Source: a virus | Taxonomy: Duplodnaviria; Caudoviricetes | IMG/VR virus record: IMGVR_UViG_3300032167_000048 | Length of the DNA stretch: 64,000 bases | Direction: 5' to 3' (one strand) | In this document: one piece after another, positions 1 through 64,000 of the stretch | How positions within the stretch are numbered: the stretch's first letter is position 1 | How the letters are laid out: every line of letters begins with the position of its first letter | The notes under the pieces: generated by a model | Told to the model about the DNA's origin: nothing | The model's input: the letters and a program-made list of their open reading frames with translations, nothing else | The model's database searches: none | Translations under genes and position numbers: made by a program

Positions 1-190
1 GGTTTTTGGGGTGAAAGGGGGGGATGAATGTGGTTGAATGTGGGTTGTGGAGTGGGGATAGAATGCTTTAAAAGTAGGGATTTTTAGTGGTAAGTGGGAG
101 AGTGGTGGGGGTGTAGTGGGGGTGTAGTGAGGGTGTAGTGGGAGAAGAGGGTCGATTTTGGGGTGTTTTTGGGTGTAGAGTGGGGGATGT
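1..190 (+). repeat. G-rich, C-poor low-complexity tract (G-quadruplex potential)
   Basis: Many GGG/GGGG runs and repeated GGGTGTAGTG units in an otherwise very AT-rich genome. Confidence 0.8.
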
Positions 191-252
191 TTTTCTTTTA
201 TATCGCTCCACTAGATACAAAAAAGTTTCTCAACTCGTGTCGCAAGTAAAAG

Positions 253-310
253 TTATCCACATTTTCCACATAGTTTTCCACATTATCCACAATCTGCAAA
301 GTTATCCACA
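253..310 (+). promoter_or_regulatory. Cluster of five co-oriented DnaA boxes
   Basis: TTATCCACA at 253, 283 and 302; TTTTCCACA at 262 and 274; all match TTWTNCACA. Confidence 0.8.
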
Positions 311-313
311 ATC

Positions 314-608
314 TGCCAGTTCCTCCAGTTTCTCCAGTTCAATTCCCAAATCTTCCAGTCGCCCAAAGTTCAGTCAAAGCACAAAGTTAAAGTTTTTAAA
401 AAATAGATTTTTCTGTTTCCAGTCGCTTTTCCAGTCGCTTCTCCAGTCGCCACACCAAACTAAAGTTTTTAAAAATTCCATTTTTCTGTCCAGTCAAATC
501 ACTCCAGTAAAGTTTTTAAAAATTCCATTTTTCTGATTTTCCAGTCGCCTCCAGTCAAGGCACAAAAAAGAGAGTGGATTTTCTCCACTCCCTTTTGAGT
601 TCCAGTAT
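314..608 (+). repeat. Dispersed short direct repeats TCCAGT(CGC)
   Basis: About 12 CCAGT copies, including three near-tandem TCCAGTCGC at 418-450. Confidence 0.7.
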
Positions 609-645
609 TCAGTTGTATGGGGTTATAATCCTATAACCTTATATG

Positions 646-921
646 TTATCCAGTAATAGTAAATCTTCTGCTTACTGTCTGTTTAACATACAATTTGTAA
701 ATGTCAGGACAAGCCGTTTTAAATGTTGTAGTGTCAAATCTGTTACTAGATACATTTTTGTATTTAATACAGTATCTTCCACATTTCATTTCTTCTTTGC
801 TCTGCATTTCTGCTTTGATTTCATCTTTGATAGCTTCGATTTCTTCCTCGGCTTCTTTTACGATTGCTTCAAGTTCTTTGAGTTCTTCAATCTTTTTCAT
901 TAGTTCAATAGTAGTCATCAT
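646..921 (-). CDS. Small coiled-coil phage protein resembling the C-terminal region of YqaJ-type recombinases
   Basis: Own promoter, GGAGG RBS and terminator; RFDTTTFK..CPDIYKLY...SRRF tail. Confidence 0.75.
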   Translation of the reverse strand: MMTTIELMKKIEELKELEAIVKEAEEEIEAIKDEIKAEMQSKEEMKCGRYCIKYKNVSSNRFDTTTFKTACPDIYKLYVKQTVSRRFTITG

Positions 922-1034
922 AAAATTTTCCTCCTAGCATTGGTGCTTTGTTTATACTGTTCTTTTAACTGTCTTTATTATACCACCTATATATCTACTT
1001 GTCAAGTATTTATTTAAAACTTTTTAAATTATTT

Positions 1035-1077
1035 TTTCCGTGTATCTTCCGTGTATCTTCCGTGTATCTTCCGTGTA
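1035..1077 (+). repeat. Tandem 11-bp repeat (TCTTCCGTGTA) x4
   Basis: Directly visible; another copy near 10103. Confidence 0.9.
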
Positions 1078-1465
1078 GTTTATGAACGTATGTTCTAGTT
1101 TGTGAATTTGATATTTTTATGTTATATCACATTCACATTGCATAAAATCTTCCAACTGGCATAGATGTAAAGTTTTTAAATATTCCATTTTTCTGTGCGT
1201 TCTGGAGCATACAAGTAAAGTTTTTAAAAATTAGGATTTTTTGGATGACAGTCCTATATAAATAAAGTTTTTAAAAATTCAATATTTTTGGATTGATAAA
1301 TCAAGATAAATCAACAAGATAAAGTTTTTAAAAATTCAACTTTTTTGGATTGCCAGATATGACAAAGTAAAGTTTTTAAAAATTCAACTTTTTTGGTTTG
1401 TACCTGTGGATGTTACAGCACAAAAAAAGACTAGGCTTTTCGCCTAGTCTTATAACCTTATTTGT

Positions 1466-2062
1466 TTAGTGTTCGTGGAATGCTACGTGTTCGCCATTCT
1501 TTAAGCTCCAACAGTTCACATTCTTCTTTGCACATTCTAAACAGTTTCCAGTACAGATGTTCCAGTTTTCTTTAGGTTCGCAACCTTTAAAGATAACGTG
1601 TGCAACTGGAATATTATGTGGGTTTTCCATTGTCATACCTTCCCATTCTGAAAAGATAAGATGTAAGTTAGTTGGAATGCTTCCACCATTATTGATATAT
1701 GTATTAACAAAATGGTATCTTTTTGTAAATACTAAGATGTCACAATGTGGATTCATTTTTGCTACGTCTACCATATCTACAAGATATTCATAACAAGGAA
1801 TGTCGCCAGCTACGTGCATTCTGAAGAATCGGCTTGTACACATTGCGTCAGATACCTGATTCCAATATTCAACTGGGTTATTCATGTAGAGTTCAAGATT
1901 TCTATTATAAGAATCTCGCACGTTTTTGTATCTACACATTCTTTTTGCGTAGCACTTTTTAGCACAAGTGCAACCGCTCGCACATGTTACGATTGGTGGT
2001 AAAGATACACTTTTAATTTCGCCCATTTTTACATTTCCTTTTGATACACTAATTGTCATCAT
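1466..2062 (-). CDS. GP88-like Cys-rich (radical-SAM-like) protein
   Basis: SLPP..TC...C.CAKKCYAKR, FFRMHVAGD and C-terminal CxxxCxxC; promoter, RBS and terminator. Confidence 0.7.
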   Translation of the reverse strand: MMTISVSKGNVKMGEIKSVSLPPIVTCASGCTCAKKCYAKRMCRYKNVRDSYNRNLELYMNNPVEYWNQVSDAMCTSRFFRMHVAGDIPCYEYLVDMVDVAKMNPHCDILVFTKRYHFVNTYINNGGSIPTNLHLIFSEWEGMTMENPHNIPVAHVIFKGCEPKENWNICTGNCLECAKKNVNCWSLKNGEHVAFHEH

Positions 2063-2149
2063 AATAAATACCTCTCTTTTCTAAGATGCTTTGTTTTATT
2101 TGTTAAGCTAATTATACACTATAAAAAACCACTTGTCAACTACTATTTT

Positions 2150-2395
2150 AAATTTAATTATAATTATTTAATAATAATTATCATATAATTATAGGTCATA
2201 ATTTAATAGGTCATAATTTAATCGGTCATAATTTAATCTGTTATAATTTAATAATTATTATAATAGTAATTATTATCATGTTATAATAGTAATCATTATT
2301 ATTGTAGGTATTGTGCAATTATTTTATATAATTAAAACAATTCAAAATAATTAAAATAGTTTAAACAATTTAAACAATTCAAACAATTTAGTTGG
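2150..2395. repeat. Very AT-rich tract with GGTCATAATTTAAT x3 and AAACAATT(T/C) repeats
   Basis: Visible at 2194-2238 and 2334-2390. Confidence 0.8.
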
Positions 2396-2912
2396 TTAAA
2401 GTTTTTTAAAAATAGGTTTTTTTGTCTATTATAACATATTTTTAATAATTTGTCAAGTAGTTTTATAGAAAATTTTTTAACGTACATATAAGTAAAGTTT
2501 TTAAAAATTGGATTTTTTTGGACTACCAGAACCAGCAAACATATAAGTAAAGTTTTTAAAAATTAGAAAAATTTGGCACAGTCTATATTCTGGAAACATA
2601 AAGCTAAAGTTTTTAAAAATTCGAAAAAATTGGATGCTGGTCGCCTGCCAGATACAACAAACTAAAGTTTTTAAAAATTGGACTTTTTTGTCCCAGCAGG
2701 TCGCAACCGTATATTAAAGTAAAGTTTTTAAAAATTGGATTTTTTTGGATTGCTGGTTGCCGTCTGGGAGAATGGTTTAAAGTTTTTAAAAATTCAACTT
2801 TTTTGGACGCTGGAGCTGTACCAGATACAACGGTTTAAAGTTTTTAAAAATTTAACTTTTTTGGCACGCTCCAGAAAATAAAAAATAAGGGCTGATTTCT
2901 CAGCCCTCATTT

Positions 2913-3230
2913 TTATTCATTCAATAGATAACAATAATCAACTTTCCAACCGTCTACTCCATGCATATACCAATCAAGTCTCACCCCTAAATCTGTTCCA
3001 TCTAAACAATCTGCAAAAATAGAATTGCTTGACTGGTTTGGTAAGAATGCTTTTTGGTCACTGGTAAATTCATAACTGCGTTCTAGCTCTGTATATGGTG
3101 CTGTAAAACTATTCTCTGTAAATACTACAACTCCAGTTAATCGCTTTTCATTGCCTTTTGTTTTGTAGCCGTGTTCTTCGTTGAATTTCCACATTGCTTC
3201 AATCATTTCATTCCAAGTAATTTTTTTCAT
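2913..3230 (-). CDS. Hypothetical cassette protein
   Basis: 105 aa; promoter, GAGG RBS and terminator. Confidence 0.85.
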   Translation of the reverse strand: MKKITWNEMIEAMWKFNEEHGYKTKGNEKRLTGVVVFTENSFTAPYTELERSYEFTSDQKAFLPNQSSNSIFADCLDGTDLGVRLDWYMHGVDGWKVDYCYLLNE

Positions 3231-3570
3231 AGTTTTTACCTCTTTTCTTTATTAAGTTGTTTTATTAGGTTAATACTATTGTAAAGGATAACAAGCTATT
3301 TGTCAAGTAGAATTTTATATTTTTTTAAATTAAATTGATTGATTTTTTCTATAAGTATATATAAAGTTTTTAAAAATTAGATTTTTTAATTAGTAAAGTT
3401 TTTAAATATTTAAAAAAATTGGCAGCAGGCAGCAGTCTGGCATTAACAAAGTAAAGTTTTTAAAAATTGCATTTTTTTGGCTATGCTGGAATAACGGTTT
3501 AAAGTTTTTAAAAATTTAATTTTTTTGGATAAAAAATCCAATAAAAAAAGGAGGACTGCTCCTCCTAATT

Positions 3571-3708
3571 TTATTTAACCTCAAAAGGGACTTCTGCATC
3601 CCAGTCCCATGATTCGTATAAGTCCATCATACGACCAATAGAGTTCTGTGCCAACTCTGGTTTTGCCCCTCTAGATACTTCTAAATCAAAATATTCACTC
3701 CATGTCAT
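3571..3708 (-). CDS. 45-aa acidic cassette protein (not in ORF track)
   Basis: MTWSEYFDLEVSRGAKPELAQNSIGRMMDLYESWDWDAEVPFEVK; AGGAG RBS, promoter at 3757-3785, terminator right after the stop. Confidence 0.8.
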   Translation of the reverse strand: MTWSEYFDLEVSRGAKPELAQNSIGRMMDLYESWDWDAEVPFEVK

Positions 3709-3955
3709 AGCTCAAATCTCCTATTTAAAAATATACTCTGTTCACTTGTTAAATATATTGTATCATGTTAGTTGCTATTTGTCAAGTAGTTTGATTTATT
3801 TTTTTAAATATTTTTTATAAAAATTAAAACCAAAGTTTTTAAAAATTCAACTTTTTTGGATTTAGCTGTATTAAATAAAATTGTAAAGTTTTTAAAAATT
3901 CAATTTTTTTGGCTAGATAAAAATAAAATATAAAAGCACAAAAAAAAGAGACTGT

Positions 3956-4264
3956 TTACCAGTCTCTCTCTTTTGAACGTGGTCTATAACCGAACATGTC
4001 CTTGTGCCAGTCTGAGTAGAATCCCCAAGTTTCATCATCAATCTCATTCCAGCTCTTGCCCTTAATGTTCTTTTCATAGAACGCATCAAACTGTTCTTGA
4101 TTCTCTTCTCGGTATCTCTCATCCATGATTGAGCTTAAAAAGAAGTACTTCTTATATGTAGCATCCCAATCATTATCGCAAGGATTCATTAGTTCTAACA
4201 TGTCGCCAAGTCTTCTCATCTCGCTTCTGATTTCATCGTTAGTCATTGTGTTGTAGTTCATCAT
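3956..4264 (-). CDS. Hypothetical cassette protein
   Basis: GGAGG RBS favours the ATG at 4264; promoter and terminator present. Confidence 0.8.
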   Translation of the reverse strand: MMNYNTMTNDEIRSEMRRLGDMLELMNPCDNDWDATYKKYFFLSSIMDERYREENQEQFDAFYEKNIKGKSWNEIDDETWGFYSDWHKDMFGYRPRSKERDW

Positions 4265-4595
4265 AACTAAGCCCTCCATATATTCTGTTGTTTATATACT
4301 AAGTATACACCACATTTAATAACTTGTCAAGTAGTTTTATAAAATTATTTAAACTTTTTTGCCGTACCTGTCGCCAGCCTGAGTAGAACAACGGTTTAAA
4401 GTTTTTAAAAATTGAAAATTTTTGGCAGCAGGCAGCAGGCGATTAAAGTTTTTAAAAATTCAACTTTTTTGGCTTGCCAGCTGTTTATCGCTGGCAAGTG
4501 GCAGCAGTCAATTAAAGTTTTTAAAAATTTAATTTTTTTGGATTGAAAAAATAAAATAAACATTTTAAGAGAATAAAAAAATGAGCTAGATTTCT

Positions 4596-4841
4596 CTAGC
4601 TCTTTGGCATTCTTACTATTTTGTGTTTACAACAATAGTCATATAATTTTGCTTGATTCATTTCACACATTTCTTGTGTAAAATCATTTACTATTAAGAT
4701 TTCATCTACACATTTACTCATTGTGCTTAACTCACTCTTCCAGCCTCTCATGGTCTTATTTCTGAGTTTTTGTAAACCATTGTTTCCCATTGGATTCTGC
4801 ATTCCTAAACTTCCTAAGTTAATAAATCCTACTGCGTACAT
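4596..4841 (-). CDS. Hypothetical cassette protein
   Basis: 81 aa; AAGGAG RBS, promoter and terminator. Confidence 0.8.
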   Translation of the reverse strand: MYAVGFINLGSLGMQNPMGNNGLQKLRNKTMRGWKSELSTMSKCVDEILIVNDFTQEMCEMNQAKLYDYCCKHKIVRMPKS

Positions 4842-5141
4842 ATTAAGTTCTCCTTTACTTATTGAGTTGTTTTATTTGTTAATATAATGATACACCATAG
4901 CTTGCTATTTGTCAAGTAGTTTATTTAAAATACTTTAAATTATTTTTTGACTGGTGACGGTGACGACACACGGTTGTTGTAGTTGTTAAAATATAGTTTT
5001 TAAATATTTAAAAAAATTGGCAGCAGGCAGCAGGCTTTTAAAGTTTTTAAAAATTGAATTTTTTTGGATTTTAAAAAATAAAAGACAACTTTTAAGAGAA
5101 TAAAATAAGGGCGATAACTTACGTCATCGCCCATCATTTTA

Positions 5142-5399
5142 TTATGCAGTTTTTAAATTGTTTAATGCAAATTTTAAATAATCTAAATCTCCATTGAACT
5201 CCTCATGGCTTTTTACCCAATCATCACTCCACTCATCGAAATCTCCACGAACGGAAATTGTTATATCATTATCTGATATACTCTTGATTCTAGCAATTCC
5301 AAAACCGTCTAATGAATCATGGAAACCTACAAAGAACATAATTTCCATTCCTTCTTTTGCTTCACTAATGTTGTTAATAATAACTGCGTTGTTGTTCAT
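5142..5399 (-). CDS. Hypothetical cassette protein
   Basis: 85 aa; AAGGAG RBS, promoter and terminator. Confidence 0.8.
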   Translation of the reverse strand: MNNNAVIINNISEAKEGMEIMFFVGFHDSLDGFGIARIKSISDNDITISVRGDFDEWSDDWVKSHEEFNGDLDYLKFALNNLKTA

Positions 5400-5797
5400 A
5401 ATGAATCTCCTTTTCTTTATTAAGTTTTATTATTTGTTTTCCAACTGTCTTTAGTATACCACATAAGCAACTACTTGTCAACTACTAATTTAAAATAATT
5501 TAAAATAATTTTTTATCATAGCTTAATAAAGTTTTTAAATATTTAATTTTTCTGGCAGCAGGATGACAATTATATATAACTTTAAAGTTTTTAAAAATTG
5601 AAAAAAATTGGCAGCAGGTTGCCAGAAAAATTAAAAAGGTAAAGTTTTTAAAAATTCGATTTTTTTGTCACCAGACGGCAGCAGGATAAAGTTTTTAAAA
5701 ATTGAAAAAAATTGGCAGCAGGATTCTGGGTTTGATAAAATAGTAAAGTTTTTAAAAATTCGATTTTTTTGGATTTGAAAAGATTATGACTAAACAT

Positions 5798-5917
5798 AAA
5801 AAAAAGAGGGCTGATTTTTCAGCCCTCAAAAAACAACGGATATATATTTTCAACACATCAACAACAACAACAACACTACTAAAAGAAAAGAGAACGTATT
5901 CCGTTGTTTTTTATCTA
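5798..5917 (-). ncRNA. Candidate ~120-nt small RNA cassette
   Basis: Consensus promoter at 5923-5951, no ORF, a 13-bp perfect closing stem (5828-5840 with 5900-5912), then a terminator at 5798-5827. Confidence 0.75.
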
Positions 5918-5970
5918 ATATAATTATACTATAAATTAGTTAATTTGTCAAGTATATTTTTTAATTATTT

Positions 5971-6234
5971 TTACTTTCCAGCAAATCGTGGTAAAAATCT
6001 ATTAAACTCCACAGCTGGATAACTGCTTCTGTCAACGTGGTTAACAATTCCTACAAGGTCGTGTGCAAAGTTAAAGTTATCTGCGTTCAACCAATCTTCT
6101 AATCGCATGTTAAAATACTTATCTGCACTTTCAATATCCATTATAAGTGTTAACCGTTCTCCGTGATAGATTCCAAGCTCCTCTGCTCTTTCAGCTATTT
6201 TAACGTATATCATAAATCTTTCTTTGTCTTTCAT
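5971..6234 (-). CDS. Conserved small phage protein (DUF6874-like)
   Basis: LNADNFNFAHDLVGIVNHVDR...FLPRF motif; promoter and RBS. Confidence 0.65.
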   Translation of the reverse strand: MKDKERFMIYVKIAERAEELGIYHGERLTLIMDIESADKYFNMRLEDWLNADNFNFAHDLVGIVNHVDRSSYPAVEFNRFLPRFAGK

Positions 6235-6529
6235 AGTAATCGCTCCTTACTTGTTTTATTTAAGTTAATTATAACGCATATTCTTCTATTTGTCAAGTAG
6301 TATTTTATATTTTTTAACAAACTTTTCCTGAGCTAAAAAAATGTAAAGTTTTTAAAAATTGCATTTTTTTGGCGAGGTGGCAGCAGGCTGGACAAGTTTT
6401 TCAAAATTGATAAAAACTGTCCAGCTGGCAGCAGGATTCTAAAGTTTTTAAAAATTACATTTTTTTGGATTATGGCAGCAGGATGTCGGACAATGAAAAA
6501 GAGCGGTAGATTTCTCCACCGCTCTTGTT

Positions 6530-6904
6530 TTATACTAGCACCGCCTTTACTAATAACATCATGTTTGGTATAAATACTTCCCTTCCGAGTTCCTCACGGA
6601 CTATGTTTATTTGTCTGTCGGTCAATCCAATTGTGTTTCCCTCATCATCATGACTTACAAATACGCAATTACCCATGATTAAATCTAATACTCTGTTTCC
6701 ATCTCTGTCTAGTACTGCAACTTGAGGTTCAAGTCCAATTAACTTACCCTCTTCATTTATAATTGGGTCAATTCTTTCTTGTATGAATCTTTCGCACATA
6801 TATGCTCTTTCAATCCATCCACCAACTATTTCTTGCATAGTTTCTAAACTGTTTTCAATTTCTTTTTCTTTTAAGATTCCGTTTTCTAATACTATTGCTC
6901 TCAT
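6530..6904 (-). CDS. DUF3846-like protein
   Basis: NSLETMQEIVGGWIE...INEEGKLIGLEP motif. Confidence 0.75.
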   Translation of the reverse strand: MRAIVLENGILKEKEIENSLETMQEIVGGWIERAYMCERFIQERIDPIINEEGKLIGLEPQVAVLDRDGNRVLDLIMGNCVFVSHDDEGNTIGLTDRQINIVREELGREVFIPNMMLLVKAVLV

Positions 6905-7299
6905 GTTAAGCTCTCCTTTTCTTTTTGCTTTGTTATTATATATACATTATAACGCTAATTATTTATATTGTCAAGTAGTTTTATTAAATTTGTTTAAAAT
7001 ATTTCTCCAGTCGTCCACCTGTGACTCTGGTGTTATAGTTTTTAAATATTGAGAAATTTTGGAAAAACGCGTATACATTTAAAGTTTTTAAAAAATCAAT
7101 TTTTTTGGCAGCAGGTTGCCAGACAGGAATGGCACTCTAAAGTTTTTAAAAATTGAAAATTTTTGGCAGCAGGATACCAGATAAAATAATAAGTTAAAGT
7201 TTTTAAAAATTGGATTTTTTTGGATTATGCAAATCTGGTTTTAAACTAAACAAAAAAAGAAGAGTTGATTTCTCAACTCTTCCTATATAACCTTGTTTG

Positions 7300-7557
7300 T
7301 TAGTGTGCTACTTCTAAGCTACACCACCAAGCCTTACCTCCTCCGTTAATTCCTAACATATCAATAAAAGCGTTAATGTGTTTCATTGTAGTTGCACTGT
7401 AATCATCCCAAAGTCGTTCAAATCGTCCCTCATGCACTCTAGCAACGATTGTGTTGTAACTCTTTAATTCAATGTCGCCATTGTCTTTTTCAATTACTGT
7501 TGCTTTTCCGTAGAATGATTTCTGTCTGTTGTTTGGTTTAAGTTCGTAAGTTCTCAT
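7300..7557 (-). CDS. Hypothetical phage protein
   Basis: 85 aa, KSFYGKA...LKSYNTIVA...YSATTMKH; full cassette signals. Confidence 0.8.
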   Translation of the reverse strand: MRTYELKPNNRQKSFYGKATVIEKDNGDIELKSYNTIVARVHEGRFERLWDDYSATTMKHINAFIDMLGINGGGKAWWCSLEVAH

Positions 7558-7864
7558 GATGTTCTCTCCTTTTGAAATGTGTTATTTGTTTTATCTGTCT
7601 TTATTATAATGCATATATAACTATTTGTCAAGTAGTAAAATGAAATTTGTTTAAATTATTTTTTAGCTGGTGACACACGGTTGTTGTCGTTGTTATTATT
7701 TTAAAGTTTTTAAAAATCGATTTTTTTGACTCAACCGTTTTAGTTAAATAAAGTTTTTAAATATTTAAAAAAGTTGGCAGCAGGATGCCAGATAAAACAA
7801 CGGTTTAAAGTTTTTAAAAATTGGATTTTTTTGGATTAGACAGGCAAAAAAATATGTGTGGCGA

Positions 7865-8245
7865 CTACCACACATATTTATCATAAAGCTCTTTGATTTC
7901 ATCTTCGTTTTTTGTCTTTACACATTTATCAATGAGTTTAATATATGTATAAACCATATCATTATGTCTTTGCTGTTGTCTGTACTGGCTATAATCGTCA
8001 ATATACTGTACATATTTATCATAACCCCTTAAGAAGTATTCCATTACATCCTTTTTGTTGTCTTCTGTAATTTTAACTACTTCTCTGACTCTGTCTGTTT
8101 TTTTGATAGTTTCTAAATACGTTTTGTTTCCACTATCTTTGTCTACCTCGCAATTATTTAAATAATATTCTTTTTTACCATTTTCCTCTAATGTTAAGAA
8201 TAAATAATCTTTTTCAATTCCCTTCATTTTAACTAATACGTTCAT
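7865..8245 (-). CDS. Hypothetical cassette protein
   Basis: GGAGGT RBS favours the ATG at 8245; the track start at 8290 overlaps the promoter. Confidence 0.8.
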   Translation of the reverse strand: MNVLVKMKGIEKDYLFLTLEENGKKEYYLNNCEVDKDSGNKTYLETIKKTDRVREVVKITEDNKKDVMEYFLRGYDKYVQYIDDYSQYRQQQRHNDMVYTYIKLIDKCVKTKNEDEIKELYDKYVW

Positions 8246-8536
8246 GTTTGTACCTCCGTGCGTTGTTTCTTGTTGATTATATATTATCACATAAAAGATA
8301 TATTGTCAAGTAGTTTTGGATAAATTTGTTATTTTTTTCTGCTGTTAAAGTTTTTAAAAATTCATTTTTTTGACACGCCAGACGCATAAACGTAAAGTTT
8401 TTAAATATTTAATTTTTTTGGATTATGAAAACAGGATGTGGCATAAAGTTAAAGTTTTTAAAAATTCGATTTTTTTGGCATATAAAAAAATAAAAGAAAG
8501 ATTTTAAGAGAAATAAAAAAGGAGCTTTTCAGCTCC

Positions 8537-8722
8537 TTAAAACATGCATCCTATAATGTATAATGCAAATAACATTACAAAGATTGAAAGTGCTCCAACG
8601 AAGTCGAGTGCTTCTTCTTTTGAAATACCCCATTCATTCCAAAATCTTCTGAAACGAATCTTTGCATATTTTTTAATAAGTTTAATCTTTCTTTTATCTT
8701 CTTTGCTTAATAATGTTTTCAT
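8537..8722 (-). CDS. Small membrane protein
   Basis: Basic N-terminus, C-terminal hydrophobic helix; RBS, promoter and terminator. Confidence 0.75.
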   Translation of the reverse strand: MKTLLSKEDKRKIKLIKKYAKIRFRRFWNEWGISKEEALDFVGALSIFVMLFALYIIGCMF

Positions 8723-9158
8723 AATGTTTTCTCCTTTAAATATATGCTTCGTTTGTTGTTAATATTATGTTACCACATGTTTAATATAATGTCAAGTAGT
8801 TTTTTAAATATTTTTTATTTTTTCTGACTGGAATTAACTGGAGTGTACAGCGATTAAATAGTAAAGTTTTTAAATATTTAATTTTTTTGGCAGCAGGCAG
8901 CAGGACACTATTAGTTTTTAAAAAATGAGAAATTTTGGAAAAACGCGTATACATGTTAAAGTTTTTAAATATTTGATTTTTTTTGGATTGACCGTTTTTA
9001 CACATTTAAAGTTTTTAAATATTCAACTTTTTTGGATTTGATTTTTTTAGATTTTAAAAATGTAAAGTTTTTAAAAATTCGATTTTTTTGGCATGAAAAG
9101 AAATATAAAAAATAGCAATAAAAAAAGAACACGTTGTTTCCAACGTGTTCCATATGTT

Positions 9159-9416
9159 TTAAAATACGGATTCTAATAGACCACTAAAGCTGTTAGCTTC
9201 TTGTCTTTTGCGAATCATACTGTAATGATTCATACGAGCATCATACAATGTTGTTGCTCTCATGTATTCAATTTCAGTTCCGTCTGAGTAAAGTGCCATT
9301 GTTTCGTAAAATGGTCTCTTCTCATCGCTAAAGTATACTGTTGAGATATACTCATCTTTATTTGAGTACTGTGTATTAGGTTTACTGTGTAAAATGTGAA
9401 GTGATATTCTAGTCAT
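9159..9416 (-). CDS. Hypothetical cassette protein
   Basis: 85 aa; AAGGAGG RBS, promoter and terminator. Confidence 0.8.
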   Translation of the reverse strand: MTRISLHILHSKPNTQYSNKDEYISTVYFSDEKRPFYETMALYSDGTEIEYMRATTLYDARMNHYSMIRKRQEANSFSGLLESVF

Positions 9417-9672
9417 AATATTGACCCTCCTTAAGTAATATGTTGTTGTATTGCCCTCTTGAGCTATTTATAGTATATCAAATGATACATACGTTGTCAA
9501 GTAGTTTCATTAAATCTTTTCAATTTTATTTTCACAGGTGGTTTTTACATTAAAGTAAAGTTTTCAAAAATTCCATTTTTTTGGCGTGACCGTTTCAGTA
9601 TTTTAAAGTTTTTAAAAATTCCATTTTTTTGGCGTGACAAATTAAATAAAAAAAGAAGGTCTTGTGACCTTC

Positions 9673-9834
9673 TTAATTTTCCTTGAAAAATGCAGTTACT
9701 GTTTTTTCCACGTCTATTTCTGCATCTTCTCTTGCATCTGCAATGTTTACAGCATCTTCAAAGAACATTGCTTCAATATATTCATCAAATGATTCTCCGT
9801 TTTCTTTTTTAAAATAAATGTGCCATTTCTTCAT
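9673..9834 (-). CDS. 53-aa acidic cassette protein (not in ORF track)
   Basis: MKKWHIYFKKENGESFDEYIEAMFFEDAVNIADAREDAEIDVEKTVTAFFKEN; GGAGG RBS, promoter at 9879-9907, terminator. Confidence 0.8.
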   Translation of the reverse strand: MKKWHIYFKKENGESFDEYIEAMFFEDAVNIADAREDAEIDVEKTVTAFFKEN

Positions 9835-10374
9835 AATAAAATCCTCCGTATGTGTGTTGTATTGTTTTAACTGTCTTTATTATACATGATAAAAAGTATT
9901 ATGTCAAGTATTTTATTTAAATTTGTTTAAATTTATTCAAATTTTCCGAGCCACCGAAAGTTTAGAAATTGGAAAGTTTAAAATGTAAAGTTTTTAAAAA
10001 TTGAATTTTTTTGGAATATTCCGAGCGATAGAAAAATAGTTATTCCAAATGTTTAAAAACTTTATCACAATTATTCCTAATGTTTAAAAACATTTATTCA
10101 TATATCTTCCGTGTGATTGACAAATAAGTTTTTAAAAAATATATTTTTTTGTTTTACATATTTTCCAGTTGTAATTATGTATAATATAAATATTATTTTA
10201 AAGTTTTTAAAAATTCGATTTTTTTGGCTTGAATAAATTTTATCCAGACTGACGACAGGTTTTATCCATATTGGCAGCAGTCAATAATAAAAATGTAAAG
10301 TTTTTAAAAATTGCATTTTTTTGGCAAGTGGCAGCAGGCGACTAATTTTCCTATTCGCCAAAAGTGTTTGTTTA

Positions 10375-10800
10375 AATTTTCCGTTAGGTGCAAAGATTAA
10401 GTTAATTTATTCCGTTAGATTCCATTGATTTATTCCGTTAGATTCCATTGGTTTATTCTGCTTATTATATTATTGCTTATAATGTGTTTATTTTCCGTTT
10501 TAAGCTATGATATGTATTATATAGATATAAATATATAATGATATATTTAAAGCGTGTTTAAAGCGTTTTTAAAGCGTGTTTAAAGCGTGTTTACGCAAGC
10601 CCAAAGATTTTCCATGCAAGCCTACGATATAACGTCAAATCTTCCGTTTATCGCACGTTATATAGTACGTTGTAGCACGTTATATAGTACGTTGTATATA
10701 TACGTATACGATAGAAAAAATAATTGCATCCTGACGTTTTAAAAATTTTCCGTTAAACGCAAAGATTAGTTTAAAAACTTTCCGTTAAACGTAAAGTATA
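10375..10800. repeat. Non-coding block of mixed tandem and direct repeats
   Basis: TTTATTCCGTTAGATTCCATTG x2, TTTAAAGCGTGT x4, GCACGTTATATAGTACGTTGTA x2, TTTCCGTTAAACG x2. Confidence 0.85.
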
Positions 10801-10859
10801 TAAATGTAAAGTTTTTAAAAATTAGATTTTTTTGGTTTGTTAGCAAATAAAAAGAAGAG

Positions 10860-11222
10860 CTATCTCATAGCTCTTCTTCTTTTCGCTTCTTCAAGTCGCT
10901 TCTGAAACTCTTGTCTTCTTGCTTCTCTCTCTTCTTTTGATAAGATACCATGCTTCTTAAGGTATGCTGGGATTTCAGATTCTGCAATATATCTATCTGT
11001 GATATCATGATAGTCAATCGCTGGGTCACCAGTCTCTACAAAGCTCTCTAAGTGCACCAAATAAAACAACTCTTTGCTCATTTCACTTGTATGTGGGATA
11101 TTCAAACAGATTCTGCATTTTGTGTAGTTTGAGATGCTACCGAATGCGTACTCCATAATCATATCATTCTTTTCGCTTGCTACAAAACCTCTTGATAATA
11201 AATCGTATTTTAATTTTAACAT
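10860..11222 (-). CDS. Hypothetical protein
   Basis: GGAGG RBS favours the start at 11222 (MLKLKYD); terminator overlaps the stop. Confidence 0.75.
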   Translation of the reverse strand: MLKLKYDLLSRGFVASEKNDMIMEYAFGSISNYTKCRICLNIPHTSEMSKELFYLVHLESFVETGDPAIDYHDITDRYIAESEIPAYLKKHGILSKEEREARRQEFQKRLEEAKRRRAMR

Positions 11223-11302
11223 AATCTTGACCTCCAACTTTTTGCAATTTTTAAAAACTTTACTTTTCTTATTTGCTGGGGCTAATTTGTTAGCCCCATT
11301 CT

Positions 11303-11596
11303 TTACCATTCGTATCTTCTATACTCTTCGTATGCTTCGTAAATGCTTGTCATACTACACTGTGCAACCTCTGCACTTCCCCATGAATCGTGTCTGTAGT
11401 TAAACTCTTTCTTTTCATAGCGTTTTTTGTATGTTCTCGCTTCCTTGTCACAGGACTTTACGTAAAAGTCCTGAATTCTACTCTTCTCTTCTCTCTCCCT
11501 CTCTTCTCTTCTTCTTTTTGCTACCTCTTCTGGAAAATTCATTTCCTCGATAAATTCGAAATATGCGTCAATACTCTGAAATCTAATTCTTGCCAT
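11303..11596 (-). CDS. Hypothetical charged protein
   Basis: GAGG RBS favours the start at 11596 (MARIRFQ). Confidence 0.75.
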   Translation of the reverse strand: MARIRFQSIDAYFEFIEEMNFPEEVAKRRREEREREEKSRIQDFYVKSCDKEARTYKKRYEKKEFNYRHDSWGSAEVAQCSMTSIYEAYEEYRRYEW

Positions 11597-11686
11597 TTTA
11601 ATATCCTCACTTTCAATTTTTTGCAATTTTTAAAAACTTTACTTTGTGGTTTTTGGGGAAAGGGCTTTCGCCCTTTCCTTATAACC

Positions 11687-12706
11687 TTACTGGTATTTTT
11701 TGTAGATACCTACCAGCTTTTTCGCAGCCACATCTGCTTTGTGCTTGCGATACTCTGTTTTGGATGGAATTCGGTTTCCATTTACGTCCAATTTTGGGCT
11801 TCCGTCAGAGCTTTTTCTGTAGTATCTTCTTGTATCAATTTCCGTGTCATTGAAGTGTTCACAGAAGTTTCTTACGATACACTGCACCATTTCTACCTCC
11901 ATTTTCATGAGGTTCTGATACTGCTTTGCACTCACGAATTTGTTGATTCGGAATTCGATATTGTTATTTGCAAGGCAATTTACAAAGTAGTATCTATCAT
12001 CGTGTTCTTCCTGCTTGCTATTCCAGTCGATTGTGTCGGCATATCCGTTGAAGTATCTACCGAAAACTCTTTCAGTTGTTTCTCTATCGGCTTTCATTTC
12101 CTCGCATAATGGAATGAAAAGGCTATTGTAGAAACGTCTTACCATGTCCATGTATGAACCTTTGCCTGTGTTTTTGCCATTAGCATCTTTCATGCTATTG
12201 ATAGATACATGGAAGTGTGTACCACATGAGCTATTCACTTTTAAAATACCCTCATTCATGAGGTCTTCGCATGTCTGTGCAAACTTGCTTGGTCTGTTCA
12301 AGCCTTGCATAATCGCGGACACATATTCACAAGTGTTTCTATCGCGGCCGTATCTTGCACCATAGCCATCGCTTCTGAGGGAGCTGTCGTGTGTTGGGAT
12401 AAACCCATATTCAAACATGGCATTTCTGAGCTTGTCATCTGAAAAGCTGGTTTCGAATTCGATACCACAGAGCACGCCATTCTTTTTGGCAGTACCCATG
12501 ATTTTTTCATTTGCAGTATGATACCATAAGTTTCTAGCCGCGCATGTTGGGCACATGAGGCTTGCACGTCCTCCGCGCTTGCGGGAAATTGTACGTGTCA
12601 TAATTTCAATTGGAAAGTCGTGTCTACAGCAAGAGCAAGTTGCCTCGATGCGTCCGTGTCTACGTGTTGCGTTTGCGTCTGTGTTCATTGTGTTGATAGT
12701 TGTCAT
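11687..12706 (-). CDS. Putative amidoligase (COOH-NH2 ligase family) with an N-terminal Zn-finger
   Basis: GIEFE, HDSSL, EYVS, SCGTHFHVS and IEFR motifs; CSCC..CPTC; AAGGAGG RBS. Confidence 0.75.
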   Translation of the reverse strand: MTTINTMNTDANATRRHGRIEATCSCCRHDFPIEIMTRTISRKRGGRASLMCPTCAARNLWYHTANEKIMGTAKKNGVLCGIEFETSFSDDKLRNAMFEYGFIPTHDSSLRSDGYGARYGRDRNTCEYVSAIMQGLNRPSKFAQTCEDLMNEGILKVNSSCGTHFHVSINSMKDANGKNTGKGSYMDMVRRFYNSLFIPLCEEMKADRETTERVFGRYFNGYADTIDWNSKQEEHDDRYYFVNCLANNNIEFRINKFVSAKQYQNLMKMEVEMVQCIVRNFCEHFNDTEIDTRRYYRKSSDGSPKLDVNGNRIPSKTEYRKHKADVAAKKLVGIYKKYQ

Positions 12707-12899
12707 AGTTTTGTTCCTCCTTGATTTGAAAAAGTGTTTTGTTGTTTTCTGAGGCTAATACATCATAAAAATTTCTCTACGTCAATAGAAAGTTTTTAAA
12801 TTCTTTATTTTTCTGGAAACTTGCAAGTTTTTGCGTGGGGTGGGGGTGGTTTACAATTAAAAGTCGGAGGGGCGAGCCGCGTGGGGGAGAATGTAGTAC

Positions 12900-13170
12900 A
12901 CCTAATCCTATACACCCAACCCACCGTCCGATACAACCCAACACACAATCCACTCTCCACCCCCCCATTTCACATTTCCAACACGTCCCCCTATCCCAAC
13001 TAAACAAAACACCCCAAATACCCAAAGCAAATATCCGCCCCTCTCTTCCAACAACTCAACAATCCAACAACAACCATATCTCCCAACCAAACACATCAAA
13101 TCCCCATCCAAGACCAACAATATCTACTACTACCACAAAACTCTACCTATACCCTATACCCCCCTATTTC
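12900..13170 (-). repeat. C/A-rich tract (G-rich on the minus strand)
   Basis: Almost G-free 270 bp with many CCC runs; compositional mirror of 1-190. Confidence 0.8.
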
Positions 13171-13248
13171 ACAATAATTCAGGAAACCAATAATATGTGC
13201 TATTATATATACCTCCCTCCCCATATTGAAAATTTCTCTAAAAACTAC

Positions 13249-13277
13249 TTGACAATTTACAGAAAATGGTGTATAAT
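13249..13277 (+). promoter_or_regulatory. SigmaA-type promoter for the RNAP operon
   Basis: ACTACTTGACA-N17-TATAAT, same family as the cassette promoters. Confidence 0.85.
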
Positions 13278-13539
13278 GACATCAACAAATAAAAACAAAT
13301 TGTTTTAAAATACAACTAATAAGGTTATAAAAATATTAGCACAAAAACAAAATACATAAAACGAAAGTTAACATCCTGAGCGATAGCTCAGTAGTATACT
13401 TATATGTAATGTTATTCTTATATGTATGAACGGAAAAGTTACATACATTTTGTACGGTGCTAAATGGTGATTATGGTTTGAGCACCGTACATTTTGTACG
13501 GTGGTCGTAAAATACAAATGCAGGAGGTGATAATTATTA

Positions 13540-14436
13540 ATGCCAACAGATAACACGACTTATGAACTTATTGATGGAAAGTATGAATATAAAAGAGTTC
13601 CATTAGAAGAACATCAGTCAGAGCACATATATATACCTTGGTCTGTTATCGCAAATACAAATCTGGATACAAGAAGAGTTGGGATATTTTCATATTTGAG
13701 AATACATCGTGGATTAAACAATGTTGTGAATCTAACTATTCCAGATGTTGTTGAGTGGTGTGGCGGTAAGCCAGATAGAAGAACAAATGGTACAAATGAC
13801 AAATTCTTATCTGTATTAGATAGCTTTGCTGAATATGGATATTTAACATATATTTCAGAAAGAAGTAAAAGTTCTTATATGAAATGCAAATTTGACAAAC
13901 AATATTATGGCAAGCAATGTGGAAATGGTTATGCAGTGGTTTATTTAGATGAAATTGAATCTATTATGAATTATCAAAAAGAAAATCTAAAAGATAGCAC
14001 TGTAAATAATTTTATTATTCTTTTGGTATTTGCATATTTAAGATATAAGATTATACGTAGACCAAATATGTTAAAGCCAGAAGAAAGAAGCTCAGAAATG
14101 ATAGAGAAAAGACGAATGAAATTGCCAGATGCTTATAATGGCAATCTTATAGATATGGCTGATGAGATAGGAATATCTTCTAAAACTCTATCGAAGATAA
14201 TTAATATACTTGAATGTGACCTACATTTAATTGTTACAGATAGAGCATATAGAATTAGAACAGAAGACGATGAGTATAGAACTCCTCCTACTATATTTGC
14301 AAACGCTTATAAAAGAGAAGATAAATATTTACTTATGACTGGCGATGAATATAGTAGAAATGAAATTGAATTAAAAGCTAAAAAAATCAAGAAATTCATT
14401 AGGGATTTCGAAATTAATAAAACAATAAGAAAATAG
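13540..14436 (+). CDS. Putative HTH DNA-binding or replication-initiator-like protein
   Basis: AGGAGGTG RBS; two winged-HTH-like segments (LIDMADEIGISSKTLSKIINIL). Confidence 0.55.
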   Translation: MPTDNTTYELIDGKYEYKRVPLEEHQSEHIYIPWSVIANTNLDTRRVGIFSYLRIHRGLNNVVNLTIPDVVEWCGGKPDRRTNGTNDKFLSVLDSFAEYGYLTYISERSKSSYMKCKFDKQYYGKQCGNGYAVVYLDEIESIMNYQKENLKDSTVNNFIILLVFAYLRYKIIRRPNMLKPEERSSEMIEKRRMKLPDAYNGNLIDMADEIGISSKTLSKIINILECDLHLIVTDRAYRIRTEDDEYRTPPTIFANAYKREDKYLLMTGDEYSRNEIELKAKKIKKFIRDFEINKTIRK

Positions 14437-14451
14437 AAAGGATAAATTATA

Positions 14452-14637
14452 ATGAACAATAAATTAACAATAAGTGATATTCGTTTTTTAGACGATAAAA
14501 TAGAGAAGGATATGTATCAATCTACTGATAATAGAACTTGGGGGTCATATGTAAGAGACATATATGATGGAGATAATTTTGCAGATTATTGCGAAGATTT
14601 ATTTGAATTATTAGAAGAAGAAGAATATTGGGATTAA
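14452..14637 (+). CDS. Small acidic protein
   Basis: AAAGGA RBS; in operon. Confidence 0.7.
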   Translation: MNNKLTISDIRFLDDKIEKDMYQSTDNRTWGSYVRDIYDGDNFADYCEDLFELLEEEEYWD

Positions 14638-14650
14638 GGATGGTGTTGTA

Positions 14651-17569
14651 ATGAGCTTGGATGTTCAGGTTCAGATTCTAAGTGTTGATACTGGAAACTT
14701 CTATAGTAATAAAGAAGCTTACCTTCATTGGTTTAATCATAAGCTTAGAATTGAAAGAAATGAATTAAAGAAAAAAGAAAATGAAATTATAAATGAGTTT
14801 TCTAAATATGGAATTGATAAAAATGATTTAGAACTAATTGCAAATAAAGATTATGATTATAGTTCTTGGGGAGAAGATAAACATACTTTGCTTACTCTTG
14901 GAATGGATTATTGTAGAGTGAGAGAATTAGTGAAACTAAAGAATAAGAAAATAAAAGAATCAAAAGATAGATTATTAGATTTATTATCAAATAAAATTGA
15001 AGCAAACATATCTACAAATGGAAAACATCATATTAGAGAATTAAGAAATTTAAATCCATCTGGTTCAAAAGGAGATATTCTTAAATTTGCAAATGAACCA
15101 TTTAATAATAATAAAATTATATCTGTATTTGATTCTGCTTTTACAAGAATGATTGGAGCAAAGCAGGATGAATTAACAGAAGATTTTATGGTTGTGCAGG
15201 TATATTACTTTGATATTATTAAGGACTTAATTTATCATGGATTTACATATAAGGGAGAAAAATATATTTACTTTACATCTTCTGCTGGTCAGATTAGAAC
15301 AAAGAAAACAGTATTCGTAAAAGAATCTGTTTGGAAAAAATATGAGAAGACAATTATGTGTGGACTTACAATTGATTCTATTAATGAAAAAGGTGGTAAT
15401 AATCCAAATAAGCATTTAGCGTATATGGCTTTAACAAACTCAGCTACAGATGTTTGGAAAGAGTTTGATATTGATAAGACGATTGTGGTAAATGATTTTG
15501 CAACTGACGTATTTGGAACTTATGATTTGGTAGATGATGTTGATTATTCTATTAAACGTATATCTGATTATGTACCAATTGAACATACAGATGGTGCTGG
15601 TATGATGTTGCCATGTATGGGCAAGAACAGAATGGTTCGTCTTCCTTGGGTAAAAGGATTGCTTGGTTCTTTTGATTATTTGAAATTTATTAAAGAAAAT
15701 AATTGTTCTCCAATAATTAAAGACATATATGGTGTTGAACATGATGTAATAGCAGAAGATATTCAGATTATATTTACAAAGTCTCAGTTTAAGATGTGTA
15801 AGTATTATGATTCTTGGGAACAGTACAAGGGATATTATAAGAAGTATGGTTGCTCTGCTGGATATACCAATATGGAAGAAGATAAGATTAAGGATGCAAC
15901 AATTAATTATCAAATGCTTCAAACACTTACTGATATTACAGATGAAGAAATAGACAATATTATTGAGAAGTCTAAAAATAACTTAGACGATTTAAAAACT
16001 CTTAATGGTATTAAAAGAGCATTTGGCATTACTCCATATAATGATAATATGACATATTTGCAACAAGCTATTAATTTGTATCCGTCATTATTAAATGATG
16101 AATATATGAAAATCACTTTAAGAGAAATAAAAGATAGCTTGGTAAAAAGATATAGGTCTGGTAGTTTAGCAATAAAAGGAAAATATACATTTATACTCCC
16201 AGACTTGTATGCGGCTTGTGAACATTGGTTTATGGGAATTGAAAATCCAAAAGGATTATTAGACGATGGAGAAGTTTTTTGCTGGCTGTTTAAAAAAGAC
16301 GATAAGCTGGATTGTTTAAGAAGTCCTCATTTATATAAAGAACATGCAATTAGAACAAATATTGCTTGTAATAAATATAAAGAACGTCAACAGCAAATTC
16401 GTGAATGGTTTGGAACAGATGCTATTTATACAAGCTGTCATGATTTAATTAGTAAGATTCTTCAGTTTGACGTTGATGGAGATAAGAGTTTAGTAGTAGC
16501 TGATAAAAGTATAGTTGATGTAGCAGAAAGAAATATGAAAGGCATTGTGCCACTATATTACAATATGAAAAAAGCTTCTCCTATTCAATTAAATAATCAG
16601 ACCATTTATAATGGATTAAATGCAGCTTTTGTTGGTGGCAATATTGGGATTTATAGTAATAATATTTCTAAAATTTGGAATAGTGATGTTTTTATTAGTG
16701 GAACAGAAGAAGAGAAACAAAGAGCAATAAATTTAGTTAAGTTATTGTGCATGGAGAACAACTTTGTTATTGACTATGCAAAAACATTATATAAACCAGA
16801 AAGACCAGATTCTGTTCATGAAGAGATTATTAATTTTACAAAAGATAATGTGCCACACTTTTTCGTATATGCAAAGGATAAGGGTGATTCTCAGGTTGAA
16901 GATGCAAATGAAAGCTTTGTAAATAAACTTGAAACTAAAATCAAAAATCCAAGAATTAATTGTAGAAACTTAAAAGGATATGATGGTAATAAACTTGGTA
17001 ATATTGATTATAAAAAATTAGTAAGTAATCCAGATGTGGAATGTAAAATTGCATTTAATAAAAATGGAACAGTTAATGATGAGTTGTCTGACCCAATGAT
17101 TGTTAAATATTTTGAATTAAATAATAAATATCATTTTAAAGTTAATATGGAATGTGCAGATATGATAAGGGGTGAATTATTAAATAATACACAATTAAAA
17201 CAAGATTTGTTCTTTAAGAAGATTGCAAATGAAATTAGATATGAGCTTTCTCAGTTTGGATATTCTGATTTGGAAGTAACAGATATTTTAGTTAAATTAT
17301 TATATCATATTAAACCTAGTAGCCATAAGAGTGTGCTTTGGTTTTGCTATGGTAAATATATAGTTGATAATTTAATAAATAATAATTGCAAACCAAAAAC
17401 AAAAGCAATTAAATGTGTTGATTGTGGAGAATGGATAGAAGTTGAAAACGATAAGAAGCATTTAAAAACTTGTAGATGTGAAACTTGTGATTACGAATAT
17501 AAGAAAATGCTTAAAGCAAAGCAGAATAAACGTGCATATTTAAAAAATAAAAAAATCAGTAGCGATTAA
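14651..17569 (+). CDS. yonO: YonO-like single-subunit DNA-dependent RNA polymerase
   Basis: Catalytic QFDVDGD motif, TDGAG, RLPWVKG, LRSPHL, C-terminal Zn ribbon; position upstream of an HU-like gene and the morphogenesis operon as in SPbeta. Confidence 0.85.
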   Translation: MSLDVQVQILSVDTGNFYSNKEAYLHWFNHKLRIERNELKKKENEIINEFSKYGIDKNDLELIANKDYDYSSWGEDKHTLLTLGMDYCRVRELVKLKNKKIKESKDRLLDLLSNKIEANISTNGKHHIRELRNLNPSGSKGDILKFANEPFNNNKIISVFDSAFTRMIGAKQDELTEDFMVVQVYYFDIIKDLIYHGFTYKGEKYIYFTSSAGQIRTKKTVFVKESVWKKYEKTIMCGLTIDSINEKGGNNPNKHLAYMALTNSATDVWKEFDIDKTIVVNDFATDVFGTYDLVDDVDYSIKRISDYVPIEHTDGAGMMLPCMGKNRMVRLPWVKGLLGSFDYLKFIKENNCSPIIKDIYGVEHDVIAEDIQIIFTKSQFKMCKYYDSWEQYKGYYKKYGCSAGYTNMEEDKIKDATINYQMLQTLTDITDEEIDNIIEKSKNNLDDLKTLNGIKRAFGITPYNDNMTYLQQAINLYPSLLNDEYMKITLREIKDSLVKRYRSGSLAIKGKYTFILPDLYAACEHWFMGIENPKGLLDDGEVFCWLFKKDDKLDCLRSPHLYKEHAIRTNIACNKYKERQQQIREWFGTDAIYTSCHDLISKILQFDVDGDKSLVVADKSIVDVAERNMKGIVPLYYNMKKASPIQLNNQTIYNGLNAAFVGGNIGIYSNNISKIWNSDVFISGTEEEKQRAINLVKLLCMENNFVIDYAKTLYKPERPDSVHEEIINFTKDNVPHFFVYAKDKGDSQVEDANESFVNKLETKIKNPRINCRNLKGYDGNKLGNIDYKKLVSNPDVECKIAFNKNGTVNDELSDPMIVKYFELNNKYHFKVNMECADMIRGELLNNTQLKQDLFFKKIANEIRYELSQFGYSDLEVTDILVKLLYHIKPSSHKSVLWFCYGKYIVDNLINNNCKPKTKAIKCVDCGEWIEVENDKKHLKTCRCETCDYEYKKMLKAKQNKRAYLKNKKISSD

Positions 17570-17797
17570 AATTATTTGTAAACAACCAAAAAATAAGGTT
17601 ATATATAATATATAAAATTTATAAATAGCCTTAAAATAAGGAGTGTAAAATAGTAGCAAAAGGGGAAACACCCTATAACAAGCAATTATTCTTAAAGGTT
17701 GCTGGACAGAAAGTACTAATTAGAAACTACAGTCAACCTTTAAGATATTTTGTCGTCCTCCTTATTTTAAACACAAATTAAATTGGAGGTAGATATA

Positions 17798-18214
17798 TTG
17801 AGTGATAAATTAACGATAACAAAAGAAAATTTAATTAATATCATATCAAATAAATGTGAAGATGATTTTATTTCGACAAGTGATTTAATTAAAATAATAG
17901 ATAGCATTTCTGATGAGTATGGCGTTATTTCAAAGAAAAAGATAATGAAAGCAATTAAAGATTCGCATACAAAAAAAGTTGTTAAGGATATCTACGATAT
18001 AGTAGAGACTTCTTTATTTGAATCTCTTTCTTTAGTTAATGAAAAACAAAATGTTAATATTAAATTGTTTGAGGGTATTAGTTTAAGTGGAAATTATACT
18101 TCTGAAAAAATTAAAAAAAATAATTTAACTGGTGAAATGGCACTTGTTAAAGGTAAGATTAAACCTAAATTTAATATTACTCGTACTTATTGTGAAAAAT
18201 TAAATAACAAATAA
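17798..18214 (+). CDS. HU/IHF-like DNA-binding protein
   Basis: VNIKLFEGISL...KKNNLTGE....KIKPKFNIT arm pattern; GGAGGT RBS before a TTG start. Confidence 0.65.
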   Translation: MSDKLTITKENLINIISNKCEDDFISTSDLIKIIDSISDEYGVISKKKIMKAIKDSHTKKVVKDIYDIVETSLFESLSLVNEKQNVNIKLFEGISLSGNYTSEKIKKNNLTGEMALVKGKIKPKFNITRTYCEKLNNK

Positions 18215-18370
18215 CGTTATATTAATAGCTTAACTGCTATATATCAGTGGAAACACTGTTTATATATAGCCACTTATTATCTTTGGTAATATGTGGTACT
18301 TCTTTTCATTCATTTTTTATAACCTTTCTTTGGCGGAGTATTTACTTAATTGTGGGTGCTCTGCTTTTTT

Positions 18371-18442
18371 GGCTCTATAGTATATCGGTTAGTACACTAG
18401 CCTGTCACGCTAGAAAGGCGAGTTCGATTCTCGCTAGAGTCG
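18371..18442 (+). tRNA. tRNA-Asp(GTC)
   Basis: Cloverleaf; CTAGC-CTGTCAC-GCTAG; GTTCGA T-loop. Confidence 0.9.
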
Positions 18443-18446
18443 TTAT

Positions 18447-18519
18447 CGCCCTGTGGACAAGTGGTTTAAGTTACATCCCTTTCACGGATGCGTCAGGGGT
18501 TCGATTCCCCTCAGGGTGA
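18447..18519 (+). tRNA. tRNA-Glu(TTC)
   Basis: CATCC-CTTTCAC-GGATG anticodon arm. Confidence 0.9.
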
Positions 18520-18527
18520 TTTGTTTT

Positions 18528-18618
18528 GATAAGGTGGCAGAGCTGGTTTAATGCACCAGATTGCTAATCTGGCGTACTTTGTTTAAAAGTACCGTGGGGT
18601 CGTAGCCCACCCTTATCG
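18528..18618 (+). tRNA. tRNA-Ser(GCT)
   Basis: CCAGA-TTGCTAA-TCTGG, long variable arm, atypical T-loop GTCGTAG. Confidence 0.8.
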
Positions 18619-18623
18619 TTTTT

Positions 18624-18813
18624 GTCGCCATAGAGACGTAAAACCTATGGTAGCGTTCTCTGCTGCGGAGAATGAAAATATGAGCAGAATAACGGAAAAG
18701 CTGGGGCGTACTCAGTAGTCATGCATTTGACACGTCAAGGTGAAAGAGGTATTGCGGTACACTACGCATTAGAAATAGTGAGAAGCCATGAGCAAGACAT
18801 GAATATCTTGCAA
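18624..18813 (+). ncRNA. Candidate structured ncRNA within the tRNA cluster
   Basis: GC-richer non-coding 190 nt with several hairpins; not a cloverleaf. Confidence 0.45.
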
Positions 18814-18817
18814 ATTT

Positions 18818-18901
18818 GCTGTGTTGGCTCAATTGGTACAGCAGCGGTCTTGAAAACCGCCATTCCGAAAGGATATCTGAGTTCAAGTCTCAGGCACAGC
18901 G
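18818..18901 (+). tRNA. tRNA-Ser(TGA)
   Basis: GCGGT-CTTGAAA-ACCGC with a variable arm. Confidence 0.9.
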
Positions 18902-18910
18902 TTTTTTTAT

Positions 18911-18991
18911 GCTGGTGTCGCATAGTGGTTAATTGCGGTAGATTTGTAATCTACTCCGAAAGGTACGTGAGTTCGAATCTCACCATCAGCT
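18911..18991 (+). tRNA. tRNA-Thr(TGT) with an extended variable arm
   Basis: GTAGA-TTTGTAA-TCTAC; acceptor GCTGGTG/CATCAGC. Confidence 0.8.
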
Positions 18992-19004
18992 TGATTTATA
19001 ATAT

Positions 19005-19077
19005 TCTTCTTTAGCTCAGTAGGTAGAGCATTCGGCTGTTAACCGAAGTGTCGTTGGTTCAAGTCCAACAAGAAGAG
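19005..19077 (+). tRNA. tRNA-Asn(GTT)
   Basis: TTCGG-CTGTTAA-CCGAA. Confidence 0.9.
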
Positions 19078-19082
19078 TTCAT

Positions 19083-19155
19083 GGGGTGTTAGCTCAGTTG
19101 GGAGAGCGCCTGCCTTGCACGCAGGAGGTCAAGGGTTCGACCCCCTTATGCTCCA
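19083..19155 (+). tRNA. tRNA-Ala(TGC)
   Basis: CCTGC-CTTGCAC-GCAGG; G3:U70. Confidence 0.92.
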
Positions 19156-19160
19156 TTTTA

Positions 19161-19235
19161 TGCGGGATAGAGCAGTCTGGTAGCTCGCTAGCCTCATAAG
19201 CTAGAGGTCGGTGGTTCAAATCCACCTCTCCGCAA
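19161..19235 (+). tRNA. tRNA-Met(CAT) with an initiator-like D arm
   Basis: CTAGC-CTCATAA-GCTAG. Confidence 0.85.
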
Positions 19236-19263
19236 TGATAATAAAAAATGAATGAAATAAAAG

Positions 19264-20487
19264 GTGAAAAGTATGAATGAATTAAAAAAGTTAGAACATG
19301 AAAGTGAAGAGCAATATCTTTGGAAAGTTGGTCAGCTTATTGATTCTAAAAGGGTAGAAAGCTGGGCTTCTGTTAATGATATTGTAAATAAGCAGCTTGG
19401 GATTGATGAAGAAAAATGGCGAGATGAAAGTTCGTTTAGAAAGCGTTATCAAGCTGCTAAAAAATTTTATGAAAATTGTTTTTCGAAAATGGAATCAAAA
19501 GAATATTCTGATAAATTAGAAAAACAATGTAGAGAATTAGAAAAACAACGTCAAAAATTGTATGCTACAAAAACAGAATATACTAGACAAGTTAGACAGC
19601 AAAGTAGATTTGAATTATTTTATGAAAATATTGCAAACGAATTAGAAAAAATTGAAGTTCCAGAATTTATTGGATTTGATTATTCATATGGCGATAATCA
19701 ATATATTTTAACGATTGCAGATATACATGCTGGTGCTAATTTTATAACAGAAACAAATGAATATTCTTTTGAAGAAATTAATAAAAGATTTAATAAATTA
19801 TATAATGATGTTGTTGCATTTATTGATAAAAATAAGTTAAGTTATTTAAAGGTGTTGTGTCTTGGTGATGATATTCAAGGTATTTTAAGATTAAGTGATT
19901 TACAGATTAATGAATCATCAGTTGTTAAAGCAACTGTATTCGTATCTAAAGCAATTGCATCTTTCTTAAATTCATTGTCTCAATATTGTTATATTGATTA
20001 TTACCATTGTCCTACATCAAATCATTCTCAGATTAGACCACTTGGAACAAAAGCAAGTGAAATTGCTTCTGAGGATGTAGAATACATAATTTGTAATTAT
20101 ATTAAAGATGTGCTTGTTGATAATGATAGAATTCATGTGCATACTAATTTTGGATATGAATATATTGAAATTCCAATTTTTAATTTTAATACAATAGCTA
20201 TGCATGGTCATACTATTAAAAACATTGATACTTCTTTAAAAGATTTAACTTATCATAGAAAGAAATTTTATACTACTATGTTTTTAGCACATTATCATGC
20301 TGCTAAAACTGGTGTTGTAGGAGAAATGTCTGATACAGATTGTGAGGTTATTGTATGTCCTAGTTTTGTTGGAAGTTGTCCTTATAGTGACAAATTATTA
20401 AAAGGCGCAAAACCATCTTGTTATATTTTAGGATATGATGAGAAATACGGTCATACAGAAACTTACAAGATTTTTTTAAACAATTAA
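19264..20487 (+). CDS. Calcineurin-like metallophosphoesterase with an N-terminal coiled coil
   Basis: DIH, GDD, SNH, HGH and HYH metal-binding motifs. Confidence 0.8.
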   Translation: MKSMNELKKLEHESEEQYLWKVGQLIDSKRVESWASVNDIVNKQLGIDEEKWRDESSFRKRYQAAKKFYENCFSKMESKEYSDKLEKQCRELEKQRQKLYATKTEYTRQVRQQSRFELFYENIANELEKIEVPEFIGFDYSYGDNQYILTIADIHAGANFITETNEYSFEEINKRFNKLYNDVVAFIDKNKLSYLKVLCLGDDIQGILRLSDLQINESSVVKATVFVSKAIASFLNSLSQYCYIDYYHCPTSNHSQIRPLGTKASEIASEDVEYIICNYIKDVLVDNDRIHVHTNFGYEYIEIPIFNFNTIAMHGHTIKNIDTSLKDLTYHRKKFYTTMFLAHYHAAKTGVVGEMSDTDCEVIVCPSFVGSCPYSDKLLKGAKPSCYILGYDEKYGHTETYKIFLNN

Positions 20488-20545
20488 GGTTATATTGATA
20501 AAATGAAACAGTGTCAACATTCCATTAGTAAAGGTGGTGTTGCCA

Positions 20546-21550
20546 ATGGCTAAAGAAAAGACAATAAAAGAAAAATATGAATGTATTTTATGTGGTAAGT
20601 CATATGTAAATACAAATTATTATAGCTCTAATAGTATATTTTATAGCAAAACTGGTAAACTACCATTTTGCAAACAATGTATGGAGAGATTATATCAACA
20701 ATATTATAATAAATATATGGAAGACGGATATTCGTTTCCAGAGAAAAAAGCTGTTAAAAGATTATGTATGGCTTTTGACATCTATTATAAAGAAGATGTA
20801 TTTAATTCCGCTCTTAGGAATTATAAAGAAAGCGATGTAACAAAATCTCCAATGACTCAATATATGAGAATGATACAGCTTACTCAATATAATCGTAATA
20901 ATGAAACATATGAAGATACTTTAAGAAAAGAAGAGTTGTTGAATGTTCCAACTATAAGTGCTCCAGTCGAATCTAATAATGATGATTTTGAAGTGGATGA
21001 AAAAACAATTATGTTTTTTGGTGCTGGATTTACGCCAGAGGATTATATATTCTTGAAAAGAGAATATGAAGATTGGACTGCCAGACATGAATGTCAAACA
21101 AAAGCTCAAGAAGAAGTATTTAAGGATATATGTTTTAACAGATTACAAAACTTAAAAGCATTACGAAAAGGCGAAGAAACAAAAGATATTACAGCTGCAT
21201 TCCAGAAGCTAATGGATTCTGGTAAATTGCAACCAAAGCAGAACAAAGGTGACGCTATGGCTGATAATCAAACTTTTGGTACGCTTATTGATAAATGGGA
21301 GAATACTCGTCCTCTTCCAGAAATTGATGAAGAATTGAAAGATGTAGATAAAATAGGTAATTACATCGATATATTCTTTAAGGGTCATTTAGCAAAAATG
21401 ATGGGCTTAAAAAATGGTTTATCAAATTTATATACAGAATTTATGAAAAAGTATACAGTTGAAAAGCCAGAATATAGTGACGAGGAAAATAGTGAAGTTT
21501 TATTTGATGCTATATTTGGAAATCCAGCTTCTAATTTAGATGATGATTAG
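20546..21550 (+). CDS. Zn-finger protein, probable terminase small subunit
   Basis: CILC...CKQC; directly upstream of TerL; AAGGTGG RBS favours the ATG at 20546. Confidence 0.55.
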   Translation: MAKEKTIKEKYECILCGKSYVNTNYYSSNSIFYSKTGKLPFCKQCMERLYQQYYNKYMEDGYSFPEKKAVKRLCMAFDIYYKEDVFNSALRNYKESDVTKSPMTQYMRMIQLTQYNRNNETYEDTLRKEELLNVPTISAPVESNNDDFEVDEKTIMFFGAGFTPEDYIFLKREYEDWTARHECQTKAQEEVFKDICFNRLQNLKALRKGEETKDITAAFQKLMDSGKLQPKQNKGDAMADNQTFGTLIDKWENTRPLPEIDEELKDVDKIGNYIDIFFKGHLAKMMGLKNGLSNLYTEFMKKYTVEKPEYSDEENSEVLFDAIFGNPASNLDDD

Positions 21551-21561
21551 GGGGTGGTTTT

Positions 21562-23348
21562 ATGAATATGCAACAAAAAAAATCTGAAAGACAACTTGCA
21601 AATGAAAAATCAGAAAGAATAATGAATGGTGTTGCATATTGGTAGCTTGAGCATCTTTTTATCGTTATAATCCGCATAGATTTGTAAAAGATTATTTAAA
21701 TATAAATCTAAGATTATTTCAAAAGATATTATTGTATGCAATGATGCACAATCATTATTTTATGTATATTGCTGCTCGTGGGCAGGGTAAAACCTACCTT
21801 ACAGCTTTATTTTGTGTTGTTAGATGTATTTTATTTCCTAAAACAAAAATATGTGTAGCATCTGCAACACGTTCTCAGGCAAACGAAGTTCTTTTAAAAA
21901 TAACAGAAGACTTCATGAAGACCCATGAGTGGGGGTCTGAAAACTTAAAGCGTGAAATTACATACGCTTCTGTAGGTATAAATAAAGCAGTTATTGAATT
22001 TGCTAATGGTTCATGGATAAAAGTTGTTACAGCATCTGACTCTGGTCGTGGTGCTAGATGTAATATTCTGTTGGTTGATGAGTTCCGTATGGTTGATTTG
22101 GATACTATCAATACAGTATTAAGACGATTCTTAACAGCTCCTAGAGAACCAAACTATTTACATAATCCAAAATACAAACACTTAAAAGAACGAAATAAAG
22201 AATTGTATATGAGTTCTGCATGGTACAAATCACACTGGTCTTTTGATAAGGCTAAGGCGTATGTAGTAAACTTATTAGATGATACAAAGAAATATTTCAT
22301 ATGTGGTCTTCCATATCAGATATCTATTAAAGAGGGTCTTTTGTTTAGAGAGCAGATTGAGGATGAAATGTCTGAAGCTGACTTTGACCCATTAAAATTC
22401 TCTATGGAAATGGATTGTTTATGGTTTGGAGATACAGAGGGTGCTTTCTTCACATTTGATGATGTGTCTGGAAGAAGAATGCTAAAGAATGCTGTTTATC
22501 CAACTTCTTTGGCTGGAAGCAGCAGAAATTTAAAAATACCAGAACTTGTTACAAATGAACGTAGAATTTTATCTGTGGATATTGCTTTGATGGCTTCTAA
22601 AAAACAGAACAATGACGCAAGTGCTATTATAATTAATAGTGCTATTCCAACTAATAATAATAATTATACATCTAATGTTATATATATGGAAAATCATGAA
22701 GGATTAACTACTGATGAATTAGCTTTGGTAGTGCGTAGATTATATGATATGTATAAATGTACTGATTTAGTTGTCGATACAAATGGTGTTGGACTTTCTG
22801 TTTTTGACATGTTGATTCAAGACATAGTTGACCCCACTACTGGCGAGTTATATCCAGCTCTTTCCTGCTGTAATGATAAGGCTATGGCTGAAAGATGCAA
22901 GGTGTATAATGCTCCAAAGGTAATATGGTCAATCAAGGCAAGTGCTTCATTTAATACCGAAATATGTACGCTTCTTCGTAGTGGATTCCAGAATGGTAAA
23001 ATTAATTTACTTATTTCAGAATTTGAAGCGGAAGAATTTTTAAAAGATAAGATTAAAGGTTATAGCAAAATGCCAGCTTATGAACAATTGCAATATAAGT
23101 TACCATATATACAGACAACTTTGCTTATATATGAGCTTATAAATCTTGAATATGAGATTAGAGGCACAAATGTTAAGATAACAGAAAAAGCTGGTATGCG
23201 AAAGGATAGATACTCTTCTCTCGCATATAATTATTGGGTTCAGTGTCAACTTGAACGAGAAATGTTAAAAAATCAAAAGATTGGTTTTGATGCTTATGAT
23301 TATGCGTCAAAATTAAGAAAATTAAATCATAGACCGATAACATACTAA
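21562..23348 (+). CDS. terL: Terminase large subunit with the reading frame interrupted at 21643-21650
   Basis: Walker A AARGQGKT, Walker B LLVDE, nuclease SVDIA...KDRYSS. An N-terminal segment 21562-21642 (with RBS) joins the 21651-23348 frame if 8 nt are skipped. Confidence 0.85.
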
Positions 23349-23372
23349 TTCTAAAGGAGGTGAGATATCACT

Positions 23373-24920
23373 TTGAGTAAAACAAAAGATATTATTGTTT
23401 ATAATGAAGCAAATTATAAGGACGACAAAGATAAATTTGAAAAGTCAATGCAGTCTGGAAAACTTGATTTAGCTGTGTTTCACAGATTAATGACACATGA
23501 CCTTTGTGTGCACACTAGCATTATTGATAATGGTTGTATTGGAGATGTTAGTTTAAAAGATGTAGAACTTGCATTGAAATATCCAAAAAAGGGTTGGAAA
23601 ATTCTTCTTAAAGCATCATCAGAACTCATGAGAGTCTCACCGCATTACTTTAGAATGAACAATCTATATTCTAATATGGCTTTATTTTGTTGGGGAATAG
23701 ATTTATATGATGTAAAAGAAAACGCTAATGTTAAAAAAGTAAAAAAAGATTATTCAACTTTGTCAGCTAAATTAGAAAATATGAATTTAAAGCATGAATA
23801 TTCTAAAATAATGAAGGTTATACCTTATCAAGATATTTATTGTGGACTAGTGTTTGAAAATCAAAATGATTTCTTCTTTCAACAAATAGATTATAAAATT
23901 TGCGAATTATACAAAATTCAAGATGGCTTATTTAATTTTAGAATTGATTTAAGTCAGATAAAAGCTCAGAATTTAGACGCATATCCAACATATGTAAAGC
24001 AGGCATATCTTGATTATATTGAAGCGGTTAAGGCTAATAAGGCTGTATCTCAATGGTATGAGCCGCCAGCAGATAAACAAATTTGTTTAAAAATGAATAG
24101 TCAGTGGACATTCCCTTATCCGTTATTAATTGGGTTAATCAAAGATGTTTTAGATTTAGATATTTATAAAAAATTAAAATTACAGTCGGCAAGAACTGAT
24201 AACTATAAGGCTATTGCGGTTGAAGTTCCTATTGATGAAACTACAGTTGATAAGCCGCTTCTTACTCCAGATACTCTTGGTATTTTTGCAGATATCAATA
24301 GAGAAAGTATGACGGATGATATTGGTCTTCTTCATACTCTGGGCTCTAGCGCTACGCCTATTAGTTTTAAAGATTCAACAAATACAAGAAACAATGTTTC
24401 TGATGCAATAGATGAACTTTATAATTCAAGTGGTATTACAAAAGAACTTTATAATGGTTCTTCTAGTGCTACTGCTCTTGGGTATTCAGTAGAAAATGAT
24501 TCTGGGTTTATCTATGGCTTATATAGACAATTTGAACGTTGGACTAATCGCTTTATAAAGATTAGAAAGTATAATAAACCAGCTTTCAAATTCTACTTTT
24601 ATCTTTTAGATGTTACCATTTTTAATCGTGATAATATTTCTAATAGATATAAAGACGCGATTTCTTTAGGGGCTACTGTTATAGATAAATGGATGGCTTC
24701 TTTAGATATGACTCCATCTCGTATGTTGGGGTCATTTGTATTACATAAAGACGTTTTTGATTTTCAAAATAATTTTATACCACTTCAGTCTTCATTTAAT
24801 AGTAATGCAGAAAATGCAACAGAAGATAAATCTGGAAGACCTACTAATGAAAGCAAAGGTAAGAAACTAGATGAAAGTGGAGAAAAAACCAAAGATTTAG
24901 ATTCAAATAAAGACAGATAA
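23373..24920 (+). CDS. Portal protein
   Basis: 515 aa, follows TerL, AAGGAGGTG RBS, GRPT acidic tail. Confidence 0.75.
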   Translation: MSKTKDIIVYNEANYKDDKDKFEKSMQSGKLDLAVFHRLMTHDLCVHTSIIDNGCIGDVSLKDVELALKYPKKGWKILLKASSELMRVSPHYFRMNNLYSNMALFCWGIDLYDVKENANVKKVKKDYSTLSAKLENMNLKHEYSKIMKVIPYQDIYCGLVFENQNDFFFQQIDYKICELYKIQDGLFNFRIDLSQIKAQNLDAYPTYVKQAYLDYIEAVKANKAVSQWYEPPADKQICLKMNSQWTFPYPLLIGLIKDVLDLDIYKKLKLQSARTDNYKAIAVEVPIDETTVDKPLLTPDTLGIFADINRESMTDDIGLLHTLGSSATPISFKDSTNTRNNVSDAIDELYNSSGITKELYNGSSSATALGYSVENDSGFIYGLYRQFERWTNRFIKIRKYNKPAFKFYFYLLDVTIFNRDNISNRYKDAISLGATVIDKWMASLDMTPSRMLGSFVLHKDVFDFQNNFIPLQSSFNSNAENATEDKSGRPTNESKGKKLDESGEKTKDLDSNKDR

Positions 24921-24931
24921 GGAGGATTGTT

Positions 24932-26482
24932 ATGGCAGAATCAAAAATTAAAAAATCTGCATTATCCTTTCCTGTCACATTTGAAAAAACTGAGGAAATT
25001 GAAAGTGCAGATTGTAGATTTACAAAAGTAAAGATTTGGTTAATGCACCTTGGAGAAAACTTTAATGGCAGTGTTTTTGAAAAGGATGTTGTAGACAAGG
25101 CTATCCCTACTCTTGGATATATACCAATTGTTGCCTTTTTAGAACAAAATAAAACTGGAGAAAAGGATTGTTCTAATCACAGATATGTCATTACAAAAGA
25201 TGACAAAGGTGTTAGAAGAAAATATGTAGGAAATGCATATGGCGTAATTACATCTTCAGAAGATAATAATGCTCATTATGAGGAGCGCTTGTGCGATGAT
25301 GGGGAAACTCGTACATTTTTAGTTGTTGACGGTTTGGTTTGGAATATGTTTGAAGACAGTTCTGAAATAATGAACCGTGATTTAATTAAGAGTCAGTCAA
25401 TGGAGTTATACGATGATGGTTCTTGTATTGACGGATATGAAGATGAAAATGGTCTTTTCCATTTTACAGATTTTTCATTTAGAGCCGCTTGTATTTTGGG
25501 TGATGATTACGACCCAGCAATGATTAACTCTACTATTGAGGTTCAGTTCGCTATGAGTGATTTTGTTAAGAGTATTCAGAGTGAACTTGACTATAAATTT
25601 ACTACTTTCACCAAGATGGTGAATGAAAAAACTAATCAAGGAGGTATTAAAAATATGCCAAATACAGATTTTACTCAGACTGTATTGCAGCAGTTTGAAG
25701 ATATTTCCACGATGGTAAAAGAATATGAAGCTATTGTAGATAGATGGGGAGATTCAAGACCTCGCTACTATGCAGTAGATATTCAGGAAAACGAAGTAAT
25801 TGTAGTTGATAGAAAATCTGGATACAATTATTTTGGTATGGCATTTACCATGAATGGTGATAAGGCAGAAATTGACTTTGCCAGTGGAAAAAGAAAGAAA
25901 CTTCGTTATGAAGATTATGTTGAGGGAACTGTAGCACCAGAAGGTGGATTTGATTTTGGAAATCACATTTCTGAAATTGAAGATGTTGCATTTGCTAAAG
26001 TAGAAGATGCAAATACAAAAGTTTCTGAAGCAGAAGAAAAAGCTTCTGAATTTGAAGCAAAAGTTTCTGAATTTGAAACAAAGGTTTCTGAATTTGAAGC
26101 TGCTAAAAATGAGATTGAAGAAAAATACAATCAGGTTAATGCAGAATTTGAAGAAATGAAGCCAAAATACGATGACTATGTTAAAGCTGAACAGGCTCGT
26201 GTTGAAGCAGAGTTAGATGCTCAGAAAGTTGCTGAATTTGCAAAATATGAAACTATTTTAACTGATGATGTTGAGTTCGAAGCTTTAAAAGAAAAGAAAG
26301 ACGAAATGACAGTTAAAGAAATTGAAAGCGAATTAGCAATTATGTTTGCAAGAAAAACTCTTGCACAGACAAACTTTAGTAAAACTAAAGAAGACGGAAT
26401 GATGACTGCTGGAATTATTGACGATTCTGGTAAAGACGGTTTCGTTGCAACAAAATATGGATATATTCCAGTAAGACGATAA
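24932..26482 (+). CDS. Prohead protease/scaffold fusion
   Basis: HLGENFNGS, QSMEL, ACILG...PAM N-domain; acidic coiled coil with KVSEFEA repeats. Confidence 0.75.
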   Translation: MAESKIKKSALSFPVTFEKTEEIESADCRFTKVKIWLMHLGENFNGSVFEKDVVDKAIPTLGYIPIVAFLEQNKTGEKDCSNHRYVITKDDKGVRRKYVGNAYGVITSSEDNNAHYEERLCDDGETRTFLVVDGLVWNMFEDSSEIMNRDLIKSQSMELYDDGSCIDGYEDENGLFHFTDFSFRAACILGDDYDPAMINSTIEVQFAMSDFVKSIQSELDYKFTTFTKMVNEKTNQGGIKNMPNTDFTQTVLQQFEDISTMVKEYEAIVDRWGDSRPRYYAVDIQENEVIVVDRKSGYNYFGMAFTMNGDKAEIDFASGKRKKLRYEDYVEGTVAPEGGFDFGNHISEIEDVAFAKVEDANTKVSEAEEKASEFEAKVSEFETKVSEFEAAKNEIEEKYNQVNAEFEEMKPKYDDYVKAEQARVEAELDAQKVAEFAKYETILTDDVEFEALKEKKDEMTVKEIESELAIMFARKTLAQTNFSKTKEDGMMTAGIIDDSGKDGFVATKYGYIPVRR

Positions 26483-26516
26483 TAAAAATAAAATGAATAT
26501 TTAGGAGGAAAACGAC

Positions 26517-27044
26517 ATGGCAGTACATGCAGTTTGTGAAACTACTAATCTTAGAGCTGTTCATTATGCAGAACGTATCTGGGACGCAGTAGCTGATATT
26601 GATATTGATAATGGTACAATTGGATACCTTGAAAACCCTTCTGATGAAGGAGTTATTCACACATTTAAAGCTGGTACAATGGAAGGTAAAGCTCCAGTTC
26701 TTGTTCACATGCCAGAATGGACAGAAGATACTACAAACAGACTTAATCAGAGAAAAGATAAATTCTTTAATCCAGCTAAAGTTCCTTTCAGAGCTTTCAC
26801 ACTTAAAGAAGGTGATGAATTTGCACTTTCTCCAGAAGGATTCGCTGGTGAACCAGTAGTTGGTAAATATGTTTCTGTTAATGCAGATGGTAAATTAGCA
26901 GTTGCAGATGCTCCAGTTGAAGGTGCAGTAATGGTTGGTAAAATTATGAGAAAACGTCAGATTGGTTCTACTCTTGTTACAAAAGTACGTGAATATGGTT
27001 ATGCTCGTATGATGTACACAGTAAAAGTAGAATCTTTAGCTTAA
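26517..27044 (+). CDS. Head decoration/capsid accessory protein
   Basis: Position, size and DIDNG motif. Confidence 0.6.
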   Translation: MAVHAVCETTNLRAVHYAERIWDAVADIDIDNGTIGYLENPSDEGVIHTFKAGTMEGKAPVLVHMPEWTEDTTNRLNQRKDKFFNPAKVPFRAFTLKEGDEFALSPEGFAGEPVVGKYVSVNADGKLAVADAPVEGAVMVGKIMRKRQIGSTLVTKVREYGYARMMYTVKVESLA

Positions 27045-27069
27045 TTATTAGAAAAGGAGGAAAAATATA

Positions 27070-28116
27070 ATGCCTAGAATGAATTTTAGTACAGACGAAA
27101 TGAGAATTTTTGACCTCACTAATGATTTAGCTAGAGGTGACTTCTCTCTTCACGCAGAAGGTGAAAATGGTGAAAAATTAACAAAGAAAGACCTTGAAGA
27201 CTACGCAAGAGAGACAATTAATAAAGATATTTTAAAAGGTTTAACTCTGTATCAGGCATACAGACGTAATAACACTGTTTTATTTGAAATCGTTGAAGAA
27301 ATCGTAAACCTTACAATTTCTAATGATTTTCAGGATATCCCATTCATGGATAACTTCGTAGAATTTAAGAATCGTGCATTTGGTGATAGAACAGCTTGGT
27401 ATTCTGAAGGTAAGTCATACTTATCTGTAGTTTCTTTTGCTGGAAATCACTGGGATACAAATCGTGAAGCACTTGATGCAGGTGCAGAATTCACACTTCC
27501 AAAGGAATGGGTATACATTCACTGTTATGATGAATTTGAAAGATTCTTACTTAACCTGTCTTCTCTTGAAAGATTAACAGATGTTATTTACAAATCTTTC
27601 AACAAATATATTAAAGAAAGATGCTACATGCAGTTCCAGAACGTAATGGATGTTGTTCCAGAAGAATTTGACGTTAAGGGTAACTCAGAAGAAGCTGTTG
27701 GTGGTCTTTGTGACTTACTTCAGGCTGCTGGCGGATACTCTAACCTTACAATTTGTGGTACAAGAGCTGCATTAAGAAAACTTGCTGGTATCGTTCCAGA
27801 TAGATACTTTGCTGAATCAATGCGTGAAGCAAAGAACAACATGGGTCACATTGCTGAATGGGAAGGACATAAATTAATGGTTATCCCACAGGTTCTTAAA
27901 CAGGGCACATTCGAACTTGCTCTTGACGAAAATACACTTTTCATCATGGGTGGAGATGTTAAACCTATTAAGCTTGAATTTGTTGGTGATACACGTACTC
28001 AGGAAGTTCGCGACCATAGAGTAAACAATGATATGACAATGGAACTTCAGGTTCAGACATGCTTCGGTATTGGTATGATGTTACCAGAAGTATTCGGACG
28101 CTTCCAGTTTGCGTAA
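27070..28116 (+). CDS. Major capsid protein
   Basis: 348 aa, strong RBS, highly biased codon use, position in the head operon. Confidence 0.75.
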   Translation: MPRMNFSTDEMRIFDLTNDLARGDFSLHAEGENGEKLTKKDLEDYARETINKDILKGLTLYQAYRRNNTVLFEIVEEIVNLTISNDFQDIPFMDNFVEFKNRAFGDRTAWYSEGKSYLSVVSFAGNHWDTNREALDAGAEFTLPKEWVYIHCYDEFERFLLNLSSLERLTDVIYKSFNKYIKERCYMQFQNVMDVVPEEFDVKGNSEEAVGGLCDLLQAAGGYSNLTICGTRAALRKLAGIVPDRYFAESMREAKNNMGHIAEWEGHKLMVIPQVLKQGTFELALDENTLFIMGGDVKPIKLEFVGDTRTQEVRDHRVNNDMTMELQVQTCFGIGMMLPEVFGRFQFA

Positions 28117-28160
28117 GAAATAAAGTTATATAGTTTTTAAAAGAAAGGTGGTTTTTAGTT

Positions 28161-28739
28161 ATGGCAAAAGCTAGTACTAAAACTGTTACAGATGAAACAA
28201 TGGAAACAGTTAATAATGTTCCAGAAGTAGATTCTGAAGCAACAGAAAAAGTGAATGAAAATAAAAATAAAAGTACAAAAAAATCAATTAATAAAGAACC
28301 GTTAAAAGATTCTGATGAAATTAACGTTGTATCTCTTATTCCTAATGTTAGTTATAAGGATAATAAGACTCTTGATATGTACGAATGGGATGAGGTTGGT
28401 CATGTTGAACCAATGACTTTTGAAACACTTAAAAATATGTGGAGAAATAACAAAGGGTATTTTAAACATATGTGGCTAAAGCCAGAAGATGAAAGAGTTA
28501 TTAATAAGTTTGGTTTAACTAAAACTTTTGAAAAGTACGAATATTTGATGGATGCTTCTAATTATACTAAAGACAACATTAAAGAAATTTGCGAAGCAAT
28601 TTCAGATACACCAAATGGATTAAAAATTTCTATTTGTGGAAAAGTTAAAAATATGGTTATTAGCGGTGAACTTTCAAATGTTTCTGTTATTAGAGCATTA
28701 GAAAACCATTTAAAAATTGAATTAATTGATTTTCTTTAA
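28161..28739 (+). CDS. Head-associated hypothetical protein
   Basis: Synteny after MCP. Confidence 0.6.
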   Translation: MAKASTKTVTDETMETVNNVPEVDSEATEKVNENKNKSTKKSINKEPLKDSDEINVVSLIPNVSYKDNKTLDMYEWDEVGHVEPMTFETLKNMWRNNKGYFKHMWLKPEDERVINKFGLTKTFEKYEYLMDASNYTKDNIKEICEAISDTPNGLKISICGKVKNMVISGELSNVSVIRALENHLKIELIDFL

Positions 28740-28765
28740 AATATGGTGTGAGAGGTAGGTAGAAT

Positions 28766-29227
28766 ATGACTACTTCATATGAAAGACTTTATGAAAATCT
28801 TTTATCGAAATTTCGTAGTTATGAAATACCTCTCATGACTGTGGAAGAAGTAAAAGATTTGTTATATGACTTCCTTGCTCCAGCTATTTCAAGATTCCAT
28901 GTTTGTCGAAAAGATTTAAAAGACAGAGATGATATTATACAGAGATTCAATGTTGAATTATCTGATATAGAAATTGAAATTCTTAGTAATTATATGCTTA
29001 TAGAATATATAGATTCTGAGTATATAAGAACTCCGTCTCTTTTAAAGGTTCAGTTACCATCAAGTGATTTTAAGGCGTATTCGCCTGCGAACTTTCTTGA
29101 TAAGTTAATGGCTATGCATAAAACTTATGTAACCGAGAATGAAACACTATTGTCTCGCTATTCGTGGATGAGTGTAAAAGGGTCTGGAATTAAACTTGGA
29201 GCTGGATATAAAAAATCAACATTTTAA
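28766..29227 (+). CDS. Head-tail adaptor
   Basis: MTTSYE..Y..L, DFKAYSPAN motif, synteny. Confidence 0.6.
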   Translation: MTTSYERLYENLLSKFRSYEIPLMTVEEVKDLLYDFLAPAISRFHVCRKDLKDRDDIIQRFNVELSDIEIEILSNYMLIEYIDSEYIRTPSLLKVQLPSSDFKAYSPANFLDKLMAMHKTYVTENETLLSRYSWMSVKGSGIKLGAGYKKSTF

Positions 29228-29258
29228 AAATAAAAAAATATGAAAGGTGGTGGGTTGA

Positions 29259-30368
29259 TTGCGGTGTTTAGATAAGTTCAATAAGAAAATGAGCTATAGT
29301 GGTGGGTCTATTAGAAAAGAAGGTATTATTAGTACCAGAGAATTATTAAAAGAAACATTTGCAGATGACCCATCATATACGTTAGGCGTTTATTTTTGGA
29401 GACTTGGATTGAAAGAATATGAGAATGAATCTCCTATTGAAATACGCTTGTATGGCAGAGCGTTTTCAGCTGCAAATGGTGTTACCGTTAAGTTTCAAAC
29501 ACCTTATGATACACCAGTTGTTGTTGGGGATATTATTTATAATGCAAAAGAAGACCAGTATTTAATTTGTACAGAGGCGTTTAATATTGATGATATTCAT
29601 TTCAAAGGAAAGTTTACTTTGTGTAATTGGATATTAAAATGGCAGAATAAGAATGGTAAAATCTTAGAATACCCTTGTTATGATATAAATGCTACTCAGT
29701 ATAACTCTGGTGAGCAATCTAATTCACATTTTACAGTTGATTCATCACAGCATATGATTACATTGCCAAGTGATGAGAATACAATTGAATTATGTAGTCC
29801 ACAAAGATTTTATCTTGATAAGGCTACTAACAATCCATCGACTTATATTGTAACTCAAAATGATACAACAAGTCATAATTATGGTAAAAAAGGATTGGTT
29901 AAGCTTACCGTTTTTGCACATCCAAGTAATCCAGAAACGGACAATCCAAAATTGGGTATTTGTGATTATATTGATATGAGCGCTGGTAGTACTCATGCTG
30001 GAACTACTGTTGAAAAATGCCCTGTAAATGAACAATCTTGTCGTATTTCTAGAGCGGTCATTGAATATGATACAAATATTATTAAATCTGGCGGAGATTC
30101 TAAAGTGTTTATTGGTAAATTCTATGATGATAAAGGTAAAGAAATTAAAGGCGTAGTACCTAGCTGGACTATAGTTAGTGATTTTGATGATAACGATGCC
30201 TTTAGAGAAAAATTACAGCTTAAGGAGTTCAATGATAACTGTTTAAGTATTGGGATAGATGACGACTTATACATTGATGAAGATTTTAAATTAGTTTGTT
30301 CTTCTGAAGATGATAATAGCGGAATTATTTCTTCTACTTTAGTTATTGAAATTGAATCATTATTATAA
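29259..30368 (+). CDS. Head closure/neck protein
   Basis: Beta-rich, CNWILKWQN motif, synteny. Confidence 0.55.
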   Translation: MRCLDKFNKKMSYSGGSIRKEGIISTRELLKETFADDPSYTLGVYFWRLGLKEYENESPIEIRLYGRAFSAANGVTVKFQTPYDTPVVVGDIIYNAKEDQYLICTEAFNIDDIHFKGKFTLCNWILKWQNKNGKILEYPCYDINATQYNSGEQSNSHFTVDSSQHMITLPSDENTIELCSPQRFYLDKATNNPSTYIVTQNDTTSHNYGKKGLVKLTVFAHPSNPETDNPKLGICDYIDMSAGSTHAGTTVEKCPVNEQSCRISRAVIEYDTNIIKSGGDSKVFIGKFYDDKGKEIKGVVPSWTIVSDFDDNDAFREKLQLKEFNDNCLSIGIDDDLYIDEDFKLVCSSEDDNSGIISSTLVIEIESLL

Positions 30369-30883
30369 TGGCTAATAGCTCTATTGTAAGAAAAGCAAAA
30401 AATAAAATTATTAAAGAATTTATCAAAGACAAAGAAATTGTAGCTGCCATTGACAGCAAAGATATAAAACCTAATGAACCAGAAAAATTAATTGGTACTC
30501 ATATTTTTAATTATAACCAAAACCCACATACTTTAAACAAAGTAGGAACATTTATAACAGTACAAGTTCATATACCAGAAAATTTCTATAGTGATTATCG
30601 TGGTAATTCTATTATTCACGTAAAACCAATGATAGAAATATGGATAATATCTCATGAAAAACACATGGTCGTAGATAATGTGCCAAAGGTTACGCAAAAT
30701 CGAAATGATTATTTATCAGAGTTAATTGATAATAAAATTAATGGTAAAAGCGGTTTTGGCATTGGAGATGTTAGATTAGCAAGTAATATTGAGGGAGCTT
30801 CTCAGTCAGATTACTTATACAGAAAGCTAACTTTTAAATGCTTGGATTTGAATTGGTCTTTATGCGAAGACGATGACGATTAG
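30368..30883 (+). CDS. Tail completion protein
   Basis: Synteny; RNDYLSELID motif. Confidence 0.5.
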   Translation: MANSSIVRKAKNKIIKEFIKDKEIVAAIDSKDIKPNEPEKLIGTHIFNYNQNPHTLNKVGTFITVQVHIPENFYSDYRGNSIIHVKPMIEIWIISHEKHMVVDNVPKVTQNRNDYLSELIDNKINGKSGFGIGDVRLASNIEGASQSDYLYRKLTFKCLDLNWSLCEDDDD

Positions 30884-30909
30884 TGTGAATATAAGTGGGG
30901 TAATATGAA

Positions 30910-31737
30910 ATGTTTGAGATAGATGATTTGAAGATATACAGGGGTGCAGATATTCACATTACTGATAAAATAATTGTTACGCAGCCTACGATTGACCAAA
31001 TCATTGAATTTGGCGAAAGAAAATATTTTCAAACAGTACACACCCTAACTGGCGTAGGAGCTGATTTTAAATGGCAATTATGGGATTATTTTGATATTGA
31101 TTATACTACTATTGATGATTTTGAATTATTTAAAAAAATGATTTATCATAGTTTGTCTAGTAGAAAAAAAATATATTATGAATTAAAAAATAATCCAGAA
31201 CAGTATGAAGAATATATAGAAAAAATGAATGATGAAGATTTGGATGACTTATTGGTCAATCCACTTTCTCTCATTATAAAAGATATAGATTTTGCTGATT
31301 TCGAAGAATATGAATCAGATAAAAATCATGAAACTATTTTATACGACAAAGAACATGATATTACAATTGACAGATATGTATATGCAAGAATAGTTGACGC
31401 TGTTAGAAAAATCCACGGTTTAAAAAGGAATAATCAGATTCCAGCAAATGAAAGAACCAAGATGGATTTAATTGAAGATGCTAGAGATGATGCATTGCGT
31501 GATTCTCAAAAGCCATATAAGAGTTTATTAAAACCTCTTATTTCTGCTTTGGCTGTAAAAACTGGTCAACTAGGGAGCGATTCTATTTGGAATACAAAGA
31601 TAAATATGTTCTTTGATAGTATAAAAAGAATTAATAAAATCCAAGACGCAGAATTGTTATTACAAGGTGCTTATTCTGGATTTGCCAGCCTTAAAGATGT
31701 TGATAAAGATAGACTTGATTGGGCTGGAGATATTTAA
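30910..31737 (+). CDS. Tail-region hypothetical protein
   Basis: 275-aa ORF in the operon. Confidence 0.6.
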   Translation: MFEIDDLKIYRGADIHITDKIIVTQPTIDQIIEFGERKYFQTVHTLTGVGADFKWQLWDYFDIDYTTIDDFELFKKMIYHSLSSRKKIYYELKNNPEQYEEYIEKMNDEDLDDLLVNPLSLIIKDIDFADFEEYESDKNHETILYDKEHDITIDRYVYARIVDAVRKIHGLKRNNQIPANERTKMDLIEDARDDALRDSQKPYKSLLKPLISALAVKTGQLGSDSIWNTKINMFFDSIKRINKIQDAELLLQGAYSGFASLKDVDKDRLDWAGDI

Positions 31738-31766
31738 AATATAATTATTTTATGGAGGAAATTATT

Positions 31767-32558
31767 ATGGCATTCAATAAGAACGAATTAATTCTTGATA
31801 AAGTTCGTAGCTTAACTGCTCACGACCTTGAATCAGATAAAATGCTTTTAAGACTTACATCTCTTGAAGATTCTAGTCTTAACACAACTGCTGAAGGTGA
31901 AGAAATTGTTGACTCTATCGGTGCTCTTATCACAACACTGTATCGTGCTAAGAAAGCAACATTTTCTGCAAGCAACTCTTTAATTTCTCTTGACCTTGCT
32001 GCTGCTCAGTATGGTACAAAGAAACAGGTTGCAGATGGAACAACAAAAGTTCTTGACTGTGCTTATGAAACAATTAAAATCGAAGATGGTGCTACAAGTG
32101 TAAAACTTAAACATGAACCTATCGTGGAAAGTATTAAATGGATTTACATCATCGAAAACAACGAAGTTGGTGAAGCTTTCGAAGTTGGAGCTGCTGCTTC
32201 TGAAAAGATGGCTGTTGTTGCTGATGACGGAACAATTACACTTCCTACAAGTGTAACAAAAGGTAAAGTTTACGTTGAATACGATTTCGAAAACGAAAAC
32301 GCTGTTCAGATTGTAAACAAAGCTAGCGAATTCCCAGAAGCTGTTAAAGTTATTATCTATGCATACTTCAGAGATGTATGTAACGAAAATAAAGTATATT
32401 CTGGTAAAATCATTTGTCCAAAGGCAAAATTAAATCCAGAATCTGTAGAACTTTCTCTGACTTCTACTGGTAAACATCCATTTGAATTCGTTGTTAACCG
32501 TGACTACTGTGCAGAAGAAGGCGAAGACGAATTATTCAGAATTATCGTATCTGAATAA
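31767..32558 (+). CDS. Major tail tube protein
   Basis: GGAGG RBS before the ATG at 31767, biased codons, followed by a hairpin at 32586-32608. Confidence 0.7.
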   Translation: MAFNKNELILDKVRSLTAHDLESDKMLLRLTSLEDSSLNTTAEGEEIVDSIGALITTLYRAKKATFSASNSLISLDLAAAQYGTKKQVADGTTKVLDCAYETIKIEDGATSVKLKHEPIVESIKWIYIIENNEVGEAFEVGAAASEKMAVVADDGTITLPTSVTKGKVYVEYDFENENAVQIVNKASEFPEAVKVIIYAYFRDVCNENKVYSGKIICPKAKLNPESVELSLTSTGKHPFEFVVNRDYCAEEGEDELFRIIVSE

Positions 32559-32633
32559 TCTAACTTTTAACTAATAAATTTATATGAGTAGGGGTTTATC
32601 CCCTACTCTATTATTTATATGGAGGTGGTACAG

Positions 32634-33020
32634 ATGGCAGAAAAAAATAATGCAACATGCAGTATATGCGGAAAAGATTACTACATGTGTATGTCATGTA
32701 AAGATTCCATTGAGCTTCATCCGTTTAAAAGATTTACTGATACTTCAGAGCATTATAAAGTATTTCAGGTAGTACGTGGATTTTCGACTGGTGTATATTC
32801 CAAAGACGAAGCCAAAGAAAAATTTAAAAATATAGATTTAAGCGATTTAGAAAGTTTCAGACCACACATCAAAAATATTATAAAAGATATTTTAAGAGAA
32901 GAAAAACCAGTTATTGAAAAGGTTTATTCTCGTAAAAAAAATAAAGTAGATGAAGTTAAAGTGGATGAAAAAATAGATAGCGATTGCGAAAGCGAAAGCG
33001 AAATTGTTGAGTGTGAATAA
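32634..33020 (+). CDS. Small Zn-binding protein
   Basis: CSICGKDYYMCMSC; GGAGGTGG RBS; terminator at 33038-33085. Confidence 0.7.
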   Translation: MAEKNNATCSICGKDYYMCMSCKDSIELHPFKRFTDTSEHYKVFQVVRGFSTGVYSKDEAKEKFKNIDLSDLESFRPHIKNIIKDILREEKPVIEKVYSRKKNKVDEVKVDEKIDSDCESESEIVECE

Positions 33021-33130
33021 TATTGTGTAGATTAATAGAAAGGAAATATTTGTTCACAATCTGTAACAGTATTTCCTTTTTTTTACTGTGTACAATATTT
33101 AGTAAAAATATGGAAATACGTAGAAAATGA

Positions 33131-33376
33131 ATGAAAGAAAAGGTAAAAATTATGAGAGAAATAAGTGATGTAACTGGTATAACTTATGAGCTTGAAGATG
33201 TTGTGTTCTTTAGAAATTTATATCAATCAAGTTTTTATATTGACCATAATGCTACTATTGTAGATGTTTTTACGGATAGTAATGGCAAGCTTGTGTTTGT
33301 TTTTTATCGTGACCAACATGAAAATTTAATAAAGTTATGGCTTGATAATAAAAAGGAAAGCAATAAAGATGAGTAA
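33131..33376 (+). CDS. Hypothetical protein
   Basis: 81-aa ORF overlapping the next start. Confidence 0.6.
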   Translation: MKEKVKIMREISDVTGITYELEDVVFFRNLYQSSFYIDHNATIVDVFTDSNGKLVFVFYRDQHENLIKLWLDNKKESNKDE

Positions 33377-33896
33377 AAATGAAGGAAAAATCTTTGAAGA
33401 AGATATAAAAAATAGCGTTCCAGATTATGCAAAATTATTAAGATTGCCAGACCCCCCACACTCTTTTACTCAAAGAAGCGATACAAAGTTTTCTAAGAAG
33501 AATCCGTATGATTTTGAATGCTTTGATTCCAAAAGAAGAACTTTGTATTGTTGGGAGTTAAAATCAACGGCTCAAAAATATATGGGGTTTCAAATGAGCA
33601 AGGATGACGACAGAGAAGTTTTGATTAAATGGCATCAAATAGATGGACTAACAAAGGCTTCTGAATATCCAAACGTAATTGCTGGTTTTCTTTTAAATTA
33701 TAGATTGGATAATGGCGAGCAACTTTTATATTTTTTAGATATTAAAGATTTTAATAAAATGAAAAAATCAATTAGCAAAAAATCATTTAATATAATGGAT
33801 GCCGTTTTATACGGTGCTATTAGAATAAATGGTAACAAAAAAAGAACAAGATGGAATTGGGATTTAGATAATTTTCTAAATCTTAACTTAAATTAA
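33369..33896 (+). CDS. RecU-like Holliday junction resolvase (PD-D/ExK nuclease)
   Basis: GKIFEEDI, PYDF, ELKST, HQIDGL. Confidence 0.75.
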   Translation: MSKNEGKIFEEDIKNSVPDYAKLLRLPDPPHSFTQRSDTKFSKKNPYDFECFDSKRRTLYCWELKSTAQKYMGFQMSKDDDREVLIKWHQIDGLTKASEYPNVIAGFLLNYRLDNGEQLLYFLDIKDFNKMKKSISKKSFNIMDAVLYGAIRINGNKKRTRWNWDLDNFLNLNLN

Positions 33897-33919
33897 CAAA
33901 TTATGAGAGGGTAATAAAG

Positions 33920-34588
33920 GTGATGAATATGTTAAATAAAAATGGTGTTTTTACTTATAAAGATGATTCTTATGATTTTAATTTTAAAACTTCTTTATCA
34001 GCAATGGAAAAATTGTCTTTTGTCAGAAATGTAGTTGACACAATTGTAGATGATAAAAGTTATGATGTTGTAATTAGAGATTTGGTTTTTGATTTTAATA
34101 TTATTGCATTTTTTACAAATATAGATACATCATTTATCGAAATGAAAGACGAAGATGGTAATGATATTAATCATATTCTTCTTATTGAACATTTCTTAAA
34201 TGAGTCTAATGTTGTTGATATTGTAAAGGCAAATATGGAAGACGGAGTAATCGAAGAACTTACAAATGCAATTGATTTAAATGTTCAGTATCTTACTGGA
34301 ATTTGTTTAAATTCAGTTAACAATTCATTGGCAAAATTACTTTCAACATTAGAAAAAAAATTTAATGGTGTTGATTTAGACAGTATGATGCCTATGGTTC
34401 AGAAGTTTGCAAGTATGACTGATGATTTTACAGTAGACAACATTGTTAGCGCTTATATGAATAGCGACATTCACAAAAGTAATATTGTTGAAATTGAAAA
34501 AGCAAAAGCGTCAAAAGAAGAAAAAGTAGAAGTATCAGAATCTAAAAAGTCAACAAAGAAAAAAGAAGATAAAACAAAAAGCGAATAA
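33920..34588 (+). CDS. Probable tail assembly chaperone
   Basis: Helical and acidic; synteny upstream of the tape measure. Confidence 0.45.
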   Translation: MMNMLNKNGVFTYKDDSYDFNFKTSLSAMEKLSFVRNVVDTIVDDKSYDVVIRDLVFDFNIIAFFTNIDTSFIEMKDEDGNDINHILLIEHFLNESNVVDIVKANMEDGVIEELTNAIDLNVQYLTGICLNSVNNSLAKLLSTLEKKFNGVDLDSMMPMVQKFASMTDDFTVDNIVSAYMNSDIHKSNIVEIEKAKASKEEKVEVSESKKSTKKKEDKTKSE

Positions 34589-34598
34589 AAATTCGTAG

Positions 34599-35072
34599 GT
34601 GATATATATGATTATTAAAAACAATGCCCAGCTAACAAAAGCTATAATGTCAAAATGTGTTGACGCTGTGAATAGTGCGGAATTAAAAATTTATGGTGAT
34701 TTTTTTGACATGGTTCACCATTTCTACACAGAGTTTTCTCCAGATGAGTATATAAGAACATATGCATTATACACATCATTGGATTCCACTGGTGCAAAAG
34801 TAAACGGAGATTCTGTGAGTGCAAAAGTATATTTTAATACGCCAAGTTATCAACAAGGCATGATGGAATTACAACATACTCCAGAGCATGGAATGTATGG
34901 TTGGGCTAGTCATAGTGGAGAAGAGGTTCTTGACACTGCGATGACTAGTAAAAAATCACATGGTGGTCATATTAGTGGTACTCCTATTTGGACTACCACT
35001 ATGAAAAAGCTTGGTGGGAAAGCTGGAATAAAAGATTTGTTAAAACAAGAATTAAAAAGTCAAGGTCTTTAA
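34599..35072 (+). CDS. Tail-region hypothetical protein
   Basis: FY....P..Y.RT motif; synteny. Confidence 0.55.
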   Translation: MIYMIIKNNAQLTKAIMSKCVDAVNSAELKIYGDFFDMVHHFYTEFSPDEYIRTYALYTSLDSTGAKVNGDSVSAKVYFNTPSYQQGMMELQHTPEHGMYGWASHSGEEVLDTAMTSKKSHGGHISGTPIWTTTMKKLGGKAGIKDLLKQELKSQGL

Positions 35073-35096
35073 TCTAATAAGAAAGGAGGATGATTT

Positions 35097-36131
35097 ATGG
35101 CAAAGGGAAGAAAAACGTTTAGAAAAGTTATCACTTCTGACGAGTTAATATCACAAATTAACCCAGAGAACGTTAAGTTAATGGAAAGATTTTTAAAAAA
35201 TTTTGCCACTAAGCGTTCTCCTAAATCTGTTACTGTATATAGAAGTAATTTAAATATATTTTTTGTATGGAATTTATTGGAAAATTCTAATAAGCCATTT
35301 GCAAAAATCAGAAAATTAGAAATGTTAGATTTCTTTGATTATGCGCTAAGTGAGTTGCGTTGGTCTCCAAATAGATTTCACCAATGCCACTCTTCTTTAT
35401 CAAGTTTCTCAGATTGGATTGAGAATTATTATGATGAAGTTGATGGATATGAAAATTTCCGAAACATTGTAAAGAAAATTGAAAAACCATCAAAAGAGGC
35501 GGTTAGAGAAAAAACAGTTTTAAAAGAAGATGATATTGATAAAATATTTATTGTATTAGAAGAAGAGAAACGTATACAGGAGCAATGTTTATTGGCACTG
35601 GCTATTTCTTGTGGTGCTAGAGTTTCTGAATTAGCTCAGTTTACTACGTCCCTTATCGATGAAAACAATACTGTTTTTGAGGGATTATTTTTAGAAACTA
35701 CGGAAAAAATTAGAACAAAAGGTTCTGGAGTTATGGGAAAGATGTTAAAAAAATATATATTAAAAGATATGTTTTTACCATATTACCATAAATGGCTAAA
35801 AGAAAGAGAAAAAATTCTTAAAGATAATAATCAAGAACATGATTTTATTTTTATAACAAAAGATGGAAATCCAGCCAATGCAGATAGACTAAGAGATTGG
35901 ATTGGCACTTGGGGCGACATTGTTGACCAACCATCATATCCACATATGTATCGTCACTATCAAATTAGTCTTTTGAAAAGATTGGAGATTGATGACGATT
36001 TAATTGTATATTTAACTGGTTGGGCTGAGGGAAGCGGTCATACAATGATTTCTATTTATAATGATAATGAATTAAGAGATACGCAATTTGCATGTCTTAA
36101 CAACTTAAAAGATTTCTTAAAAGAAAAATAA
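35097..36131 (+). CDS. Tyrosine recombinase
   Basis: GARVSEL, RTKG, HMYRH, GW and C-terminal Y catalytic residues. Confidence 0.85.
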   Translation: MAKGRKTFRKVITSDELISQINPENVKLMERFLKNFATKRSPKSVTVYRSNLNIFFVWNLLENSNKPFAKIRKLEMLDFFDYALSELRWSPNRFHQCHSSLSSFSDWIENYYDEVDGYENFRNIVKKIEKPSKEAVREKTVLKEDDIDKIFIVLEEEKRIQEQCLLALAISCGARVSELAQFTTSLIDENNTVFEGLFLETTEKIRTKGSGVMGKMLKKYILKDMFLPYYHKWLKEREKILKDNNQEHDFIFITKDGNPANADRLRDWIGTWGDIVDQPSYPHMYRHYQISLLKRLEIDDDLIVYLTGWAEGSGHTMISIYNDNELRDTQFACLNNLKDFLKEK

Positions 36132-36265
36132 AGTAATATTTTAGTAGGCTAGGGTTTAAAATTGGAGTTTTATTGCCAGTTTTATCTAGCCTACTTTTTA
36201 AATTAGAAAATTATTGCACCTTTTAAGGTGCGTTTTATATGCACCTGAAAGGAGTGTGAATATAT

Positions 36266-39200
36266 ATGGCTGATTATACAATCGAGCTGGGTGTCAAGTT
36301 GAATACCAATGAAGTTGACACTAAAATTAAAAGTTATAATAATAAAACAATTAAATTAAAAGCAGATTTTGACCCTAGTGATATCACTACAAAATTGAAT
36401 TCATATAATCCAAAGCCAATTGTTGTTAAATCTACTCTTAACACAGACGGTATAACTGCTAAAATTAAAGCTTATGACCCACGTAAAATGATTCATCTCA
36501 AATCTAAATTGAGCATGGAGAATGTTGAGACAGCTATAAGCAATTATAATAATAGCAAGCCAATTAAGCTTAGTGCAGAATTATATCAAGGAGCGCTTAA
36601 TAAGGCTGTACAAGCTCAGGCTGGAACTGTGTCAGAGATAATTACAGTTAAGGCTAAATTAGATGATAATGCTATTAATAAAGCAATTTCCACTTTTTCA
36701 TCTGGAAATTCTGCAATTCCAATCAGAGTAGACCCAGATTTTAGCAATGTTAATTTTGATAAAGTCGAGGAGCTTTTAAAGGGGTATGAGGCTAGAACGC
36801 CAATAAAAGCCAATGTTCAGATAAATAAAACTGGAATTAACAATGCAATAAGTGAATTTAATACTGAGCTTAAAGGCGATAGAAATAGAGATATTTTGTT
36901 ACAAGTTAAAATAACTGATGCTGCTATTTCTAGTGCATTATCTAAATACAATCAAAGTAATAGTGCTTCTAGCAAAACAGGAATTCCAATTGATTTAACT
37001 ATAAAACCAAATTCGGACTTTGACGCTAGGTTAAAAGCAAAAATAGCAGAATATGAAAAAGTTCCTGTTTCAATTCCAGCACAGTTAATGCCATCATATA
37101 GCAAAGGCAAAGGTTTTACATCTGAACTTCAGAAAGTTCCTATTCCTATTGATGTAACATTACAAAATCCAAAGGCTCTTAATGAGGCTATAAAAGCGCA
37201 AACTGGAAAAGTAGTTCCAGTTAAAGCGGAACTAATACCAACTGCAAATTTTGATGCTAAGATAACCAAGAAAACAATTCCAATTTATGGTGAATTAGAC
37301 CCAAAAAATATCAATGCTACAATAGACGCATTTAAACCAACATCTAAAATAAAAGTTGGTGTTAAATTAGATTCCATAGATGTAAATGATGAGGTAAGAA
37401 AATTACCAAAATCTACTGAGAAGATTGAAGTTGGCGCAAAATTATCTCCAACAAGTATTAATCAGGCTATATCTACCGCAAAGCCAACAAGTTTACTTAG
37501 AGTAAATATTGATATACAAGAGGCTGATGTTAATGCTCAAATAAGCGCAATACAGCCTACTGCCAAAATAAAAGTTTTATTGGATTTTGGCAATGCTAGT
37601 GCAACTGATAAATCTGGTGTGGCTGGTATACAAAATACTCAGTCCCCAGTAATGATGAAGGTAAAATTAGACCGTGAAGATATTAATGGTCAAATTAGGG
37701 ATTTTAAAACAACTTCAAAAATAAAAGTTGGAATTAAAGCTGATTTTGCTAGTCATTCTGGTGGTCAGACTGGTATTCCACAGCAGATTAAAAATTATAA
37801 AACTAATACTAAAATTAGAGTTGGTATTAAGTTACAAACAGACGATATTAATGCTCAGATAGAGGCAATACATCCAACTTCTAAGATTAGAGCATCTATA
37901 GATATAAATAATAGTTTAAATAAAAACGATACTAATGCTGCTAAAGTAAAAGTTCAATTAGACAAAGCTGATATTAATAATCAGATTCAAACATTTACTA
38001 GAGAATCAAAGCAAAAAATGAAATTAAATTTACAGTTTTTTGCGGCAAAGGGAAGTGGCAATAATAGTGTAACGAAACAAATAAAAAGTGCTATTGACCA
38101 ATCAGTAGGTTCAAATAAAAAGATTCCTATTAATATTGAACTTGAGCAAGGTAGCGTACAGAGAGTTCAAAGCCAAATTGATAATATTAGACAACAGATT
38201 ACGCAACTTTCTAATATAAGAATTGATTTTGGTGGTGGAGGCAATAGTGGTGGTGGTCGTGGTGCTGCCGCACAAGCTAATGAAACAGCTGAAGCATTTA
38301 GATATTTAATGTCTATCATAAATGAAATCAACTCAAAAAGAGTGCAGTTAAATAAATTGACTGGTTCTGCTCAAGCATCGAATGAAATAAGAACTCTTAC
38401 AGACCAAATAGATAGACTTGATATCGAATATAACAATTTAATAAATTCTCTTAGCGCTCGTGGAATACAGTTTACTGGAGAGCAGTGGAGTCAGCTTGAA
38501 ACAGCTATGATAAGAGCTGGAAGACAAATAGATATTGTTCAAGCAAAAATGGCCGACAAAACTATTGCTCAAGGTCAAACACAATCATTTAGAGAGCTTT
38601 CGTCAATTCTTAAAGAGATAGACTCTTTAGAGAAAAATATTACAAATTTGAAATTGCAAGGCGGAAACTCAAATCAGATTGCACTGCTTGAGGGAGAATT
38701 AAGAACTTTACAGTCTACATATCAGCATCTTGTAACAACAATGAACACTCCTTTAACCGCTGCTCAGTGGGGTTCATTGTATACACAAATTGCAAAAACA
38801 TCTGAAGATATCGATAGATTAAAAGCAAAATATGCTGACGCAAGGGCTGAGTTTTCAAAAGGCATTAAAGCGAATATTTCTAATGGTAAATTAGGCACTG
38901 AACTTAATGGTGTAATACAGAATTTTAACAGACTTGGCATTGCAAATAGACAAGTGTCTGACGATATTAGACAGTTGCAGGCGCTACTGAAAAATATGGA
39001 CGCTAGTGATGATGTAGAATCTGTTTGTAGCGATTATGAGAGATTTCAACAATTATTACAAACTGTAAAATATGGCATAAAAGATTTGCAAATTCAAATG
39101 AATGAAGCGAATAGACCAGAAATGCTGGCTGCTTCAAAAGAGGCTGCGGTACAAAAATTAAATGGTTTATTCGAAAAAGGTTCTCAGGCTGCAAAAACAT

Positions 39201-42200
39201 ATGGCAACAGAGTAAAAGAACTCAGACGCGAACTCGACAGTGTTGGAAATACCGCTGGTGTTGATTTGGTTAATAAAAAAATTAACAACCTTGCAACAGA
39301 AATCAAAAACTCAGGTCTTCAAACAAAGACGCTTAGTACCGCGTTAAAAGACCAGTTTAGAAAATATTCTTCATACTTCTCTGTATATACCGTATTTATG
39401 TATACAGCTAGAGCCTTAAGAAGCATGTTTGAGCAAGTTAAATCTATTGATGCTGCAATGACAGAGCTCAAAAAAGTTACTGACGAAACTGCTTCATCAT
39501 ATGATAAGTTTTTAACAAATGCTGCTTCAAGAGCAAAAGAAATTGGTACAACAATTGACGGTCTTGTTAAATCAACAGCAGATTTTGCAAGACTTGGATA
39601 TAACTTTGCAGACGCTCAGGGTCTTGCTGAAGTTGCAAATATTTATGCAGTAGTTGGTGATGAAATTGAGGGTGTTGAAGATGCTACTCAGAGCTTAATT
39701 TCTACAATGGCTGCATTTAAAGACCAGTCAAGCGAAATGAGCAATACAGAATTTGCAAATGAAATCATTGATAAATTTAATGAGATTGGTAATAAATTTG
39801 CAATTAGTTCTGGTGGTATTGGTGAAGCGATGAAGAGGTCGTCTTCTTCTCTTGATGCTGCAAACAACACAATTGACGAATCAATTGCGTTAATTACAGC
39901 TGCAAATACTGTAGTACAGAACCCAGATAAAGTTGGTAACGCATTTAAAACAATTTCAATGAGAATTCGTGGTGCAACAACTGAGCTTGAGGAAGCTGGC
40001 GAATCAACAGAGGGAATGGCTGAATCTACTGCTAAAATGCGTAAGGAAATTATGGCTCTCTCTGGCGTAGATATCATGATAAATGACGATACGTTCAAGT
40101 CTACATTTGATATCATGGATGAGCTTTCTAAAAAATGGGAAGATTTAACTGATATTCAGCAAGCTTCAATTATTGAACTTATGGCTGGTAAGCATCAGGG
40201 TAATGTATTTGCATCATTAATGCAAAACTTTGATATAGCAAGAGAAGCTCTTGATGTATCCATAAATTCTTCTGGCTCTGCTATGAAAGAACATGCAAAA
40301 TGGAGCGAATCTATTGAAGCCAGATTATTAAAGATTAAAGCCGCATGGCAAAGCTTATCTCAAAGCTTTTTGCAGTCAGATTTCTTAAAAGGGTTGTTAA
40401 ATACTGTTACATCTTTAGTTGACGGTTTAGACTTTCTTGTTGATAAATTTGGCACAATACCAACTCTTTTTATGGGTGGTGCTGTATTCAAAACATTGTT
40501 TAATAACAGTGGATTTTTTAAAACAATAAACACAGACCTTACTGGTATTATAAATAAGATTGGTGTTGCAAATAGAAGCATTGCAGAATTACAGCAATCT
40601 TTTTCTTCTGGTAAGGCAAATGGCGGAGGATTTTTTGGCGGAATATCTGCTGTTAAAAATTCCATGAGCAAAACCTTAACAGAAAAAGATATATCCAACA
40701 TAAAGGCATATAATGACCAAATAGATAAGTGTGTTGGTTCTCAGACAGCATGGAATCGTACAATGCTAACATCTAGTAGGCATGCACAGAATTTGGTTGC
40801 AAATGCAAAGGGCGGTAAGGTTGCAGTTGACGGTTTAACTGCATCAACAAAATCTTCTAGACTAGCAACTATTGGATTAACTGCTGCTACAACTGCTTTA
40901 AATATTGCTCTTACAATGGGAATTAGCCTTTTAATAACTGGAGTTATTAAAGCGTTAGATAAGGCTATTACAACCAAGAAAGAACTTGCTGAACAAGTTA
41001 CAGAAGTTACAGAAAAGTTTAAAGAACAACACGAACAGCTTAAGAAACTTAAAGGCGATTATGATACTTCTGATGAAAAATCAATGGCTTCTAGATATGA
41101 AAAGTTATCTAAAGGCGTTGATGACCTTGGTAGAAATATATCTTTAACTGCGGACGAATATTCTGAATATCAAGATATTTTAAATAAAATTGCAGAGCAA
41201 ATTCCTAGTCTTGTATCTGGATATGATGAACAAGGAAATGCAATGATTTCTTGCAAAGGAAATGTAGATGATTTAATAGAAGCATATGAAAATCTGATAC
41301 ATCTTCAAAATCAGGAAGTTTTAACTAGTGCTGGTGACATAGGAAAAGATTTTAATAACTCTGCTAAAGAAGCTAAAGGCAATGATTTATGGGGTTCATT
41401 TAGAAAAGGAATGACAAATATGTCTAGCTGGCAGCAGTGGCTTGCCAATGCATTAAATCCTTCATTTGGAGTCTATAAAGCTGTTGATTATATTGCCGAC
41501 TGGACTGTTGGAAATGATATGACCATTGGCACTGCAAGTGCTCTTAGAGAATTATTAAATACTGATAGAGAAGAAGTTGCTGACGTAATATCAAATTATG
41601 ACGAACAGACGTTGCAAGAAATTCAAACGGCATTAAAAGATGCCGATATTGACGTTGGATTTTTAGGGAATAATACAGCGGAAGCATTGGCAGAAGCGAT
41701 TGAAAATGAACCAGCGAAAATAAAAGGAATAATAGATAATTTTTATGGTGATTTACAAGATACCATCGACCCACAAAAATCAGTAGCATTAGCAAAATTA
41801 AGTGAAGCATTTGATGTTAGAAGTTCTCTAAGTGGAGTGAACTACGATAATATTAGCGAAGAAATGAAGGCTATTGCCACACAAACAGTTAATAGTTTAG
41901 ACTTTGATTTCTTTGCGGAGCTTTTAGATAAAGGTCAGACAATTGGGCAATGGACTGATACAATTCTTAATCAACTTAATTCTATTAGCGATGTTGATAA
42001 CGCAAAATTATCTGCGAAATTTAGTTTGGAAACAGAATTTAACAATGGCGAAATTTCATATGGAGAATATGTTAATGGAATTAAAGATGCAGAAAATTTA
42101 ATTTCTGGTCTTGATTTAGATGAAGAAGTTGTAAGTCAAATTAAGTTCAGTTTAAACACAGAAGAAGTCATAGGAAACTATGACGATATTGTAAAACGAC

Positions 42201-45200
42201 TTAATGAAATAGAAGTTGCAAATCCAGAAGAATTTTTGAGCGATTTAACAGCAAGTGAATATTCTGTAATGGTTGACTTGGTAGCAGATGATTTTGATTT
42301 AAGTGGTTTTGACGCTCAGGCTCTTAGAGATTATATTAGAAACCTTGCAGATATTAAAGATGCAATGGCTTTCGAAACAGATATTAGCGTTGATACAACT
42401 GCGTTAGAAGCTTTAAATACCGCATTATCAGAATCTGCTTCTGCTATTGGTCTTACTGAGACATCAATAGACAGTTTGAAATCAAGATATGAAGACCTTG
42501 AGGGTTACGATATATCTACTTTATTTGAGAGAACTGCTAGTGGTATCAAAGTAAATAGAGATGAACTTGCTAGGTTAGAAGAAGAATATCAGAATTTAAA
42601 ACAAGCAGATGTTCAAAAACATTTAGATACTCTTGTTGACGAATATAATAGACTCACAGCCGAGATTGACAACTGTTCAAATGCAGCTGAAAGAGCTAAA
42701 CTTATGTCTGAGCGTGACGGATATGTGTCACAGATTCAGGAACTTGCCGAATACCAAGCTCAATTAGAGGGCGTTACTGGAGCATATAAAAAATGGATTG
42801 ATGCTCAAAATGAACCAGAAGACCATGAGGGTTATGAAGCTGTTGCTTCTGGAAGAAAAGATGTAAAAGCTGAACTTGATAGAGGTATCATGAGCAAATC
42901 AACAAAAGCTTATATCGACCTCTTATCTGGCGAAGATTTATCTGGTAAAAGTATAGATGAGTATGCGGCAGCTTGGGAAAGACTTGGCGAAACAGTTGGC
43001 GAAACTGGATATACCGTTCATGATTTCTTTACAGTTAATGACGAGGGTAAAATTACAAGAACTGGTATTGATAGATTCTTCGAAAGCGTTAAAAGTGAAT
43101 TCGAAGGAATTTATGATGAAGATACTGGATTGTACGATTTTAGCGAGGATAACCTAAAAGCAATTCAAGAAAAATGGGGTATGGGTATTGATGCTATTCA
43201 ACTCATGCTTGAAGCAGCTTCATCTGCTGGTTATGAAGTTGACTGGGGTGGAATCTTTGATGATATTGAAATAGATTTTTCTGATTATGAAACATTAATC
43301 GCTCTTGCAGAATCAGCACAGCAGGCTTTTAATGACTTGGATATTGATGGGCTTGAAGATGTAGAGTTTAATTTTGAAACTTCGAATATTGAATCTGCAA
43401 CATCTGAAATGAAAGAGGCTCAGAAGATTTATAATGACCTTATAGACCCAGATAAAGACGGAAATGTTAATCTTGAAGCGGAGGGCGCTGAGGAGATGAG
43501 GGTTGTACTTTCAACTCTTATATTCCAAAAGCAGCAACTTGAAGATTCAAATATATGTCTTAACATAGATACTTCTCAATTAGATGAATCACAGGCTGAA
43601 ATTGGTGCTGCGATTAGTGCTGTTCAAAATTTTAGAGAAAAATTCAAAAATCTTGAAATAGCTATTAATACTGGCGATGGTATTGAAAATGCAAAAACGG
43701 AGCTTAAATCAGCATTAGATGGTCTTAGTGCTGAGGGAGTTGACGTTGATATTGCCGCCCAACTTATACTTGGTGAGGGTAGCGATGCTGCCGACCTTAC
43801 TGAAAAAGTTAATGCGGCAGTTGAAGCAGTTGGACAACCAGAAGTTGATGTTGGATGCAAGCTTGATGAAACAGCTATTGGGACTTTAAATTCTCAATTA
43901 TTAACTAATTTTACTCCAGAGGCTACTGTTAAAATTACTAAGATTGACGAATCATTAGTAAACAATTATCAGACTACTGAAAAGACTGCTAATGGTAAAG
44001 TTATATGGGATAATGATGAAACATTAGTTAATCAGTTTAAGGCAGAAAAACATGAAGCAAATGGTAAGGTTAAGTGGGATGATGATTCTGCAAGTCTTAA
44101 ACTTTCTGGATGGAGAGCAACTGGTACTGTAACTTGGACTAGTGGAAACAATGTTCAGGTTAAAGTTGTTAAACTTGCTAATGGTACTGCGAATGTAAAC
44201 GGAACTGCTCTTGCTGGCGGTACTACTGGTCGTGCATTTAAGCAAGGTGACTGGAGCATTAAAGACTCTGGAACTGCACTGGTTGGAGAACTTGGTACAG
44301 AAACATTAGTTCGTAATGGTAGATATTATACTATTGGTGATTCTGGCGCTGAATTTATTAAATATAAAAAAGGCGACATAGTATTCAATCACAAACAAAC
44401 AGAAGAACTTTTCAAAAATGGAAGGGTAACTTCTGGTGGTGGTCGCGGAAGAGCTTTCGCAAATGGAAGTTACGCTTCTACTGGTAGAGCGTTTGTAAAT
44501 TCGACTGTATCTGAATCAGATTGGGTTAAAAAATATAAGAATAATTCCAATACAAATAATAACACCTCTAATAATACAAGTAGCAATAGAACAAATACAA
44601 CAAATAGAAGTAATAATAATACAGATACAAAAGATACTGCTAAGGATTTTGAAGAAACATTTGACTGGATTGAAATAGCACTTGAACGTGTAGAAAAAGC
44701 TATTGATAGTCTTGACCAAAAAGCAAATGCTACATATATAACTTGGTCTAAAAGAAACAAGGCTCTTTCCGATGAAATTGGCGTTGTAAACGATGCGATG
44801 GAAATTCAGCAGATGGCTTACGAAAGATACATGGATGAGGCTAATTCTGTCGGTCTTGATAGCAAGTATAAAAAAATGGTTCAGGATGGAAGTATTGATA
44901 TTAACAATATTACCGATGAAGACCTTGCTAATAAGATAAAAGAGTATCAGGATTGGTATGAAAAAGCCCAAGATTGTAAAGACGCAATTGAAGAACTTCG
45001 CGAACAAGAAGCCGAACTTTATGCACAGAGATTTGAAAACGTTCAAAGCCAATATGACGCTGTTGTTCAGGGATATGAACATACAGAAAAAATGCTTGAT
45101 GAATATATTTCTCAGGCGGAAGCTAAAGGTCATATTGTAAGTAGCGAATATTATAATGCGTTAATTGCAAATGAAAAAGCTACTATTTCTGCGCTTGAAG

Positions 45201-47170
45201 ACGAACAGTCTGAGTTAATTGCCAAAAGACAAGAGTACTATGACGCAATGCGTGATAACGGTATGACTCATGAAGAAATTTTGGATTCTGAACAATGGAC
45301 TGAAATGTCTGCTGAGATTGATGGCGTTACCGAAGCCATCGAAGAATCTAATACTGCAATTATTGAATATGGAAATTCAATTCGTGAAGTAGACTGGGAA
45401 GTCTTTGATATGATTCAAGAAAGAATTAGTGCGGTTTCTGATGAAGCAGAATTCTTAATTGAGCTGATGAGTAATGATAAGCTGTTTGATGATAAAGGTA
45501 AGTTGACTGAGCAGGGCGCTGCTACAATGGCAATGCATGCTCAAAAGTACAACAACTACATGTATCAGGCTGATGACTATGGTGCTGAGATTGCTGATAT
45601 TGATGCAAAAATAGCTTCTGGCGAATATGATTCAAAAGACCAAGAGGTTATTAATCGAAGACAAGAACTTCTTGAAGCTCAAAGAGATTGTATACTTGCT
45701 GCTGAAGATGAAAAGCAAGCTATTAAAGACCTTACAGAAGAGGGTATAAATCTTGAACTTGATGCGCTTCAGGAACTTATTGATAAGAAGAATGAAGAGC
45801 TTGAAAGCGAAAAGGATTTATACGAATATCAGAAGAAGGTCAAAGAGCAGACCGAAGAAATTGCTTCTCTTGAAAAGCAGATGTCTGCATATTCTGGCGA
45901 TGATTCTGAAGAAGCAAAAGCAAAGATTCAAGAATTAAAAGTTTCTCTTGAAGATGCTAAAACCGAATTGCAGGAAACAGAATGGGATAAATATATTAGT
46001 GATACTTCTGCTCTCCTTGATACTTTATATTTAGAATATGAAAATATTTTAAATCAAAGATTAGACAATGTCGATTATCTTCTTGAACAAGTTGTTGCTG
46101 GTATTAATGCTACTATGGGCGTTGATGGCACTATTGATACTGCTTTGGGTTCTGAAGGTGCTATTGCTACAGCCATTTCTAACGCTGTTAGTGAGGGCGG
46201 TGGTGTTCAAAAAATCTTAAATAGTGAAGCAACAAGTGTTGGAACTACTCTTTCTACTACAATGGGTAATATTTGGACTACTGGCGAGGGAAATATTAAG
46301 TCTGTATTAACAACATATGGAACTGACTTCCAGAATAAACAGACAACAACTAATGTAGAATTAGGAAAGATAAAATCTGACGTTGCTGCTATGGTAGATG
46401 ATGTAGATAAGGATGCTAAAAAGAAAGTTGAGGAAAAGAAAACTCAAACATCTGCTAATCAGCCTGCTCCTACTCCTGCACCTAAGCCTACTCCTAAGCC
46501 TAAGGACGAAAACAAGAAAGATAATGCGACTGGTGGGGACGGAAAGGCTAAAGTTGGTGACAAAGTTAAATTTGTTAGCGGTAAGTATTATTATGATTCA
46601 TATGGTAAGTCTCCTACTGGTTCTAAAAATCAGGGTAAATATGTTTATATTACAAAAATAAACGCAAAGGGGTCACATCCATATCATATTAGTACTGGTA
46701 AAACACTTGGTAAAGGCGACTTAGGTTGGCTGAAATTAAATCAGATTAGTGGCTATGCTACTGGTAAGAGAAAATTATCAGCTGATGAAGCTGCTTGGAC
46801 TCAGGAAAAGGGTAGAGAATTTATTGTTCGCCCTTCTGATGGAGCTATTCTTACTCCAGTTGCTAAGGGTGATAGTGTTCTAAACGCTAAAGCTACTAGA
46901 AACATTTGGGATATGGCTAATTCCCCTGCTGATTTTATAAGAAATAATTTGAACTTAGGTGGTGCGGATATTCCTAGCGGTTCAAACATTAATAACAATT
47001 ACAATCAGCAGATTGGAAATGTTATATTCAAAATGGACGGAATTAAGAATTACGAAGAAATGTTATCTTCTATGCAAAAGGATAAAAACTTTGAAAAACT
47101 TATTCTTTCAATGTCAATTGATAGATTAGCTGGAAAAAGTTCTTTAGCAAAAAATAAATCAATAAGATAA
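36266..47170 (+). CDS. Tape measure protein (3634 aa)
   Basis: TP901-type core (IDAAMTELKKVT...GNAFKTISMRIRG), long helical repeats, C-terminal SH3-like segment. Confidence 0.9.
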   Translation: MADYTIELGVKLNTNEVDTKIKSYNNKTIKLKADFDPSDITTKLNSYNPKPIVVKSTLNTDGITAKIKAYDPRKMIHLKSKLSMENVETAISNYNNSKPIKLSAELYQGALNKAVQAQAGTVSEIITVKAKLDDNAINKAISTFSSGNSAIPIRVDPDFSNVNFDKVEELLKGYEARTPIKANVQINKTGINNAISEFNTELKGDRNRDILLQVKITDAAISSALSKYNQSNSASSKTGIPIDLTIKPNSDFDARLKAKIAEYEKVPVSIPAQLMPSYSKGKGFTSELQKVPIPIDVTLQNPKALNEAIKAQTGKVVPVKAELIPTANFDAKITKKTIPIYGELDPKNINATIDAFKPTSKIKVGVKLDSIDVNDEVRKLPKSTEKIEVGAKLSPTSINQAISTAKPTSLLRVNIDIQEADVNAQISAIQPTAKIKVLLDFGNASATDKSGVAGIQNTQSPVMMKVKLDREDINGQIRDFKTTSKIKVGIKADFASHSGGQTGIPQQIKNYKTNTKIRVGIKLQTDDINAQIEAIHPTSKIRASIDINNSLNKNDTNAAKVKVQLDKADINNQIQTFTRESKQKMKLNLQFFAAKGSGNNSVTKQIKSAIDQSVGSNKKIPINIELEQGSVQRVQSQIDNIRQQITQLSNIRIDFGGGGNSGGGRGAAAQANETAEAFRYLMSIINEINSKRVQLNKLTGSAQASNEIRTLTDQIDRLDIEYNNLINSLSARGIQFTGEQWSQLETAMIRAGRQIDIVQAKMADKTIAQGQTQSFRELSSILKEIDSLEKNITNLKLQGGNSNQIALLEGELRTLQSTYQHLVTTMNTPLTAAQWGSLYTQIAKTSEDIDRLKAKYADARAEFSKGIKANISNGKLGTELNGVIQNFNRLGIANRQVSDDIRQLQALLKNMDASDDVESVCSDYERFQQLLQTVKYGIKDLQIQMNEANRPEMLAASKEAAVQKLNGLFEKGSQAAKTYGNRVKELRRELDSVGNTAGVDLVNKKINNLATEIKNSGLQTKTLSTALKDQFRKYSSYFSVYTVFMYTARALRSMFEQVKSIDAAMTELKKVTDETASSYDKFLTNAASRAKEIGTTIDGLVKSTADFARLGYNFADAQGLAEVANIYAVVGDEIEGVEDATQSLISTMAAFKDQSSEMSNTEFANEIIDKFNEIGNKFAISSGGIGEAMKRSSSSLDAANNTIDESIALITAANTVVQNPDKVGNAFKTISMRIRGATTELEEAGESTEGMAESTAKMRKEIMALSGVDIMINDDTFKSTFDIMDELSKKWEDLTDIQQASIIELMAGKHQGNVFASLMQNFDIAREALDVSINSSGSAMKEHAKWSESIEARLLKIKAAWQSLSQSFLQSDFLKGLLNTVTSLVDGLDFLVDKFGTIPTLFMGGAVFKTLFNNSGFFKTINTDLTGIINKIGVANRSIAELQQSFSSGKANGGGFFGGISAVKNSMSKTLTEKDISNIKAYNDQIDKCVGSQTAWNRTMLTSSRHAQNLVANAKGGKVAVDGLTASTKSSRLATIGLTAATTALNIALTMGISLLITGVIKALDKAITTKKELAEQVTEVTEKFKEQHEQLKKLKGDYDTSDEKSMASRYEKLSKGVDDLGRNISLTADEYSEYQDILNKIAEQIPSLVSGYDEQGNAMISCKGNVDDLIEAYENLIHLQNQEVLTSAGDIGKDFNNSAKEAKGNDLWGSFRKGMTNMSSWQQWLANALNPSFGVYKAVDYIADWTVGNDMTIGTASALRELLNTDREEVADVISNYDEQTLQEIQTALKDADIDVGFLGNNTAEALAEAIENEPAKIKGIIDNFYGDLQDTIDPQKSVALAKLSEAFDVRSSLSGVNYDNISEEMKAIATQTVNSLDFDFFAELLDKGQTIGQWTDTILNQLNSISDVDNAKLSAKFSLETEFNNGEISYGEYVNGIKDAENLISGLDLDEEVVSQIKFSLNTEEVIGNYDDIVKRLNEIEVANPEEFLSDLTASEYSVMVDLVADDFDLSGFDAQALRDYIRNLADIKDAMAFETDISVDTTALEALNTALSESASAIGLTETSIDSLKSRYEDLEGYDISTLFERTASGIKVNRDELARLEEEYQNLKQADVQKHLDTLVDEYNRLTAEIDNCSNAAERAKLMSERDGYVSQIQELAEYQAQLEGVTGAYKKWIDAQNEPEDHEGYEAVASGRKDVKAELDRGIMSKSTKAYIDLLSGEDLSGKSIDEYAAAWERLGETVGETGYTVHDFFTVNDEGKITRTGIDRFFESVKSEFEGIYDEDTGLYDFSEDNLKAIQEKWGMGIDAIQLMLEAASSAGYEVDWGGIFDDIEIDFSDYETLIALAESAQQAFNDLDIDGLEDVEFNFETSNIESATSEMKEAQKIYNDLIDPDKDGNVNLEAEGAEEMRVVLSTLIFQKQQLEDSNICLNIDTSQLDESQAEIGAAISAVQNFREKFKNLEIAINTGDGIENAKTELKSALDGLSAEGVDVDIAAQLILGEGSDAADLTEKVNAAVEAVGQPEVDVGCKLDETAIGTLNSQLLTNFTPEATVKITKIDESLVNNYQTTEKTANGKVIWDNDETLVNQFKAEKHEANGKVKWDDDSASLKLSGWRATGTVTWTSGNNVQVKVVKLANGTANVNGTALAGGTTGRAFKQGDWSIKDSGTALVGELGTETLVRNGRYYTIGDSGAEFIKYKKGDIVFNHKQTEELFKNGRVTSGGGRGRAFANGSYASTGRAFVNSTVSESDWVKKYKNNSNTNNNTSNNTSSNRTNTTNRSNNNTDTKDTAKDFEETFDWIEIALERVEKAIDSLDQKANATYITWSKRNKALSDEIGVVNDAMEIQQMAYERYMDEANSVGLDSKYKKMVQDGSIDINNITDEDLANKIKEYQDWYEKAQDCKDAIEELREQEAELYAQRFENVQSQYDAVVQGYEHTEKMLDEYISQAEAKGHIVSSEYYNALIANEKATISALEDEQSELIAKRQEYYDAMRDNGMTHEEILDSEQWTEMSAEIDGVTEAIEESNTAIIEYGNSIREVDWEVFDMIQERISAVSDEAEFLIELMSNDKLFDDKGKLTEQGAATMAMHAQKYNNYMYQADDYGAEIADIDAKIASGEYDSKDQEVINRRQELLEAQRDCILAAEDEKQAIKDLTEEGINLELDALQELIDKKNEELESEKDLYEYQKKVKEQTEEIASLEKQMSAYSGDDSEEAKAKIQELKVSLEDAKTELQETEWDKYISDTSALLDTLYLEYENILNQRLDNVDYLLEQVVAGINATMGVDGTIDTALGSEGAIATAISNAVSEGGGVQKILNSEATSVGTTLSTTMGNIWTTGEGNIKSVLTTYGTDFQNKQTTTNVELGKIKSDVAAMVDDVDKDAKKKVEEKKTQTSANQPAPTPAPKPTPKPKDENKKDNATGGDGKAKVGDKVKFVSGKYYYDSYGKSPTGSKNQGKYVYITKINAKGSHPYHISTGKTLGKGDLGWLKLNQISGYATGKRKLSADEAAWTQEKGREFIVRPSDGAILTPVAKGDSVLNAKATRNIWDMANSPADFIRNNLNLGGADIPSGSNINNNYNQQIGNVIFKMDGIKNYEEMLSSMQKDKNFEKLILSMSIDRLAGKSSLAKNKSIR

Positions 47171-47173
47171 ATT

Positions 47174-47216
47174 GGGATGGTGCAAGTTTTTGCTTGCACC
47201 TCTTCCCTATTTTTTA
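47174..47216 (+). terminator. Intrinsic terminator
   Basis: GGTGCAAG/CTTGCACC hairpin plus T-tract. Confidence 0.7.
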
Positions 47217-47259
47217 AAGTGCAAATTTTGCACTTTGTAAGTTTGTGAGGTGCAAAAAT

Positions 47260-47562
47260 ATGAATGAAAAAAGATATGAAAAAAGACTTGAATTTCAACA
47301 AAAAATGATTTCTAAACAATCAAAACAAATTGAAGATTTAAAGTTAGAAATTGAAAAATTGGAATCTAAAATTGTAGAAAAAGACAAAGTTATAAAATCT
47401 GTTGATTCATTAAGAAAGGAATTGATGGATGACGTTAACGATATGAAACAGAGAAAAAAAGAATATATTTCTTTGATTGATGAATTAAAAAACATGAAAA
47501 AAATACTTAATCAAGAAGTCTATAAAGGTAGATGGTGGTTGATTAAGTTTCTTATAAAGTAA
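47260..47562 (+). CDS. Coiled-coil hypothetical protein
   Basis: GAGGTG RBS before the ATG at 47260. Confidence 0.65.
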   Translation: MNEKRYEKRLEFQQKMISKQSKQIEDLKLEIEKLESKIVEKDKVIKSVDSLRKELMDDVNDMKQRKKEYISLIDELKNMKKILNQEVYKGRWWLIKFLIK

Positions 47563-47596
47563 AAAATATTAAAAATATGAATCGAGGTGAGATGAG

Positions 47597-48397
47597 ATGG
47601 TAGTATACGATTTTGAATTTGATGGTCAAAGACTTAGTGAGCTTGGAATGACTATTTGTTCATTTGGTGATAAAGGGCTGGAAACAGTTGATAATGGAAG
47701 TCAAGTTTCTTTTAATACGGTGTCTGTTCTTGGAGGTTCTCTTCAGAGAAAGACCAGTGCTGTATATGAAGATTGTTTAGAAGCAACTATTCAAATATGT
47801 AAATATTCATGCGCTACAGATGTAAAAGAAATAACTCCAATAGAACTTAGACAACTTACAAAATGGCTCAATAGAAAGAAATTTTTAAAATTTAAATTCC
47901 TTTCAAATGATTATATTGATTTATATTATGAAGCAAAAATTGATGTTAGTAGAATTGAACTTGATGGAAGATTATATGGGTTAGAATTAAATATCACGAC
48001 TAATCGTCCTTTTGCTCTTAAAGAACCTAGAAAAATTCTTATTAATAATGCTATAAAAGATGGAAAACATTTTATTAATGATACGTCTCATGAAGAAGGA
48101 TATATTTATCCACATACAGAAATTACTTTGGTTGAGGGCGGAAAACTAACTATATATAACGCCATAGAAAATAGAGAAACAATTATTGAAAATTGTGTCG
48201 CTGGAGAAGTTATTACTATGGATTATCCTATTATAAAATCTAATATCTCGTCTCATGATTTAAATATACAGAATGATTTTAATTGGAAGTTTTTTAGAAT
48301 AGCAAATACATATAATAATAGCAGAAATGATTTGATAATTTCATTGCCTTGTATAATGAAAGTTGAATATTCTCCTATTATTAAAGTTGGATTGTAA
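47597..48397 (+). CDS. Distal tail protein (Dit)
   Basis: DFEFDGQRLSELG N-terminus; position after the tape measure. Confidence 0.7.
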   Translation: MVVYDFEFDGQRLSELGMTICSFGDKGLETVDNGSQVSFNTVSVLGGSLQRKTSAVYEDCLEATIQICKYSCATDVKEITPIELRQLTKWLNRKKFLKFKFLSNDYIDLYYEAKIDVSRIELDGRLYGLELNITTNRPFALKEPRKILINNAIKDGKHFINDTSHEEGYIYPHTEITLVEGGKLTIYNAIENRETIIENCVAGEVITMDYPIIKSNISSHDLNIQNDFNWKFFRIANTYNNSRNDLIISLPCIMKVEYSPIIKVGL

Positions 48398-48411
48398 GGT
48401 GGTGATATCTT

Positions 48412-51400
48412 ATGGCAATTAATATTAAATTTGATTTAGCTGGAAATCCAGAGCCGCCAACAATACTACTTGCTAATAAAAATGGCAATATATTAGGTCA
48501 ATTAAATGTAGACGAAGAAAGCATTGATATTAGCGATAAGTTTAATGATGCTTCTGAATTTAGCTTCACATTAAATAAGTTTGTTGATGATGAAATTACA
48601 AACTTGTGGGATAAGGTTGTTAATTTTAAACTTGTATATTGCGAAGAATGGGATATGTGGTTTGAGATAACTGTTGAACTTGATGAAGAAACAGAAACTG
48701 TTAAAACGGTATTCTGTACACAGCTTGGTCAAGCAGAATTATCACAGCTTAAATTATATAATGTTGAAATTAATACAGAGTCTGATATAGCTCGTGATGA
48801 CTATAAAATAACTATTTTATATGATGAAAACGACCACGAAGCTTCATTATTGCACAGACTATTAAAAGACAAAGCGCCACACTATTCTATAATTTACGTA
48901 GACCCTACTATTGCTAAATTACAGAGAAGCTTCTCTTTTGACGACACATCTATTTGTGATGCATTTATGGAAATTGCAGAAGAAATTGGATGTCTGTTCG
49001 TGTTTCATTCTAATTCTAAAAATGGAAAAATACAAAGAACTATATCTGTATTTGATTTACAGCAGAATTGTTTAAATCCAGATTGTAAACATCGTGGAGA
49101 ATTTACTGATGTTTGTCCTAAATGTGGCGGACAAGATAAAGACGGTAATAAATATGGAATTGAGTATGGATATGGAGAAGATACTAAAATATTTGTAACG
49201 TCTGACGAGCTTGCTTCTGGTGGGATACAATTAAAAACAGATACAGACGCTGTTAAGAATTGTTTTAAACTTGAAGCTGGCGATGATTTGATGACGGCAA
49301 CAGTTAGAAACTGTAATCCAAATGGAACTGATTATATCTGGAGATTTTCAGATGATATGAAGTCTGATATGTCAGAAGAATTAAAAGAAGCATTAAAAGC
49401 TTATGACTTAAAATACAAAGAATATTGTGACACATATAAGTCAGAATTAGATAAAGACTTAGTAAAAAAATATAATGCTCTTGTAGAAAAATATAAAAAT
49501 TATTATGATACTAAGTCAACTTGCTTAAACTGTAAAAACGAAGAGGTGTTTGACGGAAATTGTCCTAAATGTGGTAGCAGCAATGTTTTATCTGGTGACA
49601 GTCTACAACCTATCCCAAATGAAATTATTGGTTATGCACCGTTAATGAATGCTTATTATGACACGATTGATTTTGCATTATATCTTGAATCTTCTCTTAT
49701 GCCTGATGTGGACTTGACTGAGAAATCTCTTTGTTCAGATTGTAAGTATGAAGGGGTTTTTAAAAATACTTGTCCTCAATGTGGTGGTACAAATATTTTG
49801 TCAGGAGCAGAATACCAAGCAAGTTTATTAACGACATCTGCCCTCTCTACTGTTGCTGTAAAGGTTGATAATGTCGAGGGTATATCTTTGTCAACATCTA
49901 ACACTTCTGTTTTATCTATGGCAAAGGTTATTGTCAAATCAACATATAAAGTAGAAATAAAAACATCTTCTTTGTCTGAAGATAAAATTTGGACTGGTAG
50001 TTTTATTGTTACAAATTATTCTGATGAAAATGATACTGCCGAAAGTGGAACTATTAGTGTTATAGTTAATAATGACACGGAAACATATGTAGAGCAATTA
50101 ATAGAAAAATCATTAAACAAAGATAACACGAATGATTATAGTGTTACTGGCTTATTTGAAAAGGAACTTATAGTAATTGACAAAGAAATTGAAAAAATAA
50201 ATGCAGAAATCGAAGAATTAGATAAAAGAATTGAGGAAGACCCATACAATACAGACTTATTAGAACAAAAAGCAGAAGCTGTTGGTTTTCTGAGCGAGCT
50301 AATATTACTGCTTGAAGATGGAAACGAGTTTGGCGGAGAGTTTTATGATGAACTAAAAAAATATGCTCTTAATCCATTAAAAAGTTTTTATGATGCTTGT
50401 GATGCTTGTTTAAATATATTAATAGAGCAAGGTGCTGGTAGCGAAAACGAAAAACCAGATTTATATGAAAATTTATATAATCCTTATCGTCAAAAGTCTT
50501 CCGCTATTTCTAATGAGATTGCACTTAGAGAAGAAGAAATTAATTTGATTAATGGTATATCCAATGAAAATGGTGTTGTAGACCCAAAAGGAATTAAACA
50601 AAATATTGAATCTTGCAGAAATTCTATACAAGATGAACTTAATTTTCAGACTTGTTTAGGAGAGGAATTATGGCTTGAATTCTGTTGTTATCGCAGAGAA
50701 GATAAATATTCAAATGAGAATTATGCATCAGACGGCTTAAACAATGCAGAGTTATTTAAGAAAGCTTCTGAGTTTTTTGAAGTTGCTGAGAATGAAATAT
50801 TTAAAGCTTCTGAGCATCAGCATTCAATTTCTACCACTTTAAATAATCTATTGGCAATTCCAAAATTTAAAGAGTTAATTAAATATTTTAATCTTGGAAA
50901 CTGGATTCGTGTACAAATTGACGATAATGTTTATAGACTTAGACTTCTTGAATACGGAATTAACTTTGGAGATTTTGATAATGTAGATGTAGAATTTTCA
51001 GATGTAACCAAGATAAAAAATGGAGTTACAGATGTGCAAGCTGTTTTATCTCAAGCTTCTTCTATGGCTACTTCTTATAGTTCTGTGAAAAGACAAGCAA
51101 GCCAAGGAGAGAAAAGCAATACTACTTTAAATGATTGGGTTAAAAATGGTTTAAGTGCTACAAATACAAAAATTGTAAGTGGTGTTGATGAATCTATATT
51201 GCTTGGCAAAAATGGATTTTGGTGCAGACAAATAGACCCAGTAACTGGCGAAGTTAGCAATGAGCAAATAAAAATATTTGATTCTACAATTGCCATTACA
51301 GATGATAAATGGAATACTACTAAAACGGCTATTGGTAAATATTATTATATAGATGAAAATGGCGAAGAAAAAATGGCATATGGAGTCAATGGTGAAACAA

Positions 51401-52110
51401 TTATAGGTAAATTTATTTTGGGTAAAAATTTATCTATGCAAAGTGAATCTGGGGCTATGAAGTTTGATGGAGATGGATTATCTATTACAAGTGGAACTGG
51501 AGACAGTGTTGGTACAATGACATTTAATGAAAATGGTCTTGTGGTAAATCATGGTAAAAACACTGTTACAATTAGTCCTAAAACAGAAGAGGTTATGAAC
51601 ATTACCAATGGTGAAGACGAAGTTTTTGAAGTTAATGAAAATGGAGAACTTAGTATTAATGGTAATATCATTGCTCGTAGCTTAAAGTTGGAAAATGGAG
51701 TTAAAATTGACTCTGGCGTTATTACTAACTTGGCTAATGTTGCTACTTCTGGTTCTTATTACGATTTGCTTGATGCACCTACAAAATTAAGCGAATTTAA
51801 TAATGATAGTGGTTTTATTACCAATAGTGTAAATAATTTGACTAATTATTATAATAAAACAGAAACCAATAATTTGTTAAATAAAAAAGCTAATTCGGAT
51901 GATTTGGCTGATGTTGCTACTAGCGGAAGCTATGACGACTTAAGTAATAAGCCAAATTTAAAAGCTGTTGCTACTTCTGGCTCATATAATGATTTATCTA
52001 ATAAACCATCGTTGTCTTCTGTGGCAACTTCTGGTTCTTATAATGACTTGGTTGATATCGATGAGTTAAAGAATTGGGTCTTACAACAGATACAATTTGC
52101 AATCAGTTAA
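48412..52110 (+). CDS. Baseplate hub/tail spike (Tal-like)
   Basis: Position after Dit; three Zn-ribbon inserts; C-terminal VATSGSYxDL repeats. Confidence 0.7.
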   Translation: MAINIKFDLAGNPEPPTILLANKNGNILGQLNVDEESIDISDKFNDASEFSFTLNKFVDDEITNLWDKVVNFKLVYCEEWDMWFEITVELDEETETVKTVFCTQLGQAELSQLKLYNVEINTESDIARDDYKITILYDENDHEASLLHRLLKDKAPHYSIIYVDPTIAKLQRSFSFDDTSICDAFMEIAEEIGCLFVFHSNSKNGKIQRTISVFDLQQNCLNPDCKHRGEFTDVCPKCGGQDKDGNKYGIEYGYGEDTKIFVTSDELASGGIQLKTDTDAVKNCFKLEAGDDLMTATVRNCNPNGTDYIWRFSDDMKSDMSEELKEALKAYDLKYKEYCDTYKSELDKDLVKKYNALVEKYKNYYDTKSTCLNCKNEEVFDGNCPKCGSSNVLSGDSLQPIPNEIIGYAPLMNAYYDTIDFALYLESSLMPDVDLTEKSLCSDCKYEGVFKNTCPQCGGTNILSGAEYQASLLTTSALSTVAVKVDNVEGISLSTSNTSVLSMAKVIVKSTYKVEIKTSSLSEDKIWTGSFIVTNYSDENDTAESGTISVIVNNDTETYVEQLIEKSLNKDNTNDYSVTGLFEKELIVIDKEIEKINAEIEELDKRIEEDPYNTDLLEQKAEAVGFLSELILLLEDGNEFGGEFYDELKKYALNPLKSFYDACDACLNILIEQGAGSENEKPDLYENLYNPYRQKSSAISNEIALREEEINLINGISNENGVVDPKGIKQNIESCRNSIQDELNFQTCLGEELWLEFCCYRREDKYSNENYASDGLNNAELFKKASEFFEVAENEIFKASEHQHSISTTLNNLLAIPKFKELIKYFNLGNWIRVQIDDNVYRLRLLEYGINFGDFDNVDVEFSDVTKIKNGVTDVQAVLSQASSMATSYSSVKRQASQGEKSNTTLNDWVKNGLSATNTKIVSGVDESILLGKNGFWCRQIDPVTGEVSNEQIKIFDSTIAITDDKWNTTKTAIGKYYYIDENGEEKMAYGVNGETIIGKFILGKNLSMQSESGAMKFDGDGLSITSGTGDSVGTMTFNENGLVVNHGKNTVTISPKTEEVMNITNGEDEVFEVNENGELSINGNIIARSLKLENGVKIDSGVITNLANVATSGSYYDLLDAPTKLSEFNNDSGFITNSVNNLTNYYNKTETNNLLNKKANSDDLADVATSGSYDDLSNKPNLKAVATSGSYNDLSNKPSLSSVATSGSYNDLVDIDELKNWVLQQIQFAIS

Positions 52111-52130
52111 TAAGGTGAGTTTCATGAAAG

Positions 52131-52493
52131 ATGGTGATTGACATGACAGAAGAAAAGTTTAAGAAAAAACTTGAAAAAATAAAAGAAAAAAATAAAGAAA
52201 TTAAATTCAAAAATAAATTAAAAGCTGAAAAAAATAAGTATAAACGCAAGATGAGTACTTCTAATAAAGTTTTAATTGCTTCTATTATTGCAATTCTTGT
52301 ATTTACAATTGCTTGTTTGTATATTCAATGTGCTACTTCTATGGAAGTCAGCAGCACATTGATTACTTTATGGTATTCATTTTGGACAGTTGAAATTTTA
52401 AGTTTGGCTGGAATTAAAATTTCTAAGGTTATAAAAAATTATGATACTGCGTCTGATGTTGAGATTGAGACTGAAGATGAAAACGTTGGGTAA
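52131..52493 (+). CDS. Membrane protein (lysis module)
   Basis: Two TM helices after a basic coiled coil. Confidence 0.65.
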   Translation: MVIDMTEEKFKKKLEKIKEKNKEIKFKNKLKAEKNKYKRKMSTSNKVLIASIIAILVFTIACLYIQCATSMEVSSTLITLWYSFWTVEILSLAGIKISKVIKNYDTASDVEIETEDENVG

Positions 52494-52507
52494 TGGAGGA
52501 ATATAAA

Positions 52508-52810
52508 ATGGATGTAACTACTTTTTTAATGTTATTGGCTTCATTCTCTACTATCACTGGATTGGTAGTTGAATGTATTAAAAAAATTGTAACTGATAAA
52601 GCGAATATTTCTTACAATGTTACAGCTCTCATTGTTGCAATGGTTGTTGGTATTTGTGGTTGTGGAATTTATTATCAGTTAAGCGCAATTCCTTTTACTG
52701 TTAATAATGTTATTTATATGATTTTAATGGGATTTGCTAGTACATTGGTTAGTACACTTGGATACGACAAAGTAAAACAAGCTATATTGCAGATGTCTAG
52801 CAAAAATTAA
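52508..52810 (+). CDS. Holin
   Basis: Three TM helices, GYDKVKQAI end, upstream of the endolysin. Confidence 0.75.
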   Translation: MDVTTFLMLLASFSTITGLVVECIKKIVTDKANISYNVTALIVAMVVGICGCGIYYQLSAIPFTVNNVIYMILMGFASTLVSTLGYDKVKQAILQMSSKN

Positions 52811-52835
52811 TGGCTTTTATTAAGGAGGTAATATT

Positions 52836-54398
52836 ATGGCTAAACCTGTAATTGTTGGTTCTGCTCGTGTAGACGAGCGTGGACAATACAAGGGTGGACA
52901 AGCTGGTTCTCAAATTGATAAAGAAATTAGCAAACAAGATTGGTATCTTCATCCAAAGGGTTGGATTTTAATTCGACCAAAAGACAGCAAAAAGGCTGAA
53001 AAGATTGCCAAAGACATGGAATATGCTTGTGATTCAAAATACGTTGGATATGACCAAAATCAAAATAAGACTTTATACGAAGCTGTAAAATCATTAGATT
53101 TTGATATTTCTAAATTAAAAACCATGTGTGAAACTGACTGTGCAAGATTAGTTCGCGTATGTGTTAAATATGCTGGGGTTAATGCTAGAGATTTCTACAC
53201 TGGAACTATGAGAGATGCACTTGAAGATACAGGCGAATTTGAAATTTTAACAAGCGATAAGTATTGTGAGTCTAGCGACTATTTAAAACGCGGAGATATC
53301 CTCGTAACAAAAACACAAGGACACACCGTTGTGGTTTTATCTGACGGTGCTAAAATTACAAAGGAAGAAAAGGGTGATAATATGGCGTATACAATGAAGA
53401 CAAACATTGCTCATAAAAGTAATTATGGCGCAAAAAGAAGTCTGTCTCAAATCAAGTATATTGTAATACATTATACTGCTAATGATGGCGACACAGATGA
53501 AAATAATGGAAAATATTTTGATGGTGCAAATAGAAATGCTTCTGCTCATTACTTTGTTGATGATGATTCTGTAACACAGTCTGTTCCAGATGATTATGTT
53601 GCATGGCATTGTGGTGGTGGATTGCAGGGTTCTGGTGGACATTCGTTCTATAAACAGTGCACAAATACAAATTCTATTGGCATTGAAATTTGTGACGATA
53701 TTAAAAATGGTGTTATCTATCCTTCTGCAAAAACAATTGAAAACGTTGTTGCACTTACTAAATCATTGATGAAGAAATATAACGTTCCAGCTTCAAGAGT
53801 TATTCGTCATTATGATGTTACTGGAAAAACATGTCCAGCTTATTGGTGTGGAACAACTGCAAAAAATGCAAAATGGAAAACAGAATTTTGGAACAAACTT
53901 AGTTCATCAACTTCCTCTTCTACTGCATCTACTTCAAAACCATCATCTTCCTCAACAACATCAACAATAAATAAAACTGCACAATGGACTGGCGTTGTCA
54001 CAGCGTCTTCATTAAACGTAAGAACTTGGGCTGGCGCTGAAAATCCTACAGTTGTATTTAGTCCACTGAGTAGAAATAGCAAAGTTGAAGTTTGTGATTC
54101 TAAGAAAGCATCTGATGGAAGTACATGGTATTATATTAAGTACAATGGTAAATATGGATTTGTTCACTCTAGCTACATTAAAAAAGAAGAAGTTGTTAAA
54201 TATAAGACTACTGCAAATCTTAATTTAAGAAGCGCAGCTGGTGTAATTAATAAAAACAACGTGTTATGCGTAATTCCAAAAGGCTCAACTGTTACATATA
54301 AAAATAAATATTCAACAGTAAATGGAGTTAAATGGTATTATGTAACATACAATGGCAAAACTGGATATGCATCTGGTAGCTATTTAAAAAAAGTGTAA
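52836..54398 (+). CDS. Endolysin: Cys/His peptidase-like domain + Amidase_2 + two SH3b domains
   Basis: DCARLV..GDIL..GHT; IVIHYTAN, SAHYFVD, NSIGIEIC, RHYDVTGKTCP; two LNVR/LNLR...WYY SH3 repeats. Confidence 0.85.
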   Translation: MAKPVIVGSARVDERGQYKGGQAGSQIDKEISKQDWYLHPKGWILIRPKDSKKAEKIAKDMEYACDSKYVGYDQNQNKTLYEAVKSLDFDISKLKTMCETDCARLVRVCVKYAGVNARDFYTGTMRDALEDTGEFEILTSDKYCESSDYLKRGDILVTKTQGHTVVVLSDGAKITKEEKGDNMAYTMKTNIAHKSNYGAKRSLSQIKYIVIHYTANDGDTDENNGKYFDGANRNASAHYFVDDDSVTQSVPDDYVAWHCGGGLQGSGGHSFYKQCTNTNSIGIEICDDIKNGVIYPSAKTIENVVALTKSLMKKYNVPASRVIRHYDVTGKTCPAYWCGTTAKNAKWKTEFWNKLSSSTSSSTASTSKPSSSSTTSTINKTAQWTGVVTASSLNVRTWAGAENPTVVFSPLSRNSKVEVCDSKKASDGSTWYYIKYNGKYGFVHSSYIKKEEVVKYKTTANLNLRSAAGVINKNNVLCVIPKGSTVTYKNKYSTVNGVKWYYVTYNGKTGYASGSYLKKV

Positions 54399-54415
54399 CT
54401 ATTAACATTATATAG

Positions 54416-54446
54416 CCAAGAGAGTTTAATCACACTCTCTTGGTTT
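54416..54446 (+). terminator. Intrinsic terminator
   Basis: CCAAGAGAGT/ACTCTCTTGG hairpin. Confidence 0.65.
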
Positions 54447-54510
54447 ATCAAGGCATCACACTGCATTGAGATGCCTTTATAATAATGAAAGGATTGGGTG
54501 CTAGTGTGAA

Positions 54511-55209
54511 ATGGGTGATTTAAAACAATTGACACAAATAGACTGGTGGTATGTATTTATTGCTGTACTCCTTCTTCTCATTTGTATTAAAACTGTGTGG
54601 TCATTATTTGACTGGTTTGTTTTTGATAAGCTTGGCATTGAAACAAGAAGAATGAAACAAAGACGGCAAGAAAGCGAGTTGTTAAAGACTACCGCAGAGT
54701 TAGCAAAAGCTACTGCTGAAAGTCTTGATGAATTACGAGCACGACATGCAAAAGATGAAGAAGAATTTAGAGTAAATTTAAATACTTATATGAAAGAAAG
54801 CAGAGAAGACAGAAAGGCTATTCATGACGAAATGACAAAGTTTAATGAAAATCGTGCCAACGATAGACAGGTTTCAATTGAAAGAGAAAAACGTCTGAAT
54901 AATCGCATTACTGAAAGCAATGAACACAGAGATAAAATTATTGATAGTATAAGTGATTCTCTACATAAGCTAACCAATATGTTTGTTGACAAAGAAGTCG
55001 ATGATATGAGGTGGGAAATTTTGAATTTCTGTTCTGCGTTGACATCTGGAAGAAAATATAATAAAGAGTCTTTTGACCATGTAATTCAGATACATGAAAA
55101 ATACGAAAAGGTTCTTAGTGAGCACAACATGGAAAATGGTCGTGTAACAGCTTCTATGGAAGTAATTATGGAAGTCTATAAAGACAAGTTAAAAAACGGA
55201 TTTGAATAA
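54511..55209 (+). CDS. Membrane-anchored coiled-coil protein
   Basis: N-terminal TM helix, coiled coil, RWEILNF...NG motif. Confidence 0.7.
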   Translation: MGDLKQLTQIDWWYVFIAVLLLLICIKTVWSLFDWFVFDKLGIETRRMKQRRQESELLKTTAELAKATAESLDELRARHAKDEEEFRVNLNTYMKESREDRKAIHDEMTKFNENRANDRQVSIEREKRLNNRITESNEHRDKIIDSISDSLHKLTNMFVDKEVDDMRWEILNFCSALTSGRKYNKESFDHVIQIHEKYEKVLSEHNMENGRVTASMEVIMEVYKDKLKNGFE

Positions 55210-55247
55210 AATAGCAATTTTAAGTGTATTGTTAGGTGGTGATAAAG

Positions 55248-56855
55248 ATGGCTTTAAATATTATTAAAAATATAAATATTGACTTTTACGATGATAAATA
55301 TACTTTAATTAATGCTAAACAATATGACGGCAATTCAAGATATGTTACTATTACTTGCTATAATCAAGGAAAGATATTTAATTTAAATCCTAGCAAGCAC
55401 ACTGCATATGTTAGATATAAAAAATCAGATGGTCATACAATTTTTGATTTCTGTACGATAACTCCAAAGGGTCAAATTGAAATGGAATTAACAGAACAAA
55501 TGCTTGCTTCAAGTGGTGTTTGTGACGTTGACTTAGTAGTTATACATAAAGGGAATGCCGTTGTAAATGTTGATACTGGTGAAATTATCACAATAGATGA
55601 CTCATCAATTATATCAACTATGTTATTTAGAGTATATGTATACGAACCTGCGATTGATAACACATTGGTTGAATCTTCAGATGAATATAATGGTCTTAAT
55701 GATTTATTGACAAGAGCTGAAGCAGATTATAAAGCTGTAATTGAAGCTTCTGAACATCATGCGTTAATGTCTGAGTCTTGGGCTATTGGTGGTACTGGTA
55801 TTGAGGGTAGAGCTGATGAAGATACAAATAACTCAGAATACCATAGTCAGATGTCTAAATCATGGGCTGTAGGACATACAGAAGATGATGTTAGAAGTGG
55901 AGAAGATACTGATAATGCTCAATGGTATAGCGGTCAGTCTGAGTCTTGGGCTATAGGTGGGACTGGCAATAGAGATGGTGAAGATATTAATAATGCTCAG
56001 TGGTTTAGTAGTCAATCAGAATCTTGGGCTGTTGGTGACACTGGGAACAGAGATGGCGAAGATACGGATAATGCTCAGTATTATTCTCAAATGTCTAAAT
56101 CTTATGCAATGGGTGGAACTGGTATTGATGCAAGAAAAGAAGAAGATGTTGATAATGCTGAATATTACTCTAGATTAGCAAAGTCATATACAATGGGTAG
56201 CTTTGATGGAAGTACTGAAACGAGAGACGATGAAGGTACTGAAAATGCAAAAACCTATATGGAAACTGCAAAATCTCACATGGACGATGCTAAGGAGCAT
56301 ATGGACAACGCAAAATCTCACATGGATGATGCTAAGGAGTATATGAATAACGCAAAGATTAGTGAAACTAATGCAAAGGCAAGTGAAGATGCATCTGCGT
56401 TAAGTGAAACTAATGCAAAGGCAAGTGAAGATGCATCTGCGTTAAGTGAAGCCAATGCGAGTTTGAGTGAAACAAACGCATTAAATAGCGCTAACAAAGC
56501 TCAATCATATACTGTTGGTGGTACTGGTACTAGAGTTGGCGAAGATACAGATAATGCTAGTTGGTATTATAACGAAATGAAAGATATGTTTAATGGTTTA
56601 AATATTGTATTTGTGCCAAAGGGAACTATATCTTTTGATGAATTGGCAACTGCAAAAGAAACTGCTGTGGCTGGTTATGTATACAATATCAAAGATGATT
56701 TTGTTACAGATGAAACATTTAGAGAAGGTGCTGGCATGACATATACTGCTGGTACTAATATATATTATACAATTGATGGTGCGTGGGATTGTTTTGGTGG
56801 CTCTGCCTCCCCTACTGCTACTGTTGATGAAGTAAAAGAATATTTAGGAATTTAA
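55248..56855 (+). CDS. BppU-like baseplate/fibre protein with repeats
   Basis: AKQYD..SR N-domain; about 7 S.SWA.GGTG.R.GEDTDNA repeats; 42-bp tandem duplications. Confidence 0.65.
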   Translation: MALNIIKNINIDFYDDKYTLINAKQYDGNSRYVTITCYNQGKIFNLNPSKHTAYVRYKKSDGHTIFDFCTITPKGQIEMELTEQMLASSGVCDVDLVVIHKGNAVVNVDTGEIITIDDSSIISTMLFRVYVYEPAIDNTLVESSDEYNGLNDLLTRAEADYKAVIEASEHHALMSESWAIGGTGIEGRADEDTNNSEYHSQMSKSWAVGHTEDDVRSGEDTDNAQWYSGQSESWAIGGTGNRDGEDINNAQWFSSQSESWAVGDTGNRDGEDTDNAQYYSQMSKSYAMGGTGIDARKEEDVDNAEYYSRLAKSYTMGSFDGSTETRDDEGTENAKTYMETAKSHMDDAKEHMDNAKSHMDDAKEYMNNAKISETNAKASEDASALSETNAKASEDASALSEANASLSETNALNSANKAQSYTVGGTGTRVGEDTDNASWYYNEMKDMFNGLNIVFVPKGTISFDELATAKETAVAGYVYNIKDDFVTDETFREGAGMTYTAGTNIYYTIDGAWDCFGGSASPTATVDEVKEYLGI

Positions 56856-56869
56856 GTGAGGTGAGATAA

Positions 56870-57592
56870 ATGTACGTGATATTAATTAATGATGATAACT
56901 CAATGTATGGTTCACATAAAGAGAGAATTATGCAGAGAAGCAAATGTGTTGACAATTTAGTTTTTGTAGTAAATTCTAATTATAAAGGCAATGATATGTC
57001 TGAAGCTTCTGTTGTGTTGGAATATATTCTTCCAGTATCTCGTGAATATCGAACTGAATATCTCACTCTCTCAGATGAAAGATATAAAGATTGTTTTTTA
57101 CAGTATAAGCTTCCTTTTGATACTAAGCTTACAAAAGAAGCTGGGAAAATTGAATTACAATTAACTTTCGCCTATACTGGATTGGACGAAAATGGAAATG
57201 GAATTCAGATAGTTAGAAAGACTTCTCCTACTACTATAGATATTATTCCAATATCTGCATGGTCTGATATTATACCAGATTCTGCACTTTCCGCTCTTGA
57301 CCAGAGAATTCTTAAACAAGATGCACAGATTAGAGCATTAGAAGAATTAGCAAATGTAATTGATGCTGGTTCAGTTGTTGATAATCTTATTTATGATTCT
57401 GTTGAAGATACTCTTCAGCTTTCTGCAAAAGGCGTTGGAGTTGGAAATAAAGTTTCTGTTAGAGATATGTTAGATGAGGGAATTCCAGTAGTAGAATTAG
57501 ATTCTAATTCTGATGGTTCAGAAAACGAGCCAGAAGACGATAATCATGAAAATGATTGTGGATGTGAAAACAACAATGTTGTTGAATTTTAA
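56870..57592 (+). CDS. Baseplate-associated protein
   Basis: 240-aa ORF with GAGGTG RBS; followed by a hairpin at 57604-57629. Confidence 0.6.
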   Translation: MYVILINDDNSMYGSHKERIMQRSKCVDNLVFVVNSNYKGNDMSEASVVLEYILPVSREYRTEYLTLSDERYKDCFLQYKLPFDTKLTKEAGKIELQLTFAYTGLDENGNGIQIVRKTSPTTIDIIPISAWSDIIPDSALSALDQRILKQDAQIRALEELANVIDAGSVVDNLIYDSVEDTLQLSAKGVGVGNKVSVRDMLDEGIPVVELDSNSDGSENEPEDDNHENDCGCENNNVVEF

Positions 57593-57650
57593 TTTATATG
57601 ATTAGAGGACGATAAACTCGTCCTCTTTTATTATGAAAGGAGGACATGAA

Positions 57651-60600
57651 TTGAGTTTATCATTTAAAGATTCTTTAAAAAATAATATTGAAAAAACTGT
57701 AGCAAAACCATTAAAGTTAGCTGCTACAATGAACATAGATGAACCAAGTGTTGAAAATGTTGGAATTATGACACTTGAAGAAACTCCTAGTGTTGCTGCT
57801 TATTCTGGCGATGGTGGAAATTGGCAACAGCACAATAAATATGTATATTATTCTGTTTTTAATGACAATAATGTTTCAACTATTAGTGATAAAAAAGAAA
57901 TAAAATTAGATGGAAATCAGTTCAATATCACTCAAGAAGAAAATTCTCAGTATATACCGTTTGAAATGAATAGAAAATATGATGGCTATGATTTAACAAA
58001 AGCGGATATTACTATTCATTATACAACTGCAAATGGAAGACATCAGCCTGTTAGACCAGTAAATGTAACTTATAATAATGATAAGATTAGATTTGGATGG
58101 CTTGTTGATGCAAATGCTACGGTTGATGTTGGTACACTTGAATTTGAGATTCATGCTGACGGTATTGTAACTGGTAGCGATAATGTTCCAAGAGCTTATA
58201 CATGGAAAACTAAACGCAATAAAGAGTTGTATGTTTACGAATCTATGTGTGATTGCGAGGGTGTAATCAATGACATTGATAATAGTTGGTTGCAAGAGCT
58301 TGTAACAGATTTAGCTGAAAGCATTGCAGAAGAAGTTAAAAAAGTAGAAGTTGGAAGCTTAGTTACTCAGGCTGAAGACGCTGCTGATAGAGCAGAGACT
58401 GCTGCTAAAAATGCAGAAACTACTGCTACAACTATTGTTGAAAATGCTTTAGAAGATTATAGCACAACATCAGAAATGCAATCATATGTTAATCAGCAGA
58501 TTGCAGATGCTGATATCGAGGGCAAACTGACTGCTTATGCAAAAACAACAGAAGTTAAAGCTTTGGTTGGTAATATTGGCGAAGCCGAAAATCTTGTTGA
58601 TTATATTGATACAGCTGTTGATTCTGTTGATGTTTCAGAACAGTTAAAAGATTATGCTCTTTCAGATGACGTTAATAAGTCTATTGAAAATATTAATAAG
58701 AATTTAACTGATAATTATTATACAATTGCAGATTCTGACTTGAAACTTGTAACTACTCTTGAAGATGGCGAATACGCTACTAAGACAGATGTTGCAAATG
58801 CTATTGCGGCAGAAGATATTACTGCAAAATTAGGTAATTATTATACAAAAGATGAAACATATAATAAGTCAGAAATTGATGAAGCCATTAAAAACGTTGA
58901 GGTTGATTTAACTGGATATGCTACTGAAACTTTTGTAACAGATAAAACAAATCCTTTGGAAAGTTCAGTTAAAACAAATAAAGAAAATATTTCTTCTTTA
59001 AGCGAAACGCTTGGAGAATTGCAAGAAAGCGTTAATGCGATAGATACTTCTCCACGTATTACATATGATGTTGTTTATAATGATGCAGAAGACCCAGATG
59101 TTGGTGAAAATGTATTTGTATTTTATGAAATTGAAAACGAGGGTAAAGAGGGAGAAAAGAAAGAAGCTAAAAAGAAATTCACTATTACTGGTGGTTCTGG
59201 TGGCGGTTCTGGTAGCTCTCTTAAAATTTCATATGTAACAACATCTCCAGTTATAGCAACAGTAAATGATAAAATGTTGATTACTTATAACTTCTCTGGA
59301 ATTGATTCATCTGGTGACGTTATAACAGAGGGTAATTATACATGGAAAATTGGTTCAAAAATTATTGCGTCTGGTATCGCCACAAATGGAGATAATACTT
59401 TTGATGTGACCGATTTTGCAACTACTACAAGTCAGAAGTTTGTATTAACAATTACAGACGATGCTGGAAGCTTGGTTACAAAGTCTTGGACTGTACAAAA
59501 AGTAGACGTAAGATTAGAATCTAATTTTAATGATGCTTATAAATATAATGGAAATGTATCTTTTAATTACACTCCTTATGGTGCAATTGAAAAAGATATT
59601 CACTTTATTTTAGATGGGGAAGAATTAGGAGTGGTAAAAACTTCGACTTCTGGTATTCCTACATCATATATGCTTCCATCTCAAACACATGGAAGTCATT
59701 TATTAGAAGTATATATGACGGCTACTATTAACAATACGTTAGTAGAATCTAATCATATATACAAAGATATTATTTGGTTTGATGACAATACTTCTATTCC
59801 AGTTATTGGATGTGCCACAACTACAATTGATGCGATTCAGTATAATACTATAAATATTAAATACGCTGTGCACGACCCTAGAACAGAAACTCCAGAGGTG
59901 ACATGGCGTATTGGAGAAAACGTATTAAGTGTAGAAACATTAACAGAAAAAGATGAATATGGTTATTATACATATTCATATAAAGCAAATAGCGAGGGAA
60001 CATTTGTATTTACTATTACTTGCGGAGAAGCAGAACCAAAAGTAATTACAATGAATGTCGAAAAATTAAGTATTGATATTGAGCCAGTAACTGCTGGATT
60101 GGCATTTGATTTTGACCCAAACCCTACTGACTATTCTAATAGTTCAGCAAATAGATTATGGTCTGACAAAAATACTGGTGTAAATATGACTGTTTCTGAC
60201 AACTTTGACTGGGTTAATGGTGGATATCAAATTGATGAGAATGGCGATAAGTATTTTTGCGTAAAAGCTGGTACTACTGCTACAATCAATTATAACTTAT
60301 TTGGCGATGACCCTAAAAAAGATGGTAAAGAATTTAAAGTCATCTTTAGAACTAAAAATATTAGAAAGCGTGACACTTCTTTCTTAACTTGTATGAATGC
60401 AAATATTGGTTTAGATATGAAGATTGAACATGCTACTATCTATGAAAGTGGTGGCTCATTAAAATCAAATTATTGCGAAGACACAATCGTTGAATATGAA
60501 TTTAATATAAATAAGTATACAGATATGATGATAGTTATGTCATATGAAGATGGTACTCCTAGTAAGCCTTATGAATATACTGAAACATCATCATTCAAAC

Positions 60601-63600
60601 AGTCTACAGCACAGCCTATTACAATTGGTAGCGATGATTGTGATGTATATATTTATAGAATGAAAGCATATTCAAATTCATTAACAGATACAGATATTAA
60701 AAACAACTTTATTGCCGATGCAAGAAACGCTAGTGAAATGATTACTAGATATAATAGAAATAACATCTATAATGAAAATGGTAGTTTAGTATCTACTTCG
60801 GCAGTTGGTGATTTTAATGTTGATGCTTTAATGAAAGCTGCCCCAGATTTAAGATATATCTTTATTGAAGTTCCATATTTTACATGGGATAAAGATATAA
60901 AGATTGACGATTGTAAAGTTTATTTTAGATATCCTAATGGTACTAGACCACACGATAATTGGGATTGTACTGGCGTAAGACACAGAGGTCAGGGTACTTC
61001 AAGTAACTTGTATGGTTATTCAGGAAGAAATATCGACCTTTGTATGGACAGAGATGAATCTTTGTTTACGTGGACTGATACGGATGAAAATGGAAAACCT
61101 ATTACCGTTGAATCTTCTACTATTACTTTAACAGATACATCAGTTCCTACTGATTATTTAAACATCAAAGTAAATATTGCATCTTCTGAAAATGCAAATA
61201 ATGCTGGCATGGCTAAAAGATTTAATGAATATCAGCCTTTCTTACGTTATGCAAGAAAGAAAGATAGTAGGGTTAAGGACACTATGGAGTTCCACAACTG
61301 TGTTGTATTTATTAGAGAAACTAGTACAGATGTAAAACATACAGAGTTTAATGACAGCAATTGGCACTTCTATGCAATTGGTAACGTTGGCGACTCTAAG
61401 AAAACAGATGATACTCGTGTTAATAATAAAAAAGACCCAAAAGAACATGTAGTTGAAATTACAGACGCAGATAAACCATTATCGGCTTTTCCAACTGGAA
61501 AAGATGGTCATGCAGTATGTCCAATTAACGAATGGACAACTGGTAACACAGCTTATGATGTATTATATTCTAATGAATATGTATATGATGAAGAGGGAGA
61601 ATTTAAGTCATTTGGTGGAAAGACATATGAATTTAGATATGAAATGAAAAATATTACAGAAGAACAACGTCAGGTTAATATTGATACATGGAGAGATTTA
61701 TATAAATTTATTGTTACTTCTACTGATGAAGAATTCTATGCTCATTTAAAAGACTATTTTGTTGTGGATTCTGCATTGTACTTTTATCTGTTTACAGAAA
61801 GATATACTATGGTAGATAACCGTGCAAAGAACTCATTCTGGCATTATGGAAAAGTATATATTTCAAACGAAGAAGCTGCCGCTCTTGGAGAAACAGAAGC
61901 TAGTTATTACATTATTGACGATGAAGCGGCTTCAATCAATAATGGGTATCGTTATGACCTTACATTTGGTTATGACTTTGATACTTGCTTAGGTATTGAC
62001 AATACTGGTGATTATGTATTCTCATACGGAAAAGAAGATACAGATTATTATGTTGATGGAGACCCAACATCTGACTATGTATTCAGAGTTGCAGACAGTG
62101 TATTCTTCTGTAGACTTCGTGATTTATTCCCAGCAGAAATGCAGTCTATGTTCAAAAACAGAGAAGATAAGAATGCATGGAGTTCTGATTCTCTTATTTC
62201 ACAGTGGGATAATTCTCAAGCTCAATTTCCAGAAGAACTTTGGAGATTGGACTATGAAAGAAAATATTATAGAACTTACTTAGGATTATCTATCGATAAT
62301 AGCATAACAACTGCCGATGATAGAATGGCTAGAGGCATAGATAAAACATTCCTTATTGGTAAATTCTTTGGTCGTAAAAAATATGCAAGAAGAGCATTTG
62401 AAATTAATCAGGAAATGTATTTTGCTACAAAATACTTTGGAAATAAAGCTCTTGCTGATAGATTCTGGGTTAGAGGTAATGTGCCTATTGGCGGAAGTAT
62501 AAAACCAAATTACTCTCTTACATTAGTTCCTTATTCTGATATGTATGTATGTGTACAGTATACTAGTACTGGTACTCCAATTCATAAAAAAGCGAAAGCT
62601 GGAGAAACAGTATACTTTGAAAGTGACGCAGAAAGAATGGACTTTATTTATGTGTATGGCGCAAGCTTCATTCAGGAAGTAGGAGACTTATCAAGATGCT
62701 TCATTGGAGACAACAACTTTTCTAGTGCTATTCGTTTACAAAAACTTGTAATTGGTAGTACAGATGACGGTTATGAAAATACATTTATGAACGAGGTTCT
62801 TGTTGAAAACAATCCTCTTTTAGAGTACTTAGACCTTAGAAATGTTTCTGGTATTAACACTGTTGTCAATGTAAGTTCATGTAGTAATTTGAAAGAATTA
62901 TATGCAGAGGGCACTAATGCATCTGGTGTGATTTTTGCAAATGGTGGATTATTACACACTGCTCACCTTCCAAAGATTAATTCTTTAGTAATGAAGAATT
63001 TAAATTATATAACAGATGAAGGTTTTGTAGTTGATGGATATGATAATTTACAGACTTTAATTATTGAAAATACACCTAATATTAATACTTATAATGTTGT
63101 TGATAATTCCCCTATTCTTAATACAGTTAGATTAATTGGTTTGAATTGGGATTCAACATATCAGATTAAAGATGCTTCAATTTTCGACAGATTGATTACT
63201 ATGGGCGGTAGAGATTCATCTGGTATCCTTGACACAGATATGTCTGTATTAGCTGGTAACGCTCATGTTGCTGTGTTAAAACAGAAACAGCAGAGCGATT
63301 ATGACAAGGCTTGGTCTGATTTGGACATTACTTGTAACACTTTAATTTTACAGTTCCCAGTTACATTTGTTAATGAAGATGGAACTGTATTAGATGTTCA
63401 GTATATTGATGAGGGTGGATTTGCTGTAGACCCAATAACAAGAGATATAAATCCTATTGACGTTCCTACAAAAGAAAGCTCAATAAGTACAAATTATACT
63501 TTTGATAGTTGGGATACTGACTTTAAAAAGATGCCTATCTTTGAACCGTTAACAATCACTGCAACATATTCTGAATCTATCAGACAATATGGTATTCAGT

Positions 63601-64000
63601 ATAGAGCTATGGGTAAACCATTAAAAGGATACGAAACACCAGTTGTTGGTAACTATGGTGATAACATCCCTTATGTTGGTTCTACACCAACTTATACAGA
63701 CGAAGAACCTGCATATAAATATTATTTGTTTAATAGATGGAATAAGAGTGGAATCTTAAATGGTGATTTTAATGATGATGACGTTAAAATTGTAGATGCT
63801 ATATTTGATGATTTCAAATATACATCTAGTGCGTTTAATAACGTAGAACTTTCTGAATTAAAACCAGTTCAAATTTATGCGATGAATAAACTTGGAATTG
63901 CCGAAAGCATTATCACAGACGGAGACCCATATTCATTTGTTATCGGAAATGATGTTAACTATGATGATATTGAATCAAAATTATTGATATCAGAAAAGAC
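57651..64000 (+). CDS. Giant tail-fibre/adhesin-like protein, 3' truncated (>2100 aa; not in ORF track)
   Basis: AAGGAGG RBS plus TTG; frame consistent at spot checks (60981, 61815, 63963); BppU-like start, CotH-kinase-like core, LRR-like and Listeria/Bacteroides-repeat-like segments. Confidence 0.8.
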   Translation, partial: MSLSFKDSLKNNIEKTVAKPLKLAATMNIDEPSVENVGIMTLEETPSVAAYSGDGGNWQQHNKYVYYSVFNDNNVSTISDKKEIKLDGNQFNITQEENSQYIPFEMNRKYDGYDLTKADITIHYTTANGRHQPVRPVNVTYNNDKIRFGWLVDANATVDVGTLEFEIHADGIVTGSDNVPRAYTWKTKRNKELYVYESMCDCEGVINDIDNSWLQELVTDLAESIAEEVKKVEVGSLVTQAEDAADRAETAAKNAETTATTIVENALEDYSTTSEMQSYVNQQIADADIEGKLTAYAKTTEVKALVGNIGEAENLVDYIDTAVDSVDVSEQLKDYALSDDVNKSIENINKNLTDNYYTIADSDLKLVTTLEDGEYATKTDVANAIAAEDITAKLGNYYTKDETYNKSEIDEAIKNVEVDLTGYATETFVTDKTNPLESSVKTNKENISSLSETLGELQESVNAIDTSPRITYDVVYNDAEDPDVGENVFVFYEIENEGKEGEKKEAKKKFTITGGSGGGSGSSLKISYVTTSPVIATVNDKMLITYNFSGIDSSGDVITEGNYTWKIGSKIIASGIATNGDNTFDVTDFATTTSQKFVLTITDDAGSLVTKSWTVQKVDVRLESNFNDAYKYNGNVSFNYTPYGAIEKDIHFILDGEELGVVKTSTSGIPTSYMLPSQTHGSHLLEVYMTATINNTLVESNHIYKDIIWFDDNTSIPVIGCATTTIDAIQYNTINIKYAVHDPRTETPEVTWRIGENVLSVETLTEKDEYGYYTYSYKANSEGTFVFTITCGEAEPKVITMNVEKLSIDIEPVTAGLAFDFDPNPTDYSNSSANRLWSDKNTGVNMTVSDNFDWVNGGYQIDENGDKYFCVKAGTTATINYNLFGDDPKKDGKEFKVIFRTKNIRKRDTSFLTCMNANIGLDMKIEHATIYESGGSLKSNYCEDTIVEYEFNINKYTDMMIVMSYEDGTPSKPYEYTETSSFKQSTAQPITIGSDDCDVYIYRMKAYSNSLTDTDIKNNFIADARNASEMITRYNRNNIYNENGSLVSTSAVGDFNVDALMKAAPDLRYIFIEVPYFTWDKDIKIDDCKVYFRYPNGTRPHDNWDCTGVRHRGQGTSSNLYGYSGRNIDLCMDRDESLFTWTDTDENGKPITVESSTITLTDTSVPTDYLNIKVNIASSENANNAGMAKRFNEYQPFLRYARKKDSRVKDTMEFHNCVVFIRETSTDVKHTEFNDSNWHFYAIGNVGDSKKTDDTRVNNKKDPKEHVVEITDADKPLSAFPTGKDGHAVCPINEWTTGNTAYDVLYSNEYVYDEEGEFKSFGGKTYEFRYEMKNITEEQRQVNIDTWRDLYKFIVTSTDEEFYAHLKDYFVVDSALYFYLFTERYTMVDNRAKNSFWHYGKVYISNEEAAALGETEASYYIIDDEAASINNGYRYDLTFGYDFDTCLGIDNTGDYVFSYGKEDTDYYVDGDPTSDYVFRVADSVFFCRLRDLFPAEMQSMFKNREDKNAWSSDSLISQWDNSQAQFPEELWRLDYERKYYRTYLGLSIDNSITTADDRMARGIDKTFLIGKFFGRKKYARRAFEINQEMYFATKYFGNKALADRFWVRGNVPIGGSIKPNYSLTLVPYSDMYVCVQYTSTGTPIHKKAKAGETVYFESDAERMDFIYVYGASFIQEVGDLSRCFIGDNNFSSAIRLQKLVIGSTDDGYENTFMNEVLVENNPLLEYLDLRNVSGINTVVNVSSCSNLKELYAEGTNASGVIFANGGLLHTAHLPKINSLVMKNLNYITDEGFVVDGYDNLQTLIIENTPNINTYNVVDNSPILNTVRLIGLNWDSTYQIKDASIFDRLITMGGRDSSGILDTDMSVLAGNAHVAVLKQKQQSDYDKAWSDLDITCNTLILQFPVTFVNEDGTVLDVQYIDEGGFAVDPITRDINPIDVPTKESSISTNYTFDSWDTDFKKMPIFEPLTITATYSESIRQYGIQYRAMGKPLKGYETPVVGNYGDNIPYVGSTPTYTDEEPAYKYYLFNRWNKSGILNGDFNDDDVKIVDAIFDDFKYTSSAFNNVELSELKPVQIYAMNKLGIAESIITDGDPYSFVIGNDVNYDDIESKLLISEK

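Follow-up and report, generated by a model that had tools for sequence, protein, structure and literature searches.

Large SPbeta-like phages are common in the Firmicutes of the gut and rumen, and their early regions consist almost entirely of ORFans. The host-takeover module of phage SPO1 holds small early genes with many strong host promoters and terminators, and the HU-family protein TF1 binds early-promoter DNA; we know of no phased repeat arrays in SPO1. In T4-type phages, small ORFan early genes are set in modules of a host-type promoter and a stem-loop terminator, the promoter-early stem-loops (PeSLs), and these modules coincide with sites of insertion, deletion, replacement and reordering between relatives (Arbiol et al. 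2010, PMC2839356; PMC4122927). Around 10 promoters of SPbeta carry SPBRE, a 15-bp element that serves as the operator of the master repressor MrpR and is present as one or two copies overlapping or abutting the promoter (PMC10516654). MrpR has a recombinase fold and acts as a repressor, without recombinase activity (PMC10516654), and the YonO protein of SPbeta starts from a single late promoter (PMC5467207).

The cassette array described here lies in a 64,000-nucleotide stretch of viral DNA (the window; IMG/VR record IMGVR_UViG_3300032167_000048). It shares with the PeSLs a strong host-type early promoter and a terminator that are repeated between small genes. However, its phage is an SPbeta-like siphovirus of Firmicutes, unrelated to the T4-type phages, and the 100-400 bp between a terminator and the next promoter are occupied by 2-7 copies of an additional phased palindromic motif, which PeSLs do not have. 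It resembles the SPBRE/MrpR system in the phage group, in the neighbourhood divergent from yonP-yonO, in having a repeated element at early or lysogeny-controlled promoters, and in several single-gene units with their own terminators. In contrast to SPBRE, the element is repeated here 57 times in phased arrays, for the most part at upstream distances of 37-79 bp or more, and the sequences (SPBRE, approximately ACAAATACAAAAAATATGTATA; here, CCAAAAAAAT-NN-AATTTTTAAAAACTTTA) are unrelated. With SPO1 the phage has in common a bank of small early genes, strong promoters, terminators and an HU-family protein, although the HU-like protein of this phage shows no co-variation with motif class.

Results

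The array is the divergent early region of an SPbeta-like phage

The source is a large SPbeta-like gut phage with a genome of ~153 kb; its host is probably a member of the Lachnospiraceae and its lifestyle is probably temperate. Sequence comparison across the 64-kb window revealed a YonO homologue at 41-44% identity and the gene order yonJ-yonN-yonO-yonP, as in SPbeta. The conserved rightward operon (Table 1) also holds a 61-aa gene, which was called in near-identical contigs. The cassette array is the divergent early region of this phage and runs on past the left edge of the window. Megablast of the array region against the phage collection gave no matches, and an Rfam scan of 1-19.5 kb detected only tRNAs.

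Table 1. Coordinates of the cassettes, motif clusters and flanking operons in the window.
Feature	Position	Strand	Content
Whole array	388..10823	-	16 promoters alternating with 18 motif clusters of 1-7 copies (54 copies in total, all in one orientation)
Cassette P1005	572..1005	-	ORF 646-921 (91 aa, phrog_434-like C-terminal piece); terminator hairpin 590-572
Two-promoter cassette P2456 + P2139	1427..2456	-	ORF 1466-2062 (198 aa, GP88 family); terminator 1451-1427
Largest motif cluster	2493..2852	-	7 copies, 55-58-bp spacing
Cassette P3306	2881..3306	-	ORF 2913-3230 (105 aa); terminator 2914-2881
Cassette P3785	3549..3785	-	ORF 3571-3708 (45 aa); terminator 3566-3549
Cassette P4330	3939..4330	-	ORF 3956-4264 (102 aa); terminator 3975-3939; homologue in relative L202 at other array position
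Cassette P4915	4583..4915	-	ORF 4596-4841 (81 aa); terminator 4602-4583
Cassette P5481	5109..5481	-	ORF 5142-5399 (85 aa); terminator 5132-5109
Protein-less cassette P5951	5798..5951	-	Perfect promoter; ~120-nt structured RNA; terminator 5827-5806
Cassette P6296	5971..6296	-	ORF 5971-6234 (87 aa, DUF6874); no terminator of its own
Cassette P6974	6499..6974	-	ORF 6530-6904 (124 aa, DUF3846); terminator 6526-6499
Cassette P7631	7257..7631	-	ORF 7300-7557 (85 aa, DUF8033/phrog_4264); terminator 7284-7257
Cassette P8309	7850..8309	-	ORF 7865-8245 (126 aa); terminator 7879-7850; homologue in relative L202 at other array position
Cassette P8795	8519..8795	-	ORF 8537-8722 (61 aa); terminator 8538-8519
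Cassette P9500	9126..9500	-	ORF 9159-9416 (85 aa); terminator 9151-9126
Cassette P9907	9653..9907	-	ORF 9673-9834 (53 aa); terminator 9674-9653
Head operon, divergent side	10860..12706	-	Zn-ribbon amidoligase-family protein (339 aa); 97-aa and 120-aa proteins
Two inverted motif copies	11246-11262, 11625-11641	+	Each copy immediately precedes the RBS of a small amidoligase-operon gene
Rightward operon, conserved, SPbeta-synteny anchor	13540..18214	+	298-aa HTH protein, YonO-like RNA polymerase, HU-like protein
YonO-like RNA polymerase	14651-17569	+	In the conserved rightward operon
HU-like protein	17783-18214	+	In the conserved rightward operon

Small genes with their own promoters and terminators

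The minus strand of 388-10882 contains 16 near-consensus host-type promoters, which account for 14 protein units, one small-RNA unit and one leader. These promoters, located between 1005 and 9907, combine TTGACA without mismatch, a spacer of 17 bp and TAnnnT; eight of the 16 match at 12/12 positions, and ACTAC precedes most of them. In the protein cassettes, the ribosome-binding site (RBS) and ORF start follow 33-55 nt after the promoter, and each unit carries one gene, of 45-198 aa. We found 26 terminator-like sites, as compared to 5.3 expected, and a terminator is present after 13 of the 14 protein units. The initial annotation had described this same minus-strand unit of repeat cluster, promoter, RBS, small ORF and terminator, and the 16 promoters and 57 motif copies agree with it. 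Its statement that a terminator is lacking only after 5971-6234 proved correct among the protein units, and the ORFs are, as it supposed, unrelated to each other (best E = 0.013 in an all-against-all BLASTP of the 14 cassette proteins). The array of ~15 single-gene cassettes that it proposed is real, but the count is 14 protein cassettes plus one sRNA cassette.

The RNA of the protein-less cassette (~120 nt) has a fold z of -4.9. In the two-promoter cassette, P2456 drives a leader with tandem repeats at 2152-2388, ahead of P2139, which drives the 198-aa ORF; one motif copy lies just downstream of the P2456 -10 box. Pfam, PHROGs and PADLOC searches with all cassette ORFs returned only DUFs (GP88, DUF3846, DUF6874, DUF8033) or nothing, as did the same profile searches with 8 ORFs past the left edge and 10 ORFs of the class C array.

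The inter-cassette motif is conserved, palindromic and phased

Co-oriented copies of the motif CCAAAAAAAT-NN-AATTTTTAAAAACTTTA, from 2 to 7 in number, stand between each terminator and the next promoter. Counting AATTTTTAAAAACTTTA with up to 2 mismatches, we found 57 copies where 0.49 would be expected, all of them within 388-11641, so that the remaining 52 kb of the window lack the motif; 54 of the 57 are on the minus strand. All 54 minus-strand copies agree at 12 of the 17 core positions, whereas their spacers show no relation to one another, which indicates selection on the motif core. Exact repeats reach 36-39 bp, and the motif as a whole is a degenerate palindrome of ~38 bp centred on a TTTTT-AAAAA step.

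Neighbouring copies are spaced at discrete distances of 47/48 and 57/58 bp (Rayleigh R = 0.69 at 10 bp), and the gap between the proximal motif and the -35 box follows a period of 10.4-10.5 bp with the same phase (p ~ 0.003). Of the 16 leftward promoters, 14 have the motif upstream, with most sites lying 37-79 bp or more from the -35 box and not overlapping the promoter. The motif also precedes, as single copies, the sigma-A promoters of polycistronic operons past the window edge, and a degenerate copy at ~12779-12806 lies directly against the -35 box of the promoter that serves the amidoligase operon. Exact-motif scans of IMG/VR yielded no matches with a 29-mer and only single chance matches with a 17-mer. 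A CRISPR-like reading was rejected because the repeats form short clusters interrupted by genes, and a sigma-54-like reading of TGGCAGCAGGTTGCC because its GG-GC spacing is one base short.

Relatives keep the design and differ in motif and cassettes

The same cassette design is present in six relatives, with the promoter-ORF-terminator unit kept as a block, and the inter-unit motif falls into three lineage-specific classes: A, with a core of T5A5 and a flanking A-tract; B, TGGTATAAT; and C, TAATCGTTAACAAC. The element is fully palindromic in relatives L202 and L002, and palindromy extends to the other motif classes (GGTATAATATACC, a GTTAAC core, TCCAC-N-GTGGA). Motif spacing in L202 is likewise quantised, at 38/39 and 48 bp. 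A complete 131-kb relative has 66 copies of the equivalent motif, all in the same 10-kb early region, and in complete genomes the copies are limited to one early region of 10-20 kb. The relative with the closest polymerase (L047, 79% identity) has a completely different motif.

Cassette content and order were predicted by the initial annotation to vary between relatives, and comparison across seven related phages bore this out: singletons make up about half of the cassettes, and the position in the array has changed for families I, J, K, M, H, A and F/G. Cassette P7631 is kept as a unit in 7 of the 7 relatives compared. Breakpoints had also been placed inside the repeat clusters; nucleotide homology blocks do stop in the inter-cassette repeat/promoter space, but the nearest informative relatives have only ~70% DNA identity, at which the exact crossovers are not placeable. 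Near-identical strains (99.9% identity, several samples) show no cassette polymorphism and a single 11-bp indel.

Exchangeable single-gene cassettes split by imperfect palindromes are reminiscent of an integron. Unlike integron cassettes, these all carry a consensus promoter of their own, and all protein units but one (13 of 14) also a terminator; there are several repeats per junction (2-7), and an adjacent IntI, an attI site and attC structure are lacking. The scan of ORFs in 1-14.6 kb detected no recombinase domain, and the flanking genes encode the amidoligase and the 298-aa HTH protein. The integron-like system initially proposed is not supported, given these promoters, the lack of an adjacent recombinase and a motif that is not attC-like.

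Candidate regulators

None of the candidates checked qualified as a binder of the motif. With MrpR (YopR), tblastn gave no matches in the 64-kb window and 2.8 kb beyond it, and YonR, YopO and other SPbeta regulators gave none in the window. Against five related records, MrpR had one weak match, four of the five being without a homologue. Domain searches recognised no DNA-binding domain in the early-region ORFs. The 298-aa HTH protein was rejected as a specificity factor because its HTH helix is the same in phages of motif classes A and B, and the HU-like protein because its similarity tracks the polymerase tree rather than the motif class. The 339-aa protein was set aside as a member of the amidoligase family. 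One cassette protein, that with DUF3846, co-occurs with class A arrays; its confident model (pLDDT 95.6) had no PDB fold matches and no DNA-binding fold.

Discussion

From sequence evidence, we consider, with about as much confidence as doubt, that the motif arrays are putative phased operators for a phage-specific regulator of the early promoters, analogous to the SPBRE sites of MrpR, and that PeSL-like crossover homology is a by-product. Host sigma-A RNA polymerase would transcribe the small genes one by one, each from a separate consensus promoter and insulated by a separate terminator. The motif sites are predicted operators for a lineage-specific, probably dimeric DNA-binding regulator, with the TTTTT-AAAAA centre as a flexible step. 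Sites ~4.5 or 5.5 helical turns apart and in register with the promoters would make a single higher-order complex possible, in which array-bound protein might switch all leftward early promoters together. The direction would most likely be silencing, either in the prophage state or once the early phase is over, because the cassette promoters are already consensus. The identical repeats of ~30-39 bp and the conserved promoter modules would also provide many co-oriented crossover points for homologous recombination, so that whole cassettes could be deleted, duplicated, moved or exchanged between related phages. Placement at operon promoters, helical register with the -35 box and palindromy in relatives argue for a regulatory site first and recombination homology second. 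That most sites are clear of the promoter is unusual for a simple repressor, and counts against the operator reading. So does the outcome of the candidate searches, which turned up no binding protein, no MrpR homologue in the window and no recognisable DNA-binding domain in the early-region ORFs.

It is unlikely that the repeats have no regulatory role and persist only as PeSL-like crossover homology keeping the accessory bank exchangeable. Such a role is consistent with the variation of content and order around intact units, with homology blocks that stop in repeat/promoter space, with exact repeats up to 36-39 bp and with the common orientation of all copies, as unequal crossing-over would give. 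However, recombination homology does not need palindromy, promoter phasing or an invariant core beside free spacers, nor single copies upstream of operon promoters, and the near-identical strains differ by just the 11-bp indel and not in their cassettes. We regard as very improbable that the repeats are dif- or lox-like sites at which a tyrosine recombinase excises and inserts cassettes: although a palindrome of ~34-38 bp fits a core site in size and symmetry and each relative has 1-4 tyrosine-recombinase-family genes, there are 2-7 tandem sites per junction instead of one, their spacing is phased to the promoters, the array and adjoining genes lack a recombinase, and the recombinase-fold MrpR of SPbeta is itself a repressor without recombinase activity (PMC10516654). 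Selfish REP- or MITE-like palindromes that proliferated in intergenic DNA would likewise be lineage-specific and clustered between genes, but confinement, in complete genomes, to a single early region of 10-20 kb, strict orientation, helically phased spacing and the lack of a nearby transposase make this origin barely credible.

Other readings assign the arrays to a polymerase. Acting through DNA shape or host RNA polymerase, they might be pads resembling UP elements or promoter fragments that concentrate or titrate polymerase without a dedicated phage protein. The class A core resembles alpha-CTD/UP-element sequence, the class B motif TGGTATAAT makes a perfect extended -10 box, arrays and promoters share a helical register, and a binder gene was not found. 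This is nevertheless quite unlikely, given that class C and the TCCAC/GTGGA class are unlike promoter parts, that letter-perfect conservation over 17 bp exceeds what shape readout needs, and that consensus promoters with their own UP-like tracts need no help. Alternatively, a polymerase redirected by the phage could use each repeat as a promoter, read for instance as CCAAAA-N17-ACTTTA with a Y-R start 7 nt further downstream, and tandem middle promoters would then stand ahead of each early promoter. The copies are co-oriented with the genes, and a conserved T then A/G occurs 7-8 nt past the core, but this T-R fits the degenerate right palindrome arm seen in L202. The different motif beside the closest polymerase, the single late promoter used by SPbeta YonO (PMC5467207) and the lack of any sigma-like gene seen render this extremely improbable.

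The locus has a clear design, in which insulated single-gene units are combined with a dense phased array of a lineage-specific site. The design could explain both the common control of dozens of very strong promoters and the fast turnover of accessory genes. The motif may serve as bait for fishing out the regulator, the cassettes form a candidate list of host-takeover or counter-defence genes for Lachnospiraceae, and its promoters, terminators and putative operators lend themselves naturally to use as insulated expression modules in low-GC Gram-positive bacteria.

An extension of the phased-operator reading, possible but rather doubtful, is that each lineage has a private protein that polymerises on phased, half-turn-offset palindromes, and that the resulting repressive filament switches the whole cassette bank. 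The motif class would then define exchange-compatibility groups among co-infecting phages, since crossovers need matching repeats. If such a private code exists, the complete replacement of the motif between this phage and L047, at 79% polymerase identity, would be the swap of a regulator-plus-array module.

Setting of the leftward early region

The window carries phage hallmarks, namely terminase, portal, endolysin, eight tRNA genes and, in the tail region, very large ORFs. Its 972-aa ORF encodes a single-chain RNA polymerase of the YonO type that shares 41-44% identity with SPbeta YonO and 49% with a protein of a Clostridium phage. The gene order around it (298-aa HTH protein, 61-aa gene call, polymerase, HU-like protein, tRNAs, YonJ-like exonuclease) matches SPbeta yonP-yonO-yonN-(tRNA)-yonJ, with small genes running divergently on the other side. 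Many metagenomes contain contigs, up to 153 kb long, that encode proteins letter-identical to those of the window; one relative carries the label Lachnospiraceae. The polymerase, the gene order, the identical contigs and this label together place the cassette array in a divergent early region, that of a large SPbeta-like phage whose host is a low-GC Firmicute. In the related record L203, bacterial-looking genes (MFS transporter, DUF386, DHDPS) occupy positions 1-2380, directly upstream of the homologue of the 298-aa gene, which suggests a prophage end where the window has its C-rich tract.

Features of the early region and its borders (window positions)
Position	Strand	Feature
1-200	-	Long C-rich, G-poor tract bordering the leftward early region
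246-310	-	Five co-oriented DnaA-box-like nonamers in ~70 bp, TGTGGATAA x3 and TGTGGAAAA x2, directly past the last motif cluster
316-450		GACTGG-type 9-12-bp tandem repeats, following the nonamers
388-11641		Range of all AATTTTTAAAAACTTTA copies
1005-9907	-	Sixteen cassette promoters
1036-1077		Perfect tandem repeat of 11 bp, TTCCGTGTATC x3.8, immediately upstream of promoter P1005
2152-2388		Leader behind promoter P2456, with tandem repeats of 15 bp x4.2 (ATAGGTCATAATTTA) and 9 bp x6.4 (AATTAAAAC)
3834-4292		Nucleotide block shared with L202
5798-5951		Protein-less cassette; 13-bp closing stem and U/G-rich loop in its ~120-nt RNA
5971-6234		Protein unit continuing into the sRNA unit
7904-8371		Nucleotide block shared with L202
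10394-10700		Origin-like, without ORFs, between amidoligase operon and first cassette; tandem iterons of three kinds (23 bp x2.8, 11 bp x4.4, 22 bp x2)
11303-12706		Zn-ribbon amidoligase-family protein, then small acidic/basic protein
~12779-12806		Degenerate repeat copy adjoining the -35 box of the promoter for the amidoligase operon
12835-13200	+	Long C-rich, G-poor tract bordering the leftward early region
~13240		Rightward polymerase-operon promoter
13380-13520		~120-nt element of repeated 'cattttgtacggtg' hairpins, 5' leader of the polymerase operon
14651-17569		972-aa polymerase

Single-gene units under consensus promoters

Each of the sixteen minus-strand promoters has TTGACA without mismatch, separated by 17 bp from TAnnnT, and eight match the consensus at 12 of 12 positions. 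Downstream of fourteen, within 33-55 nt, come an RBS and a single ORF (45-198 aa). As for the remaining two, P5951 precedes a structured RNA of about 120 nt with a terminator at its end (fold z = -4.9), and P2456 leads into a repeat-rich leader ahead of P2139. Intrinsic terminators are enriched five-fold (26 versus 5.3 expected), and one closes each protein unit except 5971-6234. The 14 proteins are unrelated to one another. Thus, the repeated promoter-RBS-ORF-terminator unit, its single missing terminator among protein units, and the lack of kinship among the ORFs, as described in the initial annotation, were all confirmed. The two promoters before the GP88 gene are kept in the relative L202, which also shares the layout of a G cassette plus second promoter.

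Family matches of the cassette proteins were restricted to GP88 (198 aa, Cys-rich), DUF3846, DUF6874, DUF8033 and a segment resembling the C-terminal part of a RecE-type protein, and PADLOC returned nothing meaningful for the cassette ORFs. That they serve in host takeover or anti-defence is a fair guess, drawn only from their position and promoter type.

A degenerate palindrome in helical register with the promoters

At up to two mismatches, AATTTTTAAAAACTTTA occurs 57 times in the window versus 0.49 expected, with 54 copies on the minus strand. The aligned unit is CCAAAAAAAT-NN-AATTTTTAAAAACTTTA-N6-T-R; within the 17-bp core 12 positions never change, and the 17-28-bp spacers vary. In approximately one-third of the units the 5' side continues as CTGCTGCC, an octamer present in 21 copies versus 0.1 expected, all co-oriented. 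The related phages L202 and L002 carry this core inside a full palindrome of ~36 bp, CAAAAAA..TTTAATTTTTAAAAA.TAAA..TTTTTTG, indicating that the window repeat is palindromic as well, its right arm being degenerate. On this view, the conserved T-R would be the leftover of that arm and not a transcription start.

Start-to-start distances inside clusters are 47/48 bp in 11 cases and 57/58 bp in 13, corresponding to 4.5 and 5.5 helical turns (Rayleigh R = 0.69 for a 10-bp period), and spacing in L202 is likewise quantised (38/39 and 48 bp). The proximal repeat lies 37, 46, 46, 48, 56, 56, 60, 67, 67, 71, 77 or 79 bp from the -35 box, distances that best fit a period of 10.4-10.5 bp (p about 0.003) with shared phase. 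This quantised spacing and common phase imply that the repeats occupy defined helix faces, relative both to each other and to the promoter.

The repeat is not confined to cassette borders. Besides the degenerate copy at the amidoligase operon promoter, one copy lies immediately 3' of the P2456 -10 box, and two inverted copies lie upstream of the RBSs of 97-aa and 120-aa genes. On L080, a contig reaching past the left edge of the window, single copies precede sigma-A promoters of tightly packed polycistronic operons, whereas the rightward polymerase-operon promoter is without a copy. Thus, the repeat accompanies leftward early promoters generally.

The repeated word differs among lineages

Relatives were collected as polymerase homologues (50-79% identity) with their flanks from IMG/VR, and more came from ENA and GenBank metagenomes. 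Many have arrays at the same location, and the repeated word depends on lineage: class A (TTTTTAAAAA-type) in the window, L202, L002, L207, L208 and L007; class B (GGTATAATATACC) in L047 and L206; class C (TAATCGTTAACAAC) in L024 and L010; and other classes, e.g. TCCAC-N-GTGGA. All 66 class C copies of a complete 131-kb genome lie in a single 10-kb stretch adjoining the polymerase, and class B copies extend over about 21 kb in another record. L047 has the closest polymerase (79%), yet a wholly different motif, suggesting that the array and its putative reader form a swappable module.

Operators or recombination sites

The palindromy, the base-perfect cores beside free spacers, the confinement to the early region, the lineage-specific replacement and the helical register with promoters point to phased operator arrays. 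We hold with roughly even confidence that a putative lineage-specific DNA-binding regulator acts through them on all leftward early promoters jointly. Bound to the arrays, it would more likely silence these promoters, in the prophage or once the early phase is over, than activate them, since they are already consensus and have their own A/T-rich upstream tracts. The known analogue, from the same phage group, is SPBRE, the operator of the SPbeta master repressor MrpR (YopR), although SPBRE is present as one or two sites at a promoter, in contrast to the phased arrays seen here. No MrpR/YopR homologue was found in the window, and one weak match only among five related records, each of which has 1-4 tyrosine-recombinase-family genes.

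Several proteins were considered as the motif-specific reader and rejected. The recognition helix of the 298-aa HTH protein is unchanged between phages of classes A and B, similarity of the HU-like protein follows the polymerase tree, and a 339-aa protein is the Zn-ribbon amidoligase. Class A arrays are accompanied by the DUF3846 protein, whose confidently predicted fold matches no solved fold. Early ORFs of the window, beyond its left edge and in the class C array contain no Pfam-recognisable DNA-binding domain.

The initial annotation had proposed an integron-like bank in which repeats allow cassettes to be gained, lost and reordered. Comparison of seven phages supported the bank and its variable content and order: about half of the cassettes are singletons, and families I, J, K, M, H, A and F/G shift position.

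Cassette order in seven phages (all minus-strand ORFs clustered, read from the polymerase side; letter, ORF family; dot, single-genome ORF)
Record	Order
Window	B..... I A C D.. J.. F G
L202	B. A J.. C I D K. L F
L208	B. A K. E. C M D. H
L207	B. A. M N E. C. D.
L002	B.. H.. A... C G.
L206	O A P.. E. H.. G F.
L047	O... P. E N. L A..

In a seven-phage alignment, the DUF8033 cassette retains an UP-like tract, the ACTACTTGACA promoter, leader, ORF and a short box past the stop codon; its terminator keeps its position in most of the seven but varies in sequence, and similarity stops at the array start. The comparison is consistent with breakpoints within repeat clusters, as had been predicted. Blocks shared by the window and L202 start within an array or promoter and extend to the following one, but ~70% identity does not allow crossovers to be located at single-base precision, and similar edges would arise from selection for intact units. 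The integron analogy was not supported, and regulatory operators are more likely than dedicated recombination sites. Ten contigs of the same strain differ solely by one 11-bp indel in the copy number of the TTCCGTGTATC repeat, so no ongoing shuffling is visible among them. Co-oriented repeats share at most 36-39 bp of exact identity. Recombination between them and between conserved promoter modules is plausible as a secondary effect of the operator arrays and would explain the cassette flux; in T4-type phages, such recombination-driven gene flux has been shown for promoter-early stem-loops, PeSLs (PMC2839356; PMC4122927). The locus joins PeSL-like shuffling cassettes with an SPBRE-like repeated operator, in an array that is unusually dense and phased.

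Neighbouring elements

CA-rich tracts similar to the two C-rich borders lie upstream of relatives' cassette promoters and of the SPbeta yonP, yonT and yonX promoters; a rut-like or att-related role is possible. The 'cattttgtacggtg' hairpin element, which has no Rfam match, recurs about 80% alike at ~13700-13830 of L080, where it belongs to the leader of an operon that runs leftward outside the window. The small acidic/basic protein encoded after the amidoligase-family protein has a conserved aromatic C-terminus (...YEAYEEYRRYEW in the window, ...YEAYYEYSTNRNYW in L208), and the two may be an enzyme-substrate pair.

Follow-up and report, generated by a model that had tools for sequence, protein, structure and literature searches.

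We analysed a 64-kb stretch of DNA, called the window, which forms the early end of an SPbeta-like phage genome of ~153 kb that encodes a YonO-type RNA polymerase; the putative host is a member of the gut or rumen Lachnospiraceae. Much of the left part of the window is taken up by single-gene early cassettes, whose near-consensus sigma-A promoters have their own UP-like tracts (Table 1). None of the early cassette proteins, most of which are acidic, has a recognisable DNA-binding domain or a Pfam or PHROG match to a regulator. Rfam returned no match in the array region, its only matches being 8 tRNAs at 18371-19234. Clusters of a repeated motif, TAAAGTTTTTAAAAATTNNANTTTTTTGG, lie after the terminator of one cassette and before the promoter of the next, with 1–7 sites in each; in all there are about 16 such arrays, each associated with a promoter and running antisense to the neighbouring early genes. 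The leftmost array sits to the right of a DnaA-box and CCAGT-repeat region. The majority of sites fall at -70 to -430, off the core promoter, and only the copies at 2397-2425 and 10124-10152 overlap a promoter, the latter occupying the spacer and -10 of a plus-strand promoter-like site (10117-10145). Candidate positions for direct occlusion are the P2456 start, the promoter spacer at 10117 and the sites 5' of two ribosome-binding sites.

Table 1. Motif arrays and single copies in the window, and the early cassettes they accompany
Feature	Coordinates	Strand	Context
Early cassettes, about 17 (proposed regulated set)	600..12706	-	ACTACTTGACAA-N16-TATAAT-type promoter, small mostly acidic protein gene, intrinsic terminator
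Array, 3 copies (starts 388, 461, 508)	388..536	+	left of terminator of gene 646-921
Array, 5 copies	1168..1396	+	from P1005 (minus strand) to terminator 1427-1451
Single copy	2397..2425	+	just downstream of P2456 -10 (minus strand), over predicted transcription start; candidate occlusion position
Array, 7 copies (spacings 55, 57, 58, 57, 58, 58)	2493..2864	+	from P2456 to terminator 2881-2914
Array, 4 copies	3362..3528	+	upstream of P3306
Array, 2 copies	3831..3912	+	upstream of P3785
Array, 3 copies	4397..4541	+	upstream of P4330
Array, 2 copies	4992..5067	+	upstream of P4915
Array, 5 copies	5527..5772	+	upstream of P5481; right arms alternate T-form/A-form
Array, 3 copies	6344..6468	+	upstream of P6296
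Array, 4 copies	7034..7223	+	upstream of P6974
Array, 3 copies	7702..7834	+	upstream of P7631 (cassette gene 7300-7557)
Array, 3 copies	8346..8478	+	upstream of P8309
Array, 5 copies	8862..9091	+	upstream of P8795
Array, 2 copies	9556..9632	+	upstream of P9500
Five scattered copies (9986, 10124, 10199, 10296, 10807)	9986..10835	+	ORF-free control region
Reversed A-form copy	11234..11262	-	directly 5' of ribosome-binding site, minus-strand gene 10860-11222
Reversed A-form copy	11613..11641	-	directly 5' of ribosome-binding site, minus-strand gene 11303-11596
Degenerate copy, A run one base short	12786..12816 (about)	+	read directly from sequence

A scan with the 29-nt pattern, allowing up to 3 mismatches, gave 44 matches on the plus strand and 0 on the minus strand (0.01 expected). 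With a 15-nt core and up to 2 mismatches, 57 copies were found at 388-10835, all on the plus strand, in agreement with the first-pass annotation, which had listed about 57 co-oriented motifs there. These 57 copies compare with 0.01–4 expected and are confined to the early cassette region; three more lie outside 388-10835, two on the minus strand and one degenerate, and beyond 12.8 kb the window holds no copy. The degenerate copy abuts the -35 of a putative promoter for an amidoligase-like gene (11687-12706). The repeats are not identical and vary at fixed positions: the right arm may be a T tract or an A tract, while the terminal TTGG is kept in both forms. In the window motif T5A5 is central, T22-27 forms the arm and G28 stands at +18. 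Strict co-orientation is a peculiarity of this genome. Related phages have a ~36-bp near-palindromic site with the consensus CA-N11-TTTTTAAAAA-N11-TG and A/T-rich arms. Conservation spans all 29–36 bp, G/C positions (TAAAG, TTGG, CA...TG) included. A near-palindrome of this kind would suit a dimer, and the tolerance of T or A arms next to a kept TTGG may reflect shape readout combined with contact to a boundary G, by analogy with phi29 p4 (PMC3100819, PMC1904284).

The layout of the arrays is common to related phages, some of which use a near-palindromic form of the window motif (T type) and others the unrelated GGTATAWTATACC (G type), a strict palindrome with conserved GG/CC ends and without A tracts, whose sites can be only 16–17 bp apart; in one relative, L117, a G site lies within the 5' leader of a gene. 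The genomes are pure in motif type: G sites number 0 in the window and 1 in nine other T loci, and T sites number 0 in G loci. Cassette genes 7300-7557, 646-921 and 1466-2062 are nevertheless found in phages of both types, and the first has orthologues in L117 and L123 with flanking GGTATAWTATACC arrays. That genomes are pure in motif type, yet have cassette genes in common, points to a genome-specific trans factor. A further related phage, L156, lacks arrays but has the same promoters, which can therefore exist without them. Among 61 Lachnospiraceae genomes, which may not represent the family of the true host, GGTATAWTATACC showed no enrichment (14 matches vs 21 for the control) and the T right-arm pattern TTTTTAAAAATTNNANTTTTTTG had 0 matches; on this sample, with the true host possibly lying elsewhere, the motifs do not look like operators of a host regulon.

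The arrays are regularly spaced. Out of 40 spacings of up to 100 bp in the window, 16 measure 46–48 bp and 16 measure 55–58 bp, and the other 8 are 32, 50, 53, 69, 73, 75, 96 and 97 bp; the chance of finding 32/40 spacings in 7/71 bins is 2e-25. The computed distribution is bimodal and reproduces the earlier hand count of the two classes. At 10.5 bp per turn the window spacings give a Rayleigh R of 0.63 and a mean phase of 0.46 turn, so that the proposal that neighbouring sites lie on opposite faces of the helix holds as far as it presupposes about 10.5 bp per turn; at 10.0 bp per turn the phase is 0.72, and spacings in the related locus L136 are close to whole turns (31–35, 42 and 53 bp), showing that the half-turn rule is not universal. 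Spacers are 17–29 nt long with recurring GGCAGCAGG and CCAG words, and their likeness inside one length class (0.28–0.35) is close to that predicted from base composition (0.26–0.27). Since they are unrelated in sequence, it is their length that is conserved, and the two classes are not merely two duplicated units. Quantised spacing like that of the window recurs in 9–10 further related loci: nine with the window motif, when pooled, have 82/222 spacings at 46–49 bp and 48/222 at 56–59 bp, though such phasing statistics combine related and partly homologous loci, and their counts are therefore not independent. For GGTATAWTATACC in two genomes, an unbiased period scan gave 10.4 bp with a phase of about 0.55–0.57 (R 0.52; null 99% = 0.28). 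The view that this geometry is under constraint is thus strengthened, as spacer length is kept without spacer sequence, is quantised in relatives, and follows a 10.4-bp ladder even with an unrelated motif.

The ladder extends to the promoters. Across 49 promoters in 10 loci, the centres of the promoter-nearest sites fall at -71.5, -81.5, -91.5, -100.5, -112, -122 and -132, with a best period of 10.4 bp (R 0.56; null 99.9% = 0.45).

Neither of the proteins put forward in the first-pass annotation as candidate binders tracks the motif. The recognition helix of the HTH protein (298 aa; a weak SopB_HTH match, 18 bits vs a cut-off of 27) is essentially the same in phages with the T motif, with the G motif and with no arrays, as is the arm region with which the HU-like protein (17783-18214) would bind DNA. 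The C-terminal 89 residues of the latter are predicted to adopt an HU/IHF fold (pLDDT 86; TM 0.61–0.68 to HU and IHF chains), and it has weak profile matches to IHF-beta, HU and TF1, with PDB 1exe matched. A recombinase had also been suggested for binding assays, and the 64-kb window encodes none; in one relative a tyrosine recombinase and a ribbon-helix-helix-like protein are encoded next to the arrays, but both have counterparts of at least 67% identity in a relative that lacks arrays. Motif type shows no covariation with the phage polymerase either.

From the anatomy and phasing of the arrays, their conservation across relatives, the swap of one motif for another and the absence of covariation with polymerase, HTH or HU-like protein, we infer, tentatively, that the motif clusters are operator arrays for a dimeric and probably phage-encoded regulator that acts as a switch on the early promoters and most likely turns them off. 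The sites would dock a two-fold symmetric, sequence-specific DNA-binding protein encoded outside the 64-kb window, and the ~10.4-bp ladder, usually with a half-turn offset, would place neighbouring dimers on alternating faces, with the promoter-nearest site in rotational register with its promoter. Cooperative occupancy of the arrays could then build a higher-order complex by which about 17 very strong early promoters are switched together, while a few single sites may work as roadblocks or through direct occlusion. We favour switching off, which would amount to early shut-off or lysogenic silencing, because the promoters are already near-consensus; with the majority of sites at -70 to -430, a repressor would have to loop or coat the DNA or to contact RNA polymerase, and same-face phasing with class-I activator positions would suit activation equally well. 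Every cassette promoter has an array upstream of it, with the nearest site in phase, and for this reason promoter silencing or insulation agrees with the anatomy better than do the other functions listed in the first pass. A centromere, a nucleoid-like filament and protection of first-injected DNA fit poorly with about 16 separate promoter-tied arrays.

It is unlikely that the arrays act positively, as landing pads for the host sigma-A polymerase or activator sites that mimic UP elements or -10 elements. They might gather host polymerase around the early cassettes or divert it from host genes, and trapping it would cost the phage little as it has its own late polymerase. Read in the direction of the early genes the window motif has the look of a compact UP element, with A run, T5 and A5, GGTATAATATACC includes TATAAT, often with TG before it, and a variant in L121 includes TTGAAA; the promoter-nearest sites also lie on the -71.5/-81.5/-91.5 face that class-I activators such as CAP use. 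Polymerase elements, however, leave the conserved G/C positions unexplained, as they do the strict palindrome and GG/CC ends of the G site; the promoters are already consensus with UP-like tracts of their own, the alpha C-terminal domain cannot reach sites out to -430, and relatives use the same promoters without arrays. We find it rather improbable that the HU/IHF-family protein coats the arrays by shape readout, in the manner of SPO1 TF1 and with no separate specificity factor. Its predicted fold and the place of its gene in an early plus-strand operon with the polymerase would agree with such a role, and IHF and TF1 sites are similar in size to the ~36-bp site with its A-tract arms. On the other hand, its arm and body residues do not differ between phages of the two motif types and those without arrays, HU homologues adjoin yonO in SPbeta and phage D-1873, neither of which was seen to have cassette arrays, and the arm tip (KNNLTG) lacks the intercalating proline; moreover, G sites 16–17 bp apart cannot each hold a ~35-bp footprint.

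Much the same doubt attaches to the idea that the repeats are mainly joints or scars of cassette shuffling between phages, with their spacing a by-product, as with the promoter/stem-loop cassettes of T4-type phages or with pdif modules. Junction repeats do persist among relatives while cassette content differs greatly, and a tyrosine recombinase adjoins the arrays in one of them, but the same enzyme recurs in an array-less phage, and recombination does not account for a junction having 2–7 copies, for spacing in 10.4-bp steps despite unrelated spacers or for the phasing to promoters. Exchange cannot rely on array homology either, given that cassettes are common to phages with different array motifs. 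A protein-free structural element, curved or easily melted AT-rich DNA that tunes supercoiling or promoter strength, seems very improbable: the motif is composed of phased A and T tracts, and upstream curved DNA stimulates Bacillus phage promoters in a phase-dependent manner, yet the G motif has the same layout and phasing without A tracts, and strict G/C conservation and purity of type within genomes would not be expected. We attach equally slight probability to the motifs being plus-strand promoters for the YonO-type polymerase or another phage factor, serving antisense shut-off of early genes. In its favour, the 57 copies of this genome share one orientation and a GG end, each of two reversed copies is in sense orientation to a gene and immediately precedes its ribosome-binding site, and the YonO promoter has no defined sequence (PMC5467207). 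Against this, SPbeta YonO initiates at a single late promoter (PMC5467207), the site is palindromic in relatives, and polymerase identity is only 23% for L112, where the motif is the same, but 79% for L117, where it is different. The plus-strand late genes in the window, furthermore, have no copy before them, so that the motif, which does not follow polymerase lineage and offers no sense sites upstream of late genes, does not look like a YonO promoter.

Operator arrays of the kind we favour have close parallels in phages of Firmicutes. The p4 sites of phi29 read 5'-AACTTTTT-15 bp-AAAATGTT-3' (PMC3100819, PMC1904284). They are inverted repeats, in which p4 reads the boundary G directly and the outer and central A tracts by shape; judged by its letters, our site likewise has an inverted repeat, a boundary G and outer and central A tracts (PMC3100819), though it is ~36 bp in size with the boundary G at +/-18 rather than +/-13. 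In both cases the phage has a Firmicute host, a putative one here, the early promoters are of the sigma-A type and the known or proposed regulator sites lie upstream of them, and the likeness we propose extends to several sites building a higher-order nucleoprotein complex, as with p4/p6, that switches strong early promoters. The four p4 sites of phi29 share one 120-bp control region, as against 57–88 sites in about 16 or more arrays here. Pfam and PHROG matches of the early proteins revealed no homologue of p4 (about 125 aa, N-hook fold) or of p6. SPbeta, of the same broad phage group and with yonO, terminase and gene order in common, has a repeated element, SPBRE, at about 10 early promoter regions, bound by one repressor, MrpR/YopR (PMC10516654). 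SPBRE (ATACAAAWAATATGTAT, derived from seven SPbeta promoter regions) is about 17 bp long and present as a single copy overlapping the -10, whereas the window has arrays of as many as 7 copies, for the most part at -70 to -430, and a motif, TAAAGTTTTTAAAAATTNNANTTTTTTGG, with no relation to SPBRE; only two copies in the window overlap promoters in the way of a single core-promoter site. A tblastn search with YopR gave nothing below E = 1 in the 64-kb window of the ~153-kb genome or in the related loci. By analogy, then, the site reads like a phi29 p4 site and the arrays would work like p4/p6 or MrpR/SPBRE, while apparently belonging to neither.

Stoperators of Cluster A mycobacteriophages offer another parallel, as dozens of sites for one repressor in intergenic gaps, with motif types that differ between related phages (PMC9283540, PMC6550527); in this window the sites are, like stoperators, asymmetric and in one orientation relative to transcription. 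Stoperators, however, are 13-bp sites that occur singly within transcription units and halt elongation (PMC9283540, PMC6550527), and the present sites form phased arrays outside transcription units, oriented against the early genes and palindromic in relatives. A centromere of the parS, parC or tubC kind is not indicated, with about 16 promoter-tied arrays and no ParA, ParM or TubZ gene in the window, nor is a CRISPR array, given that the repeats differ from one another at fixed positions, that genes interrupt the arrays and that no cas gene was seen in the window. TF1, the HU homologue of SPO1, reportedly prefers ~37-bp sites in the host-takeover region, where many small early genes have strong promoters. 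It resembles the HU-like protein here in being a phage HU-family protein encoded near transcription genes, but the latter does not covary with the motif and is present in array-less relatives. T4-type phages have autonomous single-gene promoter-early stem-loop cassettes, each with a promoter and terminator of its own, which are shuffled between relatives. We know of no phased multi-copy motif arrays between those cassettes; the likeness lies in the single-gene early cassettes themselves, which here too have their own promoter and terminator and are shuffled between relatives.

In the window, the 29-nt motif pattern, with up to 3 mismatches allowed, matches 44 times where 0.01 matches are expected, each time on the + strand (44/44), and its 15-nt core occurs in 57 + strand copies within 388-10835. 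The spacing count of the first-pass annotation, which described two dominant classes, was exact: of 40 within-cluster spacings, 16 fall at 46-48 bp, 16 at 55-58 bp and 8 elsewhere. Were spacings spread uniformly, the probability of such a concentration would be 2e-25; the mean spacing phase is 0.46 turn (R 0.63, at 10.5 bp per turn). Spacers of the same length class are no more similar than base composition predicts, and this conservation of length without conservation of sequence argues against two simply copied units. The right arm of the motif takes two forms, NNANTTTTTTGG and NRAAAAAATTGG. The NRAAAAAATTGG arm is usually followed by GGCAGCAGG, which has 18 + strand copies, always directly after a motif, and does not occur outside the arrays in the 64-kb window. 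Scanning IMG/VR for the exact motif gave only chance matches for a single 17-mer and none for a two-copy pattern. Reversed copies of the perfect core and a degenerate copy are listed in the table.

The arrays belong to a row of early cassettes. From ~600 to 12706 every gene lies on the minus strand, and each small early gene has its own ACTACTTGACAA-N16-TATAAT promoter, with an A/T-rich tract 5' of it, and its own intrinsic terminator. A promoter scan returned 17 minus-strand promoters scoring 10-12/12, and a terminator scan 26 terminator-like sites vs 6.7 expected. Every array occupies the gap that separates one cassette's terminator from the next cassette's promoter. The products of the early genes are small, acidic for the most part, and without a recognised DNA-binding domain; Rfam found only tRNAs in the window. 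Other readings of the repeats were dropped on reading: a sigma-54 promoter (spacing one off, few copies), a CodY box (4-5 mismatches, and 14 bp long instead of 15), avoidance of Type III restriction via co-oriented CAGCAG, and weak TTGGCA-16/17-TAAAGT promoters spanning neighbours at 47-48 bp.

Judged from its large proteins, the window comes from an SPbeta-like phage, though a distant one. The two-barrel RdRP family is matched by a 972-aa protein, which shares 44-49% identity with SPbeta YonO and with the YonO homologues of Clostridium phage D-1873 and Psychrobacillus phage Perkons; between the large terminase and SPbeta YonF, identity is 47%. The gene order small acidic protein, polymerase, HU-like protein is that of yonP-yonO-yonN. 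Megablast of 1-12000 retrieved no near-identical phage record. For the conserved 298-aa helix-turn-helix (HTH) protein, at least 991 relatives occur on metagenome contigs, the longest of which reach 150-165 kb; some of them bear Lachnospiraceae MAG labels. The contig of the window itself measures 153,188 bp.

About 20 related loci were retrieved via the amidoligase-like protein p339 and the 298-aa protein. Nine carry arrays with the window's core, the site being a ~36-bp near-palindrome, CA-N11-TTTTTAAAAA-N11-TG. As the relatives' site is near-palindromic, strict co-orientation is a peculiarity of the window genome. The motifs of L121, a distant relative (33% identity in the 298-aa protein), are GTTTTTGAAAAT and GTTTTCAAAAAT. 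Two loci, L117 and L123 (298-aa protein 68% identical), have arrays of an unrelated palindrome, GGTATAWTATACC, and the L117 polymerase is 79% identical to the window's. The whole L117 record holds 80 exact copies of GGTATAWTATACC, all inside its 21-kb cassette region (control, 1). In five related loci the 10 kb read contain no arrays; in one of these, L151, the genes of that stretch are packed as operons. Locus L156 has the same cassette promoters without arrays. No genome mixes motif types, yet some cassette genes, for example those at 7300-7557, 646-921 and 1466-2062, are present in phages of both types.

Half-turn phasing recurs across these loci. When the TTTTTAAAAA-type spacings of 10 loci are pooled (222), the peaks are 46-49 and 56-59 bp, and smaller groups lie at 30-36 and 42. 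The 101 spacings of the GGTATAWTATACC type fall into groups near 16-17, 26-27, 36 and 46; in an unbiased period scan they give a maximum at 10.4 bp, with a phase of 0.57 turn and R 0.52 (null 99%, 0.28). In 11 of 12 loci the mean phase, taken at 10.5 bp per turn, lies at 0.37-0.59 turn; the exception, L136, has spacings of about whole turns. The arrays are also registered to promoters: at 49 promoters, the centres of the nearest sites form a ladder at -71.5, -81.5, -91.5, -100.5, -112, -122 and -132, with a best period of 10.4 bp (R 0.56; null 99.9%, 0.45). In the GGTATAWTATACC type the nearest sites gather at -84 to -96 and no clear ladder emerges. Because the loci are related to one another, none of these counts is fully independent.

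The sites speak for a sequence-specific, dimeric protein that each genome encodes: the relatives' sites are palindromic, the motif is pure within a genome although cassettes are shared, its variable positions are fixed, and its arms accept A or T tracts alike yet keep the boundary G. Sites on alternating faces of the helix would allow close packing of dimers and hold any induced bends in one plane. We favour the array as a negative switch, since the promoters match the consensus as they are, some sites lie over a transcription start, inside a promoter spacer or before ribosome-binding sites, and relatives use the same promoters without arrays. Phasing to the promoter fits activation too, so that the direction of regulation is something we infer. 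A further picture, which we consider possible though rather doubtful, is a modular silencing lattice in gut phages: a new family of dimeric binders that polymerises on phased arrays, gates cassettes and is exchanged together with its arrays. Three or more specificity types (TTTTTAAAAA, TTTTTGAAAA and GGTATAWTATACC) would make up such a family, and its dimers on alternating faces would build a planar zigzag or rod-like filament. Registered to each promoter, the filament would gate 17-30 autonomous host-takeover cassettes together, and factor and arrays would be swapped jointly, as an immunity/specificity module, among otherwise close phages.

Which protein might bind the arrays was weighed against motif type. 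Motif type does not follow the polymerase. The first-pass annotation had proposed the HTH and HU-like proteins, and neither choice held: the HTH recognition helix GISSKTLSKIIDILE is essentially unchanged across all motif types and array-free phages, and so are the HU-like protein's arm and body, which speaks against that protein as specificity factor. The HU/IHF fold of the latter's C-terminal domain was confirmed, and HU homologues accompany yonO in SPbeta and D-1873 too. For the 298-aa HTH protein, phage records gave no match, a profile search of PDB sequences was empty and the AF2 model was poor (pLDDT 46). The leader of its gene contains two copies of the palindrome ACCGTACATTTTGTACGGTG, kept with either motif and without arrays. 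This pair would be the likelier target of the HTH protein; it probably acts as the operator for that protein or as an RNA element.

The amidoligase-like p339, which has an N-terminal zinc ribbon, is the first leftward gene beside the divergent control region in phages with the window's motif (T) or the F motif. It tracks those motifs, being found in 11/11 loci with T or F and 0/7 others (within the 10 kb read), but it is an enzyme. At the same position, phages of the GGTATAWTATACC (G) type have a T7-kinase-like 233-aa protein, also an enzyme; the swap suggests that either of two host-takeover enzymes can fill this position. We read the tracking by p339 as linkage of a takeover gene rather than as the mark of a binder. 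A DUF3846 protein seemed T/F-specific because only 10 kb had been read; it is also present further left in a G-motif record, and it is acidic. Next to G arrays lie a ribbon-helix-helix-like protein and a tyrosine recombinase, and both recur in an array-free relative. No MrpR homologue was found in the window or the retrieved loci, and across 61 Lachnospiraceae genomes the two motifs show no enrichment. The binder gene probably lies in the ~90 kb of the genome outside the window.

Protein p4 of phi29 reads a boundary G directly and outer and central A tracts by shape (PMC3100819, PMC1904284). The sites of the window, with their boundary G and outer and central A tracts, show a matching logic. 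By analogy, the arrays may be likened to the phi29 p4/p6 switch, SPbeta SPBRE/MrpR and mycobacteriophage stoperators, yet they fit the definition of none of the three. Literature searches on SPBRE, YonO, phi29 p4/p6 and stoperators, rather than on arrays as such, turned up no account of phased multi-copy operator arrays per early cassette, nor of motif replacement between close relatives. Gut and rumen metagenomes contain this phage clade very often, and the genes in its early cassettes probably serve host takeover and anti-defence. For this row of strong, self-contained cassettes the arrays are the evident shared means of control, and they show how many promoters could switch at once. Quantised spacing, promoter registration and motif swap together make a clean, testable case of co-evolution between operator array and factor. 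The binder, once found, would probably reveal a new regulator family and would also give a set of compact, orthogonal multi-site operators for Firmicute synthetic biology.

Coordinates of features in the window and in related loci
Feature	Locus	Position	Strand	Remark
Reversed perfect-core copy	window	11234-11262	minus	directly ahead of ribosome-binding site
Reversed perfect-core copy	window	11613-11641	minus	directly ahead of ribosome-binding site
Degenerate motif copy	window			abutting promoter of gene 11687-12706
Terminator-like hairpins	window	5609-5624, 7775-7790	minus	small; GGCAGCAGG + subsequent NTGCCA
p339 gene	window	11687-12706	minus	
T7-kinase-like protein gene	L117	7561-8262	minus	
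Palindrome pair in HTH gene leader	window	~13430-13510		copies ~44 bp apart
Palindrome pair in HTH gene leader	L117	9868-9935		copies ~44 bp apart
Palindrome pair in HTH gene leader	L151	9877-9946		copies ~44 bp apart
972-aa polymerase gene	window	14651-17569		
HU/IHF-fold protein	window	17945-18214		
tRNA gene cluster	window	18371-19234		8 genes, between HU-like gene and late genes
First protein past tRNA cluster	window	19264-20487		
ORF-free stretch	window	9990-10840		850 bp; five motif copies, several other repeat families
Consensus-like promoter	window	10117-10145	+	in ORF-free stretch; motif copy inside its spacer
DnaA-box-like words	window	240-320		TTATCCACA x3, TTTTCCACA x2
CCAGT-type repeats	window	320-450		follow the DnaA-box-like words
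G/T-rich tract	window	1-200		mirrors C/A-rich tract
C/A-rich, G-poor tract	window	12900-13170		upstream of early promoter 13249-13277 (+)
C-rich tract	L117	9000-9400		
Tandem repeats	window	1036-1077, 2191-2253, 10546-10593, 93-142		upstream of promoters; units 11 or 15 bp
Genes left of arrays in a G-motif relative	L153 (G004 record)	4846-8600		GmrSD_N-like protein, 261-aa tyrosine recombinase, ribbon-helix-helix-like 131-aa protein
ArdC-like anti-restriction protein	L153	12844-13704		among cassettes

Several further observations concern the flanks of the arrays. The ORF-free stretch resembles a control or origin-like hub, and the DnaA-box-like cluster, at the early region's left edge, could serve as an origin or titrate DnaA. 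C-rich tracts similar to that of the window also lie upstream of yonP, yonT and yonX in SPbeta. The tandem repeats (TTCCGTGTATC x3.8, ATAGGTCATAATTTA x4.2, TTTAAAGCGTG x4.4 and AGTGGGGGTGT x4.5) may be sites for other factors. The HU/IHF-fold protein has KNNLTG in place of the RNPxTG of HU and IHF, and so is without the intercalating proline; an N-terminal extension of ~45 residues is present in some relatives and absent in others. The catalytic residues of the L153 recombinase are apparently retained. Finally, the first protein past the tRNA cluster shares 29-39% identity with its counterparts, against 60-82% for neighbouring genes in the same relatives, and its gene is fast-evolving.

Follow-up and report, generated by a model that had tools for sequence, protein, structure and literature searches.

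A conserved and structured small RNA gene in the early region of an SPbeta-like gut phage, with complementarity to the leaders of neighbouring early genes

The small RNAs known from phages are mostly of enterobacterial prophage origin and have host genes as their targets, and to our knowledge very few sRNAs with a known function come from virulent or large phages of Gram-positive bacteria. The c4 RNA of P1 and P7 and the CI RNA of P4 are processed from the operon that they control, act on two sites of one transcript and serve lysogenic immunity. In Firmicutes, sRNAs with C-rich loops such as RsaE/RoxS and RNAIII mask the Shine-Dalgarno (SD) sequence. Other sRNAs, of the DapZ/MicL type, are embedded in 3' UTRs and have an internal promoter. 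Among systems that act on many mRNAs, GcvB uses a GU-rich seed to silence CA/ACA-rich translation enhancers located beside the SD (PMC3879156), and RegB of phage T4 inactivates early mRNAs at the SD (PMC1702504, PMC3014915); the c4 RNA is mentioned in PMC8198154.

The locus described here belongs to a phage contig known from animal feces metagenomes, of which a stretch of 64,000 nucleotides (the window) was analysed. The window has a GC content of around 31%, and its terminase is around 47% identical to those of SPbeta/phi3T-type Bacillus phages; the phage can be assigned to the SPbeta-like gut siphoviruses, from low-GC gut Firmicutes. Positions 1-10,900 of the minus strand constitute a bank of small genes, in which each gene is preceded by a near-perfect TTGACA-17-TATAAT promoter with a short leader and is followed by a terminator, and tRNAs and structural genes are found in the plus-strand block from 13.5 kb on. 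The early leaders have a common layout, in which an AACAA/CAA-rich 5' part is followed by an A/G-rich stretch that leads into the SD. The RNA gene at 5798-5951 is one unit of this minus-strand early bank. Its features, together with those of the upstream gene, are the following:

5971..6234, minus strand: upstream gene of 87 aa (DUF6874 / phrog_12453), which is read from a separate promoter at 6296..6268 and lacks an own terminator
5923..5951, minus strand: promoter TTGACA-17-TATAAT, sigma-A-type consensus, 12/12 matches
~5916, minus strand: transcription start predicted from the promoter
5900..5912, minus strand: 5' arm of the closing stem, AAAAAACAACGGA, from fold and covariation
5881..5894, minus strand: CU-rich tract UUCUCUUUUCUUUU, predicted to be the seed that pairs with the purine-rich SD region in early leaders
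5859..5874, minus strand: (GUU)5G repeat, predicted partner of the (A)ACAAC-rich 5' halves of leaders
5841..5858, minus strand: distal loop, AUGUGUUG + AAAAUAUAUA, poorly conserved
5828..5840, minus strand: 3' arm of the closing stem, TCCGTTGTTTTTT (also written UCCGUUGUUUUUU), also antisense to leader 5' ends
5806..5827, minus strand: terminator hairpin of 9 bp, 6 of them GC
5798..5805, minus strand: U8 (T8) tail of the terminator

The initial annotation had proposed a cassette without protein, in which a perfect promoter and a terminator enclose around 120 nt and a 13-bp stem displays a loop, and each of these elements was recovered. All 12 promoter positions match at 5923-5951, the terminator consists of the 9-bp hairpin plus U8 at 5798-5827, and the predicted RNA, counted from the start at ~5916, has a length of 119 nt, its sole ATG frame being 'MC*', without SD. 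The 13-bp stem (5912-5900 with 5840-5828) encloses a 59-nt loop (5899-5841) that is open in the centroid structure and contains the (GUU)5 predicted to pair with CAA-rich leaders. The predicted fold of the 119-nt RNA has -33.4 kcal/mol (z = -4.9), in such a way that none of 200 shuffles equalled it. The ends of the RNA and its transcription are predicted from sequence, and the sequencing runs that contain the element correspond to animal feces and gut metagenome DNA, none of them being of RNA type. With its own promoter, a terminator, no ORF, compensatory changes and seed complementarity in silico, the element has the general attributes of an sRNA gene, and it is very probably a real conserved sRNA. 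Two other readings of the locus were rejected: a plus-strand gene using the leader-like reverse complement (no start codon follows that leader-like stretch, and a 45-aa plus-strand ORF at 5786..5923 overlaps the covarying stems) and a riboswitch or attenuator (the ~350 nt that separate the terminator from the next promoter, at 5481, are gene-free repeats).

The RNA and GcvB have in common a multi-target design, a terminator with a U-tail and a single-stranded G/U-rich seed; for the phage RNA, this seed is predicted to bind C/A-rich sequence that extends from upstream of the SD into it in many mRNAs. The comparison with GcvB made in the initial annotation stands as an analogy (GU-rich seed, CA-rich targets) and fails as family membership, with no homology in sequence or structure and no match to the GcvB model (RF00022) in a cmscan of positions 1-14000 at E <= 1. 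Whereas GcvB is Hfq-dependent and encoded in the chromosome of Gammaproteobacteria near gcvA, the phage RNA is encoded in the early region of an SPbeta-like siphovirus from animal feces, has a second, CU-rich seed module directed against the SD flank, and its predicted regulon consists of the phage's own early units. It resembles the c4 and P4 CI RNAs as a phage small RNA predicted to act in trans on reiterated complementary sites in its own early transcripts, but it is encoded independently, between a promoter and a terminator that belong to it alone, and has ~14 separate predicted target units, and the C4 model of Rfam did not match the RNA gene in the same cmscan (1-14000, E <= 1). The parallel with RegB would be the collective post-transcriptional inactivation of early mRNAs through a common feature of their ribosome-binding sites, only proposed for the RNA; RegB, however, is a nuclease made of protein, whose cleavage at GGAG is assisted by S1, whereas the agent proposed here is a base-pairing RNA. 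With DapZ/MicL it shares a terminator common to the upstream ORF and the sRNA, together with an own sRNA promoter, and with RsaE/RoxS and RNAIII a pyrimidine-rich loop displayed on a stem and facing the SD region. From the sRNAs of these last two kinds it differs in being phage-borne, in its unrelated sequence and in having a U-rich instead of a C-rich seed plus a trinucleotide repeat.

Relatives were reached through the neighbouring DUF6874 gene, and then by pattern scans that covered collections of viral contigs, metagenomes and genomes. The promoter-hairpin-terminator module comes after the DUF6874 gene in the two closest contigs, and at least six homologues besides the window were found: L001 (with the near-identical L222), L002, L151, L193, L241 and L288. 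L002 and L151 belong to contigs of 89.7 kb and 82.7 kb, and the contig of L288, of 154.8 kb, had been binned with a fecal Clostridia MAG. The size of the family, at least seven phage or fecal-metagenome contigs including the window, is a lower bound. Each homologue has its own promoter and terminator, the promoter being TTGACA-17-TATAAT or TATAGT in 6/6 relatives, at equal distance from the hairpin. A covariance model (R1) that runs from the promoter through the AAAACAA-initiated closing stem, the CU tract, (GUU)n, an AU-rich spacer and the 3' arm to the terminator scored 99.1 bits (E = 2e-14) for the window and 96-122 bits for the other members.

Over ~1.9 Mb of fetched loci R1 detected nothing further that was convincing. 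A match of 45.8 bits at L001:1265-1388 corresponds to the end of a coding region plus a terminator and is not a family member, and the remaining matches, of at most 39.2 bits (top, L193:6534-6579) and mostly of 40-130 nt, were taken as terminator look-alikes. R1 found no copy in 26 more distant relatives with the same DUF6874 neighbour gene (L003-L028), and therefore the RNA is dispensable for early regions of this type. Searches by other means were also negative: megablast of 5500-6300 against 50,697 phage records gave no match, a more sensitive blastn against phage records matched only the promoter part, and the exact-stem pattern had zero matches in viral contigs. A loose loop pattern returned chance matches among the matches listed, and a pattern without the GUU requirement returned 42 loci, 0 of which passed R1. 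Rfam 15 had no match at 5798-5951 (cmscan of 1-14000, E <= 1), and a search of the published literature found no comparable phage sRNA. The RNA is a new, well-supported, structured family absent from Rfam, and the known mechanistic kind to which it probably belongs is the base-pairing sRNA.

Covariation in relatives, one of the checks proposed at the outset, was found in both helices. In an alignment of 8 sequences only, fitted to the model (A4), 98.1% of the cells are paired and 11/20 pairs show double changes, values matched by 0/500 shuffles, and slid-partner controls reached at most 57% paired; in the terminator hairpin, 8/9 pairs covary. The distal part of the closing stem is unlike in each lineage and complementary throughout (CGGA/UCCG, CAGUUGC/GCAACUG, ACAGCAUA/UAUGCUGU, UGGUAUAA/UUAUACCA, CGGUAUAA/UUAUACCG and UGGUAUGC/GCAUACCA), with a clean C-G to U-A exchange between L193 and L288. 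The CU tract is CUUCUUUUCUUUU in five sequences with differing stems and CUUUUUCCUUUCUUUU in L002, its natural variants across the family being UCUC (window), CUUC and UUCC (L002), and for each of them there are leaders that match. Since this tract is constant while the stems differ but stay paired, selection acts on the shape of the stem and on the sequence of the loop. The length of (GUU)n varies: at one extreme the tract is split or interrupted (GTGTTGTTGT), and at the other it comprises seven or eight perfect units. Between L001 (position 4345) and the near-identical L222 the (GTT)n differs by one unit, L222 having one GUU more, and in L002 a GC-rich mini-hairpin lies inside the GUU repeat.

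Other elements of these genomes were also recorded. The gaps between cassettes (window 370-10850, plus strand) carry more than 40 co-oriented copies of a ~28-nt repeat, TAAAGTTTTTAAAAATTnnATTTTTTTGG, many of them followed by GGCAGCAGG, in an orientation that opposes early transcription. The same repeat is found at 4460-4600 of L001 and downstream of the sRNA in L193 and L288, and L002 and L241 have another repeat, CGTATAATATAC, at the matching place. A phage factor could use these inter-cassette repeats as binding sites or as promoters. A second consensus promoter without an ORF behind it (2456..2428, minus strand, extended -10; region 2139-2456) reads through tandem repeats of 9 nt and 15 nt (2191-2388) into the next cassette, and a similar promoter-into-repeats unit lies at 5518 of L001. 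On the plus strand of the window, eight tRNA genes (Asp, Glu, Ser x2, Thr, Asn, Ala and Met) occupy 18370-19235, with a 197-nt gap that separates both tRNA-Ser genes. A 972-aa protein encoded at 14651-17569 (plus strand) matches Pfam RdRP (PF05183, E = 9e-8), which we take to be the signature of a YonO-type single-subunit RNA polymerase of SPbeta-like phages; YonO, the single-subunit RNA polymerase of SPbeta, likewise matches Pfam RdRP. The presence of this protein suggests that the host sigma-A enzyme transcribes the minus-strand cassettes and that a polymerase of the phage transcribes the late genes.

The complementarity between the loop and the early leaders was then the central claim of the initial annotation, which had named these four leaders:

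3231..3271, minus strand: leader of 2913..3230, best exact loop match, 11 nt AAAGAAAAGAG at the SD, with AACAAC upstream
2063..2104, minus strand: leader of 1466..2062, 10-nt run AGAAAAGAGA, duplex of -23.2 kcal/mol
6905..6939, minus strand: leader of 6530..6904, 10-nt run AAAAGAAAAG, duplex of -25.4 kcal/mol that covers GGAG
5400..5446, minus strand: leader of 5142..5399, 9-nt run AAAGAAAAG

The antisense runs of 11, 10, 10 and 9 nt were reproduced exactly, AACAAC was found upstream of the SD match of 2913..3230 in the right order, and the description of the other leaders as CAA-rich agrees with the 5' parts common to the early leaders; a further 9-nt antisense run, ACAACAACA, is present in the leader behind promoter 9500. 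The modules of the loop are antiparallel to the leader, with the CU tract at the 5' side, against the SD region, and (GUU)n at the 3' side, against the CAA-rich part, in such a way that the predicted duplexes are co-linear over most of each leader and cover the SD. Shuffled controls, also proposed at the outset, gave a modest result for the exact runs alone (P ~0.03, with mono- or dinucleotide shuffles of the loop), and a stronger one for the full duplex, with a mean loop-leader energy in the window of -24.6 kcal/mol versus -18.4 +/- 1.7 for dinucleotide shuffles (z = -3.7, 0/200). The reversed loop, of the same composition, gave -19.4 kcal/mol, around 5 kcal/mol worse. When loops were paired with the early start regions of their own phage in the window, L001, L002, L193 and L241, z ranged from -3.2 to -4.0 against dinucleotide shuffles and the true loop was 5-6 kcal/mol better than the reversed one, these five phages being related and their z-scores not independent tests.

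Early start regions of the window pair better than late ones (-24.6 vs -16.6 kcal/mol, P = 6e-6). Because the reversed loop also favours early over late start regions (-19.4 vs -14.8 kcal/mol), much of this preference is compositional. In a scan of both strands of the window, early leaders were 6/17 of the best non-self windows, against a background of 31/6396; the enrichment (hypergeometric P ~3e-10) is calculated on 6 leaders in the top 20 scan windows, which include three of the RNA's own antisense, and many non-leader windows have scores near those of the leaders. Pairing was no better than with shuffles for the leaders behind promoters 4330, 3785 and 6296; the leaders of genes 3956..4279 and 5971..6234 are weak partners of the loop. 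The coding start of gene 5142..5399 (5347-5400, minus strand, ATGAACAACAAC...) is among the best predicted partners of the loop, with -31.6 kcal/mol, and for this reason the pairing of the sRNA may extend into some coding regions.

On these grounds the RNA may be an anti-leader sRNA that acts in trans and covers the ribosome-binding region in the mRNAs of sibling early cassettes; this is the reading with the most support, and we consider its chances evenly balanced. That it would act in trans, that it would repress rather than activate, and the timing of its action are inferred by us from the sequence. A base-pairing sRNA could also be directed at host mRNAs with CA-rich or purine-rich ribosome-binding regions, as a host-takeover tool, the match to sibling leaders being a by-product of look-alike strong leaders. 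The gene sits among early cassettes of host-takeover type and has a host-type promoter, its GU/CU-rich seed is promiscuous, and known phage and prophage sRNAs act mostly on host mRNAs (PMC12197685). However, the CU tracts of the window and L002 each match their own leaders better than the other's tract does, with own-leader Watson-Crick runs of 11, 10, 10, 9 vs 8, 7, 7, 7 for the UCUC tract of the window, which suits GAGA-type leaders, and of 13, 11, 8 vs 7, 7, 6 for the UUCC tract of L002, which suits GGAA-type leaders. Against host targets there is also the fact that in L193 the reverse complement of the RNA aligns over ~57 nt with the leader of the next cassette. We consider an exclusive direction towards the host unlikely. 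The tracts of these two lineages, compared with partial leader sets, hint that CU tract and leaders may co-evolve; in the cross-phage matrix, for which the relatives contributed incomplete leader sets, diagonal dominance was confined to the window and L002, and for the L001 leaders the tracts of L193 and L241 are slightly better partners than that of L001 itself.

The likeness to leaders extends to the whole hairpin. Its reverse complement is as similar to leaders as leaders are to each other (in L001, 26.0 vs 21.5), far above shuffles, and the 5' arm of the stem, AAAAAACAACGGA, looks like the 5' end of an ordinary cassette leader (AAUAAAACAAC). Because both the reverse complement and the 5' arm are leader-like, the most fitting description of the RNA is the start of a leader with an inverted leader after it. 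The initial annotation had feared a non-conserved inverted leader relic; the inverted leader holds at the level of sequence, and the non-conserved relic is excluded by the conservation of the RNA in at least seven contigs. It is, in effect, an inverted leader kept by selection, with compensatory changes, in seven contigs.

This origin would also fit a role only in cis, or no selected trans role at all, the element being what remains of a decayed cassette, with an inverted leader duplication whose only use would be as 3' UTR, terminator and stabiliser for the upstream gene. In 7/7 contigs 42-54 nt separate the end of the upstream ORF from the predicted start, this ORF is without a terminator, and the more distant relatives are without the element. 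Since transcription of the DUF6874 gene meets no terminator before the sRNA, its mRNA should extend across the sRNA, which would double as the 3' UTR of that gene. But the promoter is retained directly before the hairpin in 7/7 copies, and the CU tract has been conserved despite compensated drift in the stems. Moreover, three phages have DUF6874 as the upstream ORF and three others have an unrelated protein of 68 aa there, and since two unrelated genes precede it, the sRNA module is a unit of its own as well as the 3' UTR of whichever gene is upstream. The leader of the DUF6874 gene itself shows the weakest pairing of all (-16.3 kcal/mol, z = -0.2), which also argues against this reading, to which we assign a low probability.

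We find it improbable that the loop and U-tail act as a sponge or decoy, U-rich or GU-rich, that titrates a single-strand RNA-binding protein of the host (Hfq, S1, cold-shock proteins or an RNase) or of the phage. The conserved loop is indeed unstructured, pyrimidine- and GU-rich and placed on a stable stem, and its repeat number varies as would be the case for reiterated binding sites; however, the order and polarity of the loop modules mirror those of the leaders, the reversed loop is 5-6 kcal/mol worse, and a protein site driven by composition needs no such order. A micro-peptide read from the GUU repeat, for instance a Val/Leu/Cys-rich one, is highly improbable, for GTG and TTG codons are plentiful in the repeat but there is no SD and no conserved ATG frame (the L001 element has no ATG on either strand), the repeat of L002 is interrupted by a hairpin and the changes in the stem are compensatory at the RNA level.

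If the RNA acts as the proposed anti-leader sRNA, the host sigma-A RNA polymerase would start at ~5916 and stop at the terminator, giving an RNA of ~119 nt with a 5'-proximal 13-bp hairpin, a large single-stranded loop and the terminator hairpin with its U-tail, and transcripts that read through from upstream would contain this sequence as their 3' UTR. The (GUU)n would pair with the CAA-rich 5' half of the leader and the CU tract with the purine-rich stretch that includes the Shine-Dalgarno, in many of the ~14 sibling early mRNAs; the seed would tolerate differences between leaders because U pairs with A and G, and G with C and U. Ribosome-binding sites would thereby be occluded and the mRNAs possibly exposed to decay, and as the sRNA, expected to be stable from its 5'-proximal hairpin, builds up, the early gene bank would be damped or shut off. 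A delayed shut-off needs an extra assumption, e.g., a greater stability of the sRNA, since its promoter is of the same kind as those of its targets. The fuller version of this proposal, in which an sRNA born as an inverted cassette leader is the master anti-leader that silences ~14 independently transcribed early (host-takeover) mRNAs, its seed co-evolving with the leaders, is tentative, and we give it somewhat less than an even chance.

Whatever its role in timing, the finding adds a clearly structured RNA family that is absent from Rfam. Its predicted regulon, the phage's own bank of early leaders, would be unusual. If the proposal is true, an RNA antisense to the common early leader would represent a new post-transcriptional timing of the phage programme, in which uniform leaders could be used as a common regulatory handle, and it would be an RNA-based counterpart of the early shut-off by RegB in T4.

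Follow-up and report, generated by a model that had tools for sequence, protein, structure and literature searches.

The locus raises the question of how a phage gene for the large terminase subunit (TerL), broken after 27 codons by a stop codon and a change of frame, could still give a complete protein. The window (the whole stretch of 64,000 nucleotides that was analysed) derives from an SPbeta-like phage of about 118-130 kb and low GC content (32% in the window), from an uncultured gut Firmicute. Comparison with related genes indicates that the best reading of the break is likely to be a short programmed translational bypass, or stop-hop, which would join the two pieces of terL.

Layout of the interrupted terL gene

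The gene encodes a large terminase of the SPbeta YonF type, as judged from its domains, its homology to YonF, its GQGKT motif, and its YonG-like and portal neighbours. Two Pfam families, Terminase_6N (E 2.4e-7) and TerL_ATPase (E 2.9e-6), match the larger piece above cut-off. Aligned with YonF, which is the terminase of Bacillus phage SPbeta, this piece shows 48% identity across 97% of its length, and it carries the LFQ adenine-binding motif, the Walker A motif GQGKT and the nuclease half. A reading of positions 21400-21900 places the end of the YonG-like upstream neighbour at the TAG 21548-21550, followed by these features of terL and, further on, of the late module:

21550-21557, + strand: Shine-Dalgarno sequence GGGGGTGG of the true terL start, kept in relatives L164, L181 and L194
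21562-21642, + strand: terL piece 1, 27 codons (MNMQQKKSERQLANEKSERIMNGVAYW), the last being the take-off codon TGG (21640-21642); homologous to the N-termini of uninterrupted relatives and of SPbeta YonF
21643-21650, + strand: 8-nt coding gap TAGCTTGA, made of the A-site stop TAG (21643-21645), two variable nucleotides and the landing codon TGA (21648-21650)
21651-23348, + strand: terL piece 2, 565 codons, with resume codon GCA and stop codon at 23346-23348
21732-21743, + strand: TTG 21732 and ATG 21741, starts chosen by gene callers, probably non-functional; they have no Shine-Dalgarno sequence, and the family-invariant F49 and Q50 would be lost
36266-47170: single open reading frame (ORF) of 3634 aa in the late module, intact

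Piece 1 begins at ATG 21562 and closes with the codons TAT TGG TAG. The TerL frame lies at -1 relative to this first ORF and is open from GCA 21651, and start codons (ATG, GTG or TTG) are absent from 21651 up to TTG 21732. On direct reading, an in-frame stop persists after removal of any 2 or 5 contiguous bases, and the frame is restored only by removal of 8 nt (21643-21650 or 21644-21651); the two frames cannot be joined by any single indel or single frameshift. Skipping 21643-21650 yields ...NGVAYW/ASFYRYNP... (the slash marks the join), which is collinear with uninterrupted relatives and, beyond what chance would give, matches them residue for residue with no gap; the break falls at codon 27 of a joined product that would be 592 aa long.

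These readings bear out an earlier note made from the sequence alone. It had claimed that a ribosome-binding site and the ATG at 21562 open a short ORF ending at TAG 21643, and GGGGGTGG and the 27 codons are indeed seen; that skipping 21643-21650 restores the TerL N-terminus, and the resulting junction equals that of uninterrupted relatives with no residue added or lost; that a simple -1 shift is barred by an in-frame TGA at 21648, and TGA 21648-21650 is seen to close the TerL frame; and that TTG 21732 has no Shine-Dalgarno sequence, which is so on reading the sequence ahead of both 21732 and 21741.

No interruption is present across this junction in SPbeta YonF or in MT836002, the closest phage contig in GenBank; the junction reads ...KSEKIMNAVAWHCGMYRKNPQRF in MT836002, and the 27-aa ORF of the window is therefore the true TerL N-terminus. 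A run of eight A residues lies at 21574-21581 (codons 4-7 of terL) and is kept in close relatives. A frameshift at this run was considered and rejected: it is unable to rescue the frame because a TGA follows directly in the -1 frame, and the first ORF is selected in frame 0.

Apart from terL, every late gene of the window is intact and whole under code 11. Besides the 3634-aa ORF, this includes one of 1232 aa and one that exceeds 2122 aa and extends beyond the end of the window. The late module is compact and fully open, and the element is not decaying. Eight tRNA genes (Asp, Glu, Ser-GCT, Ser-TGA, Thr, Asn, Ala and Met) are present at 18370-19235, directly upstream of the late packaging module; none of the eight is a suppressor tRNA or a tRNA-Trp.

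Short inserts across the terL family

Among the best 120 protein relatives (79-100% identity), about 100 are 587-596 aa long and read ...KSERIMNGVAYWASFYRYNP..., which equals the window pieces joined; the junction of the joined peptide is exactly that of these uninterrupted relatives, at 80-89% identity. Beside the window's own protein (P0003), 13 of the 120 are called short (527-535 aa), and 4 more have an N-terminus that is a frame-shifted reading of NGVAYW.

The DNA of the relatives was taken from viral, genome and metagenome collections and the junction was scanned in each. Of the 110 TerL cores that differ in sequence, 32 contain a short insert of 4-14 nt, placed at codon 27 or at codon 33. 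About 60 different junction sequences have no insert, and the others can be sorted by site into three classes. Site A follows the Trp codon and holds 16 distinct inserts: TAGG (in two separate clades), TGAGG, TAGTGA, TAACTGA, TAATTGT, TAG-NN-TGA in six forms, TAGTATGC, TAAATTGT, TAAATATGC, TAACAACTTTGG and TAATATTTTTTTGG. The TAG-NN-TGA layout is kept in 7 diverged relatives, where NN is CT, AA, AG, TA, CG or CC. CT is shared by the window and L164, whose insert is identical to that of the window and is followed by 6 substitutions within the next 24 nt, and L181, L182, L186, L005 and L067 have the layout at the same place with another NN. Site B lies six codons downstream (FYR-His) and reads CAT or CAC TAG CAA, or CAT TAG CAT, the variant CGT CAT TAG CAA AAT being present in several loci. 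Site C is the same codon as site B where this is Tyr, and reads TAT TGAC. Removal of the insert restores the exact family length in every case at all three sites. All relatives come from metagenomes and none is a phage known to form plaques, which counts against the hop.

The inserts follow a common grammar. Each of the 16 different inserts at site A opens with a stop (TAG, TAA or TGA), and its last triplet (TGA, TGC, TGT, AGG or TGG) agrees in register with TGG at two or three positions, a match expected by chance at 0.14 per insert; in other registers matching triplets make up only 5/64. The window landing codon TGA matches the take-off codon at two of three positions, and TGG in relatives at all three. 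Site B fits the same rule (CAT to CAT or CAA), as does site C (TAT to GAC). Site-A inserts are 4, 5, 6, 7, 8, 9, 12 or 14 nt long and comprise +1 (4, 7 nt), -1/+2 (5, 8, 14 nt) and in-frame (6, 9, 12 nt) classes. Since they span all three frame classes, no single frameshift or read-through mechanism would cover every insert, and only a hop to a similar landing codon appears to account for them all. The earlier note had proposed looking for relatives with a similar insert at the same Trp codon, and had pointed to the order of take-off TGG, stop and near-matching TGA; the 16 distinct Trp-site inserts supply both the relatives and the recurrence of that order, 16 times out of 16. Its competing idea of a private mutation does not agree with an interruption common to 32 of 110 distinct relatives.

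A TerL tree was built for 160 loci (110 distinct sequences) from 480 core residues; it shows at least 9 changes of the interrupted state and at least 16 of the insert type. The well-supported clade of the window (28 rows) is mostly interrupted, with many insert types, and the nearest relative, L181 (93% identity, GCA_045633265.1), carries TAGTATGA; its contig belongs to a MAG, and related MAGs are Clostridia. By Nei-Gojobori counts over the 15 interrupted site-A loci, pN/pS is 0.17 in the final 20 codons of piece 1 and 0.16 in the 28 start-less codons that open piece 2, with synonymous sites nearly saturated (pS 0.69-0.77). In interrupted lineages both pieces are thus under purifying selection, and each is therefore translated in its own frame. 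The other 480 codons are free of stops and frameshifts in all 160 loci whose core match is contiguous; outside this set are contig ends, carriers of large inserts, L097, and L076 and L162. An apparent frameshift in L097 was rejected as a run of N. The terL core of L076 (3000-3004) and of L162, which has the same sequence, is frameshifted by a 4-nt deletion relative to L030 (ACTAAG----ATTTTATC), which is an ordinary lesion or assembly error and, having no stop-first grammar, contrasts with the putative hop sites.

Other interruptions of terL were also recorded. In about a quarter of the relatives an insert of 1.0-1.3 kb divides the gene, separating NPHRF from the Walker A GKT (L027 at 1236-2492, L028-L031, L034, L036, L039, L058, L059, L066, L068-L070, L074, L076, L094, L101 and others). 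The insert of L027 encodes a 314-aa HNH endonuclease (Pfam E 7.7e-6); Rfam identified no group I or group II intron in the large HNH insert, which could be an intron, a split gene or a free-standing homing cassette. The short inserts are not associated with this large insert, which is found in 12 of 40 interrupted and 29 of 108 uninterrupted loci. Inserts of about 0.9-1.0 kb lie near P0001 residue 195 in L060, L081, L082, L100, L145 and L150, and one of about 0.4 kb near residue 140 in L093. A Staphylococcus phage SPbeta-like genome (NC_029119, locus L192) was examined as a cultured example of hopping and rejected, as it has a plain 2-nt mid-gene deletion with no hop grammar: its terL lacks GG relative to MT955612 (NC_029119.1 33620-33630) and is for this reason annotated as two hypothetical proteins. 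This deletion is probably a sequencing error or mutation and not recoding.

The candidate hop and its rivals

An essential gene that is interrupted by two stops, and of which gene callers annotate only a truncated product of 528-538 aa, might simply be dead; the 8 nt would then be an artefact of assembly, or an insertion that knocked out terL in a defective prophage. This is very improbable given that independent assemblies whose proteins are 84-93% identical share this architecture, its two flanks having drifted synonymously, and that the remaining late module is intact. The lesion-like features of the 32 interrupted sequences are moreover confined to 7 of about 590 codons, where they follow the grammar of a leading stop and a matched landing codon, a pattern that random decay does not yield. 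The own Shine-Dalgarno sequence and stop of the first ORF, and the in-frame TTG and ATG downstream, would also agree with two separate products, a 27-aa peptide and a truncated TerL made from TTG 21732 or ATG 21741 or by re-initiation after the TAG. Such an arrangement is very improbable, however, as it would leave unexplained the 27 start-less codons 21651-21732, which evolve with a pN/pS of 0.16 among interrupted relatives and encode the family-invariant F49 and Q50; the two candidate starts have no Shine-Dalgarno sequence, and the sole TTG near the stop (21647) is out of frame.

A stop codon in the A site also stimulates +1 frameshifting, as in prfB, and the 4- and 7-nt inserts of relatives could each be read by one +1 shift. 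In the window, recoding of this kind would have to consist of two successive +1 shifts, or of a -1 shift and read-through of UGA as Trp, adding 2-3 residues. It has a very low probability: each route requires two rare events in series; the residues would be added to a junction of family-invariant length, within what a weak model predicts to be a continuous helix; the in-frame double stop TAG TGA of L017 and the matched TGG...TGG variants would be left unexplained; and tRNA-Trp would re-pair poorly at GGU. A prfB-type shift is further at odds with the position of TerL in the -1/+2 frame, the +1 frame ending at TAA after 9 codons, and with the absence from the window of a Shine-Dalgarno sequence 3 nt upstream of the stop. 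An alternative genetic code, with TAG or TGA read as an amino acid, could be suggested by the in-frame TAG variants among relatives and by stop recoding, which a preprint describes as widespread in gut phages (bioRxiv 10.1101/2021.08.26.457843). It is nevertheless exceedingly improbable, since reading these codons as sense leaves the two frames unjoined, every other late ORF is whole under code 11, and the 8 tRNAs of the window include no suppressor.

A UGG-to-UGA hop over TAGCTTGA is supported as the sole reading that fits the comparative data. Translation would begin at ATG 21562 and reach codon 27 with the P-site UGG paired to peptidyl-tRNA-Trp and UAG in the A site. Because termination would be slow, the peptidyl-tRNA would unpair and the mRNA slide by 8 nt, and the CCA anticodon would re-pair at UGA 21648-21650 through two Watson-Crick pairs and a C-A wobble mismatch. 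Decoding would restart at GCA 21651 to give a TerL of 592 aa with the junction ...GVAYW-ASFYR... of uninterrupted relatives, for which the predicted tryptic junction peptide is IMNGVAYWASFYR. Ribosomes that do not hop would terminate, and the early position of the site means that a failed hop would cost only the 27-aa peptide they release. The leakiness of UGA rests on the pairing of tRNA-Trp with this codon. Counting against the hop, the landing codon of the window is only a two-of-three match and is itself a stop, and the unstimulated stop-hops in the E. coli constructs of Weiss and colleagues in 1987 were reportedly inefficient.

A further point against the hop is that RNA structure at the window site does not exceed that of shuffled controls (z = +0.5 and +1.4), so that no stimulatory element is predicted there. 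An Rfam scan of 21000-22500 gave no match. In two relatives (L039:1322-1345, z -3.4; L188:1394-1410, z -2.5) the insert is complementary to the GCATAT just upstream and forms a hairpin of 7-10 bp, whose loop contains or adjoins the take-off Trp codon and the stop; this hairpin may be a take-off stem-loop or a trace of the origin of the insert. The Lys/Arg-rich N-terminal nascent peptide before the site is conserved equally in uninterrupted relatives. An AlphaFold model of an uninterrupted relative (mean pLDDT 49.7) places the junction in a helix of residues 8-32 (pLDDT about 72-80), which would fit the strict length conservation and is given little weight.

From these patterns we infer the hop itself, with whatever efficiency it would have, and any regulatory role, such as lowering or conditioning the supply of TerL; gating or timing of packaging would be a plausible purpose. 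Tentatively, the first 33 codons of TerL may form a context that permits hopping, to which tRNA-Trp and the conserved basic nascent peptide perhaps contribute, and in which the recurrent gain and loss of stop-first mini-inserts (at least 9 state changes) could be adaptive. The inserts might then act as a tunable attenuator or conditional gate of terminase supply, which would for example be sensitive to release-factor activity, or might confer immunity to the HNH homing endonucleases that invade terL in relatives. This adaptive reading is possible but rather doubtful.

Comparison with known bypass systems

The features common to bypass sites are found here at the sequence level, as the junction reproduces homologues, a stop lies 3' of the take-off codon and the landing codon resembles it. 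Natural bypassing is documented in few systems, namely T4 gene 60, the byps of yeast mitochondria and, tentatively, the terminase of phiHau3, and a literature search found no published account of short inserts in the SPbeta-like TerL family. This family supplies more than 20 natural variants, with take-off-to-landing gaps of 1-11 nt, three stop codons, five landing triplets and two take-off sites in one well-conserved context, and these form a ready allelic series for measuring the rules of short-range hopping. Gene callers truncate such terL genes or label them as pseudogenes, and intact gut phages can in this way be scored as defective.

The bypass that the earlier note mentions for a Streptomyces phage terminase is that of phiHau3. 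This terminase is interrupted by two gaps of 10 nt, both beginning with the rare codon UUA, and mass spectrometry in E. coli detected a peptide that spans a bypass junction (PMC10732093). Gaps of 7 nt are present in related prophages (StrepC.1 and an S. catenulae prophage; Smith et al. 2013; PMC10732093). Both systems have a short frame-disrupting insert in a phage terL whose flanks are contiguous in relatives, a slow-to-decode A-site codon at take-off, and Trp at or adjoining the take-off site. Both also conserve the length of the junction, which argues for a hop over a frameshift in either case. The A-site codon of phiHau3 is a rare sense codon tied to the bldA tRNA of the host, whereas here it is the stop TAG, or TAG, TAA or TGA in relatives. 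The phiHau3 case was found in 3 of 100 terminase genes, and the present one in about 30% of the family, with at least 9 state changes and many gap lengths. The host phylum is also different, and, unlike in phiHau3, no Shine-Dalgarno or stem-loop stimulator is evident in the window.

As in T4 gene 60, UAG directly follows the take-off codon, the peptidyl-tRNA would re-pair at a similar codon, the site is early (codon 46 in gene 60, codon 27 here), and selfish endonuclease genes operate close by, in this case in relatives. The gap is 8 nt here and 50 nt in gene 60, the window has no take-off stem-loop, and the landing codon is a near match where that of gene 60 is identical.

Stop-hops between matched codons flanking a stop were engineered in E. 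coli (Weiss, Dunn, Atkins and Gesteland 1987, reviewed in PMC5009743), and a 2016 review knew of no natural in-frame stop-hop (PMC5009743). The proposed event resembles these in the passage of peptidyl-tRNA over a stop to a matched codon a few nucleotides downstream, and the CAT TAG CAT of relatives is the exact synthetic design, 9 nt coding for one residue. It differs in that the sites are natural and conserved in an essential gene, and in that the window variant shifts frame and would land on UGA. If the hop-permissive reading is true, the family would contain the first natural in-frame stop-hops (CAT TAG CAT and TGG TAG TGA).

The mitochondrial byps of Magnusiomyces capitatus share with the present inserts their shortness, a landing by two-out-of-three pairing, and an unused or stop-like A-site codon. 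They are mobile elements of 27-55 nt in many mitochondrial genes, whereas the terL inserts are very small and occur at only two codons of a single gene of a bacterial virus. The closest precedents for a hop in terL are the phiHau3 terminase, T4 gene 60 and the synthetic stop-hops.
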